NCBI GenBank assembly: GCA_020429185.1
Contig: JAGQLO010000001.1
Coordinates: 1,723-65,722, forward strand
Direction: 5' to 3'
Source of the DNA: Candidatus Doudnabacteria bacterium
Lineage (GTDB): Bacteria > Patescibacteriota > JABMPQ01 > JAGQLO01
DNA length: 64,000 nucleotides
In this document: piece after piece, positions 1 to 64,000 of the stretch
Layout of the letters: every line of letters starts with the position of its first letter
How positions within the stretch are numbered: the stretch's first letter is position 1
The notes under the pieces: generated by a model
Databases searched by the model: none
What the model saw: the letters and a program-made list of their open reading frames with translations, nothing else
What the model was told of the DNA's origin: nothing
Translations under genes and position numbers: made by a program

Positions 1-195
1 GACCTTCACCTCCTCTTGAGGTTTAAGATCAACTGAGAAAAAATGGTCGAGAAGACGAGACATGTAATGAAGACACTCCTATGAAGAAAAAGACGAAGCG
101 AATTGTTGGAACCATTTTTGTGGCATTGATGTCACTTGCAATGGTTGGATGGTTAATCCTCCCTGCTCTCCTAACGCTGTAGAGGCTGACATGCC

Positions 196-1266
196 CTAGC
201 CCATTCCAACGAGACCAACAACCAGCCCAAGAGCAGCCGAAATAGTGGCGATGATCCAAAAACGCATCGTCACTTTTGTTTCTGGCCAACCGATCGCCTC
301 AAAATGATGATGGATGGGCGTAGAATGAAAGATCTTTTTTCCAGTCATTTTCTTATACGGAATCTGAATCAATACAGAGGCAGATTCGATGACAAGTGGA
401 AATGCAATGATTGGCAACACAAGAATCGTATTCGTCAGCATCGCCAAGATTCCAAGCGTGACACCAAGTGACATCGACCCCGTATCTCCCATAAAGAATC
501 GGGCTGGGAAAATGTTAAACCACAAGAAGGACAACAACCCTCCAATAATTGCTGCACAGAAGATCGCAAGTGCCACCTTCCCTTGAGCATAGGAAATGAC
601 TCCATACGCACCAAAACAGGCTAACAAGATCCCCCCAGCGAGCCCATCCAAACCATCTGCTTCATTCGCAGAAAACGACGCCGCCACGATCACAAAGATG
701 AACAACGGAATTGCCCACCACCCAATACTAAAGTCTCCCACTCCTGGAACATGCAGCACGTCCCAATCGAGCTTGAAGTAAAACCAAAGAGCGGCCACAA
801 CAGCAACGATCAAGTACAAAAACAAACGATGCTTCATTCGAAGACCGCCCCCCTTTGGACCAATCTTGAAGATGTTCATCACATCATCCACGATTCCAAG
901 CGCAGCAGCGAACAACATAGCCGCAATTGGAAGATACGTTTCCGCACGTGACAAAAAGTTCATGCGCTGCAACATCTCGACATCAGGAAACAACGTTGCC
1001 AACAACCAGAACAACCCCGTAAGCAACGCCGTCGTCAACCAAATGAGAATGCCTCCCATAGTTGGAGTTCCTTGCTTCTTCTGATGCATTTCTGTGAAGA
1101 CTGGGGCGCCAGACGTGCGGATATTCTTTCCAAGTTTGTACTTGTACAGGAAATGCGTCATGACAGGCGTCAACAAGACAGAGATACCAAACGCAAGTGC
1201 CATCATGATTACAATGACGGAGATGTCGAGTACGAGATTAAGGTCTTGGATGTTATCGAAGATCAT
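196..1266 (-). CDS. mraY: Phospho-N-acetylmuramoyl-pentapeptide transferase MraY. The ORF track extends to 1314. The internal Met at 1266 avoids overlap with the upstream gene.
   Basis: Polytopic membrane protein with the MraY motifs NEADGLDGLAGG and HHHFE. Confidence 0.85.
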   Translation of the reverse strand: MIFDNIQDLNLVLDISVIVIMMALAFGISVLLTPVMTHFLYKYKLGKNIRTSGAPVFTEMHQKKQGTPTMGGILIWLTTALLTGLFWLLATLFPDVEMLQRMNFLSRAETYLPIAAMLFAAALGIVDDVMNIFKIGPKGGGLRMKHRLFLYLIVAVVAALWFYFKLDWDVLHVPGVGDFSIGWWAIPLFIFVIVAASFSANEADGLDGLAGGILLACFGAYGVISYAQGKVALAIFCAAIIGGLLSFLWFNIFPARFFMGDTGSMSLGVTLGILAMLTNTILVLPIIAFPLVIESASVLIQIPYKKMTGKKIFHSTPIHHHFEAIGWPETKVTMRFWIIATISAALGLVVGLVGMG

Positions 1267-1274
1267 AGACTGTT

Positions 1275-2237
1275 CTAAAACGATTCTTTCCAGGAATAGG
1301 CACTGTGCGACCACGTCACGAGTGCTTTTATATCTTGAAACCGTGCATCCGAGGTTTCACTTCCAAAGACAACAGAAATGAGTTCATTTCCGTCGTCGTC
1401 TGATGACAAGACCACCATGCAGTATCCCGCATCATCTGTGAAGCCTGTCTTGCCCCCAATCACACGAGGATAAGCACTCTTGAGCAACTCATTTGTTGAG
1501 ACGACTGTTCGCACATCCTCTGCATTCTGAACCTGTGCTGAGTATCCAGATGTTTCGATCGCCTCTAAGAATGCTGGCTCGTCGAGCGCAACATCAAACA
1601 ATCGAGCAATATCAACAACCGAAGTCTGATGTCCGTCCTGATCGAGGCCCGTAGGATTCTTGTATGCAGTATGAACCATGCCGAGATCCGATGCCGTTTC
1701 GTTCATACGCGCAACAAACGCGTCAACACTCCCCGCTGTTGAAACGGCAAGTTGCACCGCCGCATCGTTCCCAGAAGCAACAAGTGCGCCCGTAAGCACA
1801 TCACCAAAACGAAGTTCATCCCCTTCCTGCAACTGCATCGATGCACCCGGCATCGCAGCTGCCTGAGAACTAACAACAATCGTGTCATCTAGATTGACAC
1901 CGCTTTGCAGTGCCACAAGGGCTGTCATCACCTTTGTAATACTTGCAGGCGCCCGAACAACCTCTGGCGATTTTTCAAACAACACTTCCCCACTACGACG
2001 ATCTACAACTAACGCCGACTGTGCGGTTATAACAGGCCCAAGACTTTCAGATACCTTTGTAGGAGCAAAGAACGAGCGCTCCTCCTCGACAAACCCAGAG
2101 CCACCACCCTCAATAGAATCTGTTGACTCCCTCACGAGAAGCACATCACTGACTTGAGGCTCAAGAGAAGCCTGAAGATCCGCCTCGATCGAGGCGGCAA
2201 ATGTCAGAACAGTGGCGAGTAAGAGTTCAGCGAGCAT
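1275..2237 (-). CDS. D-alanyl-D-alanine carboxypeptidase (S11 / PBP5-like)
   Basis: SxxK (SITK) and SGN motifs of serine DD-peptidases; N-terminal signal-like segment. Confidence 0.75.
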   Translation of the reverse strand: MLAELLLATVLTFAASIEADLQASLEPQVSDVLLVRESTDSIEGGGSGFVEEERSFFAPTKVSESLGPVITAQSALVVDRRSGEVLFEKSPEVVRAPASITKVMTALVALQSGVNLDDTIVVSSQAAAMPGASMQLQEGDELRFGDVLTGALVASGNDAAVQLAVSTAGSVDAFVARMNETASDLGMVHTAYKNPTGLDQDGHQTSVVDIARLFDVALDEPAFLEAIETSGYSAQVQNAEDVRTVVSTNELLKSAYPRVIGGKTGFTDDAGYCMVVLSSDDDGNELISVVFGSETSDARFQDIKALVTWSHSAYSWKESF

Positions 2238-3030
2238 CCTTTGTCGTAAGCGAGCTAATACGTTTCCAATTTCGAATAATGAGAACTACGGCCACGATCA
2301 CGAATACAAGTGACACGTATTGAGAAATCGTAAGACCAGCATAGCGAGGGTCTGCATACGCGCCATCAACAGCACGCGTAAAGTCGAGCACGAACCGACC
2401 AACGCCATACCCGAGCAGATAGATCCATGCCACTGCGCCTTGAATCTTGTGAAACAATGGTTTCTTTCGAGCCCAGAGCATCAGCAGAAGTAGGACAAAG
2501 TTCAGTACAACGAGATACTGCGCAACAGGATGCCGCACAACGCCATCCGGCCACTCAATACCCCACGGAACGTCGGTTGCAGATCCCGGATGATCATTGA
2601 TCAAACAACAACCACAACGACCAACGGTGAGCCCTAGCGCAAGCGCAGGAGCCAGAAGGTCGGCCAAACGCCAAAAGCTGATAGTTAAGCGTTTTCGCAC
2701 AAATAGGATACCAACCGGCAGCGCTCCCAGCAAACCACCCAAAAAGACCAGTCCTCCGTCCCAAACATAGAAAACTTCGATAGGATTCGAGGAGTATTGT
2801 GACCAAAACAGCAATACGTACGCCAACCGGGCACCAACCATCGACGCCACAAAAATCCAGAAAAAAAGTGATGAAACGTCTTTTTCATCCAATTTTTCCT
2901 CCTTTCCCAACTTCAAGAGCAACAACGATCCAGCAATAAATCCAAGAGCTACAAGAAGTCCCCATACGTAAATCGTGACAGGCCCAAGCGAAATCGTTGT
3001 AAATTCAACGTACGGAAACATACAAATCAA
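2227..3030 (-). CDS. lgt: Prolipoprotein diacylglyceryl transferase
   Basis: Lgt-like multi-TM protein with a G-rich signature (WDGGLVFLGGLLGA). Confidence 0.8.
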   Translation of the reverse strand: MICMFPYVEFTTISLGPVTIYVWGLLVALGFIAGSLLLLKLGKEEKLDEKDVSSLFFWIFVASMVGARLAYVLLFWSQYSSNPIEVFYVWDGGLVFLGGLLGALPVGILFVRKRLTISFWRLADLLAPALALGLTVGRCGCCLINDHPGSATDVPWGIEWPDGVVRHPVAQYLVVLNFVLLLLMLWARKKPLFHKIQGAVAWIYLLGYGVGRFVLDFTRAVDGAYADPRYAGLTISQYVSLVFVIVAVVLIIRNWKRISSLTTKDAR

Positions 3031-4598
3031 AATCCACCATCTTGTAAAAACTTCACAAACATACGCAACGTCAACACGTGCAACGGGGCATTATCGTCGG
3101 TAAACACACGAACATCCGGATCGTACGAAACAAGCTGTGCCGTAGTCACAACACGAGAAAGCTCTTGAAGTTCTGCAGGAACAGAGTCAACGTAACGAGT
3201 TCCCTCATAGGGATCAAACGATCCATCCGTCGCAATGAGCATTTTATTGTGAAAGCCCGGAACTTGACCGACATACGTACGATCAAACACGCTCGCGAGC
3301 GTGTTTTGCATTCCAAGCGCCAACTCTGAATCAGAAGCGAGCGTCACAACATTCATAGCAACAACACCTTCAGGTTCCAAATGAGCCCGCGCCTCCTCAA
3401 AAAATTCTTGCGTCGCAAGCTCTGGGGGCGCAGTCGTCTCGTTCTGAAATGCGTCGACATAGATAAAGTCGTACAGCGTATCTACATCCTGCAGAAACGA
3501 ACGCCCGTCGGAGACATGTACCTCTAACGATTCAATGTCGTCCAACGCAAAGTGTGTTCGAGCCAAACGAACCATTTCTGGGTCAATTTCAACCCCATCG
3601 ATATGCAGCCTTATCGAAGGATCAAGTGCTGCCTCCAACGCACGCGGTCCAGAACCACCCGCAAGTCCAAGTGACAACACGCGAATGTGCTTATCTTCTG
3701 GCGGATCTTGCAATAGCGGAACCAAGGCAAAGATATCTGTGTAATCTCCCGCATAAGGAGTGGAAGGATCCCATGACGACTGCACCCCAAGACCTTCGTT
3801 CACGCGCAATTGTCTGACTCCTTCTTCCGTTTCCACGACAGCAATGTACTGCAAGAACGACTCCGTCTCATCGATCACACCTTCGCGTGCCAATACAGGC
3901 GAAAGAGAAGGTGTTGCAAACAGCACGACCAGCAATACAGCGACAACGCTTGCAGCTCGCTTTCCCCACGTTTGAATCAAGCCAGGGACAACAAGCAGAA
4001 GCAACACAACGCCAAGCGAGACAAATAGTAACCGAGTTCCAAGCAGCGGCAGCAACACGAGAGGACCCACGAACACACCGATTAAGCTTCCAATCGTAGA
4101 AATGGTATAGACCCGTCCAGCTGTTTGCCCCACATGATTCTCAGCTTCCGATCGCTGAAGCATGGAAATCACATAAGGCGAGGTCATGCTCAACAACACC
4201 ATCGGCAAGGCAAGTGAAAGCATCATCACGACAAAGGTAGCAATCAGGCGACCAGCGCTCACACTCCCCGTCAAGGCTCCAAACAAGGTGGCAGTTGGGA
4301 AAAGCCACGCAGCCAAAAATGGTACGAATGCAATCAGAATTGCACCGACCAACAACCACAGTAACAACGGCCTCATCGACTCAGATCGATCTGCCAAACG
4401 ACCGCCTATTGAGTACCCAACAGCAAGCGCTGCAAGAACAACTCCAATGACAGACGTCCAAACCAACAACGAGGTTCCAAAGGCAGGGGCCAGCAGCGGC
4501 GTCGCAGAAAGTTCTGCAGCTGTGATAATCACCCCATCTGTAAAGGCGAGCGCATACGCATACCAAGGACGCACAGAACGTTGAATGCTCTTATTCAT
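3027..4598 (-). CDS. Fused membrane domain / spermidine synthase-like aminopropyltransferase (COG4262-like)
   Basis: N-terminal multi-TM region followed by a class I methyltransferase/spermidine-synthase-like fold (LSLGLAGGSG ... FIYVDAF). Confidence 0.65.
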   Translation of the reverse strand: MNKSIQRSVRPWYAYALAFTDGVIITAAELSATPLLAPAFGTSLLVWTSVIGVVLAALAVGYSIGGRLADRSESMRPLLLWLLVGAILIAFVPFLAAWLFPTATLFGALTGSVSAGRLIATFVVMMLSLALPMVLLSMTSPYVISMLQRSEAENHVGQTAGRVYTISTIGSLIGVFVGPLVLLPLLGTRLLFVSLGVVLLLLVVPGLIQTWGKRAASVVAVLLVVLFATPSLSPVLAREGVIDETESFLQYIAVVETEEGVRQLRVNEGLGVQSSWDPSTPYAGDYTDIFALVPLLQDPPEDKHIRVLSLGLAGGSGPRALEAALDPSIRLHIDGVEIDPEMVRLARTHFALDDIESLEVHVSDGRSFLQDVDTLYDFIYVDAFQNETTAPPELATQEFFEEARAHLEPEGVVAMNVVTLASDSELALGMQNTLASVFDRTYVGQVPGFHNKMLIATDGSFDPYEGTRYVDSVPAELQELSRVVTTAQLVSYDPDVRVFTDDNAPLHVLTLRMFVKFLQDGGF

Positions 4599-4660
4599 AA
4601 GAAAAGTCTATCAAATTTTCCGCGATCCAAATACGAACCACATCGCCCACCAAAACAGAT

Positions 4661-5629
4661 CTAGTGAGAACGCACTGGCGAAACCGGATCCTTTCCTTCA
4701 AGCACCTCGACAATATTCTGCGCGGCTAACTTCGACATCTCTGTACGCGCTTCAATCGTTGCGCTCGCAATATGCGGGGTAAGCACAACATTTTCCAAGT
4801 CAGTCAGTCCTGGAGCAAGCTGAGGCTCATGTTCAAACACATCTAGCGCCGCTCCAGCAATCTGCTTTGTTTGCAACGCCTCTACGAGTGCAGTCTCATC
4901 AATCACAGGACCACGTGCCGTGTTAATCAAAAAGGCAGTTGACTTCATCTGTTTTAGCGCTTCAGCATCAATCAGATGATGTGTTTCATCTGTGAGCGGA
5001 ACATGAATCGAAACAAAATCAGAACAGGCTAGTAACTCCTCGAGTGGAAGTTGTTTCGCTCCAAATTCTGTATCAAACTGCTCGTTTGGTTTTGTATTCG
5101 TATACTTTACTAGCATGTTGAATCCTTCGTGTGCAATTTTGGCAGTGGTGTACCCAATACGACCCGCCCCCACAATGCCAATTGTCTTTTTATGAAACTG
5201 ATTTCCGATAAACAGATTTGGCTTCCAGCCCTCATACTTTCCGGCACGGGTAAATGCATCTGCCTGCACGATCTGATTTGTGACCGCCATCATGAGCGCA
5301 ATCGCATGCTCAGCAACTGTCTGCGTCAACACGCCAGGTGTATTTGTGACGACCACATTGCGTTCAGCTGCAGCCTCTAAATCAATATTGTCGTATCCAA
5401 CTGCGTAGTTCGCGACGATCTTCAGTTGTGCGCCAGCCGTATCCAACACCTCCGCATCAATCGTCTCCGTAAGAAGTGGAAGGATAGCGTCAACTCCCCT
5501 CACACCCTCAAGAAGCGCTTCGCGCTCAATGACATCTTCTTGTGAAGCTACCGTCACGTCATGACCCGCTTCACGAAGCATCTCCAGTCCTTCGACTGGG
5601 ATCTCATGTGTTACAAACACCTTTGCCAT
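4661..5629 (-). CDS. D-isomer-specific 2-hydroxyacid dehydrogenase (glycerate/hydroxypyruvate reductase-like). Start set at MAKVFVTHE.
   Basis: NAD-binding GIVGAGRIG and the catalytic region typical of the 2-HADH family. The upstream extension to 5761 looks non-coding. Confidence 0.8.
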   Translation of the reverse strand: MAKVFVTHEIPVEGLEMLREAGHDVTVASQEDVIEREALLEGVRGVDAILPLLTETIDAEVLDTAGAQLKIVANYAVGYDNIDLEAAAERNVVVTNTPGVLTQTVAEHAIALMMAVTNQIVQADAFTRAGKYEGWKPNLFIGNQFHKKTIGIVGAGRIGYTTAKIAHEGFNMLVKYTNTKPNEQFDTEFGAKQLPLEELLACSDFVSIHVPLTDETHHLIDAEALKQMKSTAFLINTARGPVIDETALVEALQTKQIAGAALDVFEHEPQLAPGLTDLENVVLTPHIASATIEARTEMSKLAAQNIVEVLEGKDPVSPVRSH

Positions 5630-5631
5630 AC

Positions 5632-6621
5632 CTAGAATGTTACTTCTTCTGGTCGAAACTCGGGCTCTGCCGCGTGCCACGTTTCCATTTGTTCCTTGGT
5701 CAACAAACCTGCGTGTGGACCAACGTACTGCACCACAGACGCCCCGTTGAGCGACCCCCACGTAAGCGCATCAGCAAACGACTTCCCATGATAAAGCGCG
5801 GAGATAAAGGCAGTTCCATACGAATCACCCGCGCCCGTTCGCTCCACGGGCGGTAATGGATGTGCGTCTTGATGAAACATTTTCTCGCCATCATACGCCC
5901 AAGAACCATTCATTCCATCAGTCACAACAGCTACACCACGAACGGTTTCTTTTAGTTTCTTACAAAGTTCTGGAACGTCTAGCGGCTGATTATTGTTCAC
6001 AAGTAACTGCGCCTCTTCCTTGTTTACAAAAAACGCATCTGTCAGTGCAATCAAAGGCTTAAGAGTGTCAAAGCCCGCTTTAAGCTGGTGAGTACCAGGA
6101 TTAAACCCAAGCTTAATGTTTGTTCCAGTTAACTTCTCCAGCAGCTGCGCGTGCATGCCCTCATGCCCCTCGCCAACAGATGTGAGATACACCCATTCTG
6201 GATCACCAATATCCGGCAAGTCATACTCTCTCTTCTCGTGATACACCAAGATCGTTCGTTCTGCGCGGAAATTGAGAATCGCCGAATAGTTCGAGCCGCG
6301 CTTCGTATCAACCTGGATAAAATTCGAACCCACACCCTCGCGATCATATGTCTTCTCGATTGCCTCCCCAACAGCATCATCCCCTACAATTGTATAGATC
6401 GCAGAGCGAAGCCCGAGACGACGTGAACCAATCGCATTGTTTGAAGCATTTCCACCGATGAGATCATCAACACTTGTCACTGGAATCTTATCTGCATAAC
6501 GCAACGTCAACATGCAGTTCTCCTTATCGATGTCACACAGGACACTCGCATCATCAATTCCAATGAAGACATCTTGAGTCGTATCTCCAATGGAGACGAT
6601 GTCAAAGTTGTGTTCAGTCAT
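5632..6621 (-). CDS. PfkB-family carbohydrate/nucleoside kinase (ribokinase-like)
   Basis: C-terminal GAGDSYGTAF PfkB signature. Confidence 0.7.
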   Translation of the reverse strand: MTEHNFDIVSIGDTTQDVFIGIDDASVLCDIDKENCMLTLRYADKIPVTSVDDLIGGNASNNAIGSRRLGLRSAIYTIVGDDAVGEAIEKTYDREGVGSNFIQVDTKRGSNYSAILNFRAERTILVYHEKREYDLPDIGDPEWVYLTSVGEGHEGMHAQLLEKLTGTNIKLGFNPGTHQLKAGFDTLKPLIALTDAFFVNKEEAQLLVNNNQPLDVPELCKKLKETVRGVAVVTDGMNGSWAYDGEKMFHQDAHPLPPVERTGAGDSYGTAFISALYHGKSFADALTWGSLNGASVVQYVGPHAGLLTKEQMETWHAAEPEFRPEEVTF

Positions 6622-6631
6622 ACCAATTCAG

Positions 6632-7624
6632 TTAGTTCTTGCGCGCAGCAACAGCTTTTGCTGCTTCTATGATATCAGCTGCCGTCATTCCGTATTTCTC
6701 TAACAGTTCCGTGGGTTCGCCTGACTCACCAAAACTATCTGGCATTCCAACGCGCTGCATGGGAGTCGGAAGATGTTCTGAAAGCACCTCAGCAACGGCA
6801 CCGCCCAACCCACCAGTCACCTGGTGTTCTTCAACCGTCACAACAGCGCCTGTCTTCTTTGCAGACGCAACAACAGATTCAACATCAAACGGCTTGATCG
6901 TATGAAGATTGATCACCTCCAGCGATAACTCGCCTTCCAGTATGTTCGCGGCAAGCAAAGCCTCGTGCACAAGCGGACCACACCCTATGACAGTCACGTC
7001 TGTCCCCTCGGTGAGAACTTGCGCCTTCCCAATCTCAAACGGAGTCTCCTCTGTTGTAAAGACCGGAGTCTTCTCTCGTGCAAATCGTAGATATACTGGA
7101 CCATCGATTGCATATGCAGCCTCAGTTGCTTGTTTCGTCTGAATGGCGTCACAGGGAGCAAGAACCGTCATTCCCGGAAGCACGCGCGTCAATGCAATAT
7201 CTTCCATAGCCTGATGTGTTGCCCCATCAGGACCTACAGAAATTCCTGTATGAGCCCCTGCAATCTTTACATTCGTATTATTGTAGGCGATCGAAATACG
7301 CACTTGGTCCCAGTTGCGTCCAGGACAAAACACTCCGTACGTTGAAATGAACGGGACTTTTCCTTCTTTCGCCATACCCGCGGCAAGTACGGCCATGTTC
7401 TGCTCCGCAATTCCAACTTGTACGAACCGCTCGGGAAACTTCTCTTTGAAATATCCTGCACGTGTAGAATCTGTAAGGTCTGCACACAGCACTACAACAT
7501 CTTCATGCTGTGCACCAAGCGAAACAACTCCCTCACCAAATCCATTCCGAGTCGGCACTTGCTCAAGCTTACTCACGTCAAACGCGTCTGCAGACAACTT
7601 TAATTGAGGATTGAGTTTCGGCAT
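6632..7624 (-). CDS. Transketolase, C-terminal subunit (split tkt)
   Basis: Similar to the transketolase pyrimidine-binding and C-terminal domains. Confidence 0.85.
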   Translation of the reverse strand: MPKLNPQLKLSADAFDVSKLEQVPTRNGFGEGVVSLGAQHEDVVVLCADLTDSTRAGYFKEKFPERFVQVGIAEQNMAVLAAGMAKEGKVPFISTYGVFCPGRNWDQVRISIAYNNTNVKIAGAHTGISVGPDGATHQAMEDIALTRVLPGMTVLAPCDAIQTKQATEAAYAIDGPVYLRFAREKTPVFTTEETPFEIGKAQVLTEGTDVTVIGCGPLVHEALLAANILEGELSLEVINLHTIKPFDVESVVASAKKTGAVVTVEEHQVTGGLGGAVAEVLSEHLPTPMQRVGMPDSFGESGEPTELLEKYGMTAADIIEAAKAVAARKN

Positions 7625-7627
7625 ACC

Positions 7628-8497
7628 TTATTCGCAATCAACACAACTAATCCGACCCTCCAGCGAACGAATCTGCGACAACGCATCTTCTGCTTCCTCT
7701 TTGTTCGGCGGTTTTCCATGCCACTCAGGCTTGTACTCAATAAAATCAACACCCTTTCCTGGAATGGTGTGCAAAATGATCGCCATCGGCTTTTCGTAGA
7801 TAGCACGCGCCTCTTCGAGTGACGCGATCACCTCACGAATATTGTGCCCGTCCACATCCTTTACATAGAAGCCAAATGCTTCCAGCTTGTCGCGGAGTGG
7901 CTCAAGTGGCATCACCTCTTCGGTATGGCCATCAATCTGAATGTTGTTACGATCAATGACGTAGCAAAAGTTAAACAAACGCTCCTTACCAGCAAACATG
8001 AGCGCTTCCCAAATTGACCCTTCGTTCATTTCACCATCACCACCAAGGCAGTACGTCATATGCGTTTTCTGGTCCATACGGGCCGCATAGGCCATTCCAA
8101 CGGCCGCACCAACCCCTTGCCCAAGTGACGCACACCCAAACTCTACGCCAGGGGGTCCTCCATCGCTATACGGATGCGGATGCCCCTGAAGGCGAGTTCC
8201 AAGTTTTCGAAGCGTCTTCAATTCTTCCAAAGGAAAATAACCAGATCGTGAAAGCGCCGCGTACAAAATTGGCGCCAAATGCCCCGCAGACAACACAAAC
8301 CGATCGCGTCCATCCCACTCTGGATCGTTTGGCTTGTGTCGTCGCTGCGAAAAGAAGAATGCCGCAAAAAAGTCAGCCAACCCAAGTGGCCCAGCAGAAT
8401 GACCAGACCCAGCTTCAACAAGCATCTGAACGACGTCCTCACGAAGTTCCTTCGCAATCTCCTGAAGTTCTTCGAGTGAACGAGGCTCTGTCGCCAT
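7628..8497 (-). CDS. Transketolase, N-terminal TPP-binding subunit (split tkt)
   Basis: GDGEMNEG TPP-binding motif; adjacent to the C-terminal subunit. Confidence 0.85.
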   Translation of the reverse strand: MATEPRSLEELQEIAKELREDVVQMLVEAGSGHSAGPLGLADFFAAFFFSQRRHKPNDPEWDGRDRFVLSAGHLAPILYAALSRSGYFPLEELKTLRKLGTRLQGHPHPYSDGGPPGVEFGCASLGQGVGAAVGMAYAARMDQKTHMTYCLGGDGEMNEGSIWEALMFAGKERLFNFCYVIDRNNIQIDGHTEEVMPLEPLRDKLEAFGFYVKDVDGHNIREVIASLEEARAIYEKPMAIILHTIPGKGVDFIEYKPEWHGKPPNKEEAEDALSQIRSLEGRISCVDCE

Positions 8498-8498
8498 A

Positions 8499-8720
8499 CT
8501 ATTCAGACGAAGGATTCTTCGCTGCGTTTGCCTCTAAGGCATCTGTTAAGAGTCCAATTTGTCGGCGAGACTCGTTTCGGATCTGTTCAAGAAGCTCTTT
8601 TTCAACACAAATGTGAGAAATATCCTGTGTTGCATGATCAGCCACCTTCTCTATATCAAGAAGTTTCTCTTGAAGAAGATACAGAACAGCATCGTTACAG
8701 TGATGTGCTTCGTTAGTCAT
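8499..8720 (-). CDS. Small hypothetical protein (about 74 aa) in the tkt-rpe gap
   Basis: Uninterrupted frame filling the 215-bp gap. Start placed at the internal Met to avoid overlap with rpe. No recognisable motif. Confidence 0.25.
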   Translation of the reverse strand: MTNEAHHCNDAVLYLLQEKLLDIEKVADHATQDISHICVEKELLEQIRNESRRQIGLLTDALEANAAKNPSSE

Positions 8721-9375
8721 GTGGAATTGCATTAACAAGTAATGACAGCGAGTCAGCTGGATGCGCTTCATCAAAGAAGCTTCCAACGGCAAACCGAGTT
8801 GCCCCAGCCTGCACCAACTGCGGAAGTGTTTCCGGGCTTACCCCACCATCTACAGCGATGAGTATATCAGGATGTCGTTGTTTGAGCGACGCAACACGAT
8901 CCACTGTTTCTGGAAGAAAGGACTGACCAGACGCACCAGGATGCACACCCATGAGCTGAATCATATCGACATCAGGGGCAATCTCATCCACGACAGCCAA
9001 TGATGTCTCGGGATTCAACACGACACCAACTTCCGCGCTCCCCACGAACGACTTTGCCTGCCTAAGCGCAAGCGAGAGGTCATCAACTACTTCAGCATGA
9101 AACTGCACGCGTGCAGCGCCCGCCTGTATCCAAGCCTCTAGCTCTGGAAGTGGATTCTGCACCATGAGGTCAACCTCAAACGGCACATCGAGCTGCTGAT
9201 CTGCAACATACGCTGCCGTTGGATACGTTGGCAGTGCATCCACAAACAACCCATCAATCACATCAATGGAGAGCATTGGAACAGATTCATGACGAACAAG
9301 GGGACGTACCGCTCGCACGCGCCGTTGAAATGCTTCGTCAGACTGCACAAGAACGGTAGGAAGGAACTCAATCAT
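8713..9375 (-). CDS. rpe: Ribulose-phosphate 3-epimerase
   Basis: Typical Rpe TIM-barrel motifs (DVIDG, MVQNP, MGVHPG, IAVDGGV). Confidence 0.85.
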   Translation of the reverse strand: MIEFLPTVLVQSDEAFQRRVRAVRPLVRHESVPMLSIDVIDGLFVDALPTYPTAAYVADQQLDVPFEVDLMVQNPLPELEAWIQAGAARVQFHAEVVDDLSLALRQAKSFVGSAEVGVVLNPETSLAVVDEIAPDVDMIQLMGVHPGASGQSFLPETVDRVASLKQRHPDILIAVDGGVSPETLPQLVQAGATRFAVGSFFDEAHPADSLSLLVNAIPHD

Positions 9376-9836
9376 GGTCGTTGCTGATCTAACTTCTGTA
9401 CTTTTGCGCGACGTCGACGAAACCGTTTCGCCTCAGAAAAAGAAGACTGCAAAAACGTACGTACAATGCGCTTCGTTTGCTCAAACGTCATTCGATCAGC
9501 GGCCAAACAGATCACATTCATATCATCATCGTTACGACCTGCTTGCGCTGTCCATGCATCTGGAACAAGTGAAGCTCGAACACCTCGAATCTTATTCGCC
9601 GCAATCGTGGCTCCCACACCAGATCCGCACAACACTATCCCAAGTGAGCCAGGATCTTCTCGCACCGCCATCCCAACCTTCTGAGAGATATCAGGATAAT
9701 CATCGTCTAATACAAGCTCTTCAGCACCAAGATCAATAATCTCGAGGCCCTTTCGGCCCTCGAGATACGCAACCAATCGGTTTTTTAACCGAAATCCACG
9801 ATGATCCGCTCCAAGATACACCGTCACACGCAACAA
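9372..9836 (-). CDS. rpiB: Ribose-5-phosphate isomerase B
   Basis: RpiB/LacAB signature CGSGVGATIAANK. Confidence 0.85.
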   Translation of the reverse strand: MLRVTVYLGADHRGFRLKNRLVAYLEGRKGLEIIDLGAEELVLDDDYPDISQKVGMAVREDPGSLGIVLCGSGVGATIAANKIRGVRASLVPDAWTAQAGRNDDDMNVICLAADRMTFEQTKRIVRTFLQSSFSEAKRFRRRRAKVQKLDQQRP

Positions 9837-9839
9837 ACG

Positions 9840-10091
9840 TTACGCATTAAGACCAAGCAATTCGGAAACCTTTTCTCGATCAAACCCAACAACGATTTCC
9901 CCATCTATATCAGAAACGGGAACACCGAGCTGACCTGACTTTTGCACCATTTCGTCTCGTGCTGCGGCATCAGTCGCAACATCCTTATCCTCAAAGGAAA
10001 CATTGTTCTCCTTCAAGTACTCCTTCAACTGATGGCAGTACGGACAGGTTGGTGTTGAATACACGGTTACGCTTTTCATACGTCGTACCAA
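9840..10091 (-). CDS. Glutaredoxin-like protein (thioredoxin fold)
   Basis: CPYC active site in an about-80-aa thioredoxin-fold protein. Confidence 0.7.
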   Translation of the reverse strand: MVRRMKSVTVYSTPTCPYCHQLKEYLKENNVSFEDKDVATDAAARDEMVQKSGQLGVPVSDIDGEIVVGFDREKVSELLGLNA

Positions 10092-10112
10092 TTTAGTAAT
10101 CCTAGAATACCA

Positions 10113-10802
10113 CTACTTCTGCAAAACTGCATCTTTCTTTCCTCCACGAAGCCAACGTACTCCCAAATACACAAACGGAGTATCGATAAGCGCAAACAGA
10201 ATCTTGAGCCCCCAATACGTCATCGCAAGTGAAAAGACGAATCCTGTTGTCATCTTGGGAAACGCATGCCAAAACGCCAGATACATAAACAGCATCGTGT
10301 CTACGAGCTGCGAAAGGATTGTTGAGAGATTATTTCGAAGCCACAAAAAGCGCCCCTTGGCACGCTCCTTAATCTTGTGAAACACCCACACATCAAGTGA
10401 CTGACTCACTAAAAACGCCGTAAGCGAAGCCGCAATAATACGTGCGGATTGCTTAAACACCTCCTGATACTCTGCCTCAATCGCAAAACGCTCACTCGCT
10501 GGCATCGCGAGTGCAATAAGGATAAGAACAAGAACCAGTAACTGTGCGATTAACCCACCCCAGACAAAGTTCTGAGCCCATTTTCGTCCATGTACTTCAG
10601 ACACAATATCCGTAATCAAGAACGTCAATGGATACGCGAAGATACCCACAGATACAGACACACCAAGAATCACCGTAACCTTCGAACCAATGAGATTAGC
10701 GGCAACCAATGCCGCAGAAAAGATCGAAAGCAATACCGCCAATCGACGATGATCCTTAAAACTCAGGGAAAGATGGTCTGAAGTTGTTGAAGTTGTAGCC
10801 AT
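10113..10802 (-). CDS. yhhQ: Queuosine precursor transporter (YhhQ / VUT family, COG1738)
   Basis: YhhQ-like 6-TM protein with a conserved N-terminal segment (NLIGSKV...GIFAYPLTFLITDIV). Confidence 0.7.
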   Translation of the reverse strand: MATTSTTSDHLSLSFKDHRRLAVLLSIFSAALVAANLIGSKVTVILGVSVSVGIFAYPLTFLITDIVSEVHGRKWAQNFVWGGLIAQLLVLVLILIALAMPASERFAIEAEYQEVFKQSARIIAASLTAFLVSQSLDVWVFHKIKERAKGRFLWLRNNLSTILSQLVDTMLFMYLAFWHAFPKMTTGFVFSLAMTYWGLKILFALIDTPFVYLGVRWLRGGKKDAVLQK

Positions 10803-10864
10803 AAAAACATACGAAGAATGAAAACCGTCTACTCATGATTCATTCTCAGTACGTCATAGAACTA

Positions 10865-11404
10865 CTATTCTTCCAAATTATCATCCTTGCGAAGTCCTTC
10901 CGGATCCACTTGCATCGTGGCGAACAACTTGCCAGGAAGGAGATGCACACGACGATCATCATTCACCATTCCGTACACGGAAGACCCTGTGAAATCTCTC
11001 TCTCCAAAACTCAGCGTTCGCGTCGCGTCTCCGGTGTTAATCGTCACAACAAGCAATGGATCAACAAGCCCATAGTCTGCAAGCTCGCCAGGATTCTCGA
11101 GTGGCTCACCCGTAGATTCAACGAGCACAAACTCATCGAGCAGATCTTGCATCTTTTCGGAGCGAGCCTCCGCCTCGAACGGCTGCTTTAACATCCACGT
11201 GTCATTTTCCCGTACCACCTGAACAGTCGTGTCGTCATACTGAAACACAACCGAAGTCACCTCTTCTGCTGGAACAGCAAGAACCTCAACAACACCATCT
11301 TCCTTTGATTCAGTTGGAGCAACGGCGTCCCGCACAAGCAACACCGCAAGCAATCCAACAAACACGACCAACAATACAATCGGTGTAACGTAAGCTCGTT
11401 TCAT
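10865..11404 (-). CDS. DUF4340-like protein (membrane-anchored, partner of GldG-type ABC systems)
   Basis: N-terminal TM anchor and the positional/compositional pattern of DUF4340 proteins downstream of gldG-like genes. Confidence 0.5.
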   Translation of the reverse strand: MKRAYVTPIVLLVVFVGLLAVLLVRDAVAPTESKEDGVVEVLAVPAEEVTSVVFQYDDTTVQVVRENDTWMLKQPFEAEARSEKMQDLLDEFVLVESTGEPLENPGELADYGLVDPLLVVTINTGDATRTLSFGERDFTGSSVYGMVNDDRRVHLLPGKLFATMQVDPEGLRKDDNLEE

Positions 11405-11405
11405 A

Positions 11406-12878
11406 TCATGCAGTTTGCTTTCGTCGACGTACAAAGACACCAACTCCGAACAGAATCACGAGGCCCGGTACGATTGCCCATACGGTCAATCCAACCCAAC
11501 GCTGCTGCGTTTCGGTCAATGAAACCGTGCGAGGCTGCGTATCCTTTGGACGAATCGAAATGAGATCTTGCTCGTCTGCCAACCAATTCACTGAGTTCAA
11601 GAACAAGTCTTGGTTCAATGCATTCAACTGAGCAAACAGATCGATAGCAAAGTCAGAATCGCCCAACACGACAAGTCGCGGTTGACCAGAAATATCGGCA
11701 TCTGGAGTCGCGGCAACAGGCTCTACAGCAACAGCCATCGAGATCGGTCCCACACGATCCTCTTCGTCCTGCACAGCTTCCTGAAGATTCGTCTCAAACC
11801 ATGATCCTTCAGACGAGAGAGCGAGCGGTGTCACACGGAATCCATCTGCCGCCTCTTCAGCAGCATCAATACGTGACGCCCCAGCAAGGAAAATACTTCC
11901 CAACGATTCCGTAATCAGGTGCTGGGGCCAGTCCAATACAACTGGAGACAAGACATCTTGCGGCAACGATTGCTGACGATCGACCACAACTCCCTCTTCA
12001 TGCACAACTCCATATTGAGCCAAAAGATCATCAAATTCTGTAAAACGAATTTGCGTTTCTGGCAACGGGTCAATCATCAAAAAGAGACGTCCGCCAGCCT
12101 CTACATAGGCACGCACCTTTTCAACTTCATCACCCGCAAAACGTTGGGTTGGTCCGGCGATCACCAGTACATCAGTGTTTTCTGGGATGTCAGCTGCCAA
12201 CAGTGAAACCGTTTCCACGCCATACCCCTCACCTGCTAGCAATGTTCCCAGAAGAGCGTATCCATTCTGATCTGCAGCCTCCGGACTTTTCTCGCCATGA
12301 CCTTCGACAAAGACAATGTTCTTCTGCTCGTCACGCGTGATCTTGATCAAGCCACGCGTCAAATCTGTTTCCGTCGTTCCAATCACAGACTCCTGTCGGT
12401 CGCGTGCAATAAACAACAATGTTCCCTCGCGGTTGATTTGATACTGCCGCGCAAGCGCAGGTGTAACACGAGGATCAATCAGCTCGTAGGTGAGTTTTCC
12501 ATCAGAAGCGGATCGATACTCCTCCAACAAACTCACAACTTGCCCCACATTTGGGTACTGCGATGAAAAAAATGCGAGCACACGCACATCTTCATCAAGA
12601 GAAGAGAGGACCTGCTTTGTCTGACCTGAAAGTGAATACTGACGATTCTCTGTCACATCTGTGCGCCAGTCAGATCCTTCACGGTAGACAAGCACATTGA
12701 TCAACACCAGAATTCCCAACAGCGCCACAATGGAAACAGCGAAGACAGAGGCGAACGTTGCTTTTCGGGCAGAAAGCGTCTCACCCGCTGCCACTGTTCC
12801 TTTCTTCACATCTCGCTTTGAAGACTTCATCAGCTCACGCACACTATCTGCTTTCTTGTTGTTCGTTGATTCGTTCAT
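11406..12878 (-). CDS. GldG-like ABC-transport auxiliary component (COG3225)
   Basis: Large periplasmic protein with N- and C-terminal TM anchors, following gldA/gldF-like genes. Confidence 0.6.
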   Translation of the reverse strand: MNESTNNKKADSVRELMKSSKRDVKKGTVAAGETLSARKATFASVFAVSIVALLGILVLINVLVYREGSDWRTDVTENRQYSLSGQTKQVLSSLDEDVRVLAFFSSQYPNVGQVVSLLEEYRSASDGKLTYELIDPRVTPALARQYQINREGTLLFIARDRQESVIGTTETDLTRGLIKITRDEQKNIVFVEGHGEKSPEAADQNGYALLGTLLAGEGYGVETVSLLAADIPENTDVLVIAGPTQRFAGDEVEKVRAYVEAGGRLFLMIDPLPETQIRFTEFDDLLAQYGVVHEEGVVVDRQQSLPQDVLSPVVLDWPQHLITESLGSIFLAGASRIDAAEEAADGFRVTPLALSSEGSWFETNLQEAVQDEEDRVGPISMAVAVEPVAATPDADISGQPRLVVLGDSDFAIDLFAQLNALNQDLFLNSVNWLADEQDLISIRPKDTQPRTVSLTETQQRWVGLTVWAIVPGLVILFGVGVFVRRRKQTA

Positions 12879-12888
12879 AGTGCGTACA

Positions 12889-13629
12889 TTACTTCCACTT
12901 TCGTGAACCAAGGACCTTTGTTGTAGCAAACAACCAAAATGCTACAAAAGATACAAAATACACAACATCCTTGACATCGATCACGCCTCGCAAGAAGTCG
13001 TCAAAGTGTGTGCTCAATGAGAGATACCCAAACGCTGTTGCTCCCGCAAATGTCGCTGTAGCGCCAATAAGCGAATCGATGACCCAGAATACCAATAGGA
13101 ACACGAACGAAAGAACGACCGCAATAATCTGGTTCTCCGTTAGGACGGAGGCAAACATTCCAAGAGATACAAATGAAACAGCGACGAGAACAACGCCCAA
13201 ATACCCCGTCAATATAGGTCCGAGATCTGGGTTCCCGTAACGGAACAAGACGCCTACATAAATCGCTGTTGGCACGAGCATCAACAGCACGTAAAAGAGC
13301 GCTGCAAGAAATTTACCCACAACAACAGCCCAATCATTGACTGGCTTTGTCATCAGCAGCTCAAGCGTTCCAAGCTTCTTTTCTTCTGCAAACAAGCGCA
13401 TCGTGATAATCGGGGACAAAAACAGCAACAACACAATGATGTTTGAGAATGGACCGATCATGGCTGCCGTCCTCGTGTCACGCACAATTGTCGCGAAGAA
13501 TACGCCCGCCAAAAACAAGAACAAGGCGAGAACGACATACCCGACAGGAGAGGTGAAATACGCACGTACTTCACGACGTGCAATCGCCCACACAGAAGAA
13601 GCTGAGGAAACGGATGTTGTCATGGCCAT
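12889..13629 (-). CDS. ABC-2 type permease (GldF-like)
   Basis: Six-TM ABC-2 permease topology. Confidence 0.7.
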   Translation of the reverse strand: MAMTTSVSSASSVWAIARREVRAYFTSPVGYVVLALFLFLAGVFFATIVRDTRTAAMIGPFSNIIVLLLFLSPIITMRLFAEEKKLGTLELLMTKPVNDWAVVVGKFLAALFYVLLMLVPTAIYVGVLFRYGNPDLGPILTGYLGVVLVAVSFVSLGMFASVLTENQIIAVVLSFVFLLVFWVIDSLIGATATFAGATAFGYLSLSTHFDDFLRGVIDVKDVVYFVSFVAFWLFATTKVLGSRKWK

Positions 13630-13632
13630 ACA

Positions 13633-14619
13633 CTAGTTCTTGTTCGACTTCTTGGAAGAAGTTGACGCCGTCAACTTCGCAAACACTTCTTCCAAATCAA
13701 TACTTTCAATTCGGACTTCAATCAGCGTCAGGTCTGCATTCACAATCGCCTTTGACACTTCGCCACGCAAATCAGATCCCTTCGCTGTCTCTACCGTAAA
13801 GTCGTATACATCATCTGCATCTTCATCTACGCAAGCAATGGGACGTGACACCGCCGCAGCGCCAGGGAGTGCTGTGAGAATCTTCTCCGCAACATCACAA
13901 CTCCCCTTCACACGAACATGAATTCGCTCTACACCAACCAGATCCTTCGAAAGTCGCTCAGGCGTGTCGGATGCCACAATCTTTCCTTCGTTGATAATCA
14001 CCACACGATCACAAACCTCTGTAACCTCCTTCAAGATGTGGGTCGAAAGAATCACTGCACGCTTCCCCTCTTTCCCAACTTTCTTAATCAGATCGCGAAT
14101 TTCAACGATCTGATTTGGGTCGAGACCAACAGTTGGTTCGTCCAAGATCAGTACATCAGGATCGCCTACAAGGGCCTGGGCTAATCCTACACGCTGCTTA
14201 TACCCACGTGAGAGTTTACTAATCGTTTTGTGTGCCACCTTGTTCAAACCAGTAGACTGAATAATTTCAGCAAGATGCTGGTCCTGATCCTTCTTTGGAA
14301 CCCCCTTGAGACGAGCCACAAACTGCAAAAACGGCTTTACCTCCATCCCCACATACAGAGGGTTGAGCTCTGGCAAATACCCAATCTTCGAGCGCGACGC
14401 AAGAGAATCATCTAATACATCAACTCCCCCAACGGTGACTGTTCCCTCAGAAGGTGGAATATACCCCGTAAGAATACGCATGGTCGTTGTCTTTCCTGCA
14501 CCATTCGGTCCAAGAAACCCAACAATTTCACCTGGCTCTACAGAAAACGAAACGTTTTTAAGAGCTTCGTATGGACCGTAGCGCTTTGAGACGTCTTTGA
14601 GTTGAATGAGTGGTGGCAT
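13633..14619 (-). CDS. ABC transporter ATP-binding protein (GldA-like)
   Basis: Walker A GPNGAGKTT, signature LSRGYKQR, Walker B ILDEP. Confidence 0.85.
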   Translation of the reverse strand: MPPLIQLKDVSKRYGPYEALKNVSFSVEPGEIVGFLGPNGAGKTTTMRILTGYIPPSEGTVTVGGVDVLDDSLASRSKIGYLPELNPLYVGMEVKPFLQFVARLKGVPKKDQDQHLAEIIQSTGLNKVAHKTISKLSRGYKQRVGLAQALVGDPDVLILDEPTVGLDPNQIVEIRDLIKKVGKEGKRAVILSTHILKEVTEVCDRVVIINEGKIVASDTPERLSKDLVGVERIHVRVKGSCDVAEKILTALPGAAAVSRPIACVDEDADDVYDFTVETAKGSDLRGEVSKAIVNADLTLIEVRIESIDLEEVFAKLTASTSSKKSNKN

Positions 14620-14704
14620 GAGATCAAAAGAAATGGATCAAAGAACTGACCACATTCGGCCAATCACAAGTAGTACGTATAGTGTCTCTCGCAACACCAC
14701 TGCG

Positions 14705-15019
14705 TCAAGCAAGTCTCTCCACAGGCTGTGTGAGTACACGATCACCTTGTATCTGTACTCCCTCTAATTCAAGCTTACGTTTTTTAGCCGCAGCACCGCC
14801 ATTATATCCACCTAGTCGCCCATCAGATCGAATAACACGATGACAAGGCGTGACCTCTGTATCTGTGTTTGCATTCAGCGCATTTCCAACAGCTCGGACA
14901 GCACGAGGCCTCCCAATAGCAAGCGCCACTGCTGCATACGTCGTCACAGAACCAGCTGGCACGCGTTGAACAACCCGGAATACTTCCTCAAGAAATGTCA
15001 TAGAACACAACCATATCAC
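14705..15019 (-). CDS. MGMT-family protein (methylated-DNA-protein-cysteine methyltransferase DNA-binding domain)
   Basis: PCHRV active-site cysteine motif in a 104-aa protein. Confidence 0.7.
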   Translation of the reverse strand: MIWLCSMTFLEEVFRVVQRVPAGSVTTYAAVALAIGRPRAVRAVGNALNANTDTEVTPCHRVIRSDGRLGGYNGGAAAKKRKLELEGVQIQGDRVLTQPVERLA

Positions 15020-15058
15020 TTTTCAGCAGCGACAGCACTTGCTACCGTCTTGCTACCT

Positions 15059-16561
15059 ATGAAACCCATCGTTCGCCACGTCCTACGAGTTGTCGCCATT
15101 CTCACGTTTTTTGTGATCGCGCCATTTCTCGTACTCTACGCATTTGGATACCGATTTACTCTGGAGGAACGAGGATTCCAACAAGTCGGGCTCATGGTAG
15201 TAGAAACCGACCCCCGATCTGCCACAGTGTTTCTCAAGGGCGAAGAAGTCGCCACACGGACACCCTACAGAGCCACAAGTCTTACGCCTGGTGACTACGC
15301 GATACGCGTAGAGCGAGAAGGCTATCACTCATGGGAAAAGTCCCTGTTTGTAGAATCTACGCTTGCAACATGGGTAAGCAATATCGTGCTCTTCCTTGAG
15401 CAAGGTGAGCAAACACCACTTCTTGAGGGAAACGTCACGCACGCAGCAAGTACAGACACGGGCGTTATTGGGATGCTCGTAGAGACATCTACAGAAGAAG
15501 ACGCAACCACTCGAGCAGTCTATTTCCTATATCCGACCAGCAAAGAGCTCCGACAAGTACCAATGACGGAAGCGCAAGCGGAAACACTGCAACGACTCAC
15601 ATCTGAATCTATAGCACTCCGCACAACCGGATCTGTCGGAAACCCAGGATTACTTGTGACGGGTACCGACGACAAAAACGTGCAACAAACATTCCTGATA
15701 ACTGAGCAACATGTAGAAATCCTCAGTAAAGATCGACTTGTCGCAGGAGGAGCGCCATTTGGAGCTACGATCAGCACAACAGACGAACTCTTCCTCGATA
15801 CAAGAGGTCGTCCGGAGTTTTACTACACAGACGAAGGAATACTAAACACGTATGACATGTCTTCAGAAGAGATTGGAATCGTCTCCACACAAAGTTCCGT
15901 ACGGGGATTCGGTGCGAATTCACACGCCTACGCCTTTCTAGACGAAGAAGACAATATCTTTGTAGCCGCGCCACAACTCCTTGGCCGCTTTATCGAAGAA
16001 CCTACCTACGTAGATCAACTTGATGAAACAATCGCAAGCGACGCATCGTTGCATATCTATCCAGGACCTCGCGGACAAGAACATGACGTTGTCCTCCTTC
16101 ACACCACAGAAGCACTCTCCGCCTTCGAAGCAGAAACAGGAGATATTCACCCGATCGCAAACAGCGTCCGTTCATTCGTTGGAGCACACAAACTTCCCCT
16201 CATTGCCTACGAAACAGGCTCAGAAGTCGGATTTGTTTCATTTGAAGACGTACTCCCAGAGCTTTCAAACACGCAACTTGTAGATATTCCCGCCTACGAA
16301 CCACAAGCACCAACAACGCTCGCTCGTTACAGCGAACCGATCCAAGCGCTTGCCTGGCACCCAAATGACCACCACGTCGCGATCCGACTCGAAACACGTG
16401 TTGTCATTATTGAACTCGATGGACGAGACACACGTAATACCGCCGAATGGGACGTACCAGCCCTTGAAGGCGTCGCGCCATTCCTTACATTCTCAACAAA
16501 CGGCAACAAGCTCTATACCTCCACTAGCGATGGAATTATCGAGATTCAAATAGCGGAATAA
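15059..16561 (+). CDS. PEGA-domain protein with a C-terminal beta-rich region
   Basis: N-terminal TM then a PEGA-like segment (TPY..LTPGDYAIRVEREGY). Start set at MKPIVRH. The upstream extension is C/R-rich and unlikely to be coding. Confidence 0.55.
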   Translation: MKPIVRHVLRVVAILTFFVIAPFLVLYAFGYRFTLEERGFQQVGLMVVETDPRSATVFLKGEEVATRTPYRATSLTPGDYAIRVEREGYHSWEKSLFVESTLATWVSNIVLFLEQGEQTPLLEGNVTHAASTDTGVIGMLVETSTEEDATTRAVYFLYPTSKELRQVPMTEAQAETLQRLTSESIALRTTGSVGNPGLLVTGTDDKNVQQTFLITEQHVEILSKDRLVAGGAPFGATISTTDELFLDTRGRPEFYYTDEGILNTYDMSSEEIGIVSTQSSVRGFGANSHAYAFLDEEDNIFVAAPQLLGRFIEEPTYVDQLDETIASDASLHIYPGPRGQEHDVVLLHTTEALSAFEAETGDIHPIANSVRSFVGAHKLPLIAYETGSEVGFVSFEDVLPELSNTQLVDIPAYEPQAPTTLARYSEPIQALAWHPNDHHVAIRLETRVVIIELDGRDTRNTAEWDVPALEGVAPFLTFSTNGNKLYTSTSDGIIEIQIAE

Positions 16562-16595
16562 GCACCACATCACAAGAGCCCCCAAGACAAAACCA

Positions 16596-16619
16596 AAACG
16601 CGGCCTGAGCCGCGTTTTG
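16596..16619. terminator. Bidirectional rho-independent terminator hairpin between the convergent PEGA gene and rpsI
   Basis: AAAACGCGGC-ctga-GCCGCGTTTT with T/A runs on both sides. Confidence 0.5.
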
Positions 16620-16630
16620 CATTGTTCGAA

Positions 16631-17074
16631 TTATCGCTTCGACCACTGAGGAGCACGTCGAGCGGAACGAAGTCCAAACTTCTTTCGTTCCTTCATGCGT
16701 GGATCACGACGCAGTAAACCATCTCGCTTCAATACTGTTCGCAACTCAGGTTGTAGCAAGAGCATAGCTCGAGCGATACCAAGGCGAACAGCGCCTGCCT
16801 GACCAGAAATACCACCACCCGTCACACGAACGGAAACGTCGTACTGGTCCTTATTCTCAAGTGCTTCAAACGGACGACGAATATCAGTACGGTGATCTGC
16901 GCGAGTGAAATACGCTTCAATAGGAAGACCATTCACAAAGACGCGACCAGATCCGTCGTACAAACGCACACGAGCCGTTGATTCTTTGCGACGACCGAAT
17001 GCGTACGTGTAGGTTCCCTCTGGAAGAGATCCTGTTGTCTTCTTTTCTTCAACGGATGTAGCAGTTTCTGCCAT
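16631..17074 (-). CDS. rpsI: 30S ribosomal protein S9
   Basis: Conserved S9 C-terminus ending RRAPQWSKR. Confidence 0.95.
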   Translation of the reverse strand: MAETATSVEEKKTTGSLPEGTYTYAFGRRKESTARVRLYDGSGRVFVNGLPIEAYFTRADHRTDIRRPFEALENKDQYDVSVRVTGGGISGQAGAVRLGIARAMLLLQPELRTVLKRDGLLRRDPRMKERKKFGLRSARRAPQWSKR

Positions 17075-17079
17075 AGAAC

Positions 17080-17502
17080 TTAAGATAGCTGACCAGCGTG
17101 TGGATGCTCAGATCCAGTGTAAATCTTGAGACGATCCAAACGTCCCTTCTGCAGACGATTCTTTGGAAGCATGCCCTTCACAGCCGTACGAAACACTTCT
17201 GTCGCATCACGATCCAATTCTTCTTCAAGCGTACGCGAGCGAATACCACCAGGATGCTTTGAGTGACGGTAATACTGCTTGTCAGTCATTTTCGTCCCAG
17301 TTGCAACAAGCTTTTCTGCATTCACAATCACCACAAAGTCACCCACGTCCAGGTGCGATGTATAATCGGGACGATGCTTTCCGATCAAAAACTTAGCAGC
17401 ATCAGCAGCGATACGACCGAATGAATCAGAAGAAGCATCAAGTAGATGCCACTCGCGTGTCACCTCTCCTGCTTTTGGAAGTGGAGTTTTCGTTGTCTTC
17501 AT
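17080..17502 (-). CDS. rplM: 50S ribosomal protein L13
   Basis: L13 family sequence. Confidence 0.95.
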   Translation of the reverse strand: MKTTKTPLPKAGEVTREWHLLDASSDSFGRIAADAAKFLIGKHRPDYTSHLDVGDFVVIVNAEKLVATGTKMTDKQYYRHSKHPGGIRSRTLEEELDRDATEVFRTAVKGMLPKNRLQKGRLDRLKIYTGSEHPHAGQLS

Positions 17503-17505
17503 ACG

Positions 17506-17856
17506 CTATACAAGTTCCAAACGAACCATATCTGCTGAATCACCCTGACGCTTTCCTAGCTTCACCACACGTGTGTAACCGCCAGAGCGGGCCGCATACG
17601 TTGAAGAAAGTTCATCGCGAAGCTTCTTCTCTGCATCCTTATTGTAGATCAAGCTGTGCAGACGACGCTTTGCCGCCAAGTCACCCTTTTTCGAAATGGT
17701 GATAGCGCGCTCTACGTACGGACGCACAAACTGAGCCTTTTGCTTTGTGGTCGTAATAGAGCCGTGTAGCACAAGTGCATTCGAAAGATCGCGCAACAAC
17801 TGCGTGCGTTCGCTTCGATTACGGCCCAAATGTGTTGTAGACGATCGGTGGCGCAT
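17506..17856 (-). CDS. rplQ: 50S ribosomal protein L17
   Basis: L17 family sequence. Confidence 0.95.
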   Translation of the reverse strand: MRHRSSTTHLGRNRSERTQLLRDLSNALVLHGSITTTKQKAQFVRPYVERAITISKKGDLAAKRRLHSLIYNKDAEKKLRDELSSTYAARSGGYTRVVKLGKRQGDSADMVRLELV

Positions 17857-17878
17857 ACGTGTACTCGTTCAATCACTA

Positions 17879-18808
17879 CTATCCTTTACGTTCCATTCCA
17901 AGCTTGGCAAGAGCAGCATCCACTTCCTCCAATGCTGCCTGACCAAATCCATCGAGCTCAAGAAGGGTTTCATTATCTGTCGCAACAAGCTGAGAAACAG
18001 TTGCGATTCCTGCCTTCGTCAGAACATTCTCAGTTCGCGTTGCAAGATCGAGCGAAGAAACAAGAATCTCTGATTCTGTTTCCTCTGCCGCTGCCGCCTC
18101 TTCAACCGCTGCAACAGACGCAACACCTTCGCCCATAATCACGTTAAAGTGATCTACAAGCATAGATGAAGCCTGAACGAATGCCTCTTCTGGAGTAATC
18201 GAACCGTCAGTCTCAATGTCCAAGAGAACCTTGTCAAAGTCAGTACGCTGTCCAACACGAACATTTTCAATAGCGTAGCCAACCTTCTTCACAGGAGAGT
18301 AGATCGCGTCGATCGCAATCACTCCAATTCCAAGGTCTTCTCCCTTTCGCTGCTCGACAGGAACATATCCACGTCCGCGCTCCACAGTAATCTCCATCTC
18401 AAATCCCTGTTCCTTGTCTGTCACGTTTGCGAGAACAAGGTCTTTGTTCACAACCTCTACCTCTGAATTGTCTTCAAAGTCTCCCGCAGTAACAGCACCA
18501 GTCTTATTCACAGAAAGCTTCAAGACCTGAGGTGTTTCTGTGTGCATCTTCACGTGCAACTGCTTGAGGTTCAAAATGATGTGAACCACATCTTCCTTGA
18601 TTCCTTCAATCGTTGAAAATTCGTGATCAACACGAGGGATCTTTACAGAGGTCACAGCTGTTCCTGGAAGTGACGACAACAAAACACGACGAAGCGCATT
18701 TCCAATCGTCGTTCCATATCCTGGGTAGAGTGGCTCAATCGAAAGCGTGGCACGGTGGTCACCGTTTGGCTCTACTGCGTAGCGATTTGGAAGTGGAAAC
18801 TGTTCCAT
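17879..18808 (-). CDS. rpoA: DNA-directed RNA polymerase subunit alpha. The track extends to 18850. The internal Met at 18808 avoids overlap with rpsD.
   Basis: RpoA N-terminal domain and alpha-CTD. Confidence 0.9.
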   Translation of the reverse strand: MEQFPLPNRYAVEPNGDHRATLSIEPLYPGYGTTIGNALRRVLLSSLPGTAVTSVKIPRVDHEFSTIEGIKEDVVHIILNLKQLHVKMHTETPQVLKLSVNKTGAVTAGDFEDNSEVEVVNKDLVLANVTDKEQGFEMEITVERGRGYVPVEQRKGEDLGIGVIAIDAIYSPVKKVGYAIENVRVGQRTDFDKVLLDIETDGSITPEEAFVQASSMLVDHFNVIMGEGVASVAAVEEAAAAEETESEILVSSLDLATRTENVLTKAGIATVSQLVATDNETLLELDGFGQAALEEVDAALAKLGMERKG

Positions 18809-18827
18809 AAGCTCAGGAAGATGGAGA

Positions 18828-19454
18828 TTAACGTGAGTAGAACTCAACAATCAAACGCATGTTCAATGAATGACCGATGTCATCCAGCGAAGGGTGCGTC
18901 ATCACCTTCGCGCTTCGGTCCTTCACATTCAAGGCAAGCCACGCAGGAGCTTCCTGCGGCATGCGCTTTTCAACATCAGCAAATCCAGCCTTCTTTTCTG
19001 CACCTGGCTTCAAAGCAACCTCATCCCCCTCACGAAGACGTGCCGAAGGAACATCAAGCTTCTTACCATTCACCAACACGTGTCCGTGTGACACGAGCTG
19101 ACGAGCGGCGGTTCGAGATGGAGCGAGTCCCATACGGAACACAACGTTGTCGAGACGAAGTTCAAGCAATCGCAAGAAAACTTCACCAGTAATTCCATCC
19201 ATCTTAGAAGCCGTGTCAAACACATTACGGAACTGTCGCTCAGATACTCCGTACAATTTTCGAGCCTTTTGCTTCTCACGCAGCTGTTCACCAAACTGAG
19301 ATGGTCGTCGCTGACGAGCCGCTCCGTGCTGCCCCGGAGGGGTAGGACGTCGCTCGATCGCACATTTTTGAGAATAGCAACGCTCCCCCTTCAGGAAGAG
19401 CTTTTCGCCTTCTCGACGACAACGCTTACAACTTGCTCCAGTTTCCTTCGCCAT
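18828..19454 (-). CDS. rpsD: 30S ribosomal protein S4
   Basis: S4 with an N-terminal Cys cluster. Confidence 0.95.
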   Translation of the reverse strand: MAKETGASCKRCRREGEKLFLKGERCYSQKCAIERRPTPPGQHGAARQRRPSQFGEQLREKQKARKLYGVSERQFRNVFDTASKMDGITGEVFLRLLELRLDNVVFRMGLAPSRTAARQLVSHGHVLVNGKKLDVPSARLREGDEVALKPGAEKKAGFADVEKRMPQEAPAWLALNVKDRSAKVMTHPSLDDIGHSLNMRLIVEFYSR

Positions 19455-19468
19455 AACTCACAAATCCA

Positions 19469-19897
19469 TTAGACACGACGTGGCTTCGGAGGTCGACACC
19501 CATTGTGTGGCACAGGCGTGACATCCGTGATCGACGACAACTTCAATCCGTTTGTAATCAACGCACGAACTGCAGCTTCGCGACCAGAACCAATTCCCTT
19601 CACAAATACATCAACCTGACGCAATCCCGTAGGGCGCACCTTCTCAACAACATCTCGCACCACCTGCGTTGCGGCATAGGGTGTTGCACGCTTTGGACCA
19701 CTAAAGCCCATTACACCAGAACTAGACCATGCAATCGCATTTCCGTTTACATCGGTCACTGTAATCAACGTATTGTTGTACGTTGAAGAAATATACACAC
19801 GTCCACGTGTGAGCTTTCGCTTAGAAGACTTACGTGCGACAGGCTTCTTGCCAGCTGCACCCGCTTCCTTCTTTGAAGTAGTTTCTGAAGTCGACAT
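19469..19897 (-). CDS. rpsK: 30S ribosomal protein S11
   Basis: S11 family sequence. Confidence 0.95.
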   Translation of the reverse strand: MSTSETTSKKEAGAAGKKPVARKSSKRKLTRGRVYISSTYNNTLITVTDVNGNAIAWSSSGVMGFSGPKRATPYAATQVVRDVVEKVRPTGLRQVDVFVKGIGSGREAAVRALITNGLKLSSITDVTPVPHNGCRPPKPRRV

Positions 19898-19917
19898 GAG
19901 AACAACTAATCAATACA

Positions 19918-20307
19918 TCAAGTCTTGGCCGAAGCCTTAATTTTCCCCGATCCAGCGGTACGGCGTACATTTCCGCGAACGGTGCGAGAATTCGTCTTAC
20001 TTCGCTGTCCACGTGCCGGAAGTCCTTTACGGAGACGATCACCTCGATACGTTCCAATCTCTTTGAGACGCTTGATGTTCAACAAGCGCTCACGACGAAG
20101 GTCACCTTCTACCGCCACATCATTTTCAATCAACGTACGCAAGGTGTTAACCTGAGCTTCCGTCAAATCTTTTACGCGAACACTTTCATCGATCTTCGCT
20201 TTCGCGAGAATTTCTTTACTGATCGATGGACCAATACCGTACACAGCCGTAAGCCCAATAACGACGCGCTTACCTGCTGGAAGAGTTACACCTGCGATTC
20301 GAGCCAT
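19918..20307 (-). CDS. rpsM: 30S ribosomal protein S13
   Basis: S13 family sequence. Confidence 0.95.
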
Positions 20308-20310
20308 ACG

Positions 20311-20424
20311 CTAGCCTTGACGTTGCTTATGCTTTGGAACTTCACATACAACAACCACCCGACCTTTGCGGCGGATGACTTTGCATTTATCACACATCTT
20401 TTTAACGCTTGCGCGCACCTTCAT
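20311..20424 (-). CDS. rpmJ: 50S ribosomal protein L36 (37 aa). Not in the ORF track; found by manual translation of the minus strand.
   Basis: The reverse complement translates to [37 protein letters not shown], a zinc-ribbon L36. It sits in the canonical infA-rpmJ-rpsM order. Confidence 0.85.
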
Positions 20425-20443
20425 ACTCAATTCATTCTTCTAA

Positions 20444-20728
20444 TCAACCGTGTCGACGTGTAATGCGACCTTTCGTGAGATCGTACGGAGTAAACTCAAC
20501 CGTTACTCGATCTCCAGGCAAGACGCTGATGCGATACATCTTCATCTTCCCTGAGAGTGTCGCAAGAACCTCATGGTCGTTTACCAACTTCACTTTGCAA
20601 GAAGAGTTTGGAAGGACTTGCGTGATCGTTCCATCCATTTCGATGACGTCACGCCTTTTAGGCGCCGCTACCTGAGCATCGCCAGAATTCTTCTTCTTTT
20701 TCTTGCGCGGACCAGACCGTTGACCCAT
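20444..20728 (-). CDS. infA: Translation initiation factor IF-1 (lysine-rich N-terminal extension; the true start may be internal)
   Basis: S1-like IF-1 core (ITQVLPNS...KVKLVNDHEVLATLSGKMK...ISVLPGDRVTVEFTPYDLTKGRIT). Confidence 0.85.
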   Translation of the reverse strand: MGQRSGPRKKKKKNSGDAQVAAPKRRDVIEMDGTITQVLPNSSCKVKLVNDHEVLATLSGKMKMYRISVLPGDRVTVEFTPYDLTKGRITRRHG

Positions 20729-20821
20729 GGAAGTAAAGTTGCACTAACACATCAAAGAAAGTACCCCACGAAGGAGCGAGAAAGAAATACCCGTTCCCAC
20801 GAAAAGGATACTTGCAAGATA

Positions 20822-22681
20822 CTACTGTTCATCTTCCGCAGTGTCAAGCACAACATCCACCTTTCCAGGCACACGCGGCACATGCTCTACCCAAAACGGC
20901 CAAAATGCCACACGAGCGGCAGCAACGCCGTATTGATCAAAAAGCAAATGCTGCACTTCTTCAGCCGTTTTTCCCTGTAACTGAGCGGAAATTCCCTCTT
21001 CAGGAAGTAGAACAACGACGTCACGATCCATCTGCACATCAAGTTCAAGCACCTCTTCAGTGGTATCGTAAGAAGCTAACGAGAACGTCACCCCTGAAAA
21101 TGTCTTGTCGATAAATGCACGCCCTTCAGGTAGCCTTGGTTGCAACTGTGCAAAAACAGTAGACCGCAAATCCTCTTCTCGATAGGCCAATGTTCTTGCG
21201 GTTACCAACAACTCAAGCTCAAAATCTTCGCGTGCATCTCCCACATCTCCAGTAGAACGCACTTCTATTACATCCGTTCGCAGCGCCTCTTCAAGTACAG
21301 CCTCACCTTCAGCAACCTGCGCACGCAACGACTCAGCTGCAATCGTAACCGCCTCCTCCTTCATGATTGCCACCGCCGCATCCATGTCCTGCTGAGAGAT
21401 AATTCGCTCACCAATTCCAGCATTCGTCCCACCTGTAAACGGTGTGACGCTTTTTCCTGTCATCTTCTCTTGAATAGCAGGCGCCAAACCTGGAATGGTA
21501 AAGGATGTGGGTTCCATATTGTAGTCAGAACCAGGTTGATCAGCCTCCACCTCAACTGTAATCGTTGTCGGAATCAACTCTCCTTCATCACTTACGTCCA
21601 TGCCAGGCACGACAGCATGTTCAATCAGACGAAAGAGTGTTCCATCTTTTGCAAGAAACCGCGTCGTCGCCACGAGTGGTTGCGGAGCCGCAGAATAAGC
21701 GTTTGTAATCGTCACCTCTCCACGTGCCTTTGTTCCCTCTTCTGTTGTGACACCTGTAGCAGCAAAAGAGCGTTTCGGACTCACCTCTTCTACTGCAATA
21801 GGAACACCAGGCACGACACCCGTTGTTGCGTCCATAGCAGAAGCGGAGGCAGAAAGCTGGACGCGCAACTCTTCTTCAAAAGGCTCTCGCTGTGGCTGCA
21901 CAGTAACGGTCGCAGAGGGAAGAACCCACAACAACACACCTCCACCAACAAGGACAGCAATAACCAAGGCGGCAATAACGGCAAAACGTGTCATTCGTGG
22001 CAGCAACGAAACCTTCTGAGGAGCTGGAGAAGACCGACGTAGCACAGAGGCTGATTGCGCGTGTCGTACAGAATGATCTTTCTTTCGTGAATCTTCCCGC
22101 ACAACAAGTTTTTCTTCAGTGGGTTCCACGACGTCCACATCGGAAGCTTCGTATACTCCCTTACTCGAAGTTGCCACTACATCAGAAACAACTGGATCAG
22201 GCAGCGGCGACATTTCAGAAACAACTTCCTGCTGATCAGCCTCATCCAGATGACGCTCTTCCGCCTCATCAACTTCTTCCAGGTCTGAAGCATCGTCTTG
22301 TACCTCATCCGAAACAGCTTTCACGGGAATAGAACGCATCGTAAAATCACGCGGCACTTGTGCTTCCGACTGTTCGCCCACCTCATCAGGAGAAGGAGCC
22401 TGCTCTTCTTCCACGGTTGGATCTAGCTCTTCCGGAACTTCGCTTTGGGCCGTCAATCCAGCCTCAGTAGCAAGATGGCGAATAACCGGATCGGATGTAA
22501 CCAAAGAAAGCTGCAACCCAAGCTTTTGGGACTCACGCTGCAGCAGCTTTAGATTGACAAGGCTCTGCGCCAACATTGAACCTCGCGGTAAGACGAGCAC
22601 AACATCGTCAGACTCCGCATGACGAAACCGATCCACGATATCGGTTATCTCATCTTCGATTTCTGAGTAAAGAAGTTCCAT
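20822..22681 (-). CDS. Hypothetical single-pass membrane protein: STAS-like N-domain, acidic linker, TM, about 365-aa extracytoplasmic domain
   Basis: The N-terminal segment (DVVLVLPRGSMLAQS..LVNLKLLQRESQKLGLQLSLV..DPVIRHLATEAGL) follows the STAS/SpoIIAA hydrophobic pattern. A TM helix lies at about residues 230-252. The gene sits immediately downstream of ftsA. Confidence 0.4.
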   Translation of the reverse strand: MELLYSEIEDEITDIVDRFRHAESDDVVLVLPRGSMLAQSLVNLKLLQRESQKLGLQLSLVTSDPVIRHLATEAGLTAQSEVPEELDPTVEEEQAPSPDEVGEQSEAQVPRDFTMRSIPVKAVSDEVQDDASDLEEVDEAEERHLDEADQQEVVSEMSPLPDPVVSDVVATSSKGVYEASDVDVVEPTEEKLVVREDSRKKDHSVRHAQSASVLRRSSPAPQKVSLLPRMTRFAVIAALVIAVLVGGGVLLWVLPSATVTVQPQREPFEEELRVQLSASASAMDATTGVVPGVPIAVEEVSPKRSFAATGVTTEEGTKARGEVTITNAYSAAPQPLVATTRFLAKDGTLFRLIEHAVVPGMDVSDEGELIPTTITVEVEADQPGSDYNMEPTSFTIPGLAPAIQEKMTGKSVTPFTGGTNAGIGERIISQQDMDAAVAIMKEEAVTIAAESLRAQVAEGEAVLEEALRTDVIEVRSTGDVGDAREDFELELLVTARTLAYREEDLRSTVFAQLQPRLPEGRAFIDKTFSGVTFSLASYDTTEEVLELDVQMDRDVVVLLPEEGISAQLQGKTAEEVQHLLFDQYGVAAARVAFWPFWVEHVPRVPGKVDVVLDTAEDEQ

Positions 22682-22685
22682 ACGA

Positions 22686-24053
22686 TTACGCTGTTTGCAG
22701 AAGACGAACGGCTCGTCGCACTACAGAAGAAAATTCATCCGAAGGCAACAACACTTCCCGAATCGCCTGAGAGGCAAGTCCAAGTGGCGTCACATCCTCC
22801 TGTCCCACAAGAAGTCCCGTCGAGTCACTCATCAGCACCACATCTTGTGGAGACATAAAGTGAATGTTTGGGGGCCGCGAGAACGGAAGGCGCTCAACGA
22901 AGTCAGGATCCATTAACACTTCTTTCATTCCTGGAAGCTTGGAACCTCCACCACAAAGCAATACACGACTTGGCAGAGGTTCTGTCTTTGAAAACTCTTC
23001 CAGAGCAAGAGCAACTCCTTCACGCCAGACCGAAAGATCGCCATCTACTTCGCGTCGAACACGCTCCGCTGACGAAGAAGGCAACATGTTTTCTGAATAC
23101 TTGATTTTGGTCTCTTCAGCCTCTTCAAACGGAAGGTCAAGCGCCTGTGACACACGCCGGGTAAACGCACGCCCGCCTATACCAAACATTTTCGTGCCCT
23201 CAATGACCCCACCACGCACAACTGCGACATCCGTTGTGCCACCACCCACATCAATAAAAATTGCGGAAAACTCCAACTGCTCTCCAACTCCCACAGAAGT
23301 CGCCACCGCATACGGCTCCGCTGTAACGGAGAGAAGATCAAGATCGAGTTGCTCAGCAATGCTTTCTAATGCACCAATATGCACCAACGGTGCATACGCA
23401 TTAAAGATAGAAAGAGCGACATCCTTTCCCTGGAAACCAACGGGTTGTGTGACGCGATATCCGTCGATGCGCACATCCACCACCGAACCCGTAATCAATC
23501 GCACATCGATACCCTGCTGACCTGTTTCACGGACGAGTTGTTGCTTCACTCGCTCAAGTGCACGCCACTGCACCTTATGCACGATGTTCTTCAACTCGGC
23601 TGCATCAATCTTCTGTTCTGGCTTCAATCGTTCATAGCTCACCGTGGTCGTCATTCCTTTTACGAGTTCACCTGCCATCCCTAACACCACTTGAGTTGGA
23701 CGCACTCCTGCTCGCTCGGAAGCCTCAAAAATGGCGCGCTCACAAACCTGTACAACAGCAGCAATATCTCCAACGGCTCCCGCATGCATCGCCCCTAGCG
23801 GCTGCGCCGCGCGACCCGATCCAATCACAACTCCTTCACCTGTCTCTTCATCCACTTCAAAGACCAAAGCCTTTACGACTTCGGTTCCAATATCTAGCGC
23901 GAGATACGATCCGTTTACCGGACCGCTCCGCTTGAACTTTCCAAATAAGGACACAGAAGAATGACAACGAATTGCGAGTGAAGTGTAGCAAACAACACGC
24001 AACAACATCTCTGGATAAAATCGACAGAAGGCAAGAGATTTCTGATCGAACAC
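22686..24053 (-). CDS. ftsA: Cell division protein FtsA (actin-like ATPase). The N-terminal boundary is uncertain and the real start is probably downstream of 24053.
   Basis: LALDIGT phosphate-1 motif, a DVGGGTTDVAV phosphate-2 motif followed by AEETKIKY, and a C-terminal amphipathic tail. Confidence 0.7.
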   Translation of the reverse strand: MFDQKSLAFCRFYPEMLLRVVCYTSLAIRCHSSVSLFGKFKRSGPVNGSYLALDIGTEVVKALVFEVDEETGEGVVIGSGRAAQPLGAMHAGAVGDIAAVVQVCERAIFEASERAGVRPTQVVLGMAGELVKGMTTTVSYERLKPEQKIDAAELKNIVHKVQWRALERVKQQLVRETGQQGIDVRLITGSVVDVRIDGYRVTQPVGFQGKDVALSIFNAYAPLVHIGALESIAEQLDLDLLSVTAEPYAVATSVGVGEQLEFSAIFIDVGGGTTDVAVVRGGVIEGTKMFGIGGRAFTRRVSQALDLPFEEAEETKIKYSENMLPSSSAERVRREVDGDLSVWREGVALALEEFSKTEPLPSRVLLCGGGSKLPGMKEVLMDPDFVERLPFSRPPNIHFMSPQDVVLMSDSTGLLVGQEDVTPLGLASQAIREVLLPSDEFSSVVRRAVRLLQTA

Positions 24054-24163
24054 TTTATGTCCTTCAAAGCCGTCCCATCACAGCACTACAGTCCAGAAAA
24101 AGTTGACAGCAAGTGAATTTCCTGTCATAAAAACCATATGATCGCCACATGGAAGGAGGAGCC

Positions 24164-24568
24164 ATGGCGAAGATCGACCTGCCGGAGACACCCGTTGTCT
24201 GGGTGCCGCCGGTCATTGTGCGTGAAGTGGCGGACTGGGACCTGCAACTGAGGTTCGGCGAGGCACAGAAGCCGGATCGCTTCAGTCAAGGCGTGTTCTG
24301 TCCGCTTCTGTCCCCGCTGCCGGACAGTCCCCGGGTCAGCCTACTGGTCGGACACGAGGCACTCCCGGTGGAGGGAGACGAGTGGTACCTTCTGATCATT
24401 CGAAATCCGCACCGCAATGAGATCGGTTTCGTGGCCACCTGGCAGCCGGGTACACGAAGCCTGATCATCTTGGAGCGGGAGCTGAACCTCGACGGCCCCA
24501 ACGGGTACATCCAACGGTTCCGCAGCATGTACCCCACGCAGCCCCCACGACCGTCCGCTCCGGCCTGA
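24164..24568 (+). CDS. Hypothetical protein (134 aa) encoded on a GC-rich island (about 63% GC). It is the only plus-strand gene in a roughly 14-kb minus-strand block.
   Basis: Strong SD GGAAGGAGGAG upstream of ATG(MAKIDL). The composition is clearly atypical for the locus. A weak terminator follows. Confidence 0.45.
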   Translation: MAKIDLPETPVVWVPPVIVREVADWDLQLRFGEAQKPDRFSQGVFCPLLSPLPDSPRVSLLVGHEALPVEGDEWYLLIIRNPHRNEIGFVATWQPGTRSLIILERELNLDGPNGYIQRFRSMYPTQPPRPSAPA

Positions 24569-24590
24569 ACCGCTGAGCACGGTCTTTTTT
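24569..24590 (+). terminator. Weak rho-independent terminator after the GC-rich ORF
   Basis: ACCG-ctgagca-CGGT followed by CTTTTTT. Confidence 0.25.
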
Positions 24591-24610
24591 CTTACCTAGG
24601 AACGGTCTCC

Positions 24611-26458
24611 CTAGGAACGTGATGCCAAAACCTCTTTCGCCTTCTCTCCAACGTATGCCTTGATACGGCGAATACCGGCAGAACTCGCCTGTTCTTTTGA
24701 AATTACAAACGCTCCGATTTCAGAGGTGTTCTCGACATGAGGACCTCCACAGACCTCCACAGAAAAATCTCCTACAGAATAGACTTTCACCTGATCACCG
24801 TATTTGTCTTCAAACAACCCAAGCGCTCCCTTTGCTCGAGCCTCTTCGAGTGACAGGGTTTCCCATGTCACCGGAAGATCACGTTCAATCACGTCGTTGA
24901 TAATCCGCTCTACCTCTGCAATCTGCTCAGGTGTCATCTTGTCAGGATGTGAAAAGTCGAATCGAACACGCTCAGGAGTAATGTTGCTTCCTTTCTGCTC
25001 GACATGGTCTCCAAGTACGTCACGCAACACCTTATGTAGCAAATGAGTTGCCGTGTGTCCCATTCGTGTTTCTGGTGTGTCCTCCGAAAGTCCGCCCGCA
25101 AACTTCTGTGCTGCCCCCTCACGCGACTTCGACTGATGCTGTTCAACATTCTGCTGGAACTCCTCTTCATTCACGCCGAATCCCATTTTCTCCGCCTCTT
25201 CAAATGTAAGCTCCAATGGGAATCCGTAGGTTTGATACAAGTCAAACACAAGATCTCCAGGCAGCGTTGGCTGCTTTGCTGAGCCAGCGATCAAGTCACT
25301 TCCAGCCGTCTGAGCGTGTTGTTGTAACTTCTCAATTTCCTTCTTCAAATGACGCAACCCGTTGTCGAGCGTCTTCTCAAACTTTTCTTCTTCTTTTCGC
25401 AGCTCCTCCAAAATAACTTCGCGATGCTGCTCCAATTCCGGATACACCCCCTCATACACGCCAAAGAAGACTTCCACAACTTCCTTCGACACATTCACTT
25501 CTTCTGGAATTTGTAATTTCGCCGCAAACCGAACAGCACGACGAATCAAACGTCGTAGAATGTAACCTTGGTCGACATTACTTGGACGAACCCCATCCCC
25601 CAACATAAACATGGCTGTCCGCAGGTGATCTGTCACCACACGCACCGCTTCTTCATCTTCCACTAGAGCTAGTTCCTTCACCTTGTTGTACGCATCGGCA
25701 AACAAATCCGTCTCAAAAATATGCGTTCGCCCCTGCAACGCCATCGCAATGCGCTCCAACCCCATTCCCGTGTCGACATTTTTTTGTGCGAGCGGCTTGA
25801 ACGAACCATCGTCAAGCTTTTCGTACTGCATGAACACGTTGTTCCAAATTTCCACAAAACGACCCGCCTCCGTGTCTGGACCATCGCCATTCAACGGCCC
25901 ATTACCACGATCATAAAAAATCTCCGTGTCCGGACCACATGGACCCGTCTTTCCTGGAGGTCCCCACCAGTTATCTTCTTTCCCCAGATAGAAAATGTGT
26001 GACTCTGGAACACCAAGAGATTTCCAAATCGAAGCCGATTCCTCATCACGCGGAGCGTCATTATCACCAGCAAACACAGTGACTGCCAGCTTTTCGATCG
26101 GAATATTGAGATACGCAGGAGACGTCAAAAACTCAAATGACCAACGAATCGACTCTTCCTTAAAGTAATCTCCCAACGACCAGTTTCCCAACATCTCGAA
26201 AAACGTGTCGTGCGTGTCATCTCCAACCTCTTCAATATCCTGAGTACGCACGCACTTCTGCACGTTGGCGAGTCGTTTTCCATCTGGATGTGCCTCTCCC
26301 ATCAGGTATGGCACCAATGGATGCATGCCAGCTGTCGTAAACAACACGGAAGGGTCATTTTCTGGGACAAGTGAAGCCGAAGCAATAATGGCGTGGCCAC
26401 GCTCTTTAAAGAAGTCAAGATACTTCTGTCGAATGTCTTTTGCGGAAAGTGATGTCAT
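24611..26458 (-). CDS. alaS: Alanine--tRNA ligase, short form (615 aa) lacking the C-terminal C-Ala/oligomerisation domain
   Basis: AlaRS catalytic core (KYLDFFKERGH ... FTTAGM) plus the editing-domain HTATHLLH motif. Confidence 0.9.
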   Translation of the reverse strand: MTSLSAKDIRQKYLDFFKERGHAIIASASLVPENDPSVLFTTAGMHPLVPYLMGEAHPDGKRLANVQKCVRTQDIEEVGDDTHDTFFEMLGNWSLGDYFKEESIRWSFEFLTSPAYLNIPIEKLAVTVFAGDNDAPRDEESASIWKSLGVPESHIFYLGKEDNWWGPPGKTGPCGPDTEIFYDRGNGPLNGDGPDTEAGRFVEIWNNVFMQYEKLDDGSFKPLAQKNVDTGMGLERIAMALQGRTHIFETDLFADAYNKVKELALVEDEEAVRVVTDHLRTAMFMLGDGVRPSNVDQGYILRRLIRRAVRFAAKLQIPEEVNVSKEVVEVFFGVYEGVYPELEQHREVILEELRKEEEKFEKTLDNGLRHLKKEIEKLQQHAQTAGSDLIAGSAKQPTLPGDLVFDLYQTYGFPLELTFEEAEKMGFGVNEEEFQQNVEQHQSKSREGAAQKFAGGLSEDTPETRMGHTATHLLHKVLRDVLGDHVEQKGSNITPERVRFDFSHPDKMTPEQIAEVERIINDVIERDLPVTWETLSLEEARAKGALGLFEDKYGDQVKVYSVGDFSVEVCGGPHVENTSEIGAFVISKEQASSAGIRRIKAYVGEKAKEVLASRS

Positions 26459-26498
26459 ACAAAAAGAGTACCCGCGCTACCACAGGAGTGCAACGGTA

Positions 26499-26777
26499 CT
26501 AATAGTCTTCTTCTACCTCAGGGTCATCCTGGGCCTCAGGCTCCTCTTCATCTCCTTCGATAGATTCCATAACGGCAAGACGCTCGTCTTCACGTTTTAA
26601 GCGATCGATCTGCGACTCGAGATCATTCACTTCACCATCAAGCAGCTCTTCTTTTCGCTGCAATTCCTTCAATTGCGTTCGAAGAGCCGTAAGTTCTTTT
26701 GAACGACGATCTAATTCGTCGTTCAACTCTTCAATTTCCTCTTGGCGTTGGCGAGCTGGATCAGAAAAGTCTGGCAT
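26499..26777 (-). CDS. Small acidic coiled-coil protein (hypothetical)
   Basis: Heptad-like E/K/L-rich sequence of 92 aa. Confidence 0.35.
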   Translation of the reverse strand: MPDFSDPARQRQEEIEELNDELDRRSKELTALRTQLKELQRKEELLDGEVNDLESQIDRLKREDERLAVMESIEGDEEEPEAQDDPEVEEDY

Positions 26778-26795
26778 AGATGGTAATGAATAACT

Positions 26796-27848
26796 CTAAT
26801 GTACCCTTCCACACCCAACAACGCGATCCCCTTCGTACAACACTGCTTCCTGTCCGGGTGTCACCGCACGCTGAGGAATAGAAAATTCCAACAACAGCTG
26901 GCCGTCTTGTAAAGAGCTCATCACCGCCGATTGAACCGGCTGACGATAGCGAAGCTGAACGTCGATCTGCTCAAATGAATCAGGCTCACCACCAATCCAA
27001 TGAAGTCTCTCGACAGAGGCGCTCGACACAAACAACTGCGAATCTCCCTGCACATTCGACACAAGAAGCTCATTTGTTTCCAAGCGCTTCCCAACCACAT
27101 ACCAAGGCCCATTTGGAAGCTCGATTCCCTTGCGCTGACCCAACGTATAAAACGGCAACCCATCATGCTGCCCAACAATATCGCCCGAAGACGTCACCAT
27201 GTTTCCTGGTGATTGAGGCAATCGCTCACGCAAAAACTGAGAGACATCAATGTCTCCCACAAAACACAACCCAACACTATCCTTCTTCGCAGCCGTCGAA
27301 AGGCGAAGACGCTCGGCCCGTTCACGAACCTCGGTCTTTCTAAGTTCGCCTAACGGAAACCGAATTCGCTGCAACATTTCGGTGGAAAGGCGACACAAAA
27401 AATATGACTGGTCTTTTTCTGGATCGATTCCACGAAGCAACTCTCCCCGCTCCGTCGTACGCGCATAGTGACCCGTTGCGACATGTTCAATACCAAGCCG
27501 ATCAGCGGCAGCAAGAAGCAATGGAAATTTCACGAACTCGTTACACCATACATCTGGGTTTGGTGTGAGGCCTTGCTGATACGATTTCAAAAACGGCTGC
27601 AAAACATGTTCATCATACGCAGGAGCGGCATCGATCACTTCAATACGAATACCTAGTTGAGCTGCAACGCGAATCGCATCCTGCCGATCTGTAGAAGCGG
27701 TACATCCGGACGCAACGGAGCCAGGAACATCGTGTGCCATCTGAAGATGCACACCAATAACCTCAAATCCCTCCTCAAGAAGAAGAGCTGCTGTCAGCGA
27801 GGAATCAACCCCACCCGACATTCCGACAATAATGCGTTTTGATGCCAT
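26796..27848 (-). CDS. mnmA: tRNA-specific 2-thiouridylase
   Basis: PP-loop GMSGGVDSS at the N-terminus. Confidence 0.9.
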   Translation of the reverse strand: MASKRIIVGMSGGVDSSLTAALLLEEGFEVIGVHLQMAHDVPGSVASGCTASTDRQDAIRVAAQLGIRIEVIDAAPAYDEHVLQPFLKSYQQGLTPNPDVWCNEFVKFPLLLAAADRLGIEHVATGHYARTTERGELLRGIDPEKDQSYFLCRLSTEMLQRIRFPLGELRKTEVRERAERLRLSTAAKKDSVGLCFVGDIDVSQFLRERLPQSPGNMVTSSGDIVGQHDGLPFYTLGQRKGIELPNGPWYVVGKRLETNELLVSNVQGDSQLFVSSASVERLHWIGGEPDSFEQIDVQLRYRQPVQSAVMSSLQDGQLLLEFSIPQRAVTPGQEAVLYEGDRVVGCGRVH

Positions 27849-27888
27849 GTGGCCGCAGCGTACGAGGCAGATCGCCTCACGTCAACAA

Positions 27889-28755
27889 CTACAAGACATC
27901 AGCGCCATCAGCCTCTGCAATCGTGATTTGCTGCTGTTTCGAACGCGCGTGCGGAGCTTCCACTTTCTCGCGACGAAATGCATCTTGCACACGACGTTTC
28001 ATTTCACGCTTAAAGGCCCAGTGCGCCTCCGGCTTCGTCTTCCCGAGAATAGAAATCGTCAACGCCTTCGCGTCGACATCCTTAACCCCCTGCACTCTCG
28101 GAACTTCAATCACGTCATCTGCGAATTCTTTCTCTGTCGCCATCCGCTCTCCGATGGCATCAATCATCGACTTAATCTTGTTGTAGTCTTCTTGAACATC
28201 TACCACCACATAAAAGTGCACCGCTGAAAAATCTTTTGTGTGATTACTTACAATCGTAATCTGACTATTCGGAATATGATGTTGCACTCCATCTAGATCG
28301 CGCAACACCGTACGTCGTAACGTAAACGACTCAACGCGTCCTGTGACCTCCTTTGCCTCAATCACATCCCCAACAGCAAACTGGTCTTCCAAAATGATGA
28401 ACATTCCATTAAAGAAGTCTTTCACCAAACTTTGAGCCCCAAATCCAACAGCGACACCAGCAATTCCAAATCCAGCAATAAGCGGACCAAGATCAATGTC
28501 CAACTCCCCTAAGACCAACAACAGCACAATGGCCCCCACAAGTGTAAGCGCGAGCTGTGAAAACACACGCGACAGCATGCGAATACGCTGCTCACGCTCT
28601 TTGTCATCGCGCTGACTCGCAATAGGAATCTGACGCATGGTGGCGCGAATAATACGCCTCGAAAACAAATTTGTGAGCCACGTCACCACAAGACCTCCCA
28701 AAAGAATGGCAAGAATGCGGAACCATGGCGATGTCAGAATGTGAGTTATATCCAT
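27889..28755 (-). CDS. Small-conductance mechanosensitive channel (MscS family)
   Basis: TM3 and beta-domain signature (LVKDFFNGMFIILEDQFAVGDVIE). Start set at the internal Met to avoid overlap with nth. Confidence 0.8.
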   Translation of the reverse strand: MDITHILTSPWFRILAILLGGLVVTWLTNLFSRRIIRATMRQIPIASQRDDKEREQRIRMLSRVFSQLALTLVGAIVLLLVLGELDIDLGPLIAGFGIAGVAVGFGAQSLVKDFFNGMFIILEDQFAVGDVIEAKEVTGRVESFTLRRTVLRDLDGVQHHIPNSQITIVSNHTKDFSAVHFYVVVDVQEDYNKIKSMIDAIGERMATEKEFADDVIEVPRVQGVKDVDAKALTISILGKTKPEAHWAFKREMKRRVQDAFRREKVEAPHARSKQQQITIAEADGADVL

Positions 28756-28796
28756 GTTGCTGTGTTCACTACCTGCGCAGAATAGCACAGACACCA

Positions 28797-29447
28797 TCAG
28801 ACTTCAGAACTCGGACACAAGTGATTCACAGGACATTCTTCGCACTTCGGCCGGCGCGCAATGCAAATGCGCCGACCATGAAAGACCAGCACATGCGCAA
28901 ATAACGTCCACTGTTCACGTGGAACCAACTTCATCATGACCTTCTCAATTTTGATGGGGTCTCGATGACGCGTAAATCCAAGCTTCCGAGTAATACGGGT
29001 TACATGTGTATCGACCGTAAATCCCTCCTGCTTGTCATACCAATCACCCAACACAACATTTGCCGTTTTCCGCGCAACTCCACTCAGCGTCACCAACTCC
29101 TCCATTTCATCTGGAATTCGCCCTTCATAGTGAGAAACAACGCGCTGCGCCATCCCAATCAGATTCTTCGCCTTGCTGCGATAAAACCCAGTCGAGTGAA
29201 TAATCCCTTCCAACTCACCCTGCTCTGCTTCTGCTAGTGCTTCAACAGAGGGATATCGTTCAAACAATGCTGGCGTCACAAGATTCACGCGCTTATCCGT
29301 ACATTGTGCTGACAAGATCACTGAAACGATCAACTCGTAGGCATTTGAAAAATTCAACTCGCAGTGAGCATCGGCATGACGTTCCGAAAGCAATCGAATG
29401 ACTTCAGGAACACGTTCTTTCAATGGCGGAACAGACGTACGTGGCAT
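28797..29447 (-). CDS. nth: Endonuclease III
   Basis: HhH-GPD motif (LSGVARKTANVVL) and the C-x6-C-x2-C-x5-C [4Fe-4S] cluster. Confidence 0.9.
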   Translation of the reverse strand: MPRTSVPPLKERVPEVIRLLSERHADAHCELNFSNAYELIVSVILSAQCTDKRVNLVTPALFERYPSVEALAEAEQGELEGIIHSTGFYRSKAKNLIGMAQRVVSHYEGRIPDEMEELVTLSGVARKTANVVLGDWYDKQEGFTVDTHVTRITRKLGFTRHRDPIKIEKVMMKLVPREQWTLFAHVLVFHGRRICIARRPKCEECPVNHLCPSSEV

Positions 29448-29456
29448 GCACCAAGC

Positions 29457-30791
29457 CTAGCGTAGGCCAGAGCGCACGGTAAAGGCATCTGGGACCGTGC
29501 GATCGATGTCTTTGAAATAACACGTACCAGACTGTTCATCACCGTTCTCATGTAACCGACAAAACAGCGCACCATAATTTGCTCCGTTGTCGCTTGTATA
29601 CGTAGACGCCCACCAAGGATTGGAGCCCAAATTGTCTTCTTCATCACGAATACTATGCCCGGCAAGCCCTTGTACAAACGCAAATGTTCTTCCCGGCTCA
29701 AGCGTAAGCGAGCTAAGCGTATGTTCGAGTGTTTGTGTTGCAAAGTCAGACATCAGATACGTGCGCGAGTAGGAATGTTCGTGTCCCGTCGCCACAATAG
29801 CTCCAGCTTCACGGCACGCGTCATACACTTCCCATCCCGTTTCATCTGACTTGCCGCCCACCTGCATCAAACGCTGATTTTTGTGCCAGTTACAGATCTT
29901 CCAATCGACATCCTGACTTGCAAGACCTGTTTGTAACGAAGCGAGATGATCCGAACCATATGTACCAATCCCAGAATTCACAATCAAAACGCCTTGATAC
30001 TGACACGTTTCGTTTACCCCAAGCTCACCTTCACAAAAAAGGCCTGGCGTTCGAGCAGCCCGCTCTTCAAGGAGTGCTTCATACGTCGACCACTCAGCAA
30101 CATCGTGATTTCCAATCGACACCACGTACGGAAACGTCGTTCCAAGCTTTTCATTGATCATGTCGTTCCAGGCACTGGCACCATTCGTTTCGTAACCAAG
30201 ATCACCCATATGCACAACCAAATCCGCCCCTTCGGAACGAACAAGATCAAGAACGGCACGTGAGTTCTGTGTCACCGACTGATCTCCCAAAAAAGCAACA
30301 AGGAAGTCAGGTGGCGGTGAAGGACGCACCCGTTCAAGATTCGCCGACGATATTCCAAGTCCTTTTGCAACCATGATGTCAAAAGCATCAGATGGCCGCC
30401 CCAAATAAGAACGCTGCAGACTCACAGGATCGATATACCACGCCTCGCCGTTCTGCTCGACTTGCAACACAATTCTTCCAGAAAGGCGTTCGCGAAGCGC
30501 AGCGTCCCCTTCCTCAGCCGATCCCTCGATCGGAACACGAGCTAAATCTGCATCTGAAATACCAAGCCCAAGGAGTCGCATCAGTCGAAACGCATCAGTA
30601 GGTCGTCCTAAGTAATACCGCGATCCAGTAGATGTAGAGACGTACCACGCTTCCCCATTCTGCTCGACATCAAGCAAAATCCTACCCGCAAGTCGTTCGC
30701 CCAACGACGTCGACGTTGTAGCCGCAGAAGCTGTTGAATGCCCCAGAAAAACCATGGCAAGAAGAAGGACTCCAAAGAAAAACGGTTTCAT
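29457..30791 (-). CDS. Secreted calcineurin-like metallophosphoesterase with two N-terminal copies of a 55-aa repeat module
   Basis: Signal peptide (MKPFFFGVLLLAMVFLGHSTASA); two repeats (GRILLxVEQNGEAWY..RxYLGRPxDAFxIM..GLGIS.A.L.R.P); C-terminal MPE motifs (GDLGY, GNHD, GHEH). Start set at MKPFFF (30791); the track extends to 30971. Confidence 0.6.
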   Translation of the reverse strand: MKPFFFGVLLLAMVFLGHSTASAATTSTSLGERLAGRILLDVEQNGEAWYVSTSTGSRYYLGRPTDAFRLMRLLGLGISDADLARVPIEGSAEEGDAALRERLSGRIVLQVEQNGEAWYIDPVSLQRSYLGRPSDAFDIMVAKGLGISSANLERVRPSPPPDFLVAFLGDQSVTQNSRAVLDLVRSEGADLVVHMGDLGYETNGASAWNDMINEKLGTTFPYVVSIGNHDVAEWSTYEALLEERAARTPGLFCEGELGVNETCQYQGVLIVNSGIGTYGSDHLASLQTGLASQDVDWKICNWHKNQRLMQVGGKSDETGWEVYDACREAGAIVATGHEHSYSRTYLMSDFATQTLEHTLSSLTLEPGRTFAFVQGLAGHSIRDEEDNLGSNPWWASTYTSDNGANYGALFCRLHENGDEQSGTCYFKDIDRTVPDAFTVRSGLR

Positions 30792-30870
30792 AGAAGGATG
30801 TTTTATGCACACACTATAGCAAAAGCGACCCCAGCAGGAGGTCGCTTCAAAGCTACAAGTTCCGAATCTC

Positions 30871-33612
30871 TTATCGTGCAACTTGAATACCACCGCTGAA
30901 TCCGGCGATATGCGAATCGAATACAGACAACTGCCGACCCACACTCGAGAACACTTGCGATGGCGCTGCAAGCCCAGCTCCAGGAGTCACAAGCAAGTCA
31001 GATGTTCCATCACGACTTGAGTCAACAATCAGTGCATGAACACCAACCCCCTTCTTTGCGGCATCATAGGCATAGAACGAGGCACGCTCCTCTCCGTCTT
31101 TTGTGAAAACGCGTACGTGCGGCTGCCCAATTTCTGGCGTGGTGACAATTTCCAACACTCCATCACCATCAAGATCTCCAAGTGAGAGATGTACTCCACC
31201 AATAAAGTTCTCGAACGCGAAGAACCCAGATTGCAGCTCTCCGGTGCCAGAGAAGACGTTCACATGCGCTCCCATCCCTGCGCGTGGTGCCAAGACAATT
31301 TCATCCTTTCGGTCACCAGAAACGTCTCCGACAGCTAGATGATATCCGCCCCGAAGTTGTTTGTTGTCAAAGGAGAAGAACGACGCAAGCTCTGTTCCTG
31401 TTCCCGTAAACACGCGCACATGAGGCGAACCACCAGAACTTGGCACGGTAATCAACTCATCCGTTCCGTCTCCATTCGTGTCACCAGAACGAACCAAGAC
31501 ACCGCCACGAAACTGCTCATCGTAGGCAAAAAAACTTGCACGCTGGATTCCTGATCCAGAAAAGACTCGAACATGTGGACCTCCTGCCGCCATCGGCGAC
31601 ACCACAATTTCTTCAACAGCATCTCCATCGATATCTGCAAGCTCAAGATGTGTTCCTCCACGGAATTCAGAAGAGAAGGCCATAAAGACATGCTCCTGCG
31701 TTCCATCCATCGAGAACACGCGCACTTCTGGAGCAGCGCCAGGACCTTGCACAGCAACAATTTCATCAAATCCATCACCATCTACATCTCCAACTTGAAC
31801 TTCGAGTCCTGCATGACTCGACGAATCAAACGCAAAGAAACTGTCTACCGTTTTCCAAGTAGAATCTTTCACGACAACCTGTGGCCCACCCCCAGCACCC
31901 GGCGTGAATACATAAAGAGAAGACTCCTGCATGGCTGGCAGTGGCTGACCAGCAAGCGCCAGCACAGCATAGGAAGTCATCAATGCTGTTCCGTCCAGTC
32001 CATCTATCCAAGCAAACGAGCCATTCTCCTGCTGCAATGCAAGCATGAAATGAATAGGCGTCTTATTGTTCTTTTGCCAGTCCATTGGATCTTCGCCAAG
32101 CGCATAGATGGCCTGCACGGCCCACGCTGTAGAAGCAACATTGGCAGCATAACCAGACTCGTAGGCAAATCCTCCATCTGGCTTTTGCTGCTGTACCAAG
32201 AACGTCCGAGCATCCCTCAGTGCACTAGACACGTTCTTGAGACCCCCATGGTCCCGATACAACACAAGTGCCTGAATAGCAGCGGCAGTTGTGTCGGTAT
32301 CGCTCGAACCACCAACGGTAAAGGCATACCCACCATCCACGTTCTGATGCTCTAACAACATCTTAATTCCATCTACAACAAGTGGATCCGCTGCCGACTC
32401 TTTTGCTGCCAATAATGCGATCACGCCAAATACATCATCATTCACAAGTGCCACATCTCCAATCTGTCCCGATCCTGAATGACGACGAATCGGGCTCACC
32501 CAATCCTGTCCTTCCCAGTTATGAGGATCCCCACCTGCGGCCACCACAGCAAGAACCTGACGCTCCCAATCCAGTACCGTTGCCCCTTCACCTGGAACAA
32601 CAGCCCCGATCATCTTTGCAACCGATTTTGAAGAAGACCCAACAGAATCAAGTGACCGACCTCCAGCAGCGAGCGCCATACCTGCCCAAGATGTAGCCCC
32701 AGGCGTTTCAATCACATCTCCACCCACGGACGCTTGCTCCTGTAAGAACTGTAATCCACGCGAAAGCGCCTGCGTTTGCTGTCGAGGCAACGAATCAACA
32801 AACTCGGCGTTTCGAGCGTAGACCTGTAACGGCGTTGCCGCACTCCGTGTATCAGATGTCCGTTCTGCGATCACACGAAAACTTCCTGCAAACGACGGAG
32901 TAAATGAAACAGTTCCGTCTGTTCCCGTCATGAATATCTCAGTATCAACCAACACTGTTGCCTCGTTTGCTGGTTCATACGCATGACTCTCATCGTCGTA
33001 CACCAGAACAGTTGCTGTCAGTGAATCTCCAACCAATACCTCGTTCGTAGAGAGCTCAACACTCAAAGGCGAAGAAGGCCATCCGCCCAAGGTGAGAAGA
33101 AGTTCATCTCCTTCGGCCAATGTGTGGTCCGCAAGACCATCCATGGGTGAAACGCCATTCACACGATATAACCAGAACAACGATTCTGTTTGTGATTGAC
33201 CAGCAACCTCAGAAAGGAATAGGCCAAAATCTGTATCTTGCACCGCATAGTCAAACCCCCACCATGTCGCTGCCGTATCAAGAGCACACAATGCCACACC
33301 ACCCTCAAGAGTGTGCTGCACGCCAACAGCGTCGGTAATGACACACGTCTCCGGAACGGTCACAAGCGTATCGACAACAGTGGCGTCCGGCGTCTCCACA
33401 CGAACAGTTGCTGTCGTTGTCACGGCCGCCACTCCACGATCGCGAGGAGCCAGCAGTACAACTGCACAAGCCGCCACCGCAAGCAGAACAAGAACAGCGA
33501 CTACAAGCCGGATACGCCAATCACCCAAAACTGAGCGCCAGGCTGCCACCGATGAAAACGAGAGAGGTAGAGACATACAGCATTGAAATGACGAGTGCCA
33601 ATCGAACGTCAC
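30871..33612 (-). CDS. Large cell-surface protein: TM anchor, a prenyltransferase/squalene-oxidase-like alpha/alpha-toroid repeat region, and an about 7-bladed FG-GAP beta-propeller
   Basis: The toroid repeats (QxxDGGF/W) lie in the middle of the protein. The C-terminal half carries repeated FG-GAP units (VGDVDGDGFDEIVxxxxxGxxPxVRVFSGxG...FFAY). No CxEQ thioester motif was seen. Confidence 0.6.
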   Translation of the reverse strand: MTFDWHSSFQCCMSLPLSFSSVAAWRSVLGDWRIRLVVAVLVLLAVAACAVVLLAPRDRGVAAVTTTATVRVETPDATVVDTLVTVPETCVITDAVGVQHTLEGGVALCALDTAATWWGFDYAVQDTDFGLFLSEVAGQSQTESLFWLYRVNGVSPMDGLADHTLAEGDELLLTLGGWPSSPLSVELSTNEVLVGDSLTATVLVYDDESHAYEPANEATVLVDTEIFMTGTDGTVSFTPSFAGSFRVIAERTSDTRSAATPLQVYARNAEFVDSLPRQQTQALSRGLQFLQEQASVGGDVIETPGATSWAGMALAAGGRSLDSVGSSSKSVAKMIGAVVPGEGATVLDWERQVLAVVAAGGDPHNWEGQDWVSPIRRHSGSGQIGDVALVNDDVFGVIALLAAKESAADPLVVDGIKMLLEHQNVDGGYAFTVGGSSDTDTTAAAIQALVLYRDHGGLKNVSSALRDARTFLVQQQKPDGGFAYESGYAANVASTAWAVQAIYALGEDPMDWQKNNKTPIHFMLALQQENGSFAWIDGLDGTALMTSYAVLALAGQPLPAMQESSLYVFTPGAGGGPQVVVKDSTWKTVDSFFAFDSSSHAGLEVQVGDVDGDGFDEIVAVQGPGAAPEVRVFSMDGTQEHVFMAFSSEFRGGTHLELADIDGDAVEEIVVSPMAAGGPHVRVFSGSGIQRASFFAYDEQFRGGVLVRSGDTNGDGTDELITVPSSGGSPHVRVFTGTGTELASFFSFDNKQLRGGYHLAVGDVSGDRKDEIVLAPRAGMGAHVNVFSGTGELQSGFFAFENFIGGVHLSLGDLDGDGVLEIVTTPEIGQPHVRVFTKDGEERASFYAYDAAKKGVGVHALIVDSSRDGTSDLLVTPGAGLAAPSQVFSSVGRQLSVFDSHIAGFSGGIQVAR

Positions 33613-33643
33613 ATCGTTGCAAGCTCACTCATCTGGGTCAAGA

Positions 33644-34525
33644 CTACAAAGGCGAAGACTGATACCGCCACTCAATTTGGTCACCATCATTCACTGTTTG
33701 CGCAGAAATCCCACGCGACGCAAACGCACCATTCAGATAGAACGTCCAATACAGTCCAGCAGCTTCATTGTTTGCGACGCCATTGATCGATTCAACAAAG
33801 CTCCCCATGCCTGCAAATGGTTTCGTTACAAATACAAGTCCGGTTGCAGAGCGCATCACCGACTCAACGGTTGTACCCTGTGTCGTTGTCACTGTATACG
33901 CACCTCCGCCCGGCCCAGAAATAGTCAGTCGCACAGAAATCTCCTGCTTCTCTTCTTTCGGCGCAGGCGAAGCTGGCGTCTCTTTTGGGGCCGTGTCCTT
34001 CCTAGGGGCAGGTGTTTCAGTAGGCTCAGGCTCTGGAGTAGGAGTCTCACTCGAAATCGCATTACCCTCAGTAATACGTTCAGTTTCTAAAGGTGTCGAC
34101 TGTTCACCAGGCTCAGGCGAAGTTGTACCAGACGCAGGCGCCCCAAAAGACTCTAACGAATCAACAGATCCAACATCGTTCGAGACAACTCCAGAACCCT
34201 CATTTACAGGAGAAACGGAGTGCGATGAACGAGTTGCCTTAGCCTCCGGTTCAAGCTCCACAACCGTAAGAGAGCTCACAGCCATTGGCTCGACTTGTTC
34301 ATTCTCATGTTTATGACCAACACGCACATCCTCCGGTCCTCTAGCAGCTTCCTCAACAGACAATGTTTCAACAAGCGCAGCCGAATGATCAGAGCTTCCT
34401 ACACGAATTCGATAGGCACCAACGAGCAATGCAATAAGAATCAAAACAGAAAGCACCAAAACAACCTGCACCCACGGCTGCGGAACCGCGAATCTCTTTG
34501 ACGATTGTGGTCGAAGAAGTGGCAT
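33644..34525 (-). CDS. DUF4430-domain protein with TM anchor and a P/T/E-rich linker
   Basis: The C-terminal about 90 aa (VRLTISGPGGG ... GLYWTFYLNGAFA ... DGDQIEWRY) matches the DUF4430 pattern, the transcobalamin beta-domain-like fold. Confidence 0.5.
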   Translation of the reverse strand: MPLLRPQSSKRFAVPQPWVQVVLVLSVLILIALLVGAYRIRVGSSDHSAALVETLSVEEAARGPEDVRVGHKHENEQVEPMAVSSLTVVELEPEAKATRSSHSVSPVNEGSGVVSNDVGSVDSLESFGAPASGTTSPEPGEQSTPLETERITEGNAISSETPTPEPEPTETPAPRKDTAPKETPASPAPKEEKQEISVRLTISGPGGGAYTVTTTQGTTVESVMRSATGLVFVTKPFAGMGSFVESINGVANNEAAGLYWTFYLNGAFASRGISAQTVNDGDQIEWRYQSSPL

Positions 34526-34610
34526 AACGAGCTATGGTACCCACTCACCAGCGTCGAAACAATCCCGCGCAACATTCCACTGGGGAAAACACTGCCAACA
34601 ACAAGCCATA

Positions 34611-35891
34611 TCATGCATCCAATTCCTCAGAAGAAGCATCTGTAATGAAACGCTTCTGGAATCCGAGCCCTGGAATATCTTGCTTCTTCTGGATCTGCAT
34701 AAGAGAACCTCGACGCACAACCATTTCACCATAGCGATCATTCAAAAGATCACATGCTGCCAACGCAGATTCCATACGATGCGCATCTTTCATAAAGAGT
34801 TGTTGCTGCTCAGCACCCCACTCTAAATTTGAAACAGTAACCCCAACCAATCGCACACGATCCAACAAAAACACAGGTTGAAATAGTTCTTTAACCTGCC
34901 CATAAATCGCGTACCCATCTGAAAGAGGCCGCGACAACGTCACACGTCGACCTTCAGAATGAAACGACTGATAGCGAATACGAATAGAAATAGTGCGACC
35001 TCGCGTCTGCTTACGGCGCAACCTCCTACCCACCTTCTCTGAAAGATGAAGAAAAGTTGCAAGTAGCGCCGCACGGTTAGACGTAGGTTGAATCGTGCGC
35101 TGATGCCCCATCGACTTTTCATCTTTCATGGTATGAAACGACACAACCTGGTCGGAACCCTGCCCAAATGCCACCCCCTTTAACCATCGTGCAGCATGAG
35201 ATCCAAACGAACGCACTAATACATCGGGTGGAATTTCTTGTAATTGAGAAAATGTACGAATTCCAAGACGATGTAGTCTCTTAGAAATCCTTGGACCAAT
35301 ACCACACACATCTGTAAGACGAACCGAACGAATCACGCTCACAGCCCGCTCTGGCGTGATCAAAGTAAGCCCATCCGGCTTTTTCATGTCCGAAGCAAGT
35401 TTCGCAAGAACTTTATTAGGAGCAACGCCAATGGAACACGTCACCCACTCCCCAACCTCCTCTTGAATGCGGTGCTTTAAACGTAATGCGAGTTGTGTCA
35501 CACCACCAAAACGCGAGGCCGTGTCTGTAATATCAATAAACGCTTCATCTGCACTAAACACTTCAACGTTCGGAGAAAACTCCTGATAAATCTCAATGAG
35601 TTGTTTTGTGACATGGGAATACATCGCAAAAGTCGGAGGAACAATTTTCACCTGAGGAAACTCTGCTAAAAGACGATGCGAAGGACTAGGAACCTTAACC
35701 CCTAATTGTTTCGCTTCAACAGAGGCAGTAACCACAACACCTCCATGTCCTTTTCCACCGATGGCAATAGGCACTCCGCGCAGTCGCGGATTCGCCTGCT
35801 GCTCAAGCGTGGCAAAATACGAATTCATGTCGACATGAAGAATCTGTCGAGAACCAGAGGTGTTGGTGTGTTGATCTAGACCGAACGACAT
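34611..35891 (-). CDS. dinB: DNA polymerase IV (Y-family translesion polymerase)
   Basis: ILHVDMNSYFA N-terminus. Start set at MSFGL, preceded by a GGGAGG SD. SOS context. Confidence 0.85.
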   Translation of the reverse strand: MSFGLDQHTNTSGSRQILHVDMNSYFATLEQQANPRLRGVPIAIGGKGHGGVVVTASVEAKQLGVKVPSPSHRLLAEFPQVKIVPPTFAMYSHVTKQLIEIYQEFSPNVEVFSADEAFIDITDTASRFGGVTQLALRLKHRIQEEVGEWVTCSIGVAPNKVLAKLASDMKKPDGLTLITPERAVSVIRSVRLTDVCGIGPRISKRLHRLGIRTFSQLQEIPPDVLVRSFGSHAARWLKGVAFGQGSDQVVSFHTMKDEKSMGHQRTIQPTSNRAALLATFLHLSEKVGRRLRRKQTRGRTISIRIRYQSFHSEGRRVTLSRPLSDGYAIYGQVKELFQPVFLLDRVRLVGVTVSNLEWGAEQQQLFMKDAHRMESALAACDLLNDRYGEMVVRRGSLMQIQKKQDIPGLGFQKRFITDASSEELDA

Positions 35892-35906
35892 ACCTCCCAC
35901 AAACAA

Positions 35907-35936
35907 AAGGCAGAGGTCATCTGACCTCTGCCTTTG
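35907..35936 (-). terminator. Rho-independent terminator (14-bp stem) between doxX and dinB
   Basis: AAAGGCAGAGGTCA-TC-TGACCTCTGCCTTT. On the minus strand it is followed by TTTTGTTTGTG, and the dinB SD follows directly. Confidence 0.45.
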
Positions 35937-35952
35937 AAACAGAAATGTCGAG

Positions 35953-36447
35953 TTATCCAGCTAACAACTGAATCCAACGTTTGTCCTTGGCCCAAGCCGA
36001 GGAAATCAATAACTTGTCGAGACCGCACACTGAACCAGCCCCACCAGCCATAAACAATGCAAATACGAGCATGTACACCACGTGTTCGTCGATCAAGAAG
36101 GAGTGCTCGAATGGATACCCTGAAAGGTAGTAAAAGAGCATCAACACAAATCCCCAAAATGCTGAAAAGCGCGTAAAGAATCCAAAAACTAATGCCAGCC
36201 CAACAAGAGTAAGTCCTAACATATTCAACCAATCGACCGCCGCATTTCCGGCCATCCAAGAGAACCAGGAGGCGAAGGGCCCTTCGAGATGCGAAAGATA
36301 TCCTGTTGCAGACCAACCACCTTCGGTAAAAAGCTTGTCGAGACCAGCGTAAAGCAATACCCATCCAAGGGAGACCCTGAGAGCAACAAGCCAGAATCGG
36401 GAAACCATCGTACGACCCTTCCCACCGGAAGAAGCTGTTTGTTTCAT
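35953..36447 (-). CDS. DoxX-family membrane protein
   Basis: DoxX-like 4-TM protein (VALRVSLGWVLLYAGLDKL ...). Confidence 0.6.
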   Translation of the reverse strand: MKQTASSGGKGRTMVSRFWLVALRVSLGWVLLYAGLDKLFTEGGWSATGYLSHLEGPFASWFSWMAGNAAVDWLNMLGLTLVGLALVFGFFTRFSAFWGFVLMLFYYLSGYPFEHSFLIDEHVVYMLVFALFMAGGAGSVCGLDKLLISSAWAKDKRWIQLLAG

Positions 36448-36624
36448 ACAAAGAAGTGAAGCGACAAACAAAACATAAGCAGTATACTCCTCCTTCAAAG
36501 GATTGTGCGAACAACATGCACATACAGGACATAATTGTCGGAGAACAGCGGGAAACGCCCCGGCATGAGCGCCTCCCGCCGACCCCCGACAGGGTCAAGC
36601 GTAATCCACGAAGATCGATCTCAC

Positions 36625-36891
36625 TTACTCAACGTACAGATCAACCAACTTCCAGGCGAGAGATCCCGTATCAAACGAAAGCTTGAAAAATGCTTCTTCG
36701 TTCGAGGCGGCAAAGTGATACACCCGATCACGTCCCTGACGTTCCTGATAAACAAGATTTACTTTATTGACGGGATACGTACGACCTTCCCACTTAAACA
36801 CCTGAGGACGAACTTTATCTCCATTAAAGAGAGCGGAAACAGATACCGGAGAATCGATTTTTGCGTGCATAAAGAGTAATGAATGAAGCAA
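36625..36891 (-). CDS. Hypothetical small protein (88 aa) in the SOS cassette
   Basis: Non-repetitive ORF between lexA and doxX with no recognisable motif. It may be SOS-regulated. Confidence 0.3.
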   Translation of the reverse strand: MLHSLLFMHAKIDSPVSVSALFNGDKVRPQVFKWEGRTYPVNKVNLVYQERQGRDRVYHFAASNEEAFFKLSFDTGSLAWKLVDLYVE

Positions 36892-37166
36892 AGAGAGATC
36901 ACTTATTGTAGAACAATCTTTTCGAGCCGGTCGTTAACTCGAATTTGAATTCCATGAAGGGAATGAATCTGACGAGTTAACCCACGCACAGGACATCGAT
37001 CTGTACATCCTCCATCATCTGCATGCATGTAATAACAGATGTCATTCAGAGAGGAGATGGCGTGAATCTTTTTTTGTTCGAGATAGCTCATACATCGTGG
37101 GATTAGTGGGATGGATGGAGCCACTCAGTGCCGGGGCGTATCAATTGAGGAAGAAGAGTTACCTAC

Positions 37167-37793
37167 CTAGTCATAGGCGCGTGTCACCGCTACAACCTTT
37201 CCTTGAATAGTCCATTCGGAGTCAGGGTAAATATCTGGGTAATCAGGATTTTCCGCTTTGAGATAAGCAACGCCATCTTTCATCATGAAGCGTTTCACTG
37301 TGGTCTCACCATCATCGAGCAGAGCCACCACAATGTCCCCATGAGAAGGTTGCACTCCCTGGCGAACCAACACACGATCATCTTCGAGAATGCCCGCGTC
37401 ACGCATACTCTCTCCACGGACTCGCAACAGAAATGTATCTTGAAATCCTCCAACAAGATCTGCAGGCAATGTAATGTTGTCTTCAATATTTTCATCAGCG
37501 AGAACAGGAGTTCCGGCAACAACATCACCAACAAGTGGCACTGATACTGTGTCGCTCGAAAGTGACTCGCCGAGCGTATTCAATACCTCAATACCACGTG
37601 CAGAGGAGTCACGACGGATGTAGCCACCTTCTTCCAAACGTCGCAACAACTTTGCCACAGAATTCTTAGAAGAAACTCCGATAGCAGTTGCCATTTGCGA
37701 AAACGTGGGCGGAACACGTCGTTCGCGAATCTCTTCGATAATGAACTCGAGGAGATGGCGTTGTTTTGGCGTGAGGTCTGACATGTGACTCAT
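37167..37793 (-). CDS. lexA: LexA repressor
   Basis: N-terminal winged HTH; S24 peptidase with the Ser (GESM) / Lys (VKRF) dyad. Confidence 0.9.
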   Translation of the reverse strand: MSHMSDLTPKQRHLLEFIIEEIRERRVPPTFSQMATAIGVSSKNSVAKLLRRLEEGGYIRRDSSARGIEVLNTLGESLSSDTVSVPLVGDVVAGTPVLADENIEDNITLPADLVGGFQDTFLLRVRGESMRDAGILEDDRVLVRQGVQPSHGDIVVALLDDGETTVKRFMMKDGVAYLKAENPDYPDIYPDSEWTIQGKVVAVTRAYD

Positions 37794-37827
37794 CCGTCGT
37801 TAGTAATTCCTCGTACATTTCAAAGGT

Positions 37828-37839
37828 AAACGATCGTTC
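37828..37839. promoter_or_regulatory. Candidate LexA (Cheo-like) box upstream of lexA
   Basis: GAACGATCGTTT / AAACGATCGTTC near-palindrome (GAAC-N4-GTTy) about 35 bp upstream of the lexA start codon. Confidence 0.3.
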
Positions 37840-37888
37840 ACCTATGGTCAACACCGATTATCCACAAAAGAAAAAGCCTGACACAAGG

Positions 37889-38419
37889 TCAGGACATGCG
37901 CGCGGCCAACCGCTTGAGCGGTTCGGTCAGCTCGGTCAAGATCGCGGGCATCTGGCAGTGCAATACATGATCGAGATCACTACCACCCACGGAAGGAAGC
38001 GACGCACGCAACTCTCGCTGCACATCGGGGTGCAACCCAGCACCGACGACGAGACGAAGCTGCGGACCGGAACGAACGAAGTCCAGCACGTGTCTCACCG
38101 TGTAGATGTTCACGCCACCAGGTCGCTCCAACTCCTCGCCAGGACGCACCACATCCCCCACCAGAAACACCGCCTGAGAAAACAGGTGTGCGCCGCGACC
38201 GAACTGCTTGAACCGCTGCACAGTCACCTGCTCAGCACACGATCCAAGCGTTGCAAGGACGGCCGGAAACCGATCGCCCCAGGCATCGCGTGCACTCATC
38301 CAAAATAGCGTGAGCGGGCGATCCGGAAACGCCTCGACCAGCTTCTTGACGGTCACACGGAGAGCTTCGCTCCCGTGCACCACCTCGGGCAACACGAGCA
38401 ACACGGACAAATCTTCCAA
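37889..38419 (-). CDS. SulA/ImuA-like RecA-fold protein on a GC-rich island (about 60% GC), immediately upstream of lexA
   Basis: The pattern LLVLP ... RPLTLFWMSARDAW resembles the SulA LLLLP ... RWQLWLTPQQKLSREW region. About 175 aa. Probable TTG start after a GGAGG. Confidence 0.35.
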   Translation of the reverse strand: MEDLSVLLVLPEVVHGSEALRVTVKKLVEAFPDRPLTLFWMSARDAWGDRFPAVLATLGSCAEQVTVQRFKQFGRGAHLFSQAVFLVGDVVRPGEELERPGGVNIYTVRHVLDFVRSGPQLRLVVGAGLHPDVQRELRASLPSVGGSDLDHVLHCQMPAILTELTEPLKRLAARMS

Positions 38420-38507
38420 GGGATTCCCCCTCCTCAATAATCCAAGGTTCGTAGAACTACCAAAGCAAAAAGGAGGGGAAAGTCAATCCCACTCCTTTAA
38501 GACACTG

Positions 38508-40325
38508 TTACAAATCCAGGTCGCTGGCACCACCAGAAGAATTCTGAAATGGATCAGGGACAAAAGAGGAATCATCCTGCTGAACCGTTTTTGGAGCCGG
38601 AACAGAACCCGAACGAGAAGATTGATTCTGGGAATCTCCATCCTTCTTGCCCCCCTTCCCTTTGTTGCGAGAGCGATCTTCAGAAGACGAATCAGAGGAG
38701 CCTTTTCCACCATCCTTCAATGCTTCAGCGAACGCCTTCTTAAAGGGTTGTGCGGTTGAACTAGTTCCACCATCTTTTCGTTCATTCTTTTTCTTTTGAA
38801 TCTTCTCAGCCATTCCAGTCAGATTGTTCTTGGCTGCGTTACGATTTTTTTCGGGAGAACGACGCGACTGCCCACTCCCACCTTTTCCACCACCAGAACC
38901 ACCGCGATCTCCTGAAGGACGTCCACCACGGTCGCCACCACCTGAAGAACTGCCTCCGCCACGACTGCCTTTATTGCCGCCCCCTGAATGACGTCCGCCT
39001 GAACCTCCAGATTCGCGACGTGCAGGAGAGCCACTCTCGTCATCAAATCCACTCCATCGCGCAATACGATCTTCTACCAATTCACGATTCGATCCGTATC
39101 GCTCACGCGAAACACGCATGATCGTCTCTCGGTTTCCTTGAGGGTCCCACTCAGGAGGAAGGGTGGCGGCTGAGAACGCAGAAGAAGCAACTCCACGAAT
39201 CATTAGTTTCAACATCACTTCAAATTTCGGAAGGTTCACAAGATCATTTTCTGTGAAGATTGGCTCGAATTCCTTCACCATAAACTCCGCATCGGCTGCG
39301 CCAACACGAAAAGCTACCAACGTTCCGACGTTTCCAAACACCGCATCACGCACAGGCTCTTCAAGCTGCGCAATATACTGGTGTGCCATGATCAAGCACA
39401 GGCGATACTTTCTCGCTTCCGACAGAATGTCTGCAAATGATTCCGTGGCAAAGTTCTGAAACTCGTCAACATACAAATAGAAGTCCTTTCGTTCCTCTTC
39501 GGGAATGTCAGATCGAGACATGGCTGCCAACTGAATCTTGGTGATCACCATGGCACCAAACAGTGCAGATGCGTCCTCACCAATACGACCCTTTGCAAGG
39601 TTCAACAACACAATTTTGTTGTTGTCCATGAGATTCCGCATGTCTAACGTGGACTGCGGCTGTCCCACAATATTGCGAATCAATGAAATCGAAAGGAACT
39701 GACCGACCTTGTTCTGAATAGGAGAAATCGCTTCCGCCTTCAATTTATCGGTGTACTTCGCATACTCATTCACCCAAAATGAGCGAACAACAGGATCTTT
39801 CACTTTTGTAAGCACCTCTTCGCGAAAATCATCGTCGGAAAAGATTCGCAAAATGCCCAGCAATGTAGAACCTGGATACTCCAAAAGTGCCAAGATGGCA
39901 TTTCGCAACAAATACTCCAGACGAGGACCCCAGGAATCTGCCCAAATCTTCTTAAACACCCCCACCAACCCAGCTGACACAAGGTGTCGATACCGAGGAT
40001 CAACCGCCTCCATCACATTGAATGCGATCGGAAAATCAAGATCAGCCGGATCAAAATACACGACGTCGTTCACGCGATGCGATGGCACATAATCCAACAT
40101 CAATTCGGCAAAATCACCGTGTGGATCTACGAGACAGAGGCCATTGCCAGCGTTCATGTCTGACACCACCATATTCTGCAACAACGTCGACTTCCCCATT
40201 CCCGTCTTACCAATCACATACATGTGACGCCGACGATCATCTCGCATGATGCCAAACCGCTTCGCGGCATTACGGAAGTTTGTTTGTCCGAAGACGGTCA
40301 AATCTGTGTCTTGTGCGTCTGGCAT
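38508..40325 (-). CDS. Soluble VirD4/TraG/TrwB-like type IV coupling-protein ATPase with a G/S-rich disordered C-terminal tail
   Basis: Walker A GKTGMGKST, Walker B YLYVDEFQNF, and the T4CP ARKYRLCLIMAHQYIAQL (Q..AQL) motif. No N-terminal TM. The last about 170 aa are low-complexity G/S/R/K-rich. Confidence 0.6.
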   Translation of the reverse strand: MPDAQDTDLTVFGQTNFRNAAKRFGIMRDDRRRHMYVIGKTGMGKSTLLQNMVVSDMNAGNGLCLVDPHGDFAELMLDYVPSHRVNDVVYFDPADLDFPIAFNVMEAVDPRYRHLVSAGLVGVFKKIWADSWGPRLEYLLRNAILALLEYPGSTLLGILRIFSDDDFREEVLTKVKDPVVRSFWVNEYAKYTDKLKAEAISPIQNKVGQFLSISLIRNIVGQPQSTLDMRNLMDNNKIVLLNLAKGRIGEDASALFGAMVITKIQLAAMSRSDIPEEERKDFYLYVDEFQNFATESFADILSEARKYRLCLIMAHQYIAQLEEPVRDAVFGNVGTLVAFRVGAADAEFMVKEFEPIFTENDLVNLPKFEVMLKLMIRGVASSAFSAATLPPEWDPQGNRETIMRVSRERYGSNRELVEDRIARWSGFDDESGSPARRESGGSGGRHSGGGNKGSRGGGSSSGGGDRGGRPSGDRGGSGGGKGGSGQSRRSPEKNRNAAKNNLTGMAEKIQKKKNERKDGGTSSTAQPFKKAFAEALKDGGKGSSDSSSEDRSRNKGKGGKKDGDSQNQSSRSGSVPAPKTVQQDDSSFVPDPFQNSSGGASDLDL

Positions 40326-40346
40326 GACTCTAGACTAGCAAATAGA

Positions 40347-41687
40347 TTAACGTTCGATCGGAAGATCCTGAGGAGGCTGCGCCGAGCGCGTTGCGGAACG
40401 TTCCAGGGATGGCGCCGTCGTCGTACGGTACGGAAAATGAAAGAGCGTTGCTAACTCATCAGTACTCATTCGAACAGGATTCGAACCCGCTCCCATGTCC
40501 CGATAGCGATAATTCGTCACCAGCTTTTGCTGTAAACGAGGAATTTTCCATTTTGCGTAATCACGCTTTGCCTTCGTTTTTCGATCAAGCTTCAATCCAT
40601 TCAAATGCTCGGTATTCACCAACATCAATCCACCTACCGCATTTCCAAAATTCACTTTTTGAAACACTTCATGCTTTGCAATATACACACCCCGCATTTT
40701 TACAACGTAGGCCAGCTTTCCAATATTCTCTTCAACAGCTTTCAACACTTCCCGCTCACCAGGAGAAAGCATAGGAAGATCATCACCATCATCTGCACTG
40801 TCTCCACCCTCAGGAAGAGGAGCGCCAGCCATTGCGCCCAACGTATCTACACCCGTGTGCAAAGCACCAGTGAGAAAACGACCCACAATATCGTCATACT
40901 TTGCCTTACTACGCTTCATCATCTCATCTACAAGCGCCAACCCTTCTTTGCGCATCTTTCCACTTGGGTCAGGGGCCACAATGATTTGAAACCAAATCTG
41001 TTCGCCTTCTCCAAGAGCACCCAATGTTTCAACAAACGCTCCAATAGGATCAATGTAATTGTATTCAGCTTCACCAAGACGGTTTTCGAAGTGTGCGTAC
41101 GTTCGAATCGGATACGCGTCGGGCTTCGTAAAGGTAATATCAGCCCCGTACACCTTCCACGTTTCGTCCGGAAATTTCTTTGGAGCAAACAACGTATAAT
41201 CTTCCACTTCTTGAATTTCTGCATCGGGATACTGCGCGTAAATATGCGCATCAAATGTTGGGCGAATCTTCTTCGGAGTTCGAATCAGAAAACGAACAAA
41301 GCCATTGATACCAACAATCTCAAACGACCAACTCAACTGAAACTCACCCTGAAACCACTTCTCAACGAAGTTTGGACCAGACTCATTCGTCCAAAGCGCT
41401 GTCATCACCTGTTCCATCGCCTTTGGCGTTTTATCATTCTCAGGCGGAACAGTAATCGCGATCAAATCCTTTTCAATGCTCGCAGCAAATTTATTCTGCT
41501 GATACATGAAAAACACGATGTAAAGCAACACAAGCGCAATAGCGATCCAAAGAGGCCACAGCGAACGCAACAAAAAACCATAGATCTCAAAGAAATCTAA
41601 ATAAGAACCAGCGGCACTCTGGCCCAGCTGAGAACCGAGCCCCTCTAATCCAAGATCGATTGTGTATGGTCCGACTTCGAAGTTCAT
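40347..41687 (-). CDS. Hypothetical membrane protein, probably co-transcribed with the T4CP-like ATPase
   Basis: N-terminal TM segment(s) (LWPLWIAIALVLLYIVFFMY) then an about 380-aa soluble domain. A 21-bp gap separates it from the downstream ATPase gene. Confidence 0.45.
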   Translation of the reverse strand: MNFEVGPYTIDLGLEGLGSQLGQSAAGSYLDFFEIYGFLLRSLWPLWIAIALVLLYIVFFMYQQNKFAASIEKDLIAITVPPENDKTPKAMEQVMTALWTNESGPNFVEKWFQGEFQLSWSFEIVGINGFVRFLIRTPKKIRPTFDAHIYAQYPDAEIQEVEDYTLFAPKKFPDETWKVYGADITFTKPDAYPIRTYAHFENRLGEAEYNYIDPIGAFVETLGALGEGEQIWFQIIVAPDPSGKMRKEGLALVDEMMKRSKAKYDDIVGRFLTGALHTGVDTLGAMAGAPLPEGGDSADDGDDLPMLSPGEREVLKAVEENIGKLAYVVKMRGVYIAKHEVFQKVNFGNAVGGLMLVNTEHLNGLKLDRKTKAKRDYAKWKIPRLQQKLVTNYRYRDMGAGSNPVRMSTDELATLFHFPYRTTTAPSLERSATRSAQPPQDLPIER

Positions 41688-41770
41688 GTGTCTTGTGTGT
41701 TGGACTGACGCAGTATATCAGTCTTTTTTATGTCTGTGGGCTCAAATCGCATTCGCTCCCTTCAGACAAT

Positions 41771-41790
41771 ATGAGCGGCAGAAGCCGCTC
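41771..41790 (-). terminator. Terminator hairpin downstream of the sigma-r4 gene
   Basis: GAGCGGC-agaa-GCCGCTC immediately after the stop at 41801. Confidence 0.3.
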
Positions 41791-41800
41791 ATGTTGCATG

Positions 41801-42919
41801 CTAGTTGTTATTGAGCAGCTCGAACATTCCGTCCTTGTGCTTTTTAAAACGGTCCTTGTCCTGAAGGGCTAGCAGAACAGTGTTCTTTTTCACCATTCGC
41901 TGCTTCAACACTTCGTCTACAATTTCATCTCGTGAAAGCGTTCCTCCAGCATTCTTCAACACGCGCGCAGCAACATCTGCAACGGTTCCAGGCTCATATC
42001 CCCATTCACGTAACGCATAGATACCACGACCCACCAACACAAATCGCTCATCTTTGATCAATTCGTTGTGAACCGTCTGAGGAATAGCAGGTCGCTTTGC
42101 CAAACCAGAAGCGTTAATACGCTCTGTAATGTCGGTGAAGTGCAATGGATCTCCGGCCTTCTTCAAAATAACGTAGGCCTTGTCCTTTACACCCTTCGGG
42201 GAAATTTCAGTCCACTCGGTAAGGCCCCATTCTCCAAACGGGTTCTGACGCACCTTCTTCGAAATCGCAAGATACGAAGCCACAATCTCACCGTCGGTCA
42301 CCACATGACAGTAGGTCTCCGCTTCATCATGGTCCAGAACACACTTCACAGTTGCATCGTGCGGCAATGGCTCACCAGAATCCTGAAGTGACGTAATAAA
42401 GGCGTTAATCACCTGTGTTGGCACATCAAGATCACCCTGCTCCGTTGCCCATGCACGATGTGTCAATTCAGTTTCTGGGTGATGTGTGAATCGATTCGAC
42501 AGCTCAAGCACGAACTCCACAACGTAAGGATTTACCTCACCAGGAGTCCGGTCAGCGAACACATCAAGCACATGATCGTGACGCATGATATTTCCACGCT
42601 CCACAATAATATTCTCGAGAATACTCTCAATAGGAGACAAAACAGAAAGATCCTCCGACTGTCGGAAATCCTTCATAGCTCCCGCCTGAATCTGACGTAC
42701 GCGTTCACGCGTAATGCCGTACGACCTTCCAATTTGCTCAAGCGTACGTGGCTTTTTGCCATCCAATCCAAAACGCTTCACCACAATTTCTTTGGTACGA
42801 GGATTCAAGTCCTTAATATACTCATGCACCATGTTGTGCATATCCATACCAAACTCCGCCGCAGCAGCGGCGTTCGTGCCAGCCTCTGGGGCGGCAGAAT
42901 GTGTAGGAGAAGACATCAT
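41801..42919 (-). CDS. Sigma-70 region 4-only HTH protein with an about 290-aa C-terminal domain of unknown function
   Basis: LNPRTKEIVVKRFGLDGKKPRTLEQIGRSYGITRERVRQIQAGAMKDF is a textbook sigma70_r4. No region 2 is present. Confidence 0.55.
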   Translation of the reverse strand: MMSSPTHSAAPEAGTNAAAAAEFGMDMHNMVHEYIKDLNPRTKEIVVKRFGLDGKKPRTLEQIGRSYGITRERVRQIQAGAMKDFRQSEDLSVLSPIESILENIIVERGNIMRHDHVLDVFADRTPGEVNPYVVEFVLELSNRFTHHPETELTHRAWATEQGDLDVPTQVINAFITSLQDSGEPLPHDATVKCVLDHDEAETYCHVVTDGEIVASYLAISKKVRQNPFGEWGLTEWTEISPKGVKDKAYVILKKAGDPLHFTDITERINASGLAKRPAIPQTVHNELIKDERFVLVGRGIYALREWGYEPGTVADVAARVLKNAGGTLSRDEIVDEVLKQRMVKKNTVLLALQDKDRFKKHKDGMFELLNNN

Positions 42920-43038
42920 ACGGATACAGCAATCAATCTAGATACGCATCAAATTAACTAGAATTCAGCACGATGTGACACATTGGTCAAGACCGGGCCG
43001 CCCATTGCCCATACATAGACACTGGGCACATCGGAAAT

Positions 43039-43066
43039 AGTTTATCACAAAGTTGATATTTGTCAA
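43039..43066 (-). promoter_or_regulatory. Putative sigma-70 promoter for the sigma-r4 gene
   Basis: On the minus strand: TTGACA, 16 nt, TGATAAACT (extended -10). Confidence 0.3.
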
Positions 43067-43121
43067 CGATCTTTGCGCCAAAAAGAAGCAGGTGCAATTT
43101 TTACCTTAGGCAGGGTAAAAA

Positions 43122-43646
43122 TCACTCTAAAATGACCCTATCTCCAGCCTGAATTCCTGACATTGCAGCCACTTCTAGCACCGAATCAACAGATTCTGGA
43201 GACAAATAACGCGGCTTTTGATCATCAGAAAGCAAAGGATTATCAGCAGGAGCCTCCGTGACTCCAACAACCTTTCCATCACGTATCCAGACAAGGTCTA
43301 GCGGAAACTCCACATGCTTCATCCAAAAGATTCGGGTTTGCGGCGCATCCGGATATAAGAACAGCATTCCCTCTCCGGGCGAAGGAACATCAGAATCCAT
43401 AAGCCCCCGCGTCTGAGCCTCCGGCGTAACAGCAAGTGAAACACGATAAGACTCGCCGCCAACACGAAGTAAAAGTGTCTGATCAGAACCACCATCAGAA
43501 GAAAGTAATTCCCGCTCCCCCGTCTCAGACGTAACTCGCTCGTCCAGAAGAGGGCGCACAACATACACACCAACAGCAACCTCAATCACAAGAAACAGAA
43601 AGAGCGCTACTACCAACAAACGTGTTCCCGAAGAACGCTCTGTCAT
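43122..43646 (-). CDS. DUF192 (COG1430) family protein, membrane-anchored
   Basis: MLFLYPD ... IFWMKHVEFPLDLVWI matches the DUF192 core. Confidence 0.7.
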   Translation of the reverse strand: MTERSSGTRLLVVALFLFLVIEVAVGVYVVRPLLDERVTSETGERELLSSDGGSDQTLLLRVGGESYRVSLAVTPEAQTRGLMDSDVPSPGEGMLFLYPDAPQTRIFWMKHVEFPLDLVWIRDGKVVGVTEAPADNPLLSDDQKPRYLSPESVDSVLEVAAMSGIQAGDRVILE

Positions 43647-44749
43647 GTGCGCGAGCGCGACACCACAAAAATACCCAACAACACCGCCACAAACAGCGCC
43701 AAAATCAGAGCGACGCCTTTTGCACGACCTTCAAACAATAACGCCGCGACACCGAATACCAGCACAAATCCCCAAAGTGTGAGCAGGGTTCGCCAAATAG
43801 AACCACGAAACAGCGCAAGAAGTTGAAAGTGCGTATGACGACGATCCCCCTGAAACGGAGACTTCTTTGCGAGAAGACGCCTTCCAATCACTAAGATGAG
43901 ATCCACAAGAGGCAATCCCAACAACAACAAGGCAGTCGCTAATTTCGCTCCAGAAAGAATAGCTAGCACAGCCAACAAGAAGCCAAGCAACGTACTTCCA
44001 CCTTCGCCCAAAAAAATACGCGCACGAGGAAGAGGCAAGTTCCAAACCAAGAATCCAAGCGTAGCTGCCGCCAACATAAGAGCAATAAAGGCTGTCTCTG
44101 GTTGTCCTGCATCGATCCAGACGGACAATCCAAAGAAGACAACACCAGCAATCACCGTTAACCCAGACACGAGTCCATCAACCCCATCTAAAAACTTGGT
44201 CGCGTAAATAGACCCAAGGATCCACAAGAATGCGAATAGATCGGCAAACACAACAAAAAAATAGGGGCGCCCTTCAAGAGAAAAGAGGTGTAGCTTCAAA
44301 AAAGTAAGATCTATTCCTGTTCCAAACGGGTTCGTCAAAAAGTCGATCCCAATCCCCGATGCAACGACCGAAAGCGCAGCCGCGACTGGAAAGAGAATCT
44401 GCAATCGCGGAGAAAGATCCCAAATATCATCAATCACTCCCCCTACAACAAGTACGAACCCACCAAGCAAGAATCCGTACACATGCTTTGGCAGCAAATA
44501 CCCACTTGTAAACTCAGGAAGAAACTCGACAGCAAGTAACAATACAATCGCAAATGCACTATAAATGGCCACGCCGCCCATAAGTGGTGTCGGAGCCTTG
44601 TGCTGCTTTCGACCACCCTCCGATCCGTGCGGATGATCTAGCACATTTGTTTTATGTGCAATACGAATGAGCACCCACGTACACACAAACGATCCCGCAA
44701 TCACTGCGAGTGTTACCCACCACACCTGAGTTGCGAGGAAGGTCGTCAT
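43643..44749 (-). CDS. Undecaprenyl-phosphate N-acetylhexosamine-1-phosphate transferase (WecA/TagO-like, GT4 MraY-like family)
   Basis: DDIWDL and LDGVDGLVSG motifs with a 10-11 TM topology. Confidence 0.8.
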   Translation of the reverse strand: MTTFLATQVWWVTLAVIAGSFVCTWVLIRIAHKTNVLDHPHGSEGGRKQHKAPTPLMGGVAIYSAFAIVLLLAVEFLPEFTSGYLLPKHVYGFLLGGFVLVVGGVIDDIWDLSPRLQILFPVAAALSVVASGIGIDFLTNPFGTGIDLTFLKLHLFSLEGRPYFFVVFADLFAFLWILGSIYATKFLDGVDGLVSGLTVIAGVVFFGLSVWIDAGQPETAFIALMLAAATLGFLVWNLPLPRARIFLGEGGSTLLGFLLAVLAILSGAKLATALLLLGLPLVDLILVIGRRLLAKKSPFQGDRRHTHFQLLALFRGSIWRTLLTLWGFVLVFGVAALLFEGRAKGVALILALFVAVLLGIFVVSRSRT

Positions 44750-44761
44750 GCAATGAATTTC

Positions 44762-46300
44762 CTAGGTAAGAGTTCGTCCCTGAACAACTTCGTCCTTTCG
44801 AGCCTTCGGCGTCACCCAGAACCCAAGATAGCGCTTAAAAATAACACGCGTTTGTGTATCAAGTGCTGGCAATGATCCCAACAAAATCGTCGTCACTGGA
44901 AGCAAAAACCACTGCAGCAGCATAAAGGCAAACTTATGCTGTCCGTGTTTTGCAGGACGTGCGGGCAACAACAACATCGACAACGTTGCTGCCACAAACG
45001 CACCGACCATCGAAAGGGTCATCAATATCTGAGTCACAAACGGCAAACTTGCTGCCAAGTATGTTCGCGTAAACTCATCTCCACCAAGCAGAAGCGGCAA
45101 CCAACCCAACGCAAAAATCATAATGGCGTAGGTCGCCCAAGAAACAAATCCCTCAAGAAGACGCGACCCATACAGGAGCTTCTTCAAGAATGGAATACGC
45201 TTATTTCGCAAAAAGCCCATGAATACAAATGGAATGTTTTCGATTCCATATGCCCATCGACGCTGCTGTTTGTACTGATTCACAATGCTTCCTACATACG
45301 TGTCTGCCAACACCGTGTCCATATAGATCGGCAAGAACAATGGCTCTACAGCGTAGTTTCCGTCGTAGCGCAAAAATGCCTGCCAAAAGACACGCGAGTC
45401 TTCGGATACAACGTTGGTGCTCCAATAATCAATATCCAAAAGTGCACGCAAAGACATGCTGTGCGAGGAGAACGTTACAAGTCGTTCAGGCCGCCCCTGC
45501 TCCATCATCATCCAAAATGTGTGTGACATCGCAATCACACGCATGAGTGCAGGCGCATCCCACAAGTTGTTAAAGAACATGGGAATAGGCTGATAGCTCA
45601 CACGGTGAGGCTCAGGGTGATGCAGGTAGCGCTCTGTTAACAAGGCAAAATACTTCGGATGTGCCACCGTATCGGAATCGAACACCGACACAATCACATC
45701 ATCAATGTTCCATCCAAGCTCCTCAATACGCCGCACTGCCTGTTGAGCCGCCCATGCCTGGTTCGAGCCTTTCCCAGCAATTTCACCTTCAATGTCATCC
45801 GGGTGAAATGTTGTGAGAAATTCTCCAAATACATCTCCAAACTCTGCACGCATTTGATCTGCACGTGCCTGCGCTTCTTCCCGTCCTACACGCTCTTCAA
45901 ACGCAAGTACAACGAAGAACTTCTCATTTGGATAATCCGAGTTCGCAATAGAATCTAATGCAGAGCGCAGCACATTCACACCTTCTGTGTAGGTGGGAAT
46001 AACGACGAGATGTCGAATCGAAGGAAACTTCGCGTGATCGAGAACGCGTCCAAGCCAATCCTTCGACACATTTTCCTTCAATCGACGGAACGATGTCACC
46101 AAGTACACGATGTGATACACGACCTTCAACAACCAGTACAGATCGAACAAAATGATAAACACCGCTACCCACACGGGAACAAAAAACGACAACACAACCG
46201 ACCCTAGCAAAATCGACCACGAAAGTGTTCCAGGAAGAAACTCGAGTGCACGAGCAAAGCGTCGTTGACCAGCAGTGTGTGCGTAATGCTCGTGTCTCAT
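44762..46300 (-). CDS. Membrane-integrated family 2 glycosyltransferase with a QxxRW motif (processive synthase-like)
   Basis: DxD (VFDSDT) and QQRRW motifs, with flanking TM helices. Confidence 0.75.
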   Translation of the reverse strand: MRHEHYAHTAGQRRFARALEFLPGTLSWSILLGSVVLSFFVPVWVAVFIILFDLYWLLKVVYHIVYLVTSFRRLKENVSKDWLGRVLDHAKFPSIRHLVVIPTYTEGVNVLRSALDSIANSDYPNEKFFVVLAFEERVGREEAQARADQMRAEFGDVFGEFLTTFHPDDIEGEIAGKGSNQAWAAQQAVRRIEELGWNIDDVIVSVFDSDTVAHPKYFALLTERYLHHPEPHRVSYQPIPMFFNNLWDAPALMRVIAMSHTFWMMMEQGRPERLVTFSSHSMSLRALLDIDYWSTNVVSEDSRVFWQAFLRYDGNYAVEPLFLPIYMDTVLADTYVGSIVNQYKQQRRWAYGIENIPFVFMGFLRNKRIPFLKKLLYGSRLLEGFVSWATYAIMIFALGWLPLLLGGDEFTRTYLAASLPFVTQILMTLSMVGAFVAATLSMLLLPARPAKHGQHKFAFMLLQWFLLPVTTILLGSLPALDTQTRVIFKRYLGFWVTPKARKDEVVQGRTLT

Positions 46301-46309
46301 AAATCCTCA

Positions 46310-46681
46310 CTAGCTCGCCGCGAGACTAATTGTCACCGCTCCAACGAAAAAGAGCGCTTGCAAGAACAAGGCCGTTCCAAGCAAAAAGTGCGCCAAGAAC
46401 TTCTCTCGCTTAAATAACAAAGACCCAAGTAACGTATTTACAATCAGCAGCGCCAATGCTATCACCGGAACAAAATAGGCTTGCGTTCCAGGACCAATTA
46501 CATCCACACCACCCTGAACGGTGTAATGTAAGAGCGTCCGTTCGCTCGTTGGCTGTATCACAAACACTACCCATACCCATCCAGCCAGATTGCACAACAC
46601 ACTCATGAGCGTAAGTGAAATCACCGAACGGGCTGTCCAGTAGGTCTTATCTAAAAGCAACGTCAGTATCGGGGACGCCAT
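46310..46681 (-). CDS. Small hypothetical membrane protein (123 aa, about 4 TM)
   Basis: Hydrophobic ORF adjacent to the GT2 gene. Confidence 0.35.
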   Translation of the reverse strand: MASPILTLLLDKTYWTARSVISLTLMSVLCNLAGWVWVVFVIQPTSERTLLHYTVQGGVDVIGPGTQAYFVPVIALALLIVNTLLGSLLFKREKFLAHFLLGTALFLQALFFVGAVTISLAAS

Positions 46682-46753
46682 ATAGAGCTAGTATAACCAA
46701 AGAATAACTCATTTGGACAGCCTGTAATGACCCGTTTTATACGTTTTGCAAGT

Positions 46754-47863
46754 CTACTGATAGTACGCGTATCCATCCACGCGTAAGTCAACATACTGCA
46801 ACGATTCGTATTGATCCTGTATTTCCTCTCGGAATACCGTTTCAAAAATCTTCACTTGCTGTTCTGCCGGGAGTTCGAGCGAAAAGAGAAGCTTCACTCC
46901 CTCGGCTGTAATGACATGAATCTCTGGCCCTTTTGCAGAAGGAAGTTCGAACCGGGCAATCTGCATCGGCAACGTTCGATCAAATAGATCCTGAAGCTGA
47001 TTCGCGTAGTTCAAATGACGCGGAAGCGTTGCCTCATCTCCCACCGCAACACGACGAACTGACAAATCAATAAGCTGAGGCACCTGCTCTTCAAGCAACG
47101 CATCTACCGAAGCGTCACAACACACGCGCCCTTGCGCATCTAAAAAGACAATCTGATCACCAGACACCCATACGGCAGCAATGTTGCGTTCAGCAACATC
47201 AAACGCAATCACATTCGGATACTTACGCGTAATAACCACATCGGACACACGAGGATTCGCCTCGCGCACTGCCTCTTCCAGCGCAGTATCTGAAAGCAAA
47301 AACATGTTATTAAGTGGCACGCCAAGCACCGTTCGTTCAAGTAACGGAGCGGTAGCAAGCCTCAATTCTGCCTGGCTCATACGATGCTGCCCCCGCAACA
47401 CAACTCGTTCTACACGAAAAAAAGAGGAGAAGAACAGTCCATAACTTAACCCGCCCACGAGAATCACAAGAAGTGCACTCAAGGCTCCTGCTCGAAGTTT
47501 CAAAGACGGCAGAGAGGCCAACGAAAAACGTGATTTTCCAGAAGATCGCGCTGCGCGCCGTGAAGACTGAGAACGCCCAGCGGAGCGCAATACACCCTGC
47601 CCGGGCCGACGCTTAGGTATCACCCGACGAGCACTCGCAGGTGCCCCATTGCGCACCACCTTACGAAGATCCACTACTTTTGCGGCACGTGTCGGTGCTT
47701 TAGGTTTCGAACTCGAGAATGAAAACCCCTTGATCTTTACAGGACTTCCAGACGACTTCCCGCCAAAACGAACCCGTTTCTTCGAGGAACGCGAAAGAGC
47801 ACTCTTCCGAGAAGAGCGAGAACGCGAACCCGACCTGTTGTTTTGTGTAAACCGCAGATCCAT
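46754..47863 (-). CDS. FtsQ/DivIB-like cell division protein with a long basic low-complexity N-terminus
   Basis: TM then a POTRA-like domain (RVERVVLRG ... VVITRKYPNVIAFDVAER). The about 115-aa S/R/K-rich N-terminal tail is notable. Start set at MDLRF. Confidence 0.6.
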   Translation of the reverse strand: MDLRFTQNNRSGSRSRSSRKSALSRSSKKRVRFGGKSSGSPVKIKGFSFSSSKPKAPTRAAKVVDLRKVVRNGAPASARRVIPKRRPGQGVLRSAGRSQSSRRAARSSGKSRFSLASLPSLKLRAGALSALLVILVGGLSYGLFFSSFFRVERVVLRGQHRMSQAELRLATAPLLERTVLGVPLNNMFLLSDTALEEAVREANPRVSDVVITRKYPNVIAFDVAERNIAAVWVSGDQIVFLDAQGRVCCDASVDALLEEQVPQLIDLSVRRVAVGDEATLPRHLNYANQLQDLFDRTLPMQIARFELPSAKGPEIHVITAEGVKLLFSLELPAEQQVKIFETVFREEIQDQYESLQYVDLRVDGYAYYQ

Positions 47864-47953
47864 GCACCAGAGTATACAGGATGCACAACGAAGCTCGAAG
47901 TGCACAAGAAGCAAAAAGAAAGAGTCGCACAAAGCGGCTGTCAGTAGAAACTC

Positions 47954-49750
47954 CTATTCTTCTCGCTTCAACACTGCCAAAAAAGCCTCCTGAGGAATCT
48001 GCACTTTTCCCGCCTGAGCCATACGCTTCTTTCCCTTCTTCTGCTTTTCCAACAACTTACGCTTTCGCGTAACGTCACCACCATATAGCTTTGCCGTCAC
48101 GTCTTTACGTAAAGCTTTGATCGTTTCTCGCGCGATCACCTTCCCACCAATAGCCGCCTGCAGAGGAACGGCAAAACTTTGCTTTGGAATCACATCTTTC
48201 AACTTGGTGACCACTCGACGACCCTCCGCATGCGCCTCGTCTCGCGGAACCAAACGTGAAAATGCAGATACACGTTCGCCCGCCACAAGAATATCGAGCT
48301 TCACCAAGTCACCATCCCGTTCTTCCTTAAACTCGTAGTTCAGCGAACCATATCCCTGCGTCACACTTTTGAGACGATCAAAGAAGTCCGTAATCAGCGA
48401 TGCTAACGGAATTTCGAAGTGCACGATCGCGCGCGTTTCATGTAGATATTCCGTATTCACATACGAACCACGATACTGATTCATGAGCTCCATCACCTGC
48501 CCCACATACTGGCTTGGCAACACCACCTCTGCCTTCATCCACGGCTCCCGAATCCAATTCACCTGCGAACGATCGGGGAGCTGCTCCGCATTATAAATAC
48601 GAAGTTCTTCACCACCCGTTAGACCAACAAGATACGACACACTTGGCGTTGTCAGAATCAATTCCAAATCAAACTCTCGATCAAGACGCTCGGTAATAAT
48701 CTCTAAGTGCAACATGCCCAAAAACCCGCAACGAAATCCACGTCCAAGAGCTGGAGAAGACTCAGGTTCGAACGAGAGAGCTGCGTCATTCAACTGCAAC
48801 TTTCCCAAAGCATCACGAAGATCAAAATATTCATCTGCATCCGTGGGATAGAGCGAAGCAAACACCATTGGTAAAACAGGTTTATACCCAGGAAGTCGCT
48901 CTACATCAGCAGAAGACGCAAGCGTATCTCCCACACGAGAATCACGCACATCCTTCAGTCCTGTAACAACATATCCCACCTCACCCGCCTTCAGCACATC
49001 ACGTTTCTCACGTTTTGGCCTGAACACACCAACTTCTAACACGTCAATCTCTTTTCTCGTCGCCAAAAAACGCGCTTCCGCTCCTCGTTTTAATTCACCA
49101 GAAAACAGTCGAATATTTGCAACTACACCCTGATAATCGTCGTATACAGAATCAAACACCAACGCTTGTGTTTCAATTGTTGTAGGAGCTACAGGCGCAG
49201 GAACACGATCAACAATCGCCTCAAGTACTTCAGGTACTCCCTCTCCTGTTTTAGCAGAAATAGCCAAAATCTCGCTTGGATCAGAACCAATTAAGTCAGT
49301 GATTTCTTTAGAGATTCGTGGTACATCGGCGCTCGGCAAGTCAATTTTATTGAGTACAGGTACAATCTCGAGTCCAGCTTCAATAGCTAAATACAAGTTT
49401 GCAAGTGTCTGTGCCTGCACGCCCTGCGTAGCATCAACAACCAACAACGCCCCTTCACACGCAGCAAGCGATCGGGACACTTCGTATCCAAAGTCAACGT
49501 GCCCAGGAGTATCGATCAAGTTCAACTGATACTCCTTCTCGTTCTGCGTGTAGCTCATGGTCACCGGCTGCATTTTGATCGTGATCCCCTTCTCACGCTC
49601 TAAGTCCATCTGGTCTAATAGCTGTGCCTGCATCTCCCGCTTTTCAACCGTTCCCGTCAATTCCAAAAGACGGTCCGCCAATGTGGACTTTCCGTGATCA
49701 ATATGGGCAATAATACAGAAATTTCGAATGTGTTCCATAGAAGATGACAC
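47954..49750 (-). CDS. lepA: Elongation factor 4
   Basis: NFCIIAHIDHGKST G-domain; LepA-specific C-terminus. Confidence 0.95.
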   Translation of the reverse strand: MSSSMEHIRNFCIIAHIDHGKSTLADRLLELTGTVEKREMQAQLLDQMDLEREKGITIKMQPVTMSYTQNEKEYQLNLIDTPGHVDFGYEVSRSLAACEGALLVVDATQGVQAQTLANLYLAIEAGLEIVPVLNKIDLPSADVPRISKEITDLIGSDPSEILAISAKTGEGVPEVLEAIVDRVPAPVAPTTIETQALVFDSVYDDYQGVVANIRLFSGELKRGAEARFLATRKEIDVLEVGVFRPKREKRDVLKAGEVGYVVTGLKDVRDSRVGDTLASSADVERLPGYKPVLPMVFASLYPTDADEYFDLRDALGKLQLNDAALSFEPESSPALGRGFRCGFLGMLHLEIITERLDREFDLELILTTPSVSYLVGLTGGEELRIYNAEQLPDRSQVNWIREPWMKAEVVLPSQYVGQVMELMNQYRGSYVNTEYLHETRAIVHFEIPLASLITDFFDRLKSVTQGYGSLNYEFKEERDGDLVKLDILVAGERVSAFSRLVPRDEAHAEGRRVVTKLKDVIPKQSFAVPLQAAIGGKVIARETIKALRKDVTAKLYGGDVTRKRKLLEKQKKGKKRMAQAGKVQIPQEAFLAVLKREE

Positions 49751-49822
49751 GAGCAGTGTTACTGATTTTTAGAAGTTCAGCAAGAGGTCTATACTTCCGG
49801 CACCACTATTCATACGTACTCT

Positions 49823-50746
49823 ATGAAACGAAGCAAGATATTACTCACCGGAATCCCGATAGCAGCGGCCTTGCTATTCTGCTTCAACTGGAGCGTGTCC
49901 GCAGAAGCGACTTCGGATTTTGCCGTACAACACGCAGGAAAAATCTTCCTACAAGTAGAAGACAATGGGGAAGCCTGGTACGTCAATCCAGATGACTATC
50001 TCCGCTACTATCTCTCTCGCCGCGAGGACGCATTCGCAATCATGCGTGACCTCGGAACGGGAATCACAAACGCAAATCTGGAACGCATTCCCGGAGAAGG
50101 CAGTCCCGTCCTTGAAGAAAATGCAGCATTCGTAGAAAGCGTAAAAGGAAAAATACTTCTTCAGGTAGAAGCCAATGGAGAGGCCTGGTACGTCGACCCT
50201 TCAAACGGTCAACGCTACTACCTCGGACGACCAGATGACGCCTTCCGCATCATGCGAGAACGCGGTGTTGGGGCCACAACAGCAAACATCAAACTTATTC
50301 AGCCAGACGTCACCCTTGAAAGTCACAACCGAGACGGTGTAGGAGGGACCCAAAGCATCAACACGTACACAATTGTAAACCACGGCTCTCTCAACCACAG
50401 CGGAGAAGACTTTACACTCCGAGACTCAGACGGCGACAGCTTCGAACTCAACGCAAACATGCCAGCTGCGGGAAGTACTCTCACCGTCATTCAAGTTGGA
50501 ACAGATGCATCACTCGATGATGAAGTGATCGCTTACAACGAATTGAGCAGTGAAGGTATCATTGTCTGGAGAAATGATCCTTACATCATCAATGCTCCCG
50601 GCGACGTGCTATTTCACGGAGGTCTACGAGGACCAAATGACACAATATACGAATGGGCAACTCCCTACTTCCGTAAAGTATGTGGAGATGAAACGTTCCT
50701 AGAGGGAACAAGTGGTGGCGGAACCTGCGCACGCTACTTTCTCTAA
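49823..50746 (+). CDS. Secreted protein with two copies of the NGEAWYV 55-aa repeat plus a C-terminal lamin-tail-like beta domain
   Basis: Signal peptide, then two repeats nearly identical in pattern to those in the 29457..30791 phosphoesterase. The C-terminal about 150 aa look LTD-like (TIVNHG...FTLRDSDGDSFEL...AGSTLTVIQVG). Confidence 0.5.
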   Translation: MKRSKILLTGIPIAAALLFCFNWSVSAEATSDFAVQHAGKIFLQVEDNGEAWYVNPDDYLRYYLSRREDAFAIMRDLGTGITNANLERIPGEGSPVLEENAAFVESVKGKILLQVEANGEAWYVDPSNGQRYYLGRPDDAFRIMRERGVGATTANIKLIQPDVTLESHNRDGVGGTQSINTYTIVNHGSLNHSGEDFTLRDSDGDSFELNANMPAAGSTLTVIQVGTDASLDDEVIAYNELSSEGIIVWRNDPYIINAPGDVLFHGGLRGPNDTIYEWATPYFRKVCGDETFLEGTSGGGTCARYFL

Positions 50747-50758
50747 CATTCCTCGAAG

Positions 50759-50793
50759 AAACAAACACACCCCCATCTGGGGTGTGTTTGTTT
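50759..50793. terminator. Bidirectional terminator hairpin (15-bp stem) between the convergent 49823..50746 gene and murJ
   Basis: AAACAAACACACCCC-atct-GGGGTGTGTTTGTTT. Confidence 0.5.
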
Positions 50794-50811
50794 CCAGTAA
50801 CTCAATACACG

Positions 50812-52401
50812 TTACGAACGCTTGAATCGAAACCGTGCACGAGCCGCCGCAAACATTCCAGAAAGCTCTTCAAGCTTAAAGAGTCGATTGATCGACAAAT
50901 AGACAAGAGCTCCCACACCAAGTGCGGCAAACGCCTGAAGTGCCAACCCAAGATAGCGCGTTGTATCAAGAAGTGGATCTGTGAGTCGAATCGCACCAAA
51001 CCCAGCAATTCCTGCTACAACCGTTGCGGCAACAATGATCAATGTATTACGAAGAAGTCGCGCGTCATCTAAATCACCAACTCGTACACGTAGCCAAACA
51101 AGTAACACAACGAGATTCACAAGAGTGCCAAGCGTAAACGCCAGTGCAAGACCAACCACACCAAGCACAGGGGCAAACACAAACGACAATCCAATATTCA
51201 ACACAAGCGAAAGAATAGAAACCATCACAGGTGTACGAGTATCTTGGAGTGCGTAAAACGTGCGCGCCAATAGCGGCACCAGACCTTGCGCAAAAAGCGA
51301 TAACCCCAAGAATCCTAAGGCAGAAGCAGTTGCAAGTGTTGCCGGCCAGTCAAAGGCTCCCGTTCCCAATACCAAGCGCACAAGATGCTCCCGAAGTAAC
51401 AACAGGAAGGCAGAGGCAGGGAGCAACCAAAACAAAATCTGTGTAAACGCGTGAGAGAAAGCGCTCCGAAATTTTGACTCTTGATTCTTCGAAGCCGCTT
51501 CCGCAAGAAGCGGAAAGGCAGACACCGCAAAGGAGAATCCAAATACACCAAGAGGAAACGACTGAAGATCTGTCGCGTACTGAAACTGTGAAAGAGATCC
51601 TTCCTCCATGCGCGTTGCTAAAAACGCGACGATCAGCAGGTTGATCTGGGTCATGGCCATACCGATTGTACGCGGCAACAACAGCGTGAAAATCTTCTTC
51701 ACGCCCTCGTGAAAGAACTGAAAGGCCGGCATGAATGAGAACCCAAGTCGCCGCGCCGTAGGAACCTGTGTCAGCAAATGCAGGAACGATCCGAAGGCCA
51801 CTCCCCACGCAGCTCCTTCAATTCCCAATGTGGGAGTAAGGAACACAAGACCAGCAATAATACCTACGTTGTACATCACCGGAGCTGCCGCCGTTGCGAC
51901 AAACCGGCGAAAACTATTCAAGATTCCAGTCAAGACGTTTGAAAGACCAAAAAACAGTGGAGACAGCAGCATAATACGAATCAACCGAACCAAAAGTTCA
52001 CGTTGCTCCCCAACCCAATCAGCAGCCACAAGATACGAAAGAGGCTCTGCGAACAGAAACAACACAACCGTCAGAACCGCTAGCACAAAGAACATCACCG
52101 TAAACAACGAACGAGCCACCATGAACGCCTCGTCTCGTTTTTTCTTCGCCAGATATTCAGCAAACACCGGAATAAACGCGGACGAAAGCGCGCCTAACAC
52201 CAGCAAGTTAAACAAGAAGTCCGGCAGCCGAAATGCAGCGAAATACGCATCGGAAGCAAACCCCGTACCAAACTCACCCGAAAGCAAACGATTACGTACA
52301 AGACCCAGCAACCGTGAGGCCACAGAAGAGACTCCAAGAATAACCGCTCCTGTTAGAAACGTTGCCTTTTTCGAATCGACAAAAAAGCTCTTAAGTGACA
52401 T
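50812..52401 (-). CDS. murJ: Lipid II flippase MurJ
   Basis: MurJ/MviN 14-TM protein with the N-terminal RLLGLVRNRLLSGEFG region. Confidence 0.85.
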   Translation of the reverse strand: MSLKSFFVDSKKATFLTGAVILGVSSVASRLLGLVRNRLLSGEFGTGFASDAYFAAFRLPDFLFNLLVLGALSSAFIPVFAEYLAKKKRDEAFMVARSLFTVMFFVLAVLTVVLFLFAEPLSYLVAADWVGEQRELLVRLIRIMLLSPLFFGLSNVLTGILNSFRRFVATAAAPVMYNVGIIAGLVFLTPTLGIEGAAWGVAFGSFLHLLTQVPTARRLGFSFMPAFQFFHEGVKKIFTLLLPRTIGMAMTQINLLIVAFLATRMEEGSLSQFQYATDLQSFPLGVFGFSFAVSAFPLLAEAASKNQESKFRSAFSHAFTQILFWLLPASAFLLLLREHLVRLVLGTGAFDWPATLATASALGFLGLSLFAQGLVPLLARTFYALQDTRTPVMVSILSLVLNIGLSFVFAPVLGVVGLALAFTLGTLVNLVVLLVWLRVRVGDLDDARLLRNTLIIVAATVVAGIAGFGAIRLTDPLLDTTRYLGLALQAFAALGVGALVYLSINRLFKLEELSGMFAAARARFRFKRS

Positions 52402-52404
52402 AGA

Positions 52405-54468
52405 CTATTGCAACACGATCATATACGTCTTGTCGGTTTCCCAGTCAAACGTATACGTTCGGGAATGCTCAAATCCGACAAGCTCACCATCTGTGACATA
52501 TTGCCAAATAGCCGTTCGAGCGGTTGGATATCTCACACGACTTTCAACGCTGACGTTACGAGCGGCCGGCTGTCGCTGAAAGTACATGCCATACGTATCT
52601 GTAGGTCCGTCCACTCCTGGCTGAACCGTAAAGGGAAGACGATAACGCAACGTAACTGTCTTACTTTGACCCGCTTCGAGACCCATCCAGTTTCCAAACG
52701 TAGTACGACCTGTCTCCTGCTGTACACGTGTCTTCGTTGGCTCATGAATCAGGGTTGTTGATTCGATTGACTCGATCACCTCATCTGGTTTCGAATCGTG
52801 ATTTGGTGGGTAGATCGCATTCCAAAACTCCGGATCAAATCCTTCTGCATCGAGAAGTTCAGAACCGAACGGAACGTACGTCCGAAGATACGAGACATTT
52901 TTCACTCCTTCCCAAAAATCTTTTGGATCGCCCGTGTGAGTTCGTGTAATGGTAACGGTGTCAATTACACTCCCATCTTGCTGAATTTCAGCATCGTGCG
53001 TCACGTGCGTTTCGATCGCCCCATCCGTTTTTCCACCGCCCACGTTTGCCGCTACAACCGCCAAATAATCGCGCCGCGTCTCTGGAATACCTCCGTCATA
53101 CCCAAGCTCTTCAACAACACGCTGCAACTCTGCGTCATGGAACCAAACCATCACATCTTTCTCTTTCAATGAACTTGCCATCAAGTCAGCAAGTGCGGGC
53201 CAATCTGTTTTCTCAGAAGTAAACGCTGTGTTCAATATCGCCGGAATCATGTCTCCCACAAATTCCTTTGGGCGATTCTTCTCTTTATCATAATCAATTT
53301 CAACCTCTCGCTGCGTTTCTTTGTAGAACGTATCGCTCGACACGGTCGTATCGTATCCTTCGATCTGAACAGGTCCTGTAATTTCCAACAGGCCCTCCAT
53401 AATCGAGGCATTCAGCGCAATCACACCATCAACAGTAGGCGCGCCAGACTTGTCGAGGTACCGCGCCACTTGCTCTGCAGAAGTGGGAAAATCAAGGAAC
53501 CAATTCATATCTCGTGCATAGGCGCGAGCCTCGATAAGACGCATTGGTTCAGGAGCTGTTCGTACATCCGTAAGCTGGCCATCGTACCGATACGGCCCTT
53601 CAACCAATATCTGCTGAATACGCCCCTCATCAATCGTCAACAATCCAATCGTTCCAATAAATCCCCCCGTCGGACGCAACTCATGGTCATTTTGAAACAT
53701 CACCAGATACGAACGACGCTGATCGTGCCCCAAGAACGTCAACAAGAAATCCGCCTGAGTAACAGCCGTATCTACCAGTGCAGTAACAGCAGGCAATGTC
53801 TCTTTTAGCACACGAGCATCTTCCTGAATGTCTTCTGGAAGATCTTCGATATCTACTCGCTCCATGTTTGTAGAAGCCTCGGCCAATTTTGCCTGAGCAA
53901 AACGAAGGTTCTGTGCAGCAATCGCAACACTCTCCGTAAAAGCAACGCCCTCTTCACGCTCTGTTTCAACGCCCGTCTTGAGTGGCTCGAGCACATCTGG
54001 CGCCGATTGAAATGGCTCCAGTGCACGAGACAGATACTTCCCCGCAATCGCAAGATTCCCCCCGGCCTCGAGTAACTGCGCCTGGGAAGTCACCGATGTC
54101 TGAACAGGGAGAACGGCAAGGAGTGAATCAACTCCCCGACTTAAGCTCCCAACCGCTTGATCCGCCGCAATAAACCGCTCTGCAGCTGCATTGAACTTGT
54201 ACGTTGCCTGATCAAAGTCTTGTTCTTGAAGCGACTCAGCTGCCTCGGCAACATACGACACCGCAACATTTCCATCCGCAAGAACCGTGTTTTTTGTATC
54301 AATCGCCGTTTGAGAAAATCCGGCAATCGCCATCACAAGCGCTAACGCTCCCACCGTCCACACACCCATTCCAAGAGGCGAAAAACCAACCTGGCGTATC
54401 CAGGCAATTGCAGCGCGTATTCGCGAAGAAGCAGAACCTCCTCGCCCTCGTGATGGACGTATATCCAC
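52405..54468 (-). CDS. DUF4012-domain protein (N-terminal TM, large extracytoplasmic domain)
   Basis: The motif YLVMFQNDHELRPTGGFIGT is characteristic of DUF4012. Confidence 0.6.
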   Translation of the reverse strand: MDIRPSRGRGGSASSRIRAAIAWIRQVGFSPLGMGVWTVGALALVMAIAGFSQTAIDTKNTVLADGNVAVSYVAEAAESLQEQDFDQATYKFNAAAERFIAADQAVGSLSRGVDSLLAVLPVQTSVTSQAQLLEAGGNLAIAGKYLSRALEPFQSAPDVLEPLKTGVETEREEGVAFTESVAIAAQNLRFAQAKLAEASTNMERVDIEDLPEDIQEDARVLKETLPAVTALVDTAVTQADFLLTFLGHDQRRSYLVMFQNDHELRPTGGFIGTIGLLTIDEGRIQQILVEGPYRYDGQLTDVRTAPEPMRLIEARAYARDMNWFLDFPTSAEQVARYLDKSGAPTVDGVIALNASIMEGLLEITGPVQIEGYDTTVSSDTFYKETQREVEIDYDKEKNRPKEFVGDMIPAILNTAFTSEKTDWPALADLMASSLKEKDVMVWFHDAELQRVVEELGYDGGIPETRRDYLAVVAANVGGGKTDGAIETHVTHDAEIQQDGSVIDTVTITRTHTGDPKDFWEGVKNVSYLRTYVPFGSELLDAEGFDPEFWNAIYPPNHDSKPDEVIESIESTTLIHEPTKTRVQQETGRTTFGNWMGLEAGQSKTVTLRYRLPFTVQPGVDGPTDTYGMYFQRQPAARNVSVESRVRYPTARTAIWQYVTDGELVGFEHSRTYTFDWETDKTYMIVLQ

Positions 54469-54507
54469 GTGAACAGTCTAGCAATCTCCAATACGAGAAG
54501 AAACCGG

Positions 54508-55635
54508 CTACGTGAGGCAATCCGTGTACACAGAACGTGTCTGCTCCGCCATCTTGCGCCACGAATAGCGCTTCAAACGCTCCACTCCTTTCACTCGCAA
54601 TGCCGCACGCTGTTCCTCAGAACTCAACAATTGATTCACCGTATCCGCAAACGCCTTCGGATCATGCGGATCAAAGAACGCAGCCGCATCACCCAACACT
54701 TCTGGAAGGCAGCTTGCACTCGCCGCCGCCACTGGAAGACCAGAAGCCATCGCCTCAAGCGCAGGAATACCAAATCCCTCCGAAAGAGACGGGAACACAT
54801 ACAACGTGGCAGAAGCGTAGAGCACAGCGAGGTCTTCATCGGGCACATACCCAGGTAGCACCACACGATTCTCCAACCCGCGTTCTTTCACGTTTTGAGA
54901 CAGACGATCATAAAACGTCGAGCGCGCACAGGGATTTACAAACACATATTCAGATGGAAGCTGTGGCAATGCATCAAGAATCAAATCAAGATTCTTGTAC
55001 GGATAGGAATTCCCAACGTACAACAAGAACGGCCGATCAATACCGTACTTCTCTAACACACGCTGACGCTCTTCTTCTGAAACCTCTCGCGTAAGTTGTG
55101 ACGCATCAACTCCTTCATAGGTCACAATCACATTGTCAGGATCCATATCGAAGGCATCAATCACCTTTTGCCGCACAAATTTCGTTGGCACTAACACACG
55201 ACACGCATTCATCGCGGCATAACGCACCAAGAGCTCGTACGCCATGTGTTTTGTTTTATAGACCAACGCAGAACGTGTAGAGGCGCTTCGGTCTGCATGG
55301 TCTGACTTGATCAGATCATGAATCGTCACCACAAATCGACGCCCAGAAAGAGGTGTGACATTGAAATGTCCAAAATGCATGAGATCAATCTTGTTCTGCG
55401 CGATAAGGCGAGGCATAAGCAACTGCTCCTTCACCGTGTACCATCGCGCATCTGCAATAGCCTTGGAAAACAAGGGATTGCGTACCGTAAACAGGGACTC
55501 GTTCTCAGGCCGCAAAAAGACTACTACCTCATGCTCCTGTTCCAAGTCTTGAAGATGGTGAAGCAGTCGCTCAATGTAACGACCAAGCCCAGTCCCCTCC
55601 GGTCCTAAAAACCGTGCATCAATGCCAATTTTCAT
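54508..55635 (-). CDS. Glycosyltransferase family 4 (GT-B)
   Basis: [18 protein letters not shown]-x7-E motif. Confidence 0.8.
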
Positions 55636-56792
55636 ACGCGTTCAGTAAGTGTCATTTCGGAAAACGCTTGAAGCGCACGTCGCGCAGACGCCTTCCAAGA
55701 AAACTGATTCAATCGTTCTTCACCCCGTCGTACAAACTCTTCCCGTAACAGCGGATCATGTAATAACTGCGACAACCCAAACGTGAGTTCACCCACATCA
55801 TACGGATTCACAAGTAACCCTGCATCTCCCACCGTCTCAGCAACGGCAGCCGTCGACGAAGCCAAGACCGGAGTTCGCGCTTGAAATGCCTCTAGTGGAG
55901 GAAGTCCAAATCCTTCATACAACGAAGGAAATGCAACAAGCGTGGCACGCGTTAACAACCATGTTTTTTCCGCTTCAGAGACATACCCGGTCACACACAC
56001 ACGATCTGCCACTGGCGAACGTCGCAATGCTTCTCGCAGCTCCGAAGACTTCCATCCCCATCCTCCAGCAAGGACAAGCTTATGCGGAATCGCCTCTCGC
56101 TCAACTAAACGCTCATACGCCTGCAACAACGCAAGAAGGTTTTTTCGGGGTTCAATCGTAGAAACAGAAAGCAAGAATGGCTCAGAGGCATCCCATTTCC
56201 ATTCAGAGGGCTGCTCTTCTGTAGCTGCTAATGTCGGAACACCGTGCGGGACAACCGCGATACGTTCTTCTGGAATCTCAAGTGTTGTGATCAAATCACG
56301 CTTGGTTGTTTCTGAAACAGCAAGCAACACATCAGCTCGCTTCATAAGCTCAACGGCGCGCACTGCCTTATGCCACAACTGCCGACGAAGAGAATACGTT
56401 TCCGGCAACAACACAAACGAAAGATCATGCACCGTAAGTGCGAACTTCGTCTGCTTCGACACATTCAAAAACAAGACATTTGGACTCCACACCACATCAA
56501 CGCCATCCAACAACGTGTCTAAATAGGGACGACCCAACGCAAACACACCCGCATTCAACAAACGATTTGGAACGCGAGGATTCACCACCTCTACATTCTG
56601 TTTCTGTCGCCACGCTTCTGGAAGCGGTTCAGACACGCCCGCCGCGTTTGCAAACAATCGAAAGGAAGTCGTCCGCTCATCCGCTTCTTGTATCAGAGCG
56701 TCCAGCAACGCACGCGTAGACAACCCGACACCAGACGGAGCTGGTGTCAGAAGATGCCGAACATCAATACCAATGGTTCGTGAAGGCGCCAT
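55632..56792 (-). CDS. Glycosyltransferase family 4 (GT-B)
   Basis: EGFGLPPLEAFQARTPV motif. Confidence 0.8.
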   Translation of the reverse strand: MAPSRTIGIDVRHLLTPAPSGVGLSTRALLDALIQEADERTTSFRLFANAAGVSEPLPEAWRQKQNVEVVNPRVPNRLLNAGVFALGRPYLDTLLDGVDVVWSPNVLFLNVSKQTKFALTVHDLSFVLLPETYSLRRQLWHKAVRAVELMKRADVLLAVSETTKRDLITTLEIPEERIAVVPHGVPTLAATEEQPSEWKWDASEPFLLSVSTIEPRKNLLALLQAYERLVEREAIPHKLVLAGGWGWKSSELREALRRSPVADRVCVTGYVSEAEKTWLLTRATLVAFPSLYEGFGLPPLEAFQARTPVLASSTAAVAETVGDAGLLVNPYDVGELTFGLSQLLHDPLLREEFVRRGEERLNQFSWKASARRALQAFSEMTLTERV

Positions 56793-56803
56793 GCGCCCAA
56801 CTA

Positions 56804-57460
56804 TTAGGACCGCGTTTTTGCCAGAGTCCGACCGGAACGCATTGCAGCTTCCAATACGACAACTGCAAGCCCAAGCAAAAGACCTGCAACAAATCCGGCA
56901 CCCAACACAACACCCTGAGAATATGTTCGCTCGTATGAGAAGGTTGTTCCAGGAACCGCCTCGAATGCAGGCTGACCTTCTACTGTTTCACCTTCTCGCG
57001 GCTCTGCAAGCTCCATCGCAGCAACACGTTCAGCAAGCTCAGCTGTTGCAGCTTCCAACGCCGCACGCGCAGTTGCTTCATCACGATCAACCGCCCGAAC
57101 ACGCAACAAGTGTGGAGCAAGCTGCTTCACCTTAAATGATCGAGCAAAATCAATCGCGCCAGCCTCGGAAACATCGCGACCAGCACGTTCTGCTACTTCC
57201 AATGCGAAGTCACCTGTTTCAAACAAGCGCGAAGAACTGTTCACAACAATTTCCGTAGCCTGTGCAGCGTAAAAGTTGTCGTACTGAAAATCTGAACTTT
57301 CGGCACGATTCACACGTGTCACCGTCACCGTTGTTTCCGCAATGTAGTTTACCGGACGCAACTGCTGTACCACCAAGGCAATCAACGCAACCGCAATACC
57401 CAACACAAGGATCAGCCACCAACGACGCGCAAGAAGGGAAAGTGTGTCTACAAGTTGCAT
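56804..57460 (-). CDS. Wzz/CapA-like polysaccharide chain-length determinant (short form)
   Basis: N- and C-terminal TM helices flank an about 150-aa coiled, A/E-rich periplasmic segment. It is embedded among GT genes. Confidence 0.5.
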   Translation of the reverse strand: MQLVDTLSLLARRWWLILVLGIAVALIALVVQQLRPVNYIAETTVTVTRVNRAESSDFQYDNFYAAQATEIVVNSSSRLFETGDFALEVAERAGRDVSEAGAIDFARSFKVKQLAPHLLRVRAVDRDEATARAALEAATAELAERVAAMELAEPREGETVEGQPAFEAVPGTTFSYERTYSQGVVLGAGFVAGLLLGLAVVVLEAAMRSGRTLAKTRS

Positions 57461-57469
57461 AGAAAGTCG

Positions 57470-58612
57470 TTAGATAAACGAGACGTCAGAGAGATGCTTC
57501 GAGCGGAATTCAGAAAACTCACGTTCAATGTATTCCTGAATATTCTTCGTAAAGATCTCCGTTGAGAACTTTTCTGCATGTGCTCGAATCACAGCAGGAT
57601 CAAATGCTGTGTAATCAAAGTCTCGCACAACATCCACTAAGTCCCAAGGCGTCTGATCATCGAACAGAATACCCGTCTGACCATCGACAACTGTTTCGCG
57701 CGCACCACCCTTTCCATACGCAATCACAGGGCGACCAGCAGCCATTGCCTCAAGCGCTGCAATACCAAAGTCTTCCTCTTGCGGATGAATAAATGCCTTA
57801 CAGTGAGACAGCAGCTCGTTGCGCTCTTCGTTATTGACTGGACCCAAGAACTCAATATTCTTACCCGCCATCGCTTTCAATTTTTCGTATTCCTCTCCCA
57901 TTCCCACAATCTTCAATGGCAAACTCAATGAATTGAATGCCTTGATTGCAAGGTCAACACGCTTGTACGGTCGCAAACGGGAAACAAGCAAATAGTAATC
58001 ACTCACCTCCTCTACCGGAACGGGCTTCAATCCAGAAATATCAACAGGCGGGAAAATGACTTCACTTTCTGCACGATAAAACTTCTCAATACGCCTCTGA
58101 ACAGTTTCGGAATTTGCGATAAATCGATCTACACGATCTGCCGCAAGTCGATCCCATACGCGCAAACGATTCAAAATGATCGGCAGCAACTGCTTCACCA
58201 CCGTTGGCTGACGCAAATCTTCTGTGTAGCTATGCGTATCACTCCACAAGTAGCGTGTTGGTGAGTGACAGTAACAGATATGCAACGTGTCGGGATTCGT
58301 CACGACACCCTTTGCAAACGCAGAGCTGTCGGAAATCACGAGGTCATACTCAGACAAGTCCAAACGCTCAATCGCTGCAGGCATCAAGTTGAGATACCAC
58401 TTATAGCGCTTAGGACCACCGGGAAGTCGTTCAATAAACGACTGTCGAATGTCCCAGTCTTTGTAAAGCCCGCCCGTTCCTTCCTCATCATGTACAAGCG
58501 TGTAGATAGGAGCAGATGGAAAGAGATCATGAAACACTTCCAACACACGCTCCGCACCACCCACCTGCGTAAGAAAATCGTGAACGAGGGCAACTTTGAC
58601 TTGTCTTGGCAT
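57470..58612 (-). CDS. Glycosyltransferase family 4 (GT-B)
   Basis: EDFGIAALEAMAAGRPVIA motif. Confidence 0.8.
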   Translation of the reverse strand: MPRQVKVALVHDFLTQVGGAERVLEVFHDLFPSAPIYTLVHDEEGTGGLYKDWDIRQSFIERLPGGPKRYKWYLNLMPAAIERLDLSEYDLVISDSSAFAKGVVTNPDTLHICYCHSPTRYLWSDTHSYTEDLRQPTVVKQLLPIILNRLRVWDRLAADRVDRFIANSETVQRRIEKFYRAESEVIFPPVDISGLKPVPVEEVSDYYLLVSRLRPYKRVDLAIKAFNSLSLPLKIVGMGEEYEKLKAMAGKNIEFLGPVNNEERNELLSHCKAFIHPQEEDFGIAALEAMAAGRPVIAYGKGGARETVVDGQTGILFDDQTPWDLVDVVRDFDYTAFDPAVIRAHAEKFSTEIFTKNIQEYIEREFSEFRSKHLSDVSFI

Positions 58613-58637
58613 AGCAATCGTTTTCTAGCAGAGCTGA

Positions 58638-60020
58638 TTAGGACCCGAACTTTCGGCCAAACACAACACGAAGAGTTCGAAATAGAATACTAAGGTCCAT
58701 ACGAAGTGACCAGTTTTCCATGTAGTACGTATCCAACCGCACTTCTTCTTCAAAGTCGAGGTCAGAACTTCCAGACACCTGCGCCAACCCTGTCATTCCA
58801 CTATTAATACCGAGAACGCGCCTATGGTGTGCCTCGTACTGCTCCACCTCTGCTGGAAGATGTGGCCGAGGCCCAACCAAGCTCATTTCTCCACGCAAGA
58901 CATTCCACAACTGTGGAAGCTCATCGATACGCGTTGCACGAATGAATCGACCAACCCTTGTCACACGAGGATCATTCTCAATCTTAAATAATGGCCCCGT
59001 TCGCTCATTTTGCTCCATGAGTTTCGCCTTCAGCTTGTCGGCGTCTTTGACCATCGAACGAAATTTCCACAACTTAAACATTCCGGTCTTATTCACACGC
59101 TGCGATCCATAAAAGATAGGGCCAGACGAATCAAGTTTGACCCAAATCGCCGTCACCAAGAAAACAGGTGAAAAAAGCACAAGGAAAAGAAGTGCTCCCA
59201 CAATGTCGATAATGCGCTTCAAAATGCGATACCACCCCTCAAGAGGTGTGTGCCGAATTTCAAACAACGGAATCCCTCCCACATCGTGCACATCAAAGTT
59301 TGAAAGAGTTCCAAACAGATCTGGAACAATCGCAAATTCCCATTTCTGTTCTTCTGAAAGCTGGTGCAATTGCAGCAACAATTCCTGATCAAACGCAGTT
59401 GTATTCGTCACAATCACCTCATCGATACCAGGATTCTTCGCGAACTGCTTGAGTTTTTTCAGGACACCCTCCGACAATGTTTCGTATTCAGCGACCACAT
59501 TGTGACCAAGCGACGCTTTTTGGTAGATCTGTGATAAACGCTCACCCGTCTTCCCATTTCCAAGAATGACAACGCGGTGCAACCCGACACCACGCTTAAA
59601 GAACATCACCCGAATACGACGAAGCAAAAACCGTCCAAGCGTGATACAAGTAACTGCTAACAACCACACTGAAATCACCAAAAAGCGCGACTCATACAGC
59701 TCTCGCGTAAAGAAAACGTACACAATAAAGACGGTCACAGCCACCGTCATCCCAATAAACGCCTTGATCAAATCGTCCGTGACATTGCGATGGCGGCGAA
59801 TCTGATAAAAACCCAATGAGGCAAAAATCAGAAGTGCGACAGGGGCTGCAATAGCAACAAGCTCCAAAAACTCCCAAAGCGTTGTTTCAAACTCAACCGG
59901 ACGCGCCTCTGTAAAGATATCTAAAAACCGCAGACCGAAGGCGGCTGCAGCAGCCAGAAGGATCATGAGGTAATCCAACGGCACCAAAAGCGCAGTGAAC
60001 AATAATTCTGAACGCTTCAT
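58638..60020 (-). CDS. Undecaprenyl-phosphate sugar phosphotransferase (WbaP / bacterial sugar transferase family)
   Basis: C-terminal PRVTRVGRFIRATRIDELPQLWNVLRGEMSLVGPRP signature. Start set at MKRSELLF (60020). Confidence 0.85.
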   Translation of the reverse strand: MKRSELLFTALLVPLDYLMILLAAAAAFGLRFLDIFTEARPVEFETTLWEFLELVAIAAPVALLIFASLGFYQIRRHRNVTDDLIKAFIGMTVAVTVFIVYVFFTRELYESRFLVISVWLLAVTCITLGRFLLRRIRVMFFKRGVGLHRVVILGNGKTGERLSQIYQKASLGHNVVAEYETLSEGVLKKLKQFAKNPGIDEVIVTNTTAFDQELLLQLHQLSEEQKWEFAIVPDLFGTLSNFDVHDVGGIPLFEIRHTPLEGWYRILKRIIDIVGALLFLVLFSPVFLVTAIWVKLDSSGPIFYGSQRVNKTGMFKLWKFRSMVKDADKLKAKLMEQNERTGPLFKIENDPRVTRVGRFIRATRIDELPQLWNVLRGEMSLVGPRPHLPAEVEQYEAHHRRVLGINSGMTGLAQVSGSSDLDFEEEVRLDTYYMENWSLRMDLSILFRTLRVVFGRKFGS

Positions 60021-60095
60021 AACAAAAACAGCGTAGCGACTTTTTACCTCTCCGTCGAGAGAAAAAGTGGTGTATGAAGATGTATGATCTGCTTT

Positions 60096-60532
60096 GAGCG
60101 AACGCGAGTTGTACGCCGAATTTTGTCTACATAACACGCGAACGTGACATGGAGATGGTCATCTATCTAGGCCCATTGTTACCAATAGGCTCGAGCAATC
60201 TACCCGCTGCTCACAACTCGACTCGAGAGCGACTTGTGACAGCCTATATGATCTTGCACCAGATCGGGTTTACCCCACATGCATGTCACCATGCACATCC
60301 GTGAGCTCTTACCTCACACTTTTCAGCCTTACCTGTTCCGTCTTGCGACGGCCATCGGCGGTATATGTCTCTGTGGCACGAGCCCTACACTCCTGTCACT
60401 TCTTGCGAAGCCGCAGTGCGGTTGGCGTTACCAACGATCATGCTCCGCTATTCACATAACGGGGTGTTCGGACGTTCCTCGGGCTCGCTTAGTTGCCTAA
60501 CCGAGCACGCGACCATCCACTCGCATTCGCTC
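60096..60532 (-). ncRNA. rnpB: RNase P RNA (bacterial type), about 437 nt. Found by sequence pattern; not in the ORF track.
   Basis: Minus-strand sequence contains CGAGGAACGTCCG (P4 5' strand), ACCGCCGATGGCCGTCGCAAGACGGAACAGGTAAGGCTGAAAAGTGTGAGGTAAGAGCTCAC, GGGGTAAACCCGATCTGGTGCAAG and GGGCCTAGATAGATGAC. All are close matches to the E. coli M1 RNA conserved regions. P1 pairing: GAGCGAAUGCGAGU / ACUCGCGUUCGCUC. Confidence 0.75.
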
Positions 60533-60598
60533 AAAAAAGATCAACTCCGACCTGCGCAGAATAGCCACTTGACAGAAAAAGTCAATATGGCAAAAACA

Positions 60599-61006
60599 CT
60601 AACTCAACTGTGCATCTAAGGCCTCGTTCACAAGACGATCCGCCTCTTTGTTTTCTTCACGCGGCACATGCGTATAGGTTACACGTTCAAACTGACCTTC
60701 GAGCTCTTTGACCGCTGCCGCAAGTGGCTTCATATCCTTATGCTTCACCCGATACACCCCGGTCATTTGCTTCACAATGAGTTCGGAATCCATGTGGACG
60801 GCAACCTCGTCTGCATGTTGCTCACGCGCCATTTCTAACCCACGGATAAGCGCAGAGTATTCTGCCACATTGTTCGTAGCCGTACCGAGATACTCGCCAA
60901 CACCGTCTACCTCAACTCCATCTTCGTCATACAACACCGCACCAAGCGCAGCGGGCCCAGGGTTTCCACGTGATCCACCATCTGTAAACAATGTGAGTGT
61001 TCTCAT
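60599..61006 (-). CDS. rnhA: Ribonuclease HI
   Basis: TDGGSRGNPGPA ... catalytic D/E/D residues. Confidence 0.9.
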   Translation of the reverse strand: MRTLTLFTDGGSRGNPGPAALGAVLYDEDGVEVDGVGEYLGTATNNVAEYSALIRGLEMAREQHADEVAVHMDSELIVKQMTGVYRVKHKDMKPLAAAVKELEGQFERVTYTHVPREENKEADRLVNEALDAQLS

Positions 61007-61011
61007 AGATC

Positions 61012-62874
61012 TTACTCAAATCCACCAGCCTCCTCTGATACTTCTTCTTCAACGTGTGCACCTGCTTTCTGCAAATCAACGATCTTCAACTGAATAGAGC
61101 GTGTGCCGTTCCATTCATTTACATCCACCTCGTACACCACGTCCACTTTATCTCCCTGCACAATGTCTCCCGCATGATTTCCCAAACCGAATCCGATCGA
61201 CTCCATCAAGCAACTTGAAGCACGACACTGTACTGGCATATGTGGATCCAATTCGGCATCGCGCTGAACTCCCACACAGAGACCATGACCATCACACGCT
61301 TCGGCATGAAGGCGTAGCTTCAAGTGATCATCTCCCTGCCCAACAGTACGAATCTCAGCCACCTCAACACCACGAGACAAAAAGATGGGACGTGGGTTCG
61401 CAATACCCGTTGGCTCCAATTTCATGACAAGATCAACAACATCCCAGTCAACATGTGAAAGTGGAAGTTCCATATCAATTTCCAATGTTTTCCGCAGATC
61501 AGATTCCTTTAACTGTTCTCGTGCATATCTCTCAATTCCTTCCTTGAATTTCTCTAAATTCTCAACGAGCATCGAACACCCTGCCGCCATCTTATGTCCT
61601 CCAAACGTTGTAAGAAGTTCTTTCTGACTCCGAATAGCCTCAACAACATCGAAGCCCTTAATACTTCGAGCGGATCCGGTTACCGTTCCATCTTCTCGAA
61701 TCGAAAGAATAAACGTTGGACGCGCAAAACGTTCTGTTACACGGCCGGCAACAATTCCCACAACACCTTGCGACCAATTGTCGGAAGCAGCAAACAACAC
61801 ACGCTGATCACCCGGATCCCCAATCTGCTCCATCGCCTCTTCCGAAATCGCTATTGTCATGTCGCGACGCTCCGCATTGGTCTTTTCAACCTCCTCTGCA
61901 AGCCGCTCAACCGTTTCTTCATCGGTAGACGTCAACAGTTCGTACGCAGTATTTGCATGCTTAATACGACCAGCCGCATTAATACGCGGCCCGAGAATGA
62001 ATCCAATACTTCCAGCCTGTAACTTATCTTTTGTGAGATTCGCCTTCTCCATCATTGCCTTCAATCCAATACGCTTCGTCTTGGCAATGACCTTCAATCC
62101 ATACGTCACAAGAACCCGATTCTCTCCAACGAGAGGCATACAGTCTGCAACCGTTCCAATAGACACAACATCGAGCAACCATTTTTCCTGCCCGTCAGCA
62201 TACCCAGGAAGCACATCTCGATGCTTCTTAATCATGGCTCGTACAAACGTAAACGACATAGCAGCGGCACAATACTCCGCAAACGGATAGCTATGTCCTG
62301 GAATTTTCGGATCGACAATAATGTACTTTGGATCCAAATCTGGCGGCGGCAAATGATGATCCAACACAACAACATCCACGCCAAGCTCGTTGGCGTAGTC
62401 AATCTCAGGAGTATTCGAAACGCCCAGATCGGCCGTAATCACAAGCGTTACCCCCTCCTCTGCAAACCGCTTTAACGTTGGCTTGTTCAATCCATACCCT
62501 TCGGTAACACGGTCAGGCAGGTGCACGGGCACATCTTCAACCTGAGCAAATTCACGCAAGAAGTGCGTCAGCACCGTTGCAGAAGTCACCCCATCCGCAT
62601 CGTAGTCACAAAACAACGCAATCTTCTCCTTCCCCTTTAAGGCCTTTGCCACACGATCAACCGCACGATCCATATTTGGCATCAGAAGCGGATCAGCAAG
62701 ATCCGTATCGTAATCCGGATGAAAGAAGTGAGCTGTTTCTCCTTGCATCACTGCAGCCGCGAGCTGCTTTCGGTTCGCAAGTATTTGCAAAAAGACCGGA
62801 TGCTCCTGCAATGGATACGCCGTTGGGTCAACACGCGGATGCAAGACCCATTTTCGTTTGATATCAGAATCCAT
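61012..62874 (-). CDS. recJ: Single-stranded-DNA-specific exonuclease RecJ
   Basis: DHH (DYDADGVTS, VVLDHH) and DHHA1 domains. Confidence 0.9.
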   Translation of the reverse strand: MDSDIKRKWVLHPRVDPTAYPLQEHPVFLQILANRKQLAAAVMQGETAHFFHPDYDTDLADPLLMPNMDRAVDRVAKALKGKEKIALFCDYDADGVTSATVLTHFLREFAQVEDVPVHLPDRVTEGYGLNKPTLKRFAEEGVTLVITADLGVSNTPEIDYANELGVDVVVLDHHLPPPDLDPKYIIVDPKIPGHSYPFAEYCAAAMSFTFVRAMIKKHRDVLPGYADGQEKWLLDVVSIGTVADCMPLVGENRVLVTYGLKVIAKTKRIGLKAMMEKANLTKDKLQAGSIGFILGPRINAAGRIKHANTAYELLTSTDEETVERLAEEVEKTNAERRDMTIAISEEAMEQIGDPGDQRVLFAASDNWSQGVVGIVAGRVTERFARPTFILSIREDGTVTGSARSIKGFDVVEAIRSQKELLTTFGGHKMAAGCSMLVENLEKFKEGIERYAREQLKESDLRKTLEIDMELPLSHVDWDVVDLVMKLEPTGIANPRPIFLSRGVEVAEIRTVGQGDDHLKLRLHAEACDGHGLCVGVQRDAELDPHMPVQCRASSCLMESIGFGLGNHAGDIVQGDKVDVVYEVDVNEWNGTRSIQLKIVDLQKAGAHVEEEVSEEAGGFE

Positions 62875-62907
62875 AGATACAAATTCAGTAGCCTTCGAAA
62901 TCGAAGA

Positions 62908-64000
62908 TCAGAGCATATCGCGCAAACTCGTTCCTGTCATCTCTTCCGGAATCGGAAGTCCCATAATGTCCAATACAGTCGGAGCCACGTCGGCAAGCAC
63001 GCCAACAGGCTCCTGTAACCAAAGCAACAACTCGTCTTCTGTTGCCTCGCGCTCCTTACCAATCTCACACAACAAAAACGGAACAGGATTAGAGGTGTGC
63101 GATTTATCAATTTCACCACTACGTAGATTCTTCATAACCTCGGCGTTGCCATGATCCGCAGTCACTAGAAGCGCACCCCCCATCGCCTTAACCTGTTCCC
63201 ACACACGACCAAGCTGCCCATCAAGAAACTCGATTGATTCTATCGCAGCCTCGACATTCGCCGTATGCCCAACCATATCCGGATTTGCAAAGTTCACGAG
63301 ATAAAAATCATGTTCACCGACTTTCAGAGCTTCAAGTAGCGCATCTGCTACCCCTTCAGCACTCATTTCTGGCGCCTCATCATAACTTTTCACTGGAACA
63401 GAAGGAATGAGTTGCCGCTGTTCTTGTTCAAACGGATCAATACGACCAGCAGAGAAGAATACGGTGATGTGCGCATACTTCTCCGTCTCTGCTACACGGA
63501 ACTGCTTCTTGCCTGCCAGCGAAATCACTTCCCCTAATGAATTGGCAATATGATCTGTCGGAAACGCGATCTCTACTGGAAGATTGTTGTCATACTCTGT
63601 CATCGTCACGAACAACAGGTCCTTCAGGAGTGCGGTTCGCCCTACTTTTTCATCGATTCCAGGGAGTACAAATGCTTTCGTAAGCTGCTTCGCACGGTCA
63701 CTTCGATAGTTACTGTAAATGACCGCATCACCATCTTGAACTCGGGCAACTGGCTCACCCTTCTGTTCAATCACAGACGGTACAAATGATTCATCGAACA
63801 CGCCCTCCGAATACGCTTGCTTCAATGCCTTTTTCGGATCTTTCACACGTGGCCCCTCTGCATCTACCATTGCATGATAGGCCTGCGCAATACGATCCCA
63901 ATGATTGTCACGATCCATGGCAAAAAACCGCCCAGAAAGTGTCGCAAGCTTTCCTACCTTCAACTTCTTCATTTTCTTCTGAAGTCGAGCGACGTATTCA
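62908..64000 (-). CDS. gpmI: 2,3-bisphosphoglycerate-independent phosphoglycerate mutase, C-terminal about 360 aa. The 5' end lies beyond the window edge.
   Basis: LSGRFFAMDRDNHWDRI and downstream iPGM transferase-domain motifs. The frame stays open to position 64000. Confidence 0.85.
   Translation of the reverse strand, partial: EYVARLQKKMKKLKVGKLATLSGRFFAMDRDNHWDRIAQAYHAMVDAEGPRVKDPKKALKQAYSEGVFDESFVPSVIEQKGEPVARVQDGDAVIYSNYRSDRAKQLTKAFVLPGIDEKVGRTALLKDLLFVTMTEYDNNLPVEIAFPTDHIANSLGEVISLAGKKQFRVAETEKYAHITVFFSAGRIDPFEQEQRQLIPSVPVKSYDEAPEMSAEGVADALLEALKVGEHDFYLVNFANPDMVGHTANVEAAIESIEFLDGQLGRVWEQVKAMGGALLVTADHGNAEVMKNLRSGEIDKSHTSNPVPFLLCEIGKEREATEDELLLWLQEPVGVLADVAPTVLDIMGLPIPEEMTGTSLRDML

Follow-up and report, generated by a model that had tools for sequence, protein, structure and literature searches.

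What is the GC-rich island that lies between ftsA and alaS in this genome of an uncultured Doudnabacteria (CPR) bacterium, and is the single open reading frame inside it (ORF134) a gene? An earlier note on the same DNA had proposed a recent horizontal acquisition. We analysed the locus within the window, that is, the whole stretch of 64,000 nucleotides, and compared it with other assemblies. The likely answer is that the island is a horizontally acquired orphan cassette, captured between alaS and ftsA and encoding a protein that is likely functional. The features on which the argument draws are these:

22686..23954, minus strand: ftsA, left flank, divergent from ORF134 (Pfam FtsA; 422-aa NCBI model and homologues)
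24103..24131, plus strand: possible sigma-70-type promoter, read from the sequence (TTGACA, 17-nt spacer, CATAAA)
24134..24152, minus strand: hairpin followed by TTTTT, a possible terminator of alaS read-through, on the far side of the island from alaS
24143..24582, no strand: GC-rich foreign segment (two-state segmentation, sliding GC profiles)
24153..24159, plus strand: Shine-Dalgarno sequence AAGGAGG, 4 nt 5' of the ORF134 ATG
24164..24568, plus strand: orphan ORF134, 134 aa (NCBI KC925_00170, MCA9375464.1; translation, codon usage)
24585..24590, plus strand: T-run after ORF134, with no stable hairpin ahead of it
24595..24619, no strand: direct repeat CCTAGGAACG-gtctc-CCTAGGAACG (copies at 24595..24604 and 24610..24619)
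24611..26458, minus strand: alaS, right flank, short 615-aa form, convergent with ORF134 (Pfam tRNA-synt_2c, tRNA_SAD)
37889..38419, same strand as its neighbours: ORF-B (KC925_00240), between lexA and a gene for a TraG/VirD4-like ATPase

Composition and coding signals of the segment

The best maximum-likelihood two-state segmentation delimits a segment of 440 bp with 63.9% GC, against 48.6% in the flanks, which bears out the GC island that the earlier note had seen between ftsA and alaS. The whole window has 49.3% GC, with a standard deviation of 3% across 300-bp windows in the sliding profiles. The segment encloses the ribosome-binding site, ORF134 and 14 nt beyond it. ORF134 itself has 63.5% GC (GC1.68, GC2.45, GC3.77). 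In the composition and codon-usage check that the note had proposed, ORF134 is a clear outlier: GC3 in the 48 native genes is.464 ±.033 with a maximum of.547, placing ORF134 at z = 9.2. Its codon table is foreign as well, with CTG making up 60% of Leu codons (13% in native genes), CCG 67% of Pro codons (27%) and GAG 89% of Glu codons (50%).

The reading frame of 134 codons is preceded by a strong Shine-Dalgarno sequence, as first described, and the NCBI annotation gives the identical protein. In the ORF134 frame, GC3 exceeds GC2 by 0.32, a coding periodicity reached in none of 5000 shuffles, and shuffling alone produced an ATG-initiated frame of 134 aa or more in 27 cases of 5000 (0.5%). A strong Shine-Dalgarno sequence at the first start is found in two of 50 genes, both of them GC-rich (ORF134 and ORF-B); among the 48 native genes, at most five have one at any candidate start. 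Periodicity and a ribosome-binding site are thus both present as signs of protein coding, and the stop codon is kept (TGA to TAA) in a second strain. ORF134 is probably a real, working gene, and we infer that it is expressed and has a function.

The predicted protein is acidic (pI 5.3) and soluble, with 13% proline and a Pro-rich C-terminal tail. The AlphaFold2 model, calculated without an alignment, has a pLDDT of 37. As a query, ORF134 recovered only itself among 5.8 billion protein clusters and 1.84 billion representatives, and no homologue was found in JGI contigs, viral contigs (IMG/VR), plasmids, phages or assemblies from the same samples. The earlier observation that the protein has no nameable motif agrees with our family searches, as Pfam, NCBIfam, PHROGs and PADLOC gave no match even at E <= 10. 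PDB matches to designed Kelch-repeat proteins (SAKe6, E ~1e-4) are spurious, being sums in which no single stretch is significant. One additional match came from an exhaustive HMMER search: P0122 (E 2.8e-4 over four stretches), a protein with Ig repeats and, at its C-terminus, a motif (LPQTG) that resembles a sorting signal. We rejected it as inflated by repeats and composition, since the match runs from the last part of one repeat across a Pro-rich linker into the following repeat. Because no searched database holds a homologue, neither a donor nor a protein family is demonstrated. If a role has to be named, ORF134 would be a putative strain-level accessory binding or immunity-type protein. 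The earlier suggestion of a small toxin/immunity or host-interaction factor is neither supported nor contradicted. A toxin-antitoxin or toxin-immunity module would be recognised by a pair of adjacent small genes on one strand or by similarity to a known family; ORF134 stands alone between ftsA and alaS, and Pfam, NCBIfam and PADLOC returned nothing for it.

The window contains a second gene of this kind. Like ORF134, ORF-B is GC-rich (61% GC, GC3.70), carries a strong ribosome-binding site (GGAGG ahead of its start) and is a single small gene without a family between native genes; the two proteins are unrelated in sequence. Unlike ORF134, ORF-B is co-oriented with its neighbours, has a hairpin and T-run after its stop (−8.0 kcal/mol, z = −0.8, a fold no stronger than that of shuffles) and has an orthologue in a sister species. 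This orthologue is 87% identical and equally GC-rich (61% GC in both species), and the dN/dS of 0.29 between the two indicates that ORF-B is under purifying selection, as judged from the sequences. At the ORF-B locus, the sister lineage in SRR33375164 is about 91% identical at the DNA level. The structure model of ORF-B shows an alpha/beta fold (pLDDT 63), for which Foldseek found nothing below E 0.06 in the PDB.

The alaS–ftsA junction and its surroundings

ORF134 is present, whole or in part, in ten independent assemblies, and six of these span ftsA–ORF134–alaS. Nine of the ten, from different samples and assemblers, are 99.5–100% identical to the window; six contain both flanking genes, two only ftsA and ORF134, and one little besides ORF134. 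No SNPs occur in the island across these nine, which were chosen for an identical protein. The tenth, strain L098 from another metagenome-assembled genome (MAG), carries the junction of alaS and the island with strain-specific SNPs on both sides, and its alaS has diverged by 4.1% from that of the window. L098 holds the last 33 codons of ORF134 in frame, so that the comparison between strains covers 99 bp only (24470..24568); within them a single amino-acid change, S131P, falls in the Pro-rich tail.

Two relatives retain the alaS–ftsA junction, and in both alaS adjoins ftsA without an insert, which answers the synteny question raised in the earlier note. The distance from the alaS stop to the ftsA start is 60 bp in L090 (FtsA 80% identical; SRR32573209) and 103 bp in L091 (FtsA 59% identical), with no ORF in between, compared with 656 bp in this genome. 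The insertion is polarised by these two outgroups; farther relatives have other genes upstream of ftsA. An alignment of the L090 spacer with that of the window, which might have sharpened the insertion edges, gave no significant similarity. A contig scan with alaS yielded 80 loci, all at most 57% identical, phylogenetically scattered and none near ftsA; it is uninformative because alaS is too conserved. The proposal of a recent horizontal acquisition therefore stands in its first part only. Foreign composition, codon usage and ribosome-binding site, together with the insertion relative to two relatives, support horizontal origin; since the island is already present in L098, at about 4% divergence, the insertion is not very recent.

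At the island we detected neither an integrase nor a target-site duplication, and no terminal repeats that reach significance; the window contains no tRNA, and the genes next to ORF134 are not mobility genes. The direct repeat noted earlier does exist, with the 10-mer CCTAGGAACG occurring exactly twice and the second copy overlapping the alaS stop, but it does not flank the island and is no insertion signature. L098 lacks window positions 24610..24618, and alaS ends in ...ASRDRS* there and in ...ASRS* here. This comparison of sequences shows the repeat to be a 9-bp duplication, variable among strains, at the 3' end of alaS; it creates the stop used in the window. Close 10-bp repeats are expected by chance at about 1.4 per shuffled window. 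We also considered an inverted repeat (24023..24038 and 24633..24648, 13 of 16 positions complementary) as the ends of an element and rejected it, as by our own estimate it is at chance level, no target-site duplication accompanies it, and the right arm lies within conserved coding sequence of alaS. No inverted repeat suitable as an attC-like imperfect palindrome was found 3' of ORF134.

The true ftsA is probably the 422-aa form with a GTG start, which leaves a spacer of 209 bp (44.5% GC) before ORF134; on the other side, the stop codons of ORF134 and alaS are 42 bp apart. With small ORFs in a few gaps left out, ORF134 is the only identifiable plus-strand gene from ~16.6 to 49.8 kb, so that its description as a lone plus-strand gene in a minus-strand block holds, and the block is larger than the roughly 14 kb first estimated. 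The promoter-like site belongs to the AT-rich spacer and not to the GC-rich segment, and was missed by a consensus scan because its −10 element lacks the final T. The hairpin at 24134..24152 has a modest fold (−7.5 kcal/mol, z = −1.3). The weak terminator previously described after ORF134 reduces to the T-run: the predicted hairpin (−4.4 kcal/mol, z = +1.3) is weaker than 188 of 200 shuffles, and we find no functional terminator there.

Origin of the island

In the reading that we consider likely, about 440 bp of foreign DNA, comprising a ribosome-binding site, a gene of 134 codons and a short 3' tail, would have entered the short alaS–ftsA spacer. The capture would date to an ancestor of the present Doudnabacteria species, between the split from the relative with 80% identical FtsA and the divergence of today's strains by ~4%. 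With no mobility signature at the site, illegitimate recombination is the putative route. Since amelioration proceeds slowly, the segment would still show the composition, codon usage and strong Shine-Dalgarno sequence of its high-GC donor. ORF134 itself is most likely real and expressed, and is predicted to be a small soluble cytoplasmic accessory protein, whose transcription could start at the promoter-like site in the AT-rich spacer and run convergent with alaS.

The island might instead be a non-functional scrap of foreign DNA, a donor-gene fragment or decaying remnant that is tolerated in the spacer, with a frame that stays open in part through the scarcity of stop codons in GC-rich DNA. 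The complete lack of homologues, the low-confidence structure prediction, the missing terminator, the head-on orientation to the surrounding genes and the fact that the lone amino-acid difference between strains is non-synonymous would all fit such a remnant. We nevertheless regard it as rather unlikely. ORF134, which opens with AAGGAGG and ATG at the proper spacing, fills the whole segment; an ORF of its length arose in only 0.5% of shuffles, and the codon periodicity falls in exactly this frame. Moreover, the diverged strain exchanges one stop for another, selection on the sister island ORF-B is purifying, and the segment has been kept across ~4% strain divergence although CPR genomes are compact. 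A more specific version of foreign origin, in which this bacterium, presumably an episymbiont, acquired both ORF134 and ORF-B from a high-GC host or neighbour and keeps them for host interaction, strikes us as distinctly improbable. ORF134 would then have an unseen small fold and, lying antisense to alaS read-through and divergently from ftsA, could have its expression coupled to that of both genes. The earlier note had given a source of this type as an example; nothing ties the island to such a host, since no homologue occurs anywhere, the same-sample assemblies included.

A native or de novo gene, lost in the relatives and GC-rich for an internal reason such as its amino-acid composition or a local bias in mutation or gene conversion, could account for the failure to find a donor; two such islands in 64 kb could point to a process within the genome, and ORF-B has stayed at 61% GC in both species. 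We hold this to be very improbable because the GC excess lies at third codon positions, above the native maximum, and not at those that determine amino acids; the island edges are also sharp, the gene is missing in both relatives with the alaS–ftsA junction, and strong ribosome-binding sites are otherwise rare in the genome. GC-rich islands often mark RNA genes, and an intergenic island of ~440 nt is about as long as the RNase P RNA match in the window (433 nt). A structured non-coding RNA with an incidental ORF is nonetheless extremely improbable, as the strong three-base periodicity indicates coding. On the island, Rfam gave no family at the gathering threshold or at E <= 1 (a plant miRNA model at 20 bits is spurious), and ARAGORN found neither tmRNA nor tRNA. 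Finally, the abrupt change in composition, in a window from a metagenome-assembled genome, might suggest a chimera in assembly or binning of high-GC reads with a CPR contig. Mis-assembly had been named beforehand as what would overturn the proposal, and it is effectively refuted: in eight of the nine assemblies ORF134 adjoins at least one of ftsA and alaS, in six with both junctions spanned, and L098 carries its own SNPs on both sides of the alaS–island junction. We found no publications under the sample, run or assembly accessions.

Comparison with known systems

The genomes of CPR bacteria are small and streamlined, and most of the hosts on which these organisms presumably rely have yet to be identified. 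Few features of the sequence hint at who these partners are or at what is taken from them, and retained foreign genes belong to those few. The locus is a clean and well-bounded example, with one gene, an empty site in relatives and two strains with the insertion. Unless a donor or a function can be assigned, it adds little beyond one more orphan gene, and in practice it is chiefly useful as a marker and as a candidate for expression work.

As a compact, single small orphan ORF of foreign composition, ORF134 resembles integron gene cassettes and MITE-like elements, but no attC-like palindrome was found after it, and there is neither a cassette array nor a target-site duplication. Another comparison is with the ORFan genes and small genomic islets of enterobacteria. 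Such islets are recognised by composition and codon usage atypical of the resident genome, which the ORF134 segment has; by absence from the syntenic position in close relatives, seen here in two outgroups (L090 and L091); and by a homologue in a plausible donor lineage, of which we found none. Classic ORFans are usually more AT-rich than the host genome and often phage-linked, whereas ORF134 is ~14 points more GC-rich than its genome and has no phage or plasmid relative. The islet is also without a mobility gene, tRNA or flanking repeat. In its other traits ORF134 matches the enterobacterial examples: it is short, lineage-restricted and without homologues, and it lies between conserved housekeeping genes against the local gene direction. 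It is thus an ordinary case of horizontally acquired orphan DNA in an uncultured Doudnabacteria bacterium.

Composition and signals of the GC-rich island

The 134-residue protein encoded by the plus-strand ORF at 24164..24568 (ORF134) is an exact match to NCBI MCA9375464.1 (KC925_00170, MAG: Candidatus Doudnabacteria bacterium), which places the window in a metagenome-assembled genome from the CPR/Patescibacteria. The ORF has a GC content of 63.5%, compared with 49.3% for the whole window, and two-state likelihood segmentation delimits a GC-rich block of 440 bp (24143..24582; 63.9% GC versus 48.6% in the flanks), in agreement with the island described in an earlier note. The block begins 21 nt 5′ of the ATG, with the ribosome-binding site inside, and ends 14 nt past the stop codon. 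GC3 of ORF134 is.77 (z = 9.2), whereas the 48 long native ORFs (those of the window other than two GC-rich orphans) show.464 ±.033 and reach.547 at most. Codon choice is shifted likewise: CTG accounts for 60% of Leu codons (13% in native genes), CCG for 67% of Pro codons (27%) and GAG for 89% of Glu codons (50%).

The ORF is flanked and preceded by the following features:

Left flank: ftsA, encoding an FtsA/PilM-type protein (Pfam FtsA, 1e-17)
Right flank: alaS, encoding a short alanyl-tRNA synthetase of 615 aa
24103..24108 and 24126..24131: promoter-like site read by eye in the AT-rich spacer (TTGACA, 17-nt spacer, CATAAA)
24153..24159, plus strand: Shine-Dalgarno sequence AAGGAGG, 4 nt 5′ of the ATG

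Judging from homologues and the NCBI model, ftsA truly starts at the GTG at 23954, and the left spacer thus comprises 209 bp with 44.5% GC. The promoter-like site at 24103..24131 was not reported by a strict promoter scan. No other plus-strand gene was found between about 16.6 and 49.8 kb. The identity of both neighbours, the isolation of ORF134 on its strand and its strong Shine-Dalgarno sequence had been read from the DNA alone, and all three observations hold. The weak terminator suggested at the same time does not, the best hairpin 5′ of a T-run (−4.4 kcal/mol) being weaker than those of 188 out of 200 shuffles.

A strong Shine-Dalgarno sequence precedes the first start codon in two of 50 genes, and both are GC-rich ORFs. 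The 48 native genes, whose start sites are uncurated, all lack it there, and even when every candidate start within 180 nt is considered, no more than five carry such a motif. The translation signal of ORF134 therefore looks imported as well. The second GC-rich ORF (ORF-B) has a TTG start preceded by GAGGAGGGGG, a strong GGAGG site:

37889..38419, minus strand: ORF-B (KC925_00240), 176-aa orphan protein, 61% GC, GC3.70 (z = 7)
37167..37793: lexA, neighbour of ORF-B
38508..40325: TraG/VirD4-like ATPase gene, neighbour of ORF-B

ORF-B has one relative, equally GC-rich and 87% identical, in a sister species (Logan SRR33375164), where a flanking gene is 96.7% identical; dN/dS is 0.29 for ORF-B versus 0.04 for the gene next to it. 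In this lineage, GC-rich orphan cassettes can therefore persist as genes, with their foreign composition intact across a species split. The AlphaFold2 model of ORF-B shows an alpha/beta fold (pLDDT 63), with no match in the PDB below E 0.06.

Junction and comparison with related loci

Nine further contigs, whose DNA is 99.5–100% identical to the window, encode the exact ORF134 protein; samples and assemblers vary among them (MEGAHIT assemblies and 'WANG18-1' scaffolds from ENA, and a Logan assembly of SRR7638773). Six carry ftsA and alaS sequence around ORF134, two carry ftsA and ORF134 only, and one extends little beyond ORF134, which is present on every contig bearing the same FtsA. The alaS–island junction also occurs in a diverged strain (JAGQLD010000169.1 of GCA_020429705.1), in which 55 of 1347 alaS positions (4.1%) and four positions in the approximately 140 bp of island covered are not those of the window. 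We therefore reject an assembly artefact.

The diverged strain is labelled 'Candidatus Andersenbacteria' and the window 'Candidatus Doudnabacteria', different phylum-level names for proteins at least 90% identical and alaS DNA about 96% identical; at least one label is wrong. Across 21233..28670, SNPs between assemblies (the window against L001, L002, L005–L007 and the diverged strain) cluster in tight blocks, mostly at third codon positions; the 19 in ftsA, for instance, are all silent. Two haplotypes that differ by about 4% alternate from block to block, which suggests recombination among co-existing strains or a mosaic consensus assembly.

The closest FtsA homologue among 5.8 billion protein clusters (P0003, 80% identical) comes from locus L090, where 60 bp separate the alaS stop from the ftsA start. 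The distance is 103 bp in L091, the locus of a 59%-identical relative, and 656 bp in the window. Downstream synteny is kept in all three (ftsA, a protein of about 620 aa, infA, rpmJ, rpsM, rpsK). Two more distant relatives have other genes than alaS upstream of ftsA; the alaS–ftsA junction is thus specific to a sub-lineage, with two outgroups only. By these distances, the island is an insertion relative to the available relatives, as polarised by only those two outgroups. On alignment, the outgroup spacer could not be matched to that of the window, and the exact break points therefore cannot be fixed.

In this CPR lineage, a protein of about 560–650 aa always lies between ftsA and infA-rpmJ-rpsM-rpsK:

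Window: 20822..22681, minus strand
L090: 2231..4081
L091: 3991..5664
L097: 5287..7251

Its sequence weakly resembles Baseplate_J (Pfam 8e-5) and phrog_6, a family of phage baseplate wedge proteins (1.5e-7), and a phage-baseplate-like protein would be odd amid a conserved cell-division and ribosomal-protein neighbourhood.

The 10-bp direct repeat noted earlier (CCTAGGAACG) is exact, at 24595..24604 and 24610..24619, but fails as evidence of insertion. The diverged strain lacks 24610..24618, and its AlaS ends in ...ASRDRS*, compared with ...ASRS* followed by the second repeat copy in the window; the repeat is therefore a strain-polymorphic 9-bp in-frame duplication at the alaS 3′ end. Since both copies lie on one side of the island, it is not a target-site duplication, and about 1.4 close 10-bp repeats are expected per shuffled window. 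The AlaS tail past the conserved RRIKA motif (RRIKAYVGEKAKEVLASRS*) is 8–11 residues longer than in relatives (RRIKAFIGEQG*, RRIKAILE*), and it is possible that the original 3′ end of alaS was changed by the insertion. The regions compared were:

Window: 24620..24660
L090: 840..880
L091: 2570..2606

A 16-nt inverted repeat (24023..24038 and 24633..24648, 13 of 16 complementary) brackets the island and 120 bp of spacer; taken as element ends, it would leave 68 bp of native spacer beside ftsA, close to the 60 bp of L090. It has no target-site duplication, its right arm is alaS coding sequence, and by a rough estimate chance alone would yield about one such repeat in the region. Within alaS, the tandem 10-bp repeat GACCTCCACA (x2.2, 24742..24763), encoding SVEVCGG on the minus strand, is probably coincidental. 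Two further features of the window were recorded:

26499..26777, minus strand: coiled-coil-like 92-aa ORF between alaS and mnmA, with sub-threshold Pfam coiled-coil matches only, conserved in all assemblies of the species
60096..60528, minus strand: RNase P RNA, bacterial class A, full length (208.6 bits)

Nature and origin of ORF134

The ORF134 protein matched nothing but itself among 5.8 billion protein clusters. HMMER, run exhaustively against 1.84 billion representatives, returned only the protein itself and an Ig-repeat protein, which we rejected. No match came from JGI metagenome contigs, IMG/VR, plasmids or phages, and Pfam, NCBIfam, PHROGs and PADLOC were likewise negative. Because the searched databases include gene calls from the organism's own samples, no donor that is both co-resident and assembled is apparent. 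With a pI of 5.3 and 13% proline, the protein is acidic and on the whole mildly hydrophilic (GRAVY −0.23); reading by eye revealed neither a hydrophobic signal peptide nor a membrane segment. The AlphaFold2 model, computed without an alignment, has a pLDDT of 37, with four tentative beta strands in residues 62–107.

The main rival to a genuine gene is foreign junk DNA that the genome tolerates and whose reading frame is open by chance; it would share the foreign composition and the lack of homologues. We regard this as rather improbable. Shuffling the island produces an ATG-initiated ORF of 134 codons or more in 0.5% of cases, and the three-base periodicity (GC3 minus GC2 =.32) is reached in none of 5000 shuffles. 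The order GC3 > GC1 > GC2, the usual coding pattern in high-GC organisms, favours the plus strand. The diverged strain, where the comparison is limited to the last 33 codons, keeps these in frame, with TAA in place of the TGA stop and one amino-acid change (S131P) in the Pro-rich tail. ORF134 is thus probably a gene, as judged from sequence. A non-coding RNA is unlikely, the island having no RNA match in Rfam; so are a chimera, given the independent contigs, and a native gene, given the GC3 values.

We consider it likely that the island was acquired horizontally as a lineage-specific cassette for a small orphan protein, captured in the alaS–ftsA spacer and not yet ameliorated. The acquisition proposed earlier is thereby supported; the support does not extend to its recency, a host donor or a toxin or immunity role. 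ORF134 fits the known kind of horizontally acquired orphan genes, among which it is unusual only in a GC content above that of the host genome and in its own strong ribosome-binding site.

Follow-up and report, generated by a model that had tools for sequence, protein, structure and literature searches.

Two secreted proteins encoded in a 64-kb stretch of DNA (hereafter the window, positions 1..64000) carry, directly behind their signal peptides, a pair of copies of one repeat module. None of the libraries searched has a name for the module, which belongs to none of the known families against which it was compared. To judge from its sequence context, the functional unit is an obligate pair rather than a single copy, and this pair very probably acts as an autonomous cassette for binding or targeting. 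Our confidence in that general class is the sum of the figures given to three narrower readings, in which the pair holds on to the producer's own envelope, adheres to a host cell or docks onto another protein. We favor the own-envelope reading, with a probability of about 0.5: the pair would retain exported proteins, non-covalently, on the envelope of the cell that produced them.

A module pair shared by two secreted proteins

The first protein, p1, is a secreted metallophosphoesterase of 444 aa (window 29457..30791, minus strand), and the second, p2, is a secreted protein of 307 aa (49823..50746, plus strand); both were defined by their open reading frames and translations. Read from sequence, both have the features of Sec signal peptides of the SPase I type, namely a positive n-region, a hydrophobic h-region, an AxA-type cleavage site and no lipobox cysteine. 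The signal peptide of p1 spans aa 1-23 (30723..30791, minus strand; MKPFFFGVLLLAMVFLGHSTASA, followed by A) and is cleaved after ASA, while that of p2 spans aa 1-27 (49823..49903, plus strand; MKRSKILLTGIPIAAALLFCFNWSVSA, followed by E) and is cleaved after VSA. In p1 the signal peptide is followed by the module pair and a Metallophos domain, and in p2 by the module pair and a C-terminal domain.

The original prediction placed two N-terminal copies of the same module in each protein, and both the alignment of the four copies and a profile made independently of the window bear this out. Copy 1 of p1 covers aa 29-88 (30528..30707, minus strand; domain E 4.9e-28 with the independent profile) and copy 2 covers aa 98-157 (30321..30500, minus strand; E 2.7e-26). 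In p2, copy 1 covers aa 32-91 (49916..50095, plus strand; E 1.6e-28) and copy 2 covers aa 102-161 (50126..50305, plus strand; E 1.7e-29). Linkers of 9-10 aa separate the copies of each pair. The unit had been described as 55 aa long; its actual length is about 60 aa, with a period of 69-70 aa. The distance between the two pairs, estimated earlier at about 19 kb, was measured at 19.2 kb.

The two carriers had been called otherwise unrelated, and their C-terminal parts agree with this description, with Metallophos (PF00149) in p1 versus a probable lamin-tail-like domain in p2. The calcineurin-like phosphoesterase domain of p1 has a Pfam envelope of aa 178-341 (29769..30260, minus strand; PF00149, E 8.4e-9, 36.6 bits against a cut-off of 21.5), and the catalytic region runs beyond this envelope to the C-terminus. 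At full length, p1 is 100% identical to the NCBI protein 'metallophosphoesterase [Candidatus Doudnabacteria bacterium]'; on this basis, the window is part of a metagenome-assembled genome of the Doudnabacteria, which belong to the ultra-small Patescibacteria (CPR). The catalytic domain of p1 shares about 50-55% identity with homologues that lack the module and come from many phyla, and PF00149 was found in the homologues uniformly. In other phyla, these homologues have no extra domain, or carry LRR, FG-GAP or cadherin-like domains, and SLH once (P0435); the complete p1 architecture was found in only four matches of the p1 homologue search. The last 145 aa of p2 gave no Pfam match at E<=1, the LTD model (PF00932) included. 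When p2 was compared by hhalign with an LTD alignment made from module-bearing relatives, aa 183-276 (50369..50650, plus strand) matched with a probability of 78% and an E value of 1.9e-5, while the Pfam LTD model itself remained silent. The C-terminal domain of p2 is thus probably a diverged beta-sandwich of the lamin-tail-domain type.

A gap-free alignment of the four copies shows 50-60% identity and 22 positions at which all of them agree. A six-frame search of the window, using a profile from non-window relatives only, recovered exactly four copies in 64 kb, the next match having an E value of 0.12; the question of further occurrences, as far as the window is concerned, was thereby answered with these four. 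DNA identity between copies is 53-63%, and identity at third codon positions is 0.27-0.47. This divergence argues that the copies are old duplicates held by selection at the protein level, and not a recent duplication or an assembly artefact. No observation favors the alternative that the repeats stem from chance similarity, low-complexity sequence or faulty assembly, and we consider its probability negligible: the independent profile gave E values of 1e-26 to 1e-29 and thousands of homologues exist. An assembly artefact is further ruled out by the third-codon divergence and by the finding of an identical p2, with its flanks and the same neighbors lepA and murJ, on five independent metagenome contigs.

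Family membership, size and taxonomic range

Membership in a named family was judged by an HMM match over the repeats at or above the curated cut-off in Pfam-A 2025 or NCBIfam 20.0. The repeats of p1 and p2 had no match in either library at E<=1, and no Pfam match to the repeats reached threshold in 115 representatives, 79 genomic ORFs or 42 isolated pairs, the last searched at E<=10. What appeared on the module was sub-threshold Pfam noise (NPBW, DUF4785_2nd, SH3_15), together with sub-threshold matches of the alpha-lytic protease prodomain in 7/42 isolated pairs, the best at E 0.018. SLH (PF00395) matched in none of the module-bearing proteins scanned, LysM (PF01476) gave no Pfam match, and the repeat does not belong to the SH3b/GW modules; across 236 sequences, none of the LysM, SH3b/GW, CWB2 and PG_binding_1 models matched the module at its curated threshold. 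A search of PDB sequences with the four-copy profile returned the N-terminus of Rpb5 (E 0.015), a chance match that was gone when the profile of 42 pair sequences was used; the sole match of the latter was IF-2, at E 1.2. Homologues are called 'hypothetical protein' in their source records or are named after the partner domain, and full-text literature searches with motif strings and with CPR surface or secretome domains returned nothing on the module. The original prediction could not assign the module to a named family, and this assessment stands: Pfam-A and NCBIfam gave no match at their curated cut-offs, and no PDB sequence match was significant.

The family is large. An exhaustive HMMER scan of 1.84 billion representatives clustered at 50% identity yielded 3,685 clusters at E<=1e-3, of which 2,543 reached E<=1e-30. 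A match to a well-described family had been named as the outcome that would lower the novelty of the module, and the searches of Pfam-A and NCBIfam gave none. Named members are almost all Patescibacteria (Patescibacteria group, Parcubacteria, Falkow-, Uhr- and Doudnabacteria). A pattern scan with the four-copy alignment, covering one genome per GTDB species, found 135 relatives, among whose record titles are Patescibacteria, Uhr-, Falkow-, Kerfeld- and Kuenenbacteria and Parcubacteria/Paceibacterota. We conclude that the family is essentially confined to Patescibacteria. The size of the family, its near-confinement to one lineage and the obligate pair as its functional unit had all escaped the first reading of the sequence.

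Some records carry other titles. Of 79 module loci, 28 are titled 'uncultured Gammaproteobacteria bacterium' and come from TPA co-assembly MAGs (L007, L009, L013, L018, L050 and others), and single odd labels (Atribacterota, Lysobacteraceae, Thermoplasmatota) stand on short contigs (records L044 and L047, protein P0311). We consider all these titles unreliable. Over 4.1 kb, the 'Gammaproteobacteria' locus L050 aligns with a Paceibacterota locus at 75% nucleotide identity; for L037 and L064, the matching stretches of 2-3 kb lie in loci of Falkow- and Kuenenbacteria. A wider range, as the 'Gammaproteobacteria' titles would imply, was rejected because several such loci, together with their flanks, match loci titled Patescibacteria over 2-4 kb. 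Module genes also occur side by side, three in a Falkowbacteria locus (L027, DOZJ01000002.1) and two each in L062, L042 and L024, which points to local expansion of paralogues.

The pair as a unit

Exactly two copies were found in 148 of the 150 best representatives. These had been ranked by total score, which favors two-copy proteins, a bias offset by the sample of genome loci: with a single-copy pattern in species-representative genomes, 84/85 module ORFs at 79 loci had two copies. The pair starts at a median residue of 27, and it lies directly behind the signal peptide in 142/150 representatives and in 78/81 complete genomic ORFs. In 8/150 representatives, P0104 and P0185 among them, it lies within the protein or at the C-terminus, which argues against an N-terminal propeptide or sorting signal. 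A heuristic scan found an N-terminal K/R and hydrophobic run in 136/150 representatives. Lipobox and LPXTG motifs were found in 0/150 each, and a C-terminal hydrophobic run in 1/150.

Across the family, the linker between the two copies is either short (0-13 aa; both window proteins belong here) or about 59 aa long. The latter form, present in about half of the relatives (e.g., P0094-P0099), is a calcium-binding TSP3_bac segment (DxDxDG). The corresponding Pfam model, PF18884 (bacterial TSP3 repeat), was found in 36/115 and 13/79 relatives and is absent from p1 and p2.

Two copies from different proteins agree at about 60% of residues, and about 25 positions are nearly invariant; the conserved residues include E15, W21, Y22, R30, Y31, R35 and D38. 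Copies of one protein are barely more similar to each other (0.63 versus 0.60-0.62 between proteins). The position of a held-out copy, 1 or 2, could be predicted with an accuracy of 89%, by small margins, and classifiers trained on the top representatives gave no consistent position call for the window copies. Positional specialization is modest and may depend on lineage. The two positions differ in charge: a basic copy 2 follows an acidic or neutral copy 1, with median pI values of 6.4 for copy 1 versus 8.3 for copy 2 family-wide, and of 6.05 and 8.54 in p1 and 4.6 and 8.38 in p2.

Predicted structure

A single copy modeled alone reached a pLDDT of 73. The p2 pair (aa 28-165), modeled with the 42-sequence alignment, reached a pLDDT of 88.5 and a pTM of 0.80; the high pTM suggests that the two copies pack into one compact, two-lobed body. 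Each module is predicted to be an alpha/beta unit of about 60 aa, with the order helix, three strands, helix, strand and short helix.

A Foldseek comparison of the model with PDB and BFVD gave nothing significant; EccB5 ranked second. Among the nearest known systems are the oligomeric wall-binding domains of two phage lysins, the LysIME-EF1 CBD (6ist) and the Lys170 CBD (7d55), and the PlyCB-like repeats of EccB1 (3x3m). The EccB1 repeats consist of a four-stranded sheet and two helices and have been weakly likened to the wall-binding PlyCB (PMC4769845), and the LysIME-EF1 CBD likewise has a four-stranded sheet and two helices (PMC7098653); they act as repeats or tetramers (PMC4769845; PMC7098653). 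We treat the likeness of the module to EccB1 and LysIME-EF1 as a lead, and not as evidence of membership.

Partner domains and genomic surroundings

The domains fused to the pair are very diverse, and all types are extracytoplasmic. Among the 115 representatives, 47 partner families were found, including CAP (9), Trypsin_2 (5) and Peptidase_M23 (3), as well as Fib_succ_major, DJ-1, fn3, Transglut_core, GH10, SNase, Peptidase_C25, purple acid phosphatase and PG_binding_1. The 79 genomic ORFs added NAGPA (13), CAP (10), Peptidase_C39_2 (8), SpoIID, PA14, Big_2 and others, and short proteins carried cupredoxin, SH3b, LTD or DKNYY. In some proteins SH3b or PG_binding_1 stands alongside the pair as a separate domain. 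The proposal that the module has a shared targeting or binding function gains strong support from this architecture, in which one pair is joined to dozens of mutually unrelated extracytoplasmic domains across thousands of proteins.

Nearly all long ORFs of the window lie on the minus strand, with p2 among the very few plus-strand genes, and no tRNA gene was found in the 64 kb. Immediately upstream of p1 lies a 913-aa protein (30871..33612, minus strand) that combines DUF4430, a prenyltransferase-like alpha/alpha toroid segment and FG-GAP repeats, an unusual architecture for a surface protein; it is preceded by a second DUF4430 protein (33644..34525, minus strand). The gene for p2 is wedged between lepA (47954..49750) and murJ (50812..52401). 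Next to murJ, upstream of two glycosyltransferase genes, is a DUF4012 protein of 687 aa (52405..54468, minus strand). The surroundings of p2 look like an envelope-biogenesis neighborhood.

Proposed function of the pair

We propose that p1 and p2 are exported by Sec, which would leave the obligate pair at the mature N-terminus. The pair would be a portable cassette, fused to extracytoplasmic domains that have to remain at the cell. These comprise hydrolases for scavenging (the p1 phosphoesterase is one), proteases, nucleases, CAP and NAGPA domains, a cupredoxin as electron carrier, and simple binders, of which the LTD-like domain of p2 is an example. The cassette would bind a conserved envelope component non-covalently, and this component may be peptidoglycan, a wall-associated polymer or an S-layer. 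In a single-membrane cell, for proteins with no lipid, transmembrane or sortase anchor, the pair would keep its cargo from diffusing away. This implies that the p1 phosphoesterase would act at the cell surface, and not in the cytoplasm or in free solution.

An own-envelope target is suggested by the conservation of the pair across lineages with presumably different hosts, by the cupredoxin fusions, which make little sense away from the producer's membrane, and by a partner repertoire parallel to the diverse one of SLH, CWB2 and LysM proteins in Firmicutes. We also counted in its favor the peptidoglycan and division functions encoded in the window (MurJ and an FtsQ-type POTRA domain) and the occurrence elsewhere of the p1-type catalytic domain with other surface modules. 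Other observations count against it. Phage lysins often borrow the wall-binding domains of their hosts, so that a match among viruses would be expected, and a search of IMG/VR viral contigs with two short patterns did not find the module. Many teichoic-acid binders are strongly basic, and the pair, overall, is not. The SH3b or PG_binding_1 domains beside the pair would be partly redundant if both bound the wall. At the one locus concerned, the cupredoxin fusion P0278 has no membrane redox partner in its neighborhood.

An alternative that we regard as unlikely is that the pair is an adhesin for the surface of a host or prey, which docks enzymes and binders onto the foreign cell and delivers hydrolases to its envelope. 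Patescibacteria, the lineage to which the family is confined, are largely episymbionts, and many of the partners are hydrolases that could be turned against a host surface (M23, trypsin, C25, GH10, SNase, NAGPA). Host-recognition modules are usually variable, however, and the pair keeps about 60% identity and about 25 near-invariant positions across Doudna-, Uhr-, Falkow-, Kerfeld- and Kuenenbacteria and Parcubacteria, whose hosts presumably differ; nor does an electron carrier of the cupredoxin type make much sense on a foreign cell. Very high conservation would suit a conserved protein partner, and slightly less probable again than an adhesin is a docking device resembling cohesin-dockerin, in which the pair plugs exoproteins onto a scaffold protein, an S-layer lattice or a pilus rather than a glycan. 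The strict two-copy rule with the predicted packing into one unit, the charge asymmetry between copies and the calcium-binding linker in about half of the relatives would all fit such a device. Against it, no candidate receptor is known, module genes have no recurrent neighbor in the window or at the inspected loci, and neither sequence nor fold resembles dockerins or cohesins. Docking also overlaps with the own-envelope reading, as both amount to envelope retention and differ in ligand class only.

It is improbable that the pair is instead a pro-domain, an intramolecular chaperone or inhibitor, or a secondary signal for export or sorting that serves during secretion only or is then cut off. 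Its usual place directly behind the signal peptide would suit such a role, as would the many protease and hydrolase partners, whose classes often carry pro-domains. But a pro-domain normally goes with a single catalytic family, and the same pair precedes the non-enzymes cupredoxin, SH3b, LTD and fn3; its internal or C-terminal position in some representatives, and the sub-threshold level of the alpha-lytic protease prodomain matches, speak against it as well.

A further possibility, which we put forward tentatively and with somewhat less confidence than the own-envelope reading, is that of a surface-display system specific to Patescibacteria. It would consist of a fold without a solved relative, active only as a two-copy, charge-asymmetric unit that recognizes a conserved envelope ligand found in these ultra-small bacteria alone, and it would mark a large share of their surface proteome, as a counterpart of SLH that arose independently.

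Significance and comparison with known systems

Patescibacteria are abundant, almost all uncultivated, and dependent on their surface for scavenging and host attachment, and to our knowledge their envelope chemistry is essentially unknown. The cassette tags thousands of exported proteins, and its easily recognized sequence could serve to predict, from metagenomes, which proteins of Patescibacteria make up their surface proteome. The pair itself, at about 135 aa, is a small, well-folded and expressible probe for the envelope component that it would bind. Since no significantly similar structure has been solved, the module is a candidate for a new Pfam family and a target for structural genomics. 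We see it as a solid, large and uncharacterized family with a clear experimental handle, and not as a mechanistic surprise.

Several known systems resemble the module in part. Dockerin type I is a duplicated short unit that attaches many enzymes to one receptor, by analogy as the module might, and it binds calcium, as does the TSP3_bac segment often found between module copies. Dockerins, however, are C-terminal and built of EF-hand-like loops of about 22 residues; they share neither sequence nor fold with the module, for which no cohesin-like partner is known. LysM, SH3b/GW, CWB2 and PG_binding_1 provide a functional analogy, as promiscuous modules that retain secreted hydrolases non-covalently at the envelope. 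Their architecture differs: LysM is a beta-alpha-alpha-beta unit of about 45 aa, versus the predicted alpha-beta-beta-beta-alpha-beta-alpha order and about 60 aa of the module, and SH3b/GW has an SH3-type profile and a five-stranded barrel.

In organization, the module is like SLH (PF00395). Both are units of about 55-60 aa that occur in a fixed, small tandem number, with copies that fold together (in the module, by prediction), and both usually follow a signal peptide and are attached, in single-membrane bacteria, to a wide variety of exoenzymes. A further link is the p1-esterase homologue that carries SLH. The two differ in that there is no sequence match between them and that the module pair is predicted to comprise two alpha/beta copies, whereas SLH has three all-helical copies forming a pseudo-trimer. 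In Firmicutes, SLH together with its wall polymer marks a share of the surface proteome. We rate the domain family as new and its functional kind, a promiscuous surface-retention module, as already known.

Follow-up and report, generated by a model that had tools for sequence, protein, structure and literature searches.

Operons in which lexA is followed by a standalone imuB-C gene and a Y-family polymerase gene have been described, with the Geobacter sulfurreducens genes GSU0041-0043 as type (Aravind 2013, Timinskas & Venclovas 2019). These lexA-imuB-C-polY operons were published as lacking imuA, and surveys found no imuA in genomes that carry them (PMC6511836). Other SOS products with which a neighbor of lexA may be compared are SulA (PF03846), the SOS cell-division inhibitor of E. 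coli and P. aeruginosa, and the mutasome proteins ImuA and ImuA'. The Cheo box, GAAC-N4-GTTC, is the operator of Gram-positive LexA (DinR).

We analyzed a lexA locus of Candidatus Doudnabacteria within a window of 64 kb, the whole stretch of DNA under study. The locus is largely ordinary, an apparently LexA-autoregulated lexA/ImuB-C-like/Y-family polymerase cassette of a previously described type. Directly upstream of lexA lies a GC-rich orphan gene, termed ORF-X, which a first-pass annotation had tentatively taken for a SulA- or ImuA-like SOS gene. In our judgment the locus probably holds two separate things side by side, namely a strain-variable, acquired gene outside the SOS regulon and the LexA operator of the lexA cassette.

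The lexA cassette

The SOS module sits downstream of lexA and comprises lexA, orf63, the DUF6504 gene, doxX, and the Y-family polymerase gene, which makes it a member of the known ImuA-less cassette type. Its features and those of the adjoining region are listed in the table.

Table. Features of the lexA locus, in window coordinates.
Feature	Position	Strand	Evidence
Y-family (DinB-like) DNA polymerase gene	34611..35891	-	IMS 9e-41, IMS_C 1e-22; start from gene calls
Strong hairpin and UUUUGUUUG between doxX and the polymerase gene	35898..35935	-	-23.2 kcal/mol, z -4.8
doxX-family membrane protein gene, inserted in the cassette	35953..36408	-	Pfam DoxX 8.4e-09
DUF6504 protein gene, 81 aa; putative standalone ImuB-C-like SOS accessory	36625..36870	-	PF20114 5.3e-05
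orf63, conserved small Cys-containing ORF between lexA and the DUF6504 gene	36903..37094	-	syntenic with a 63-aa gene in L077, 76% aa identity
lexA, 205 aa	37167..37784	-	TIGR00498 4.9e-53; Peptidase_S24, LexA_DNA_bind
Predicted LexA operator, 20-nt palindrome AGGTGAACGATCGTTTACCT, core GAAC-N4-GTTT; extended palindrome 37821-37846	37824..37843	-	sequence and conservation
-10-like hexamer GATAAT of the lexA promoter, within conserved TGTGGATAAT	37857..37862	-	promoter scan
Weak terminator-like hairpin (6-bp stem overlapping the ORF-X stop codon) and CUUUUUCUUUU	37866..37893	-	scan; -8.6 kcal/mol, z -1.4
ORF-X, 176-aa GC-rich orphan gene	37889..38419	-	NCBI MCA9375478.1, hypothetical protein, Candidatus Doudnabacteria
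AGGAGG Shine-Dalgarno sequence of ORF-X	38429..38434	-	sequence; conserved in L001
11-nt perfect palindrome GTTCTACGAAC 5' of ORF-X	38447..38457	-	read from sequence; identical in L001
Terminator-like hairpin and U-run after the ATPase gene	38467..38498	-	RNA fold centroid -15.4 kcal/mol, z -2.35, then UUUUU
Gene of a VirD4/TraD-like coupling ATPase, 605 aa; bounds the variable slot on its upstream side	38508..40325	-	Pfam TrwB_AAD_bind 4.7e-09, DUF87 6.5e-09, TraG-D_C 1.6e-06

The translation of lexA contains the residues of an autocleavable LexA, that is, the Ala-Gly cleavage site (VVAGTP), the GESM serine, and the VKRF lysine. The orf63 product has no Pfam match, and the ORF is not called as a gene on contigs L023 and L024. 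The DUF6504 protein scores 23.8 bits against the PF20114 cut-off of 24.2, and its homologues score above that cut-off. A family search returned standalone proteins only (117), and a direct match to ImuB appeared neither there nor in a profile comparison with the PDB. The protein is small and beta-rich, and the family alignment has invariant W27 and W73. These features and the genomic contexts agree with published descriptions of standalone ImuB-C (PMC3765255, PMC6511836), and we infer that DUF6504 corresponds to ImuB-C.

The Y-family polymerase gene lies downstream in the same orientation, and its catalytic motifs, DMNSYF and SADEAFID, are intact in the translation. The same gene order is present in L004, L072, L077, and the P0068 contig; lexA and DUF6504 followed by either PolY or DnaE2 recur in these four and in L005. 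No DnaE2-sized ORF occurs between 33.6 and 43 kb of the window. The locus thus resembles the Geobacter-type operon in having a LexA operator, lexA, a small beta-rich standalone DUF6504 protein with a conserved C-terminal Trp, and an active DinB-like polymerase, but adds the conserved 63-aa ORF, the doxX insertion, and, ahead of the polymerase gene, a strong hairpin. The doxX insertion is missing from the L077 cassette (L077 and L073 layouts). None of 200 shuffled sequences folds as well as the hairpin, which includes a 20-nt palindrome at 35911. With this hairpin between the two genes, it is uncertain whether LexA controls the polymerase here.

The predicted LexA operator

A near-palindromic GAAC-N4-GTTy had been reported in the lexA promoter, and GAACGATCGTTT is indeed found there, at 37828-37839 on the minus strand, as the core of the longer palindrome AGGTGAACGATCGTTTACCT. 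By itself the short motif is about as frequent as chance predicts (7 matches in the window, 6.9 expected). The 20-nt palindrome pairs at 9 of its 10 positions, and palindromes of this kind number 7 in the window versus 1.9 expected; the 18-mer GGTGAACGATCGTWTACC, allowing up to 3 mismatches, has its sole occurrence in the window at the operator, versus 0.07 expected. The center of the operator lies approximately 50 nt 5' of the lexA start and 14 nt downstream of the -10-like GATAAT, with TTGACC flanking, and the operator overlaps the core promoter of lexA or adjoins it, the placement expected for autoregulation.

Of the 20 positions, 19 are identical in L071 and likewise 19 in L077. In L077, a genus-level relative, the operator lies in a conserved island of 27 nt, the rest of the intergenic DNA is unalignable, and the encoded proteins are only 60-75% identical; TGTGGATA of the lexA promoter is also conserved there. 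On the strength of sequence and conservation, the earlier call of a Cheo-like LexA box is supported: the palindrome is a real, conserved operator of lexA, to which LexA presumably binds. Like the Cheo box, it has a palindromic core (GAAC-GATC-GTTT) that overlaps the lexA promoter. It differs in that the arms extend to GGTGAAC/GTTyACC over 20 nt and that one of them is degenerate, reading GTTT in this locus and GTAT in L077. The closest LexA homologues, of KSB1/Calditrichota type and 51-54% identical, have GGTGAAC and GTTCACC arms in their own promoters, but these stand approximately 24-26 nt apart, unlike those of the Doudnabacteria operator. The cassette is thus documented in Candidatus Doudnabacteria together with a Cheo-like operator, GGTGAAC-N4-GTTyACC, which provides a testable operator sequence for the lineage.

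In the proposed mechanism, a LexA dimer on the palindrome would block RNA polymerase at the lexA promoter, and RecA-stimulated self-cleavage of LexA at the Ala-Gly site would lift repression of lexA, orf63, the DUF6504 gene, and doxX. The transcription unit would extend to the Y-family polymerase gene, and derepress it too, by read-through of the hairpin. A second copy of the operator was found neither in the 64-kb window nor in the related loci, including upstream of the polymerase gene, and neither recA nor uvrA was seen among the ORFs scanned in the window.

ORF-X is a GC-rich, selected coding sequence

As the first-pass annotation had stated, the ORF directly upstream of lexA is GC-rich, at 61.0% versus 47-49% in its neighbors (48.5% for lexA, 49.1% for the coupling-ATPase gene, and 46.9% for the polymerase gene). 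GC at its three codon positions is 0.71/0.43/0.70, and the third-position value exceeds the 0.39-0.47 of neighboring genes. The GC content of ORF-X is approximately 4.9 SD above the window mean (400-nt windows, mean 0.493, sd 0.026). GC rises above 0.57 at only two places in the window, the ORF-X site (0.623) and 24201-24600 (0.627); the ORF of the latter island has no homology with ORF-X.

ORF-X begins with a TTG start codon 9 nt past AGGAGG. Compared with its 88%-identical allele in the related strain L001, differences fall 14/13/27 by codon position over 176 codons. ORF-X is coding in the minus frame, and the substitution pattern fits that frame only. Two plus-strand frames of the GC island (37844-38308 and 38208-38759) were rejected, as they have no Pfam match and the substitutions favor the minus frame alone. 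In the same comparison, dN/dS is 0.29 for ORF-X versus 0.04 for the coupling-ATPase gene, and the non-synonymous rate is approximately 4.5 times that of this neighbor (dN 0.069 versus 0.015). L001 keeps the Shine-Dalgarno sequence, start codon, full length, and terminator, and the same 176-aa protein was called in four other independent assemblies. The substitution data indicate that purifying selection has kept ORF-X between two strains. The dN/dS of 0.29 shows that selection maintains ORF-X in two strains or more, so it does something.

ORF-X has no detectable relatives and little likeness to SOS effectors

With a threshold of E<=1, ORF-X matched no family of Pfam, SulA and RecA being among those covered, and none of NCBIfam, PHROGs, or PADLOC. 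A word-indexed search of 5.8 billion clustered proteins gave 2 matches, and an exhaustive phmmer (HMMER) search of 1.84 billion representatives gave 3, namely ORF-X itself, a remnant, and one spurious repeat protein. The last of these, P0004 (507 aa), was rejected as a relative: it is PepSY-like, and its 5 repeats inflate the score. A tblastn search against plasmids and phages gave no match, phmmer against PDB sequences gave insignificant antibody matches only, and the 90% cluster of ORF-X is a singleton. ORF-X is therefore confined to a few closely related strains and has no detectable relatives beyond strain level.

Two AlphaFold models of low confidence (pLDDT 63 and 52) show a generic alternating beta/alpha domain, for which the nearest known folds are MTH0777 (PDB 1kjn) and other flavodoxin/Rossmann-like three-layer alpha/beta domains. 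Neither SulA nor RecA is among the fold-search matches listed for these models; the models are weak, and the protein could still have a RecA-like core. The ORF-X product may thus be a small cytoplasmic protein with a flavodoxin/Rossmann-like domain, and our best guess, drawn by inference, is that it would bind a ligand or nucleotide in an accessory role, loss of which would not harm the cell.

The proposal of an SOS-effector role for ORF-X, with a RecA-derived fold and under joint control with lexA, either as a division inhibitor of SulA type or as a mutasome subunit of ImuA type, draws on several features. ORF-X adjoins lexA on the same strand, its product is like SulA in its length of approximately 170 aa, its predicted three-layer alpha/beta fold would place it in the broad class of RecA and SulA, and a Y-family polymerase gene is near, as for ImuA. 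Its beta-alpha-beta start (LLVLP...LTLFWMS) may superficially resemble SulA. However, ORF-X has neither a SulA nor a RecA-family or ImuA profile match, and the SulA/ImuA-like pattern of the first-pass annotation was reproduced by no profile or fold method. Unlike SulA, it has no upstream LexA box and is not kept with lexA in relatives. Against an ImuA-like role, neither an adjacent dnaE2 nor an inactive imuB is present; the local polymerase is intact and paired with a standalone DUF6504 (ImuB-C-like) gene, as in the cassette type without ImuA (PMC6511836).

The arrangement of signals also speaks against SOS control of ORF-X. The LexA box lies downstream of the terminator-like hairpin of ORF-X and hence controls lexA, not ORF-X. 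The ORF-X upstream region (38420-38507) contains neither GAAC-N4-GTTY nor an operator-like 18-mer, and the promoter scan found no recognizable promoter of ORF-X's own. The GTTCTACGAAC palindrome in this region is not a LexA box, since its half-sites face outwards. Absence of the motif upstream of other SOS genes had been named beforehand as an observation that would count against the SOS assignment, and the motif stands before neither the polymerase gene nor ORF-X. Flanked by two terminator-like hairpins and lacking a LexA box, ORF-X would lie outside the SOS regulon. The stem of the hairpin before lexA is kept in L001 and L071, but the hairpin is weak, which counts in favor of co-regulation; the ORF-X and lexA transcripts may overlap by read-through, and some functional coupling is possible. 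Taken together, we regard an SOS-effector role as highly improbable. Position and a short motif alone are insufficient to annotate a lexA neighbor as SulA or ImuA.

The slot between the coupling-ATPase gene and lexA varies among relatives

Gene order in relatives was drawn from exact-protein look-ups; GTDB species genomes and JGI metagenomes gave no lexA relative above 54% identity. L071 lacks the ORF-X promoter region and codons 1-132, the deletion also taking out the 3' arm of the hairpin after the ATPase gene. The stop codon is lost, and a remnant of 44 codons is left. The remnant differs at 27 of 135 positions, spread 8/7/12 by codon position, compared with 1.4-4% in the flanks, and 14 of 19 lineage-specific changes are GC to AT. 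By its sequence, the L071 copy is a decaying remnant.

The deletion, lost stop codon, even spread of changes over codon positions, and AT-biased drift in L071 would suit functionless foreign DNA that is being lost, intact by chance in some strains and decaying in others. The faster non-synonymous change of ORF-X relative to the ATPase gene and its lack of homologues and of a recognizable promoter point the same way. The dN/dS and third-position excess described above do not fit such a view, nor do the expression signals and full length kept in L001 or the recovery of an identical protein from several samples, and we consider loss of a functionless sequence unlikely.

In the genus-level relative represented by L076 and L077 (amino acid identity of 70% for the coupling ATPase, 74% for LexA, and 73% for DUF6504), the slot between the coupling-ATPase gene and lexA holds a different GC-rich ORF of 260 aa (orf260). 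ORF-X is absent from the lexA loci of L004, L005, L072, and the P0068 contig, and the upstream neighbors of lexA in other Patescibacteria and in Calditrichota-type loci are unrelated. Since ORF-X was lost in L071 and replaced in L076/L077 while lexA and the downstream genes were kept, it is dispensable and replaceable, which argues further against an SOS effector and in particular against the suggested mutasome component.

Horizontal acquisition, raised as a possibility in the first-pass annotation, fits the foreign composition and patchy distribution of ORF-X. As neither a donor lineage nor flanking direct or inverted repeats, an integrase, a tRNA, or an Rfam family was found around ORF-X, the case for a foreign origin is made from composition and distribution. 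We therefore favor a horizontally acquired, strain-variable accessory gene, which would illustrate how foreign genes are gained and lost at particular intergenic slots in small symbiont-like genomes.

Variable cargo is commonly found beside transfer or secretion ATPases, and ORF-X could work with the upstream module (a DUF8128 membrane protein and the VirD4-like ATPase) as a variable substrate, adaptor, immunity gene, or defense/counter-defense gene. Both here and in the L077 genus the slot lies directly downstream of the ATPase gene on the same strand and holds a different GC-rich orphan in each, and the ATPase terminator is only moderate. Against this, ORF-X has no PADLOC or PHROG match, none of the fold matches of its models (pLDDT 63 and 52) is a known effector or immunity protein, the ATPase gene is set off from it by a hairpin and U-run, and the pattern comes from two sampled lineages. 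We find such a partnership more doubtful still than loss of a functionless sequence.

An equally doubtful extension would make the slot a capture site at which GC-rich genes of foreign origin have entered this Doudnabacteria lineage time and again (ORF-X, orf260, and the L071 remnant), with ORF-X founding a new protein family that acts with the adjacent ATPase or modulates lexA by read-through. If that were true, ORF-X would lie beside the SOS switch for a functional reason and not by accident. So far there is no sign of an unusual mechanism.

Homology between ORF-X and orf260 was rejected (hhalign probability 2%; Smith-Waterman score 46, shuffle p ~0.02). The two proteins nevertheless have in common a patch of 16 residues (RDAWGDrFPavLA in ORF-X, RDAFGDllPsevA in orf260 of L077; shuffle p ~0.02), which may be a final vestige of shared ancestry, in which case the slot gene would not have been replaced.

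A GC-rich orphan gene upstream of lexA

The minus strand carries every gene from 34.6 to 41.7 kb of the window, and within this run the 176-aa ORF-X separates a coupling-ATPase gene from lexA. ORF-X is a real gene in the minus frame. Its GC content is 61.0% (0.71/0.43/0.70 at codon positions 1/2/3), compared with 48.5% in lexA, 49.1% in the ATPase gene and 46.9% in the polymerase gene, bearing out the first-pass annotation of a GC-rich coding ORF beside lexA. In 400-nt windows (mean GC 0.493, sd 0.026), the whole stretch exceeds 0.57 at only two places, ORF-X (0.623) and 24201-24600 (0.627). The gene starts with TTG, with AGGAGG 9 nt ahead. Differences from the 88%-identical allele on strain contig L001 are distributed 14/13/27 over codon positions 1/2/3, and the corresponding dN/dS is 0.29, versus 0.04 for the neighboring ATPase gene. 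An identical protein is called on four more independent contigs. ORF-X is a compositionally foreign, strain-variable orphan with a generic α/β fold prediction, and we found no evidence of an SOS role for it. We consider it likely that this is an accessory foreign gene standing beside an ordinary autoregulated lexA/ImuB-C-like/PolY cassette.

Annotated features of the lexA locus and further elements of the window
Feature	Position	Strand	Remarks
DUF8128 membrane protein gene	40347..41687	-	First in transcription direction
VirD4/TraD-like coupling ATPase gene	38508..40325	-	Pfam TrwB_AAD_bind, DUF87, TraG-D_C
11-nt palindrome	38447-38457	-	GTTCTACGAAC (GTTC-TAC-GAAC), perfect
ORF-X	37889..38419	-	MCA9375478.1, "hypothetical protein"
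LexA operator	37824-37843	-	Core GAAC-N4-GTTT
lexA	37167..37784	-	TIGR00498, 4.9e-53
orf63 (63 aa)	36903..37094	-	Uncalled ORF
DUF6504 protein gene	36625..36870	-	Pfam, 23.8 bits, just under the cut-off of 24.2
doxX-family membrane protein gene	35953..36408	-	Pfam
Hairpin	35898-35935	-	13 bp, perfect; -23.2 kcal/mol, z -4.8
Y-family (DinB-like) polymerase gene	34611..35891	-	IMS, 9e-41
134-aa orphan ORF	24164-24568	+	GC peak 24201-24600
RNase P RNA, bacterial class A	60096-60528	-	208.6 bits
20-nt palindrome	3286-3305		Perfect, AACACGCTCGCGAGCGTGTT
20-nt palindrome	2179-2198		
20-nt palindrome	6645-6664		
20-nt palindrome	31802-31821		
20-nt palindrome	39604-39623		

Homology and predicted fold of ORF-X

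Searches of ORF-X against Pfam-A (the SulA and RecA models among them), NCBIfam, PHROGs and PADLOC returned no family match even at E ≤ 1, nor did plasmids, phages or the sequences in PDB yield any. Among 5.8 billion clustered proteins, a word-indexed search recovered only ORF-X itself and the 88% allele. When 1.84 billion representatives were scanned exhaustively with phmmer, the sole additions were a 61-aa remnant and a match to a repeat protein, which was rejected as spurious. The AlphaFold2 model, built on a two-sequence alignment, is weak (pLDDT 63, pTM 0.65) and has an alternating β/α pattern; modeling the 88% allele alone gave a further weak model (pLDDT 52) whose elements follow one another in the same order. 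Foldseek searches against PDB and BFVD yielded nothing below E = 0.03. At the level of fold class only, ORF-X is predicted to be a three-layer, flavodoxin/Rossmann-like α/β domain. The proposed likeness to SulA or ImuA is supported neither by these profile searches nor by the weak models, and it is very improbable that ORF-X is either protein.

The lexA operator and the control of ORF-X

The motif GAACGATCGTTT noted in the lexA promoter region is present at 37828-37839. The GAAC-N4-GTTY class of 12-mers is about as frequent in the window as chance predicts, with 7 copies against 6.9 expected. The copy at lexA is the core of a 20-nt palindrome, AGGTGAACGATCGTTTACCT, with 9 of 10 pairs matched, extending to 26 nt at 88% complementarity; allowing up to 3 mismatches, its 18-mer is unique in the window (0.07 expected). 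The Cheo-like LexA box is real and is conserved at 19 of 20 positions in the short contig L071 (…TACCC) and in the genus-level relative L077 (…GTATACCT). In L077 it lies inside a conserved 27-nt island, CATAGGTGAACGATCGTWTACCTTTGRA, and the remaining intergenic DNA is unalignable. The LexA protein has its HTH domain, Ala-Gly cleavage site and Ser/Lys dyad. We conclude that the palindrome is the autoregulatory operator of lexA, and infer binding by LexA itself. The window has 7 near-perfect 20-nt palindromes where 1.9 are expected; the further ones are listed in the table.

The closest LexA homologues are of KSB1/Calditrichota type (51-54% identity, versus 33-42% for other Patescibacteria), and their own promoters carry GGTGAAC and GTTCACC arms. 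In loci L002-L007 these inverted arms, GGTG(A/T)ACAT … (A/T)GTTCAC(C), stand about 40-110 nt upstream of lexA with a spacing of about 24-26 nt, and a TATAAT-like element immediately precedes them. The compact palindrome of the window differs from these spaced arms in operator architecture. Upstream of a Patescibacteria lexA (L072, 6840-7090) there are three copies of a ~60-nt element starting TATTGACGTTCGC, the last of which forms TTGACGTTCGCTTTTTGTTCGTATATAAT, with GTTCG directly repeated in the stretch from -35 to -10. It may correspond to the LexA motif of direct-repeat type that has been mentioned in Patescibacteria (PMC7739468).

A hairpin (-15.4 kcal/mol) with a U-run behind it closes the ATPase gene. 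At the 3' end of ORF-X, a weak 6-bp hairpin (-8.6 kcal/mol) overlaps the stop codon and is followed by CUUUUUCUUUU; next come a -10-like GATAAT (within TGTGGATAAT), TTGACC and the palindrome. Since the LexA box lies past the ORF-X hairpin, it is downstream of ORF-X and part of the lexA promoter. Neither GAAC-N4-GTTY nor anything operator-like occurs in the 88 nt that precede ORF-X. The first-pass annotation had also taken ORF-X to be probably under SOS control, naming beforehand the promoters at which the motif should recur; with the motif absent from ORF-X's own promoter and from the dinB-like polymerase gene, that reading fails. The LexA box regulates lexA, not ORF-X. The palindrome GTTCTACGAAC, whose LexA-type half-sites point outwards and which is identical in L001, follows the terminator of the ATPase gene and precedes the ORF-X Shine-Dalgarno sequence; L077 has a related AGTTCTCCGA after the ATPase stop codon.

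ORF-X in related genomes

An intact ORF-X with 88% amino acid identity is found in the L001 strain. The 771-nt contig L071, from the same study as two contigs with intact ORF-X, differs from the window at 4/143 positions in the ATPase gene tail, 4/97 in the lexA promoter and 5/369 in lexA, and carries a deletion from mid-ATPase terminator through ORF-X codon 132. The 44 remaining codons have lost the stop codon and differ at 27/135 positions (8/7/12 by codon position), and 14 of the 19 changes specific to the L071 lineage are GC to AT. This copy is a decaying remnant. That ORF-X as such is functionless decaying DNA is improbable. At L071 173-307 (window 37889-38023) the remnant is 20% diverged, versus 1.4-4% in its flanks (the ATPase gene tail, and lexA with its promoter; Fisher p about 1e-12), which exceeds the neutral decay predicted from the flanks' synonymous rate. 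The excess might come from flank-homogenizing recombination, from AT-biased decay proceeding faster where DNA is GC-rich, or from an assembly effect in so short a contig.

In the genus-level relative (L076/L077), the gene order is that of the window (amino acid identity: ATPase 70%, LexA 74%, orf63 76%, DUF6504 73%, PolY 60%), with the ATPase-lexA slot filled instead by a 260-aa ORF of 59.5% GC (genome 53%) that has its own terminator-like hairpin and no Pfam family. Homology between this ORF and ORF-X was not detectable (hhalign probability 2%); a Smith-Waterman shuffle p of about 0.02 is due to one 16-residue patch. Farther afield, lexA of KSB1/Calditrichota-type bacteria and lexA of other Patescibacteria have unrelated upstream neighbors. 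Because ORF-X has decayed or been replaced in relatives, it is an accessory, replaceable occupant of the slot and not a conserved lexA partner. It is also improbable, slightly more so than decaying DNA, that ORF-X works together with the coupling ATPase encoded beside it. Only its composition and its patchy occurrence suggest that the accessory gene is of foreign origin; the slot is flanked by no repeats and has neither a tRNA nor an integrase.

The cassette downstream of lexA

Downstream of lexA follow orf63, the DUF6504 gene, doxX and the DinB-like polymerase gene. The polymerase has DMNSYF and SADEAFID motifs and is predicted to be active. DUF6504 homologues adjoining lexA in L004 and L005 exceed the Pfam cut-off, and the family search gathered 117 proteins from Calditrichota/KSB1 and Patescibacteria, all standalone, 78-127 aa long, with an invariant Trp near the C-terminus. 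Standalone "ImuB-C" proteins, which the window protein matches in description, are small and β-rich with a conserved C-terminal Trp, and their genes keep company most commonly with DinB and LexA (Aravind et al., 2013, PMC3765255). L004, L072, L077 and the P0068 contig likewise have the order lexA-DUF6504-PolY, with lexA-DUF6504-DnaE2 in L005, and in the window it matches the described lexA-imuB-C-polY operons; no imuA was found in such operons or genomes, and RecA was proposed as the ImuA substitute (Timinskas and Venclovas, 2019, PMC6511836). We infer that DUF6504 is ImuB-C; DUF6504 searches gave no link to full-length ImuB. The cassette is a new example of an already known type. ORF-X defies classification, and its mechanism is not demonstrably new.

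The orf63 product has three Cys and no Pfam family and is 76% identical to its 63-aa syntenic counterpart in L077, and orf63 is not called as a gene on contigs L023 and L024; in this lineage it may belong to the SOS cassette as one more conserved gene. doxX lies inside the cassette in the window species and the P0006 strain (L073) and is absent from it in L077, L072 and L004. Between doxX and the polymerase gene stands a strong hairpin with a U-run, the stem being followed by UUUUGUUUG, so co-transcription of the polymerase with lexA is not assured. It lies only ~10 nt from the polymerase Shine-Dalgarno sequence, leaving no room for a promoter, and might terminate or attenuate transcription or else stabilize the transcript; the L073 doxX-polY spacer is just 19 nt. 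The relatedness of LexA and DUF6504 was compared over L002-L007, L015, L016 and L072. The DUF6504 protein is nearest to Patescibacteria homologues (51% versus 33-38%), whereas LexA is nearest to the KSB1/Calditrichota type, which suggests that the SOS cassette is mosaic or laterally exchanged.

Other features of the window

A scan of the window for Rfam families gave RNase P RNA alone, and a search for tRNA genes gave none. The second GC-rich island is a single orphan ORF of 134 aa (63.5% GC, GC3 0.77) between an FtsA-like gene and alaS, on the opposite strand to all its neighbors. It has no Pfam match, stands alone in its 90% cluster and shares no similarity with ORF-X. A TTGACA-type promoter-like site, a GGAGG Shine-Dalgarno sequence and a T-run past the stop accompany it, and its origin may be of the same kind as that of ORF-X.

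Follow-up and report, generated by a model that had tools for sequence, protein, structure and literature searches.

A conserved gene pair of Patescibacteria that probably forms a split VirB4/VirD4-type ATPase module

Two adjoining genes of a Candidatus Doudnabacteria bacterium, one encoding a soluble P-loop ATPase and the other a membrane-anchored DUF8128 (PF26449) protein, are best explained (with a probability of roughly 0.55 for the explanation as a whole) as a split VirB4/VirD4-type module that has been domesticated and serves DNA traffic at the membrane. The two genes would form one functional unit, that is, a hexameric-ATPase module made in two proteins, with DUF8128 as the membrane-anchored docking subunit and the ATPase as the soluble motor subunit. 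The module would originate from a coupling-type ATPase of monoderm conjugation-like elements and would now belong, together with a sigma-region-4/HARE-HTH protein, to the core genes that Patescibacteria inherit vertically. The pair lies in an ordinary stretch of chromosome with housekeeping genes and uniform GC (the window, i.e. the whole 64-kb stretch of DNA analysed), in which we found no VirB4, relaxase or pilin gene and no second copy of either the ATPase or DUF8128. The features of the pair are as follows.

38508..40325, minus strand: P-loop ATPase gene (605 aa; VirB4/VirD4 clade; core at residues 1-430, then a tail)
40188..40211, minus strand: Walker A motif GKTGMGKS (residues 39-46; G39 to K45 invariant in 44 homologues)
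39462..39476, minus strand: Walker B motif LYVDE (residues 284-288; D287 and E288 invariant in 44 homologues)
39363..39416, minus strand: ARKYRLCLIMAHQYIAQL motif (residues 304-321), aligned to the TrwB RK...Q...QL motif
38511..39035, minus strand: disordered, basic, G/S/K/R-rich tail of the ATPase (residues 431-605, 175 aa)
40347..41687, minus strand: DUF8128 gene (446 aa; N-terminal membrane helix and cytoplasmic domain)
41496..41585, minus strand: single hydrophobic membrane segment of DUF8128 (residues 35-64), present in most of 54 homologues
40431..40460, minus strand: DELATLFHFP motif of DUF8128 (residues 410-419), near the C-terminus and also aligned in phage G gp156

Both open reading frames, and the 21-bp gap by which DUF8128 lies upstream of the ATPase gene, are exactly as a preliminary description of this DNA had given them. 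That description also proposed the upstream membrane protein as a partner of the ATPase, and this is borne out by adjacency in 67 of 84 loci and by fusion of the two in phage and plasmid relatives. Synteny in relatives had been set beforehand as a refuting test; because the adjacency is conserved and the halves are fused in relatives, the tests named there do not refute the proposal. Upstream sequence without DUF8128 is seen at 15 loci, 13 of which form one derived clade; this clade is nested among partner-bearing loci, and we rejected the idea that the ATPases lacking DUF8128 are paralogues. In the clade that lost its DUF8128 neighbour, a DEDD exonuclease gene lies directly downstream of the ATPase gene, with a stop/start overlap at one locus (L009). 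When the count is centred on DUF8128, the ATPase is directly downstream in 49 of 70 loci, and about 30% of the loci have DUF8128 without an adjoining ATPase.

The order in Patescibacteria is that of a trio, i.e. sigma-region-4/HARE-HTH protein, DUF8128 and ATPase, the first gene preceding DUF8128 at 58 of the 82 ATPase loci. Its neighbours are housekeeping genes (SecDF, MnmA, AlaRS, GT2, DivIC and FtsEX): 32 loci have SecD/SecF immediately before the trio, GT2, DivIC, D-Ala-D-Ala carboxypeptidase and FtsEX follow downstream in many, and DivIC, FtsE/FtsX and FtsZ occur near the module at other loci. The ATPase core is 62-70% identical between Patescibacteria classes.

The two halves also occur as one chain of 810-906 aa in Bacillus phages and Gram-positive plasmids (e.g. 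phage G gp156, SPO1 gp27.4, Shouchella NZ_CP012476 and Embleya NZ_CP108778). Both HMMs match these four fused proteins in N-to-C order; by sequence they are directly homologous to the two halves, arranged as in the split Patescibacteria pair. In phrog_5156 (824 positions), DUF8128 matches positions 24-205 and the ATPase matches 408-805 (E 5.5e-62), and the DUF8128 profile aligns with residues 15-324 of phage G gp156 (hhalign probability 97.7%, E 2e-12). The Embleya protein has an N-terminal hydrophobic segment, as DUF8128 does. A Replic_Relax gene follows three of the four fused proteins examined, and those on plasmids have PrgI, VirB4-like and conjugal-transfer genes around them. The phrog_5156 type is a single chain with an adjoining Replic_Relax gene, whereas the present pair is encoded by two genes with 21 bp between them and has no Replic_Relax (PF13814) gene nearby. 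Unlike the Patescibacteria trio, the fused proteins lack a sigma-region-4/HARE-HTH neighbour.

DUF8128 belongs to a family of 3,936 clusters in a representative-library search, and a precomputed PF26449 match is available for its 100%-identical database protein (P0121) and for almost all listed homologues. Within the DELATLFHFP motif, E411, A413, H417 and P419 are invariant. Comparison of this protein with the VirB6, VirB8 and PrgH families had been proposed as a check; its fold is none of these, and fold comparison gives its cytoplasmic domain the fold of the VirB4 N-terminal domain, with a match to TrwK and with EccE of the type VII protein-secretion system as the second-best match. We infer that the TrwK match concerns the N-terminal domain, because DUF8128 has neither P-loop motifs nor ATPase matches. 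Fold comparison alone was informative, the DUF8128 profile matching no PDB sequence even at E 10. No similarity to pSK41 TrsD was detectable by hhalign (E 0.23), and for this reason we keep DUF8128 apart from the TrsD homologues of published counts. In the literature we found no paper containing the name DUF8128.

The ATPase has a nucleotide-binding domain with Walker A/B motifs and an inserted all-alpha domain, and it has a VirB4-type C-terminal ATPase domain. The Walker A, Walker B and ARKYRLCLIMAHQYIAQL motifs all fall in alignment columns invariant in 44 homologues (for ARKYRLCLIMAHQYIAQL, A304, R305, K306, Y307, H315, Q316, Q320 and L321). These motifs had been read as hallmarks of coupling proteins (T4CPs); they are present, but the Pfam DUF87/HerA match (PF01935, 36.6 bits, cutoff 23.2) is as strong as the T4CP match, which consists of scores above the cutoff for TrwB_AAD_bind and TraG-D_C and exactly at it (20.1) for PF02534, where no single stretch passes alone. 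NCBIfam models for T4CPs all score far below their cutoffs (TIGR03743, 36.9, cutoff 366; NF045973, 34.7, cutoff 250; TIGR02759, 21.2, cutoff 521), as does TIGR00929 for VirB4 (19.7 bits, cutoff 643), and NCBIfam CedD matches weakly (E 2.6e-5) in the P-loop region only. TrwB and DotL are the sole PDB sequence matches. The protein does not qualify as an FtsK motor domain, nor as a HerA, for which HerA would be the closest fold and NurA or an effector the partner. The VirB4 similarity of both halves is at least equal to their T4CP similarity. The earlier idea of a split coupling protein is largely right, but a split VirB4/VirD4-type ATPase describes the pair better than a classical T4CP does.

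Two further earlier claims hold: the ATPase has no membrane anchor of its own, because all 19-residue windows have a hydropathy below 1.6, and its G/S/R/K-rich tail is disordered (pLDDT below 50 over residues 431-605). The tail contains 39 G, 32 S, 18 K and 14 R and carries a net charge of +13. Many homologues have a zinc ribbon (CxxC-x17-CxxC, PF23477) at this position, and a QPFK-type motif is common to the disordered-tail and zinc-ribbon forms.

The surroundings of the pair in this genome are as follows.

41801..42919, minus strand: gene for the sigma-70 region 4 and HARE-HTH protein (372 aa), first gene of the trio
43039..43066, minus strand: best promoter-like site before the trio (TTGACA-16-TAAACT, extended TG; consensus match only)
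37889..38437, minus strand: 182-aa ORF directly 3' of the ATPase gene, without family match and not kept in relatives
37877..37893, minus strand: terminator-like hairpin with a T-run where the 182-aa ORF ends, a divide between the module and lexA
37167..37793, minus strand: lexA, downstream of the ATPase gene
34611..35906, minus strand: Y-family polymerase gene, downstream of the ATPase gene
46754..47932: gene for an FtsQ-like POTRA protein

The first gene of the trio had been taken to encode a regulator with sigma region 4 only; primary-sigma region 4 is indeed present (residues ~35-84), but so is a HARE-HTH domain (PF05066, E 4e-15, residues ~244-306). Our literature search on HARE-HTH combined with sigma found nothing relevant. 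The idea that this gene is a disguised relaxase was dropped after hhalign found no similarity between its profile and the Replic_Relax protein. On the other side of the pair, the 182-aa ORF may be the gene that closes the transcription unit.

The preliminary description linked the pair to the SOS response. lexA and the Y-family polymerase gene do lie downstream on the same strand, but the 182-aa ORF stands between the ATPase gene and lexA, and the linkage is lineage-specific, with DinB or LexA near the ATPase in just 3 of 84 loci. A terminator-like hairpin precedes lexA, which has its own promoter-like site and a Cheo-type box (GAACNNNNGTTY), and on these sequence signals lexA is predicted to be a separate transcription unit from the trio. 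The box is absent before the trio, for which we rejected SOS regulation; its count in the window is that expected by chance. The reported SulA-like gene was not confirmed, as the matches of the ORFs in that region are to DoxX (E 8e-9) and, with a weak score under the Pfam cutoff, to DUF6504; the 240-aa ORF at 35876..36598 looks spurious, and a DoxX-like ORF in another frame is the likely gene.

As to function, we suggest that DUF8128 would keep the ATPase on the cytoplasmic side of the membrane, that ATP would drive the movement or remodelling of nucleic acid, most likely DNA, and that the substrate would be engaged via the basic or zinc-ribbon tail, while the sigma-region-4/HARE-HTH protein would act in DNA recognition or operon regulation. 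Physical interaction of DUF8128 and the ATPase would follow from fusion and synteny. The process served would probably be a non-essential DNA traffic at the membrane, e.g. uptake or processing of incoming DNA, and not conjugation. Hints of a nucleic-acid role come from (i) the RGG-like basic tail or zinc ribbon, (ii) the DNA-binding neighbour of the pair and the relaxase-type neighbours of the fused relatives and (iii) the DEDD exonuclease of the clade that lost the DUF8128 neighbour; DNA handling at the membrane is our best guess from this circumstantial link. Basic disordered tails may also bind lipids or proteins, DNA pumping is not known from VirB4 proteins themselves, and the sigma-region-4/HARE-HTH gene might simply adjoin the pair in the operon and have a role related to RNA polymerase. 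Going further, one may tentatively, and with low probability, see in the trio a radiation-wide, domesticated conjugation motor that now drives the acquisition or processing of DNA from the cytoplasm, with the sigma-region-4/HARE-HTH protein as DNA adaptor. If so, it would draw in or pass on DNA, either foreign or of the host, at the membrane, perhaps downstream of ComEC or type IV pili, and would feed recombination and nucleotide salvage where nucleotide synthesis is absent.

A different and rather doubtful possibility is that the ATPase is a genuine coupling protein of Patescibacteria T4SS, which from a gene outside the virB4 cluster would bring substrates to that machine in trans, with DUF8128 as membrane adaptor. 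It would agree with the T4CP-type Pfam and NCBIfam matches, with TrwB and DotL in the PDB and with the fused relatives, which hold the T4CP position beside relaxase-type genes in plasmid T4SS clusters; moreover, a t4cp gene often lies at a distance from virB4 (PMC12102498), and within the Southlakia T4SS cluster itself no coupling protein is recognisable (PMC10633639). However, 5,713 VirD4-type homologues are spread over 2,918 of 3,035 Patescibacteria genomes and just 148 are near virB4, whereas bona fide and separate VirB4 occurs in 2,417 genomes; the Southlakia copy is dispensable, whereas the T4SS is essential; and relaxases are nearly absent from Patescibacteria, with 109 in 103 genomes (all PMC12102498). 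None of the 82 ATPase loci has T4SS neighbours, and the ATPase core is far more conserved than usual T4SS parts.

VirB4 supplies the energy for extracting pilins and for assembling the machine, and the pair could handle no DNA at all, being instead a VirB4-like dislocase or energiser for membrane or secreted proteins such as pilins or cell-envelope biogenesis factors. The VirB4 matches of both halves, the EccE fold match and the neighbouring SecD/SecF, GT2, DivIC, D-Ala-D-Ala carboxypeptidase and FtsEX genes fit this reading, but these neighbours may reflect housekeeping synteny alone, and nucleic acid is indicated by the neighbour that binds DNA, by the tail (zinc-ribbon or RGG-like) and by the link of the fused relatives to relaxases; we consider it unlikely. 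Still less probable is a DNA pump for chromosome segregation or the division site, in an FtsK/SpoIIIE role in small cells. A membrane-tethered ATPase of the FtsK-HerA superfamily with division genes often nearby (FtsQ-like in this window) would suit such a pump, but a canonical FtsK motor (42% identical to that of E. coli) is encoded 5 kb from a DUF8128 gene at one locus (L132), ftsK is annotated separately in TM7x (PMC10768705) and the ATPase scores 16.8 for Pfam FtsK_SpoIIIE, under the cutoff of 24.

A HerA-type helicase or defence ATPase (Dnd/Dpt, MADS or HerA-effector), or an SOS-tied leftover of an integrated conjugative element, is largely refuted by distribution and context: against the DUF87 score, the PADLOC mad8 match (E 7.6e-16, with weak HerA matches) and the lexA and Y-family polymerase genes downstream here stand a near-universal, vertical and highly conserved module unlike defence islands or ICE remnants, its uniform GC and housekeeping surroundings, the rarity of SOS adjacency, the separate lexA unit and the lack of a nuclease, Sir2, NurA, methylase or other defence partner nearby. 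The PADLOC matches concern just a generic ATPase and sigma region 4, and a defence system was rejected. The remnant of a conjugative element proposed earlier survives only as a deep evolutionary origin and does not apply in this genome.

Patescibacteria make up a large share of bacterial diversity and have tiny genomes that leave them host-dependent for nucleotides and other building blocks. A trio that almost all of their genomes carry, and whose ATPase surpasses its housekeeping neighbours in conservation, is expected to have a central role, and its current labels are a generic 'type IV secretion DNA-binding protein' and a DUF. The abundance of orphan 'T4CP homologues' in Patescibacteria has already been published (PMC12102498), while the DUF8128 partner, the conserved trio and the fusion evidence appear to be undescribed so far. 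Reading the pair as a split VirB4/VirD4-type module, DUF8128 supplies the missing VirB4-like N-terminal half and membrane anchor, and the pair becomes a split form of relaxase-associated ATPases from Gram-positive plasmids and phages. Together with the constant company of the sigma-region-4/HARE-HTH protein, this gives a vague annotation a form that lends itself to experiments in the two Saccharibacteria with workable genetics. Surveys should be cautious about counting these genes as T4SS components.

Compared with known systems, the ATPase shares with T4CPs (VirD4/TrwB/TraD/DotL) a RecA-like nucleotide-binding domain with a helical insertion and the Walker A, Walker B and RK...Q motifs, and many T4CPs also have a variable C-terminal tail. 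It differs in lacking an N-terminal transmembrane domain, with Walker A already at residue 39, in having its anchor as a separate protein with a VirB4-type domain, in the absence of relaxase or T4SS linkage and in belonging to a chromosomal module that is near-universal and highly conserved within one radiation. Unlike VirB4 (TrwK of R388; T. pseudethanolicus VirB4), the module is split into two polypeptides, its N-terminal-domain protein bears its own membrane helix, and VirB3, VirB6 and VirB8 neighbours are absent. H. pylori ComB4 and archaeal Ced offer a precedent for the same ATPase clade driving DNA uptake and not conjugation; those systems encode polytopic channel proteins alongside, of which there are none here, and likeness to their DNA import is a functional speculation. 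In concept, the arrangement is like that of TrsD and TrsE (pSK41/pGO1), where a VirB4 N-terminal-like protein is encoded apart from the ATPase, and pairs of a membrane adaptor and a TM-less T4CP are also known from pIP501 (TraI/TraJ) and R27 (TraJ/TraG).

The ATPase and the membrane protein encoded beside it form a two-gene, membrane-tethered module of VirB4/VirD4 type, of conjugative ancestry and fixed as a core gene set in Patescibacteria. With a third gene they form a trio:

41801..42919, minus strand: sigma-region-4/HARE-HTH gene, upstream of the DUF8128 gene
40347..41687, minus strand: DUF8128 partner, 446 aa, ATG start, 21 bp from the ATPase ORF
38508..40325, minus strand: ATPase ORF, 605 aa, ATG start

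The ORF list, alignment, hydropathy and disorder predictions bear out the preliminary description of an anchor-less ATPase with a long tail next to an anchored partner. The ATPase motifs GKTGMGKS (residues 39–46, Walker A region), LYVDE (284–288) and ARKYRLCLIMAHQYIAQL (304–321) all lie in alignment columns that are invariant among 44 homologues. No hydrophobic segment was found in the protein, and residues 431–605 are G/S/K/R-rich (net charge +13) and predicted to be disordered. The ATPase has a database match at 100% identity, a protein from a Candidatus Andersenbacteria MAG; no second copy of its gene or of the DUF8128 gene was found in the window.

Searched against PDB sequences, the ATPase profile (44 homologues) picked up TrwB and DotL and nothing else. 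The Pfam scores are near-equal for TrwB_AAD_bind (36.1 bits), DUF87/HerA (36.6) and TraG-D_C (28.5), the HerA match being as strong as that to coupling proteins (T4CPs). The FtsK Pfam model stayed under its cutoff, and the NCBIfam T4CP, VirB4 and Ced models matched around the P-loop only, all far under cutoff.

Values from the ATPase comparison table
DptH C-domain: 26.6
VirB4 C-terminal domain: 26.6
TrwB: 24.6
DotL: 22.1
HerA: 21.0
Cag-beta: 20.5
FtsK: 15.3

The profile, Pfam and table values therefore place the ATPase in the VirB4/VirD4 branch of the FtsK-HerA superfamily, VirB4 and VirD4 not being separable with the tools used.

The partner belongs to DUF8128 (PF26449; 3,936 clusters at 50% identity) and is 100% identical to a database protein labelled Candidatus Doudnabacteria. 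It has one hydrophobic segment (residues 35–64), as do most homologues, and in the family alignment an N-terminal membrane helix is joined by a globular domain and a C-terminus (EELATxxHFP...PPxxLP), both of them conserved. In a Foldseek search with its AF2 model (pLDDT 82.7, pTM 0.76), the best 13 matches are all TrwK chains, including all nine at E ≤ 0.001. DUF8128 contains no P-loop, and its fold matches include no RecA-like ATPase, not even the VirB4 structure that holds the C-terminal domain only. This suggests that the modelled fold corresponds to the N-terminal domain of VirB4.

Fused relatives in phages and plasmids indicate, at the level of sequence, that the two genes are two halves of one protein. 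In phrog_5156 (824 positions), DUF8128 matches positions 24–205 and the ATPase 408–805 (E 5.5e-62). A tblastn search found matches in 63 phage records, most of them from Bacillus phages; phage G gp156 (825 aa) and SPO1 gp27.4 (906 aa) are among these. By hhalign, DUF8128 aligns with residues 15–324 of gp156 (probability 97.7%, E 2e-12), and the aligned part takes in the ELAT..H.P motif. Plasmid matches to the ATPase core number 334 (Streptomyces, Bacillus, Staphylococcus, haloarchaea and Sulfolobus), 269 of them on plasmids typed as non-mobilizable, and DUF8128 matches the N-terminus of 'DUF87' proteins from Shouchella and Peribacillus plasmids. Four fused proteins match both HMMs from N- to C-terminus (DUF8128 E 2e-23 to 2e-7; ATPase E 3e-78 to 1.5e-22). 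A Replic_Relax gene follows the fused gene in three of these four cases, and the neighbours of the plasmid copies are PrgI, a VirB4-like ATPase, NlpC/P60 and conjugal-transfer genes; the fused relatives therefore occupy the coupling-ATPase position in monoderm conjugation-like modules. The fused gene followed by Replic_Relax recurs in Bacillus phages and Gram-positive plasmids:

L165 2747..6284: SPO1
L166 1196..5338: phage G
L170 2255..9331: Embleya plasmid
L171 6863..10410: Shouchella plasmid

A coupling-type ATPase with a relaxase-like protein is a puzzling combination for lytic phages. In phage G, a further ATPase of TraG/VirB4-like type (gp155) is encoded just upstream of gp156. On plasmids, the ATPase core finds its nearest relative, 43% identical across 90% of the core, in a stand-alone 395-aa protein (L169 6983..8170) on the non-mobilizable alphaproteobacterial plasmid NZ_CP081110 of Sulfitobacter mediterraneus; a recombinase lies on one side and transposases on the other, with no DUF8128-like gene annotated beside it.

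Among 84 ATPase-centred loci (one genome per species), DUF8128 is directly upstream of the ATPase in 67, which supports and sharpens, together with the fusions, the original proposal of a coupling-type ATPase that is soluble and has a separately encoded membrane partner. Upstream sequence is missing in two further loci, and one derived clade accounts for 13 of the remaining 15. In DUF8128-centred loci from metagenomes, the ATPase is directly downstream in 49 of 70. The sigma-region-4/HARE-HTH gene precedes DUF8128 in 58 of 82 ATPase loci. The further neighbours are housekeeping genes: SecD/SecF upstream, and MnmA, AlaRS, GT2, DivIC, D-Ala-D-Ala carboxypeptidase and FtsE/FtsX downstream. Identity across classes is 62–70% for the ATPase core and 28–53% for the other two proteins. 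In the derived clade (L009 8940..14600, and L012, L013, L025, L027, L029, L030, L033, L052, L058, L059, L061 and L064), the ATPase is apart from DUF8128 and follows NrdD-NrdG. A 93–155-aa ORF lies directly upstream of it in 11/13 loci (one C-terminal membrane helix in both of the two inspected), and a DEDD/RNase_T exonuclease gene comes after it in about ten (stop/start overlap in L009), followed by GT2, DivIC, a PBP and FtsE/FtsX. The same trio and gene surroundings of CPR type also occur in many records (L006, L011, L012, L015, L020, L036 and other loci) titled 'uncultured Gammaproteobacteria', 'Bdellovibrionales' or 'Planctomycetota'; the probable explanation is mislabelling of MAGs, not spread of the module beyond Patescibacteria.

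At its N-terminus, the sigma-region-4/HARE-HTH protein resembles primary sigma factors (RpoD/SigA) in their region 4 (E 2e-20), but it is without sigma regions 1–3. Competition for -35 elements or for the RNA polymerase beta-flap is a possible role. The protein is conserved across Patescibacteria, and we found no literature on it.

The following features lie downstream of the ATPase:

minus strand: 182-aa ORF
37893..37877: terminator-like hairpin with a T-run, closing the 182-aa ORF directly before the lexA signals
37884..37857: lexA's own promoter-like site
37828..37839: Cheo-type box GAACGATCGTTT, ahead of lexA
37167..37793, minus strand: lexA
36625..36891: DUF6504-like ORF (weak, E 5e-5), likely gene between lexA and the Y-family polymerase
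35953..36498: DoxX-like ORF (E 8e-9), likely gene in the same interval
34611..35906, minus strand: Y-family polymerase

The suggested link to the SOS response is not supported: the window and two compared loci (L001 and L004) are the only places with DinB or LexA close to the ATPase, no GAACGATCGTTT-type box precedes the trio, and the pattern occurs in the window as often as expected by chance. With its own signals, lexA in this CPR genome looks like an autoregulated, Gram-positive-type unit. Co-orientation of the trio with these genes is uninformative because nearly all window genes are on the minus strand. The supposed SulA-like gene was not found at 35876..36891; a Cys- and Trp-rich 240-aa ORF there (35876..36598) looks spurious.

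The window is Patescibacteria (CPR) chromosome, with flat GC (0.47–0.52), uniformly negative GC skew and genes for MraY, Lgt, pentose-phosphate enzymes, RpoA, S4, AlaRS, MnmA, endonuclease III, LepA, MurJ, glycosyltransferases, RecJ and RNase P RNA. The last is a class A bacterial RNA (60096..60528, minus strand; 208.6 bits) that partly overlaps the called end of a sugar-transferase ORF (58638..60137). At 20822..24053 (minus strand), an FtsA/PilM-like actin-fold protein is encoded next to a protein of 619 aa that shows weak Baseplate_J-like similarity (E 8e-5).

VirD4-type homologues number 5,713 in 2,918 of 3,035 Patescibacteria genomes, only 148 of them near virB4; VirB4 is present in 2,417 genomes and relaxases are almost absent (Quinonero-Coronel et al. 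2025, PMC12102498). The searched literature does not mention DUF8128, nor does it appear to describe the trio, what the membrane partner is, or the evidence from fusions. One rival reading is a trans-acting T4CP serving the CPR T4SS. The Southlakia T4SS cluster has no recognisable coupling protein (Wang et al. 2023, PMC10633639); the T4SS is essential there and t4cp non-essential, and exaptation of t4cp 'cannot be ruled out' according to the authors (PMC12102498). Others are a dislocase for proteins or pilins and, given the DUF87/HerA score, a defence or HerA-type ATPase. The mobile-element remnant envisaged in the preliminary description is not supported; no VirB4, relaxase or pilin genes were found within the 64-kb window. 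An FtsK analogue is weakened by a canonical FtsK motor on a Patescibacteria contig (L132 3..821, minus strand; sharing 42% identity with E. coli FtsK across 295 aa) and by the annotated ftsK of TM7x (PMC10768705). The L132 motor is 5 kb from a DUF8128 gene without an adjacent ATPase.

What makes the module worth attention is its near-universal presence in a major radiation that is poorly understood, together with a function that experiments can now address. DUF8128 would dock the ATPase at the membrane, like the N-terminal domain in VirB4. Nucleic acid is the probable substrate, as suggested by a neighbouring gene for a DNA-binding protein, a tail of zinc-ribbon or RGG-like type, relatives linked to relaxases, and the exonuclease directly downstream in the clade without a DUF8128 neighbour. 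Involvement in taking up or processing DNA would fit the dispensability of t4cp in Southlakia; ComB4 and CedB offer precedents for an ATPase acting in this way.
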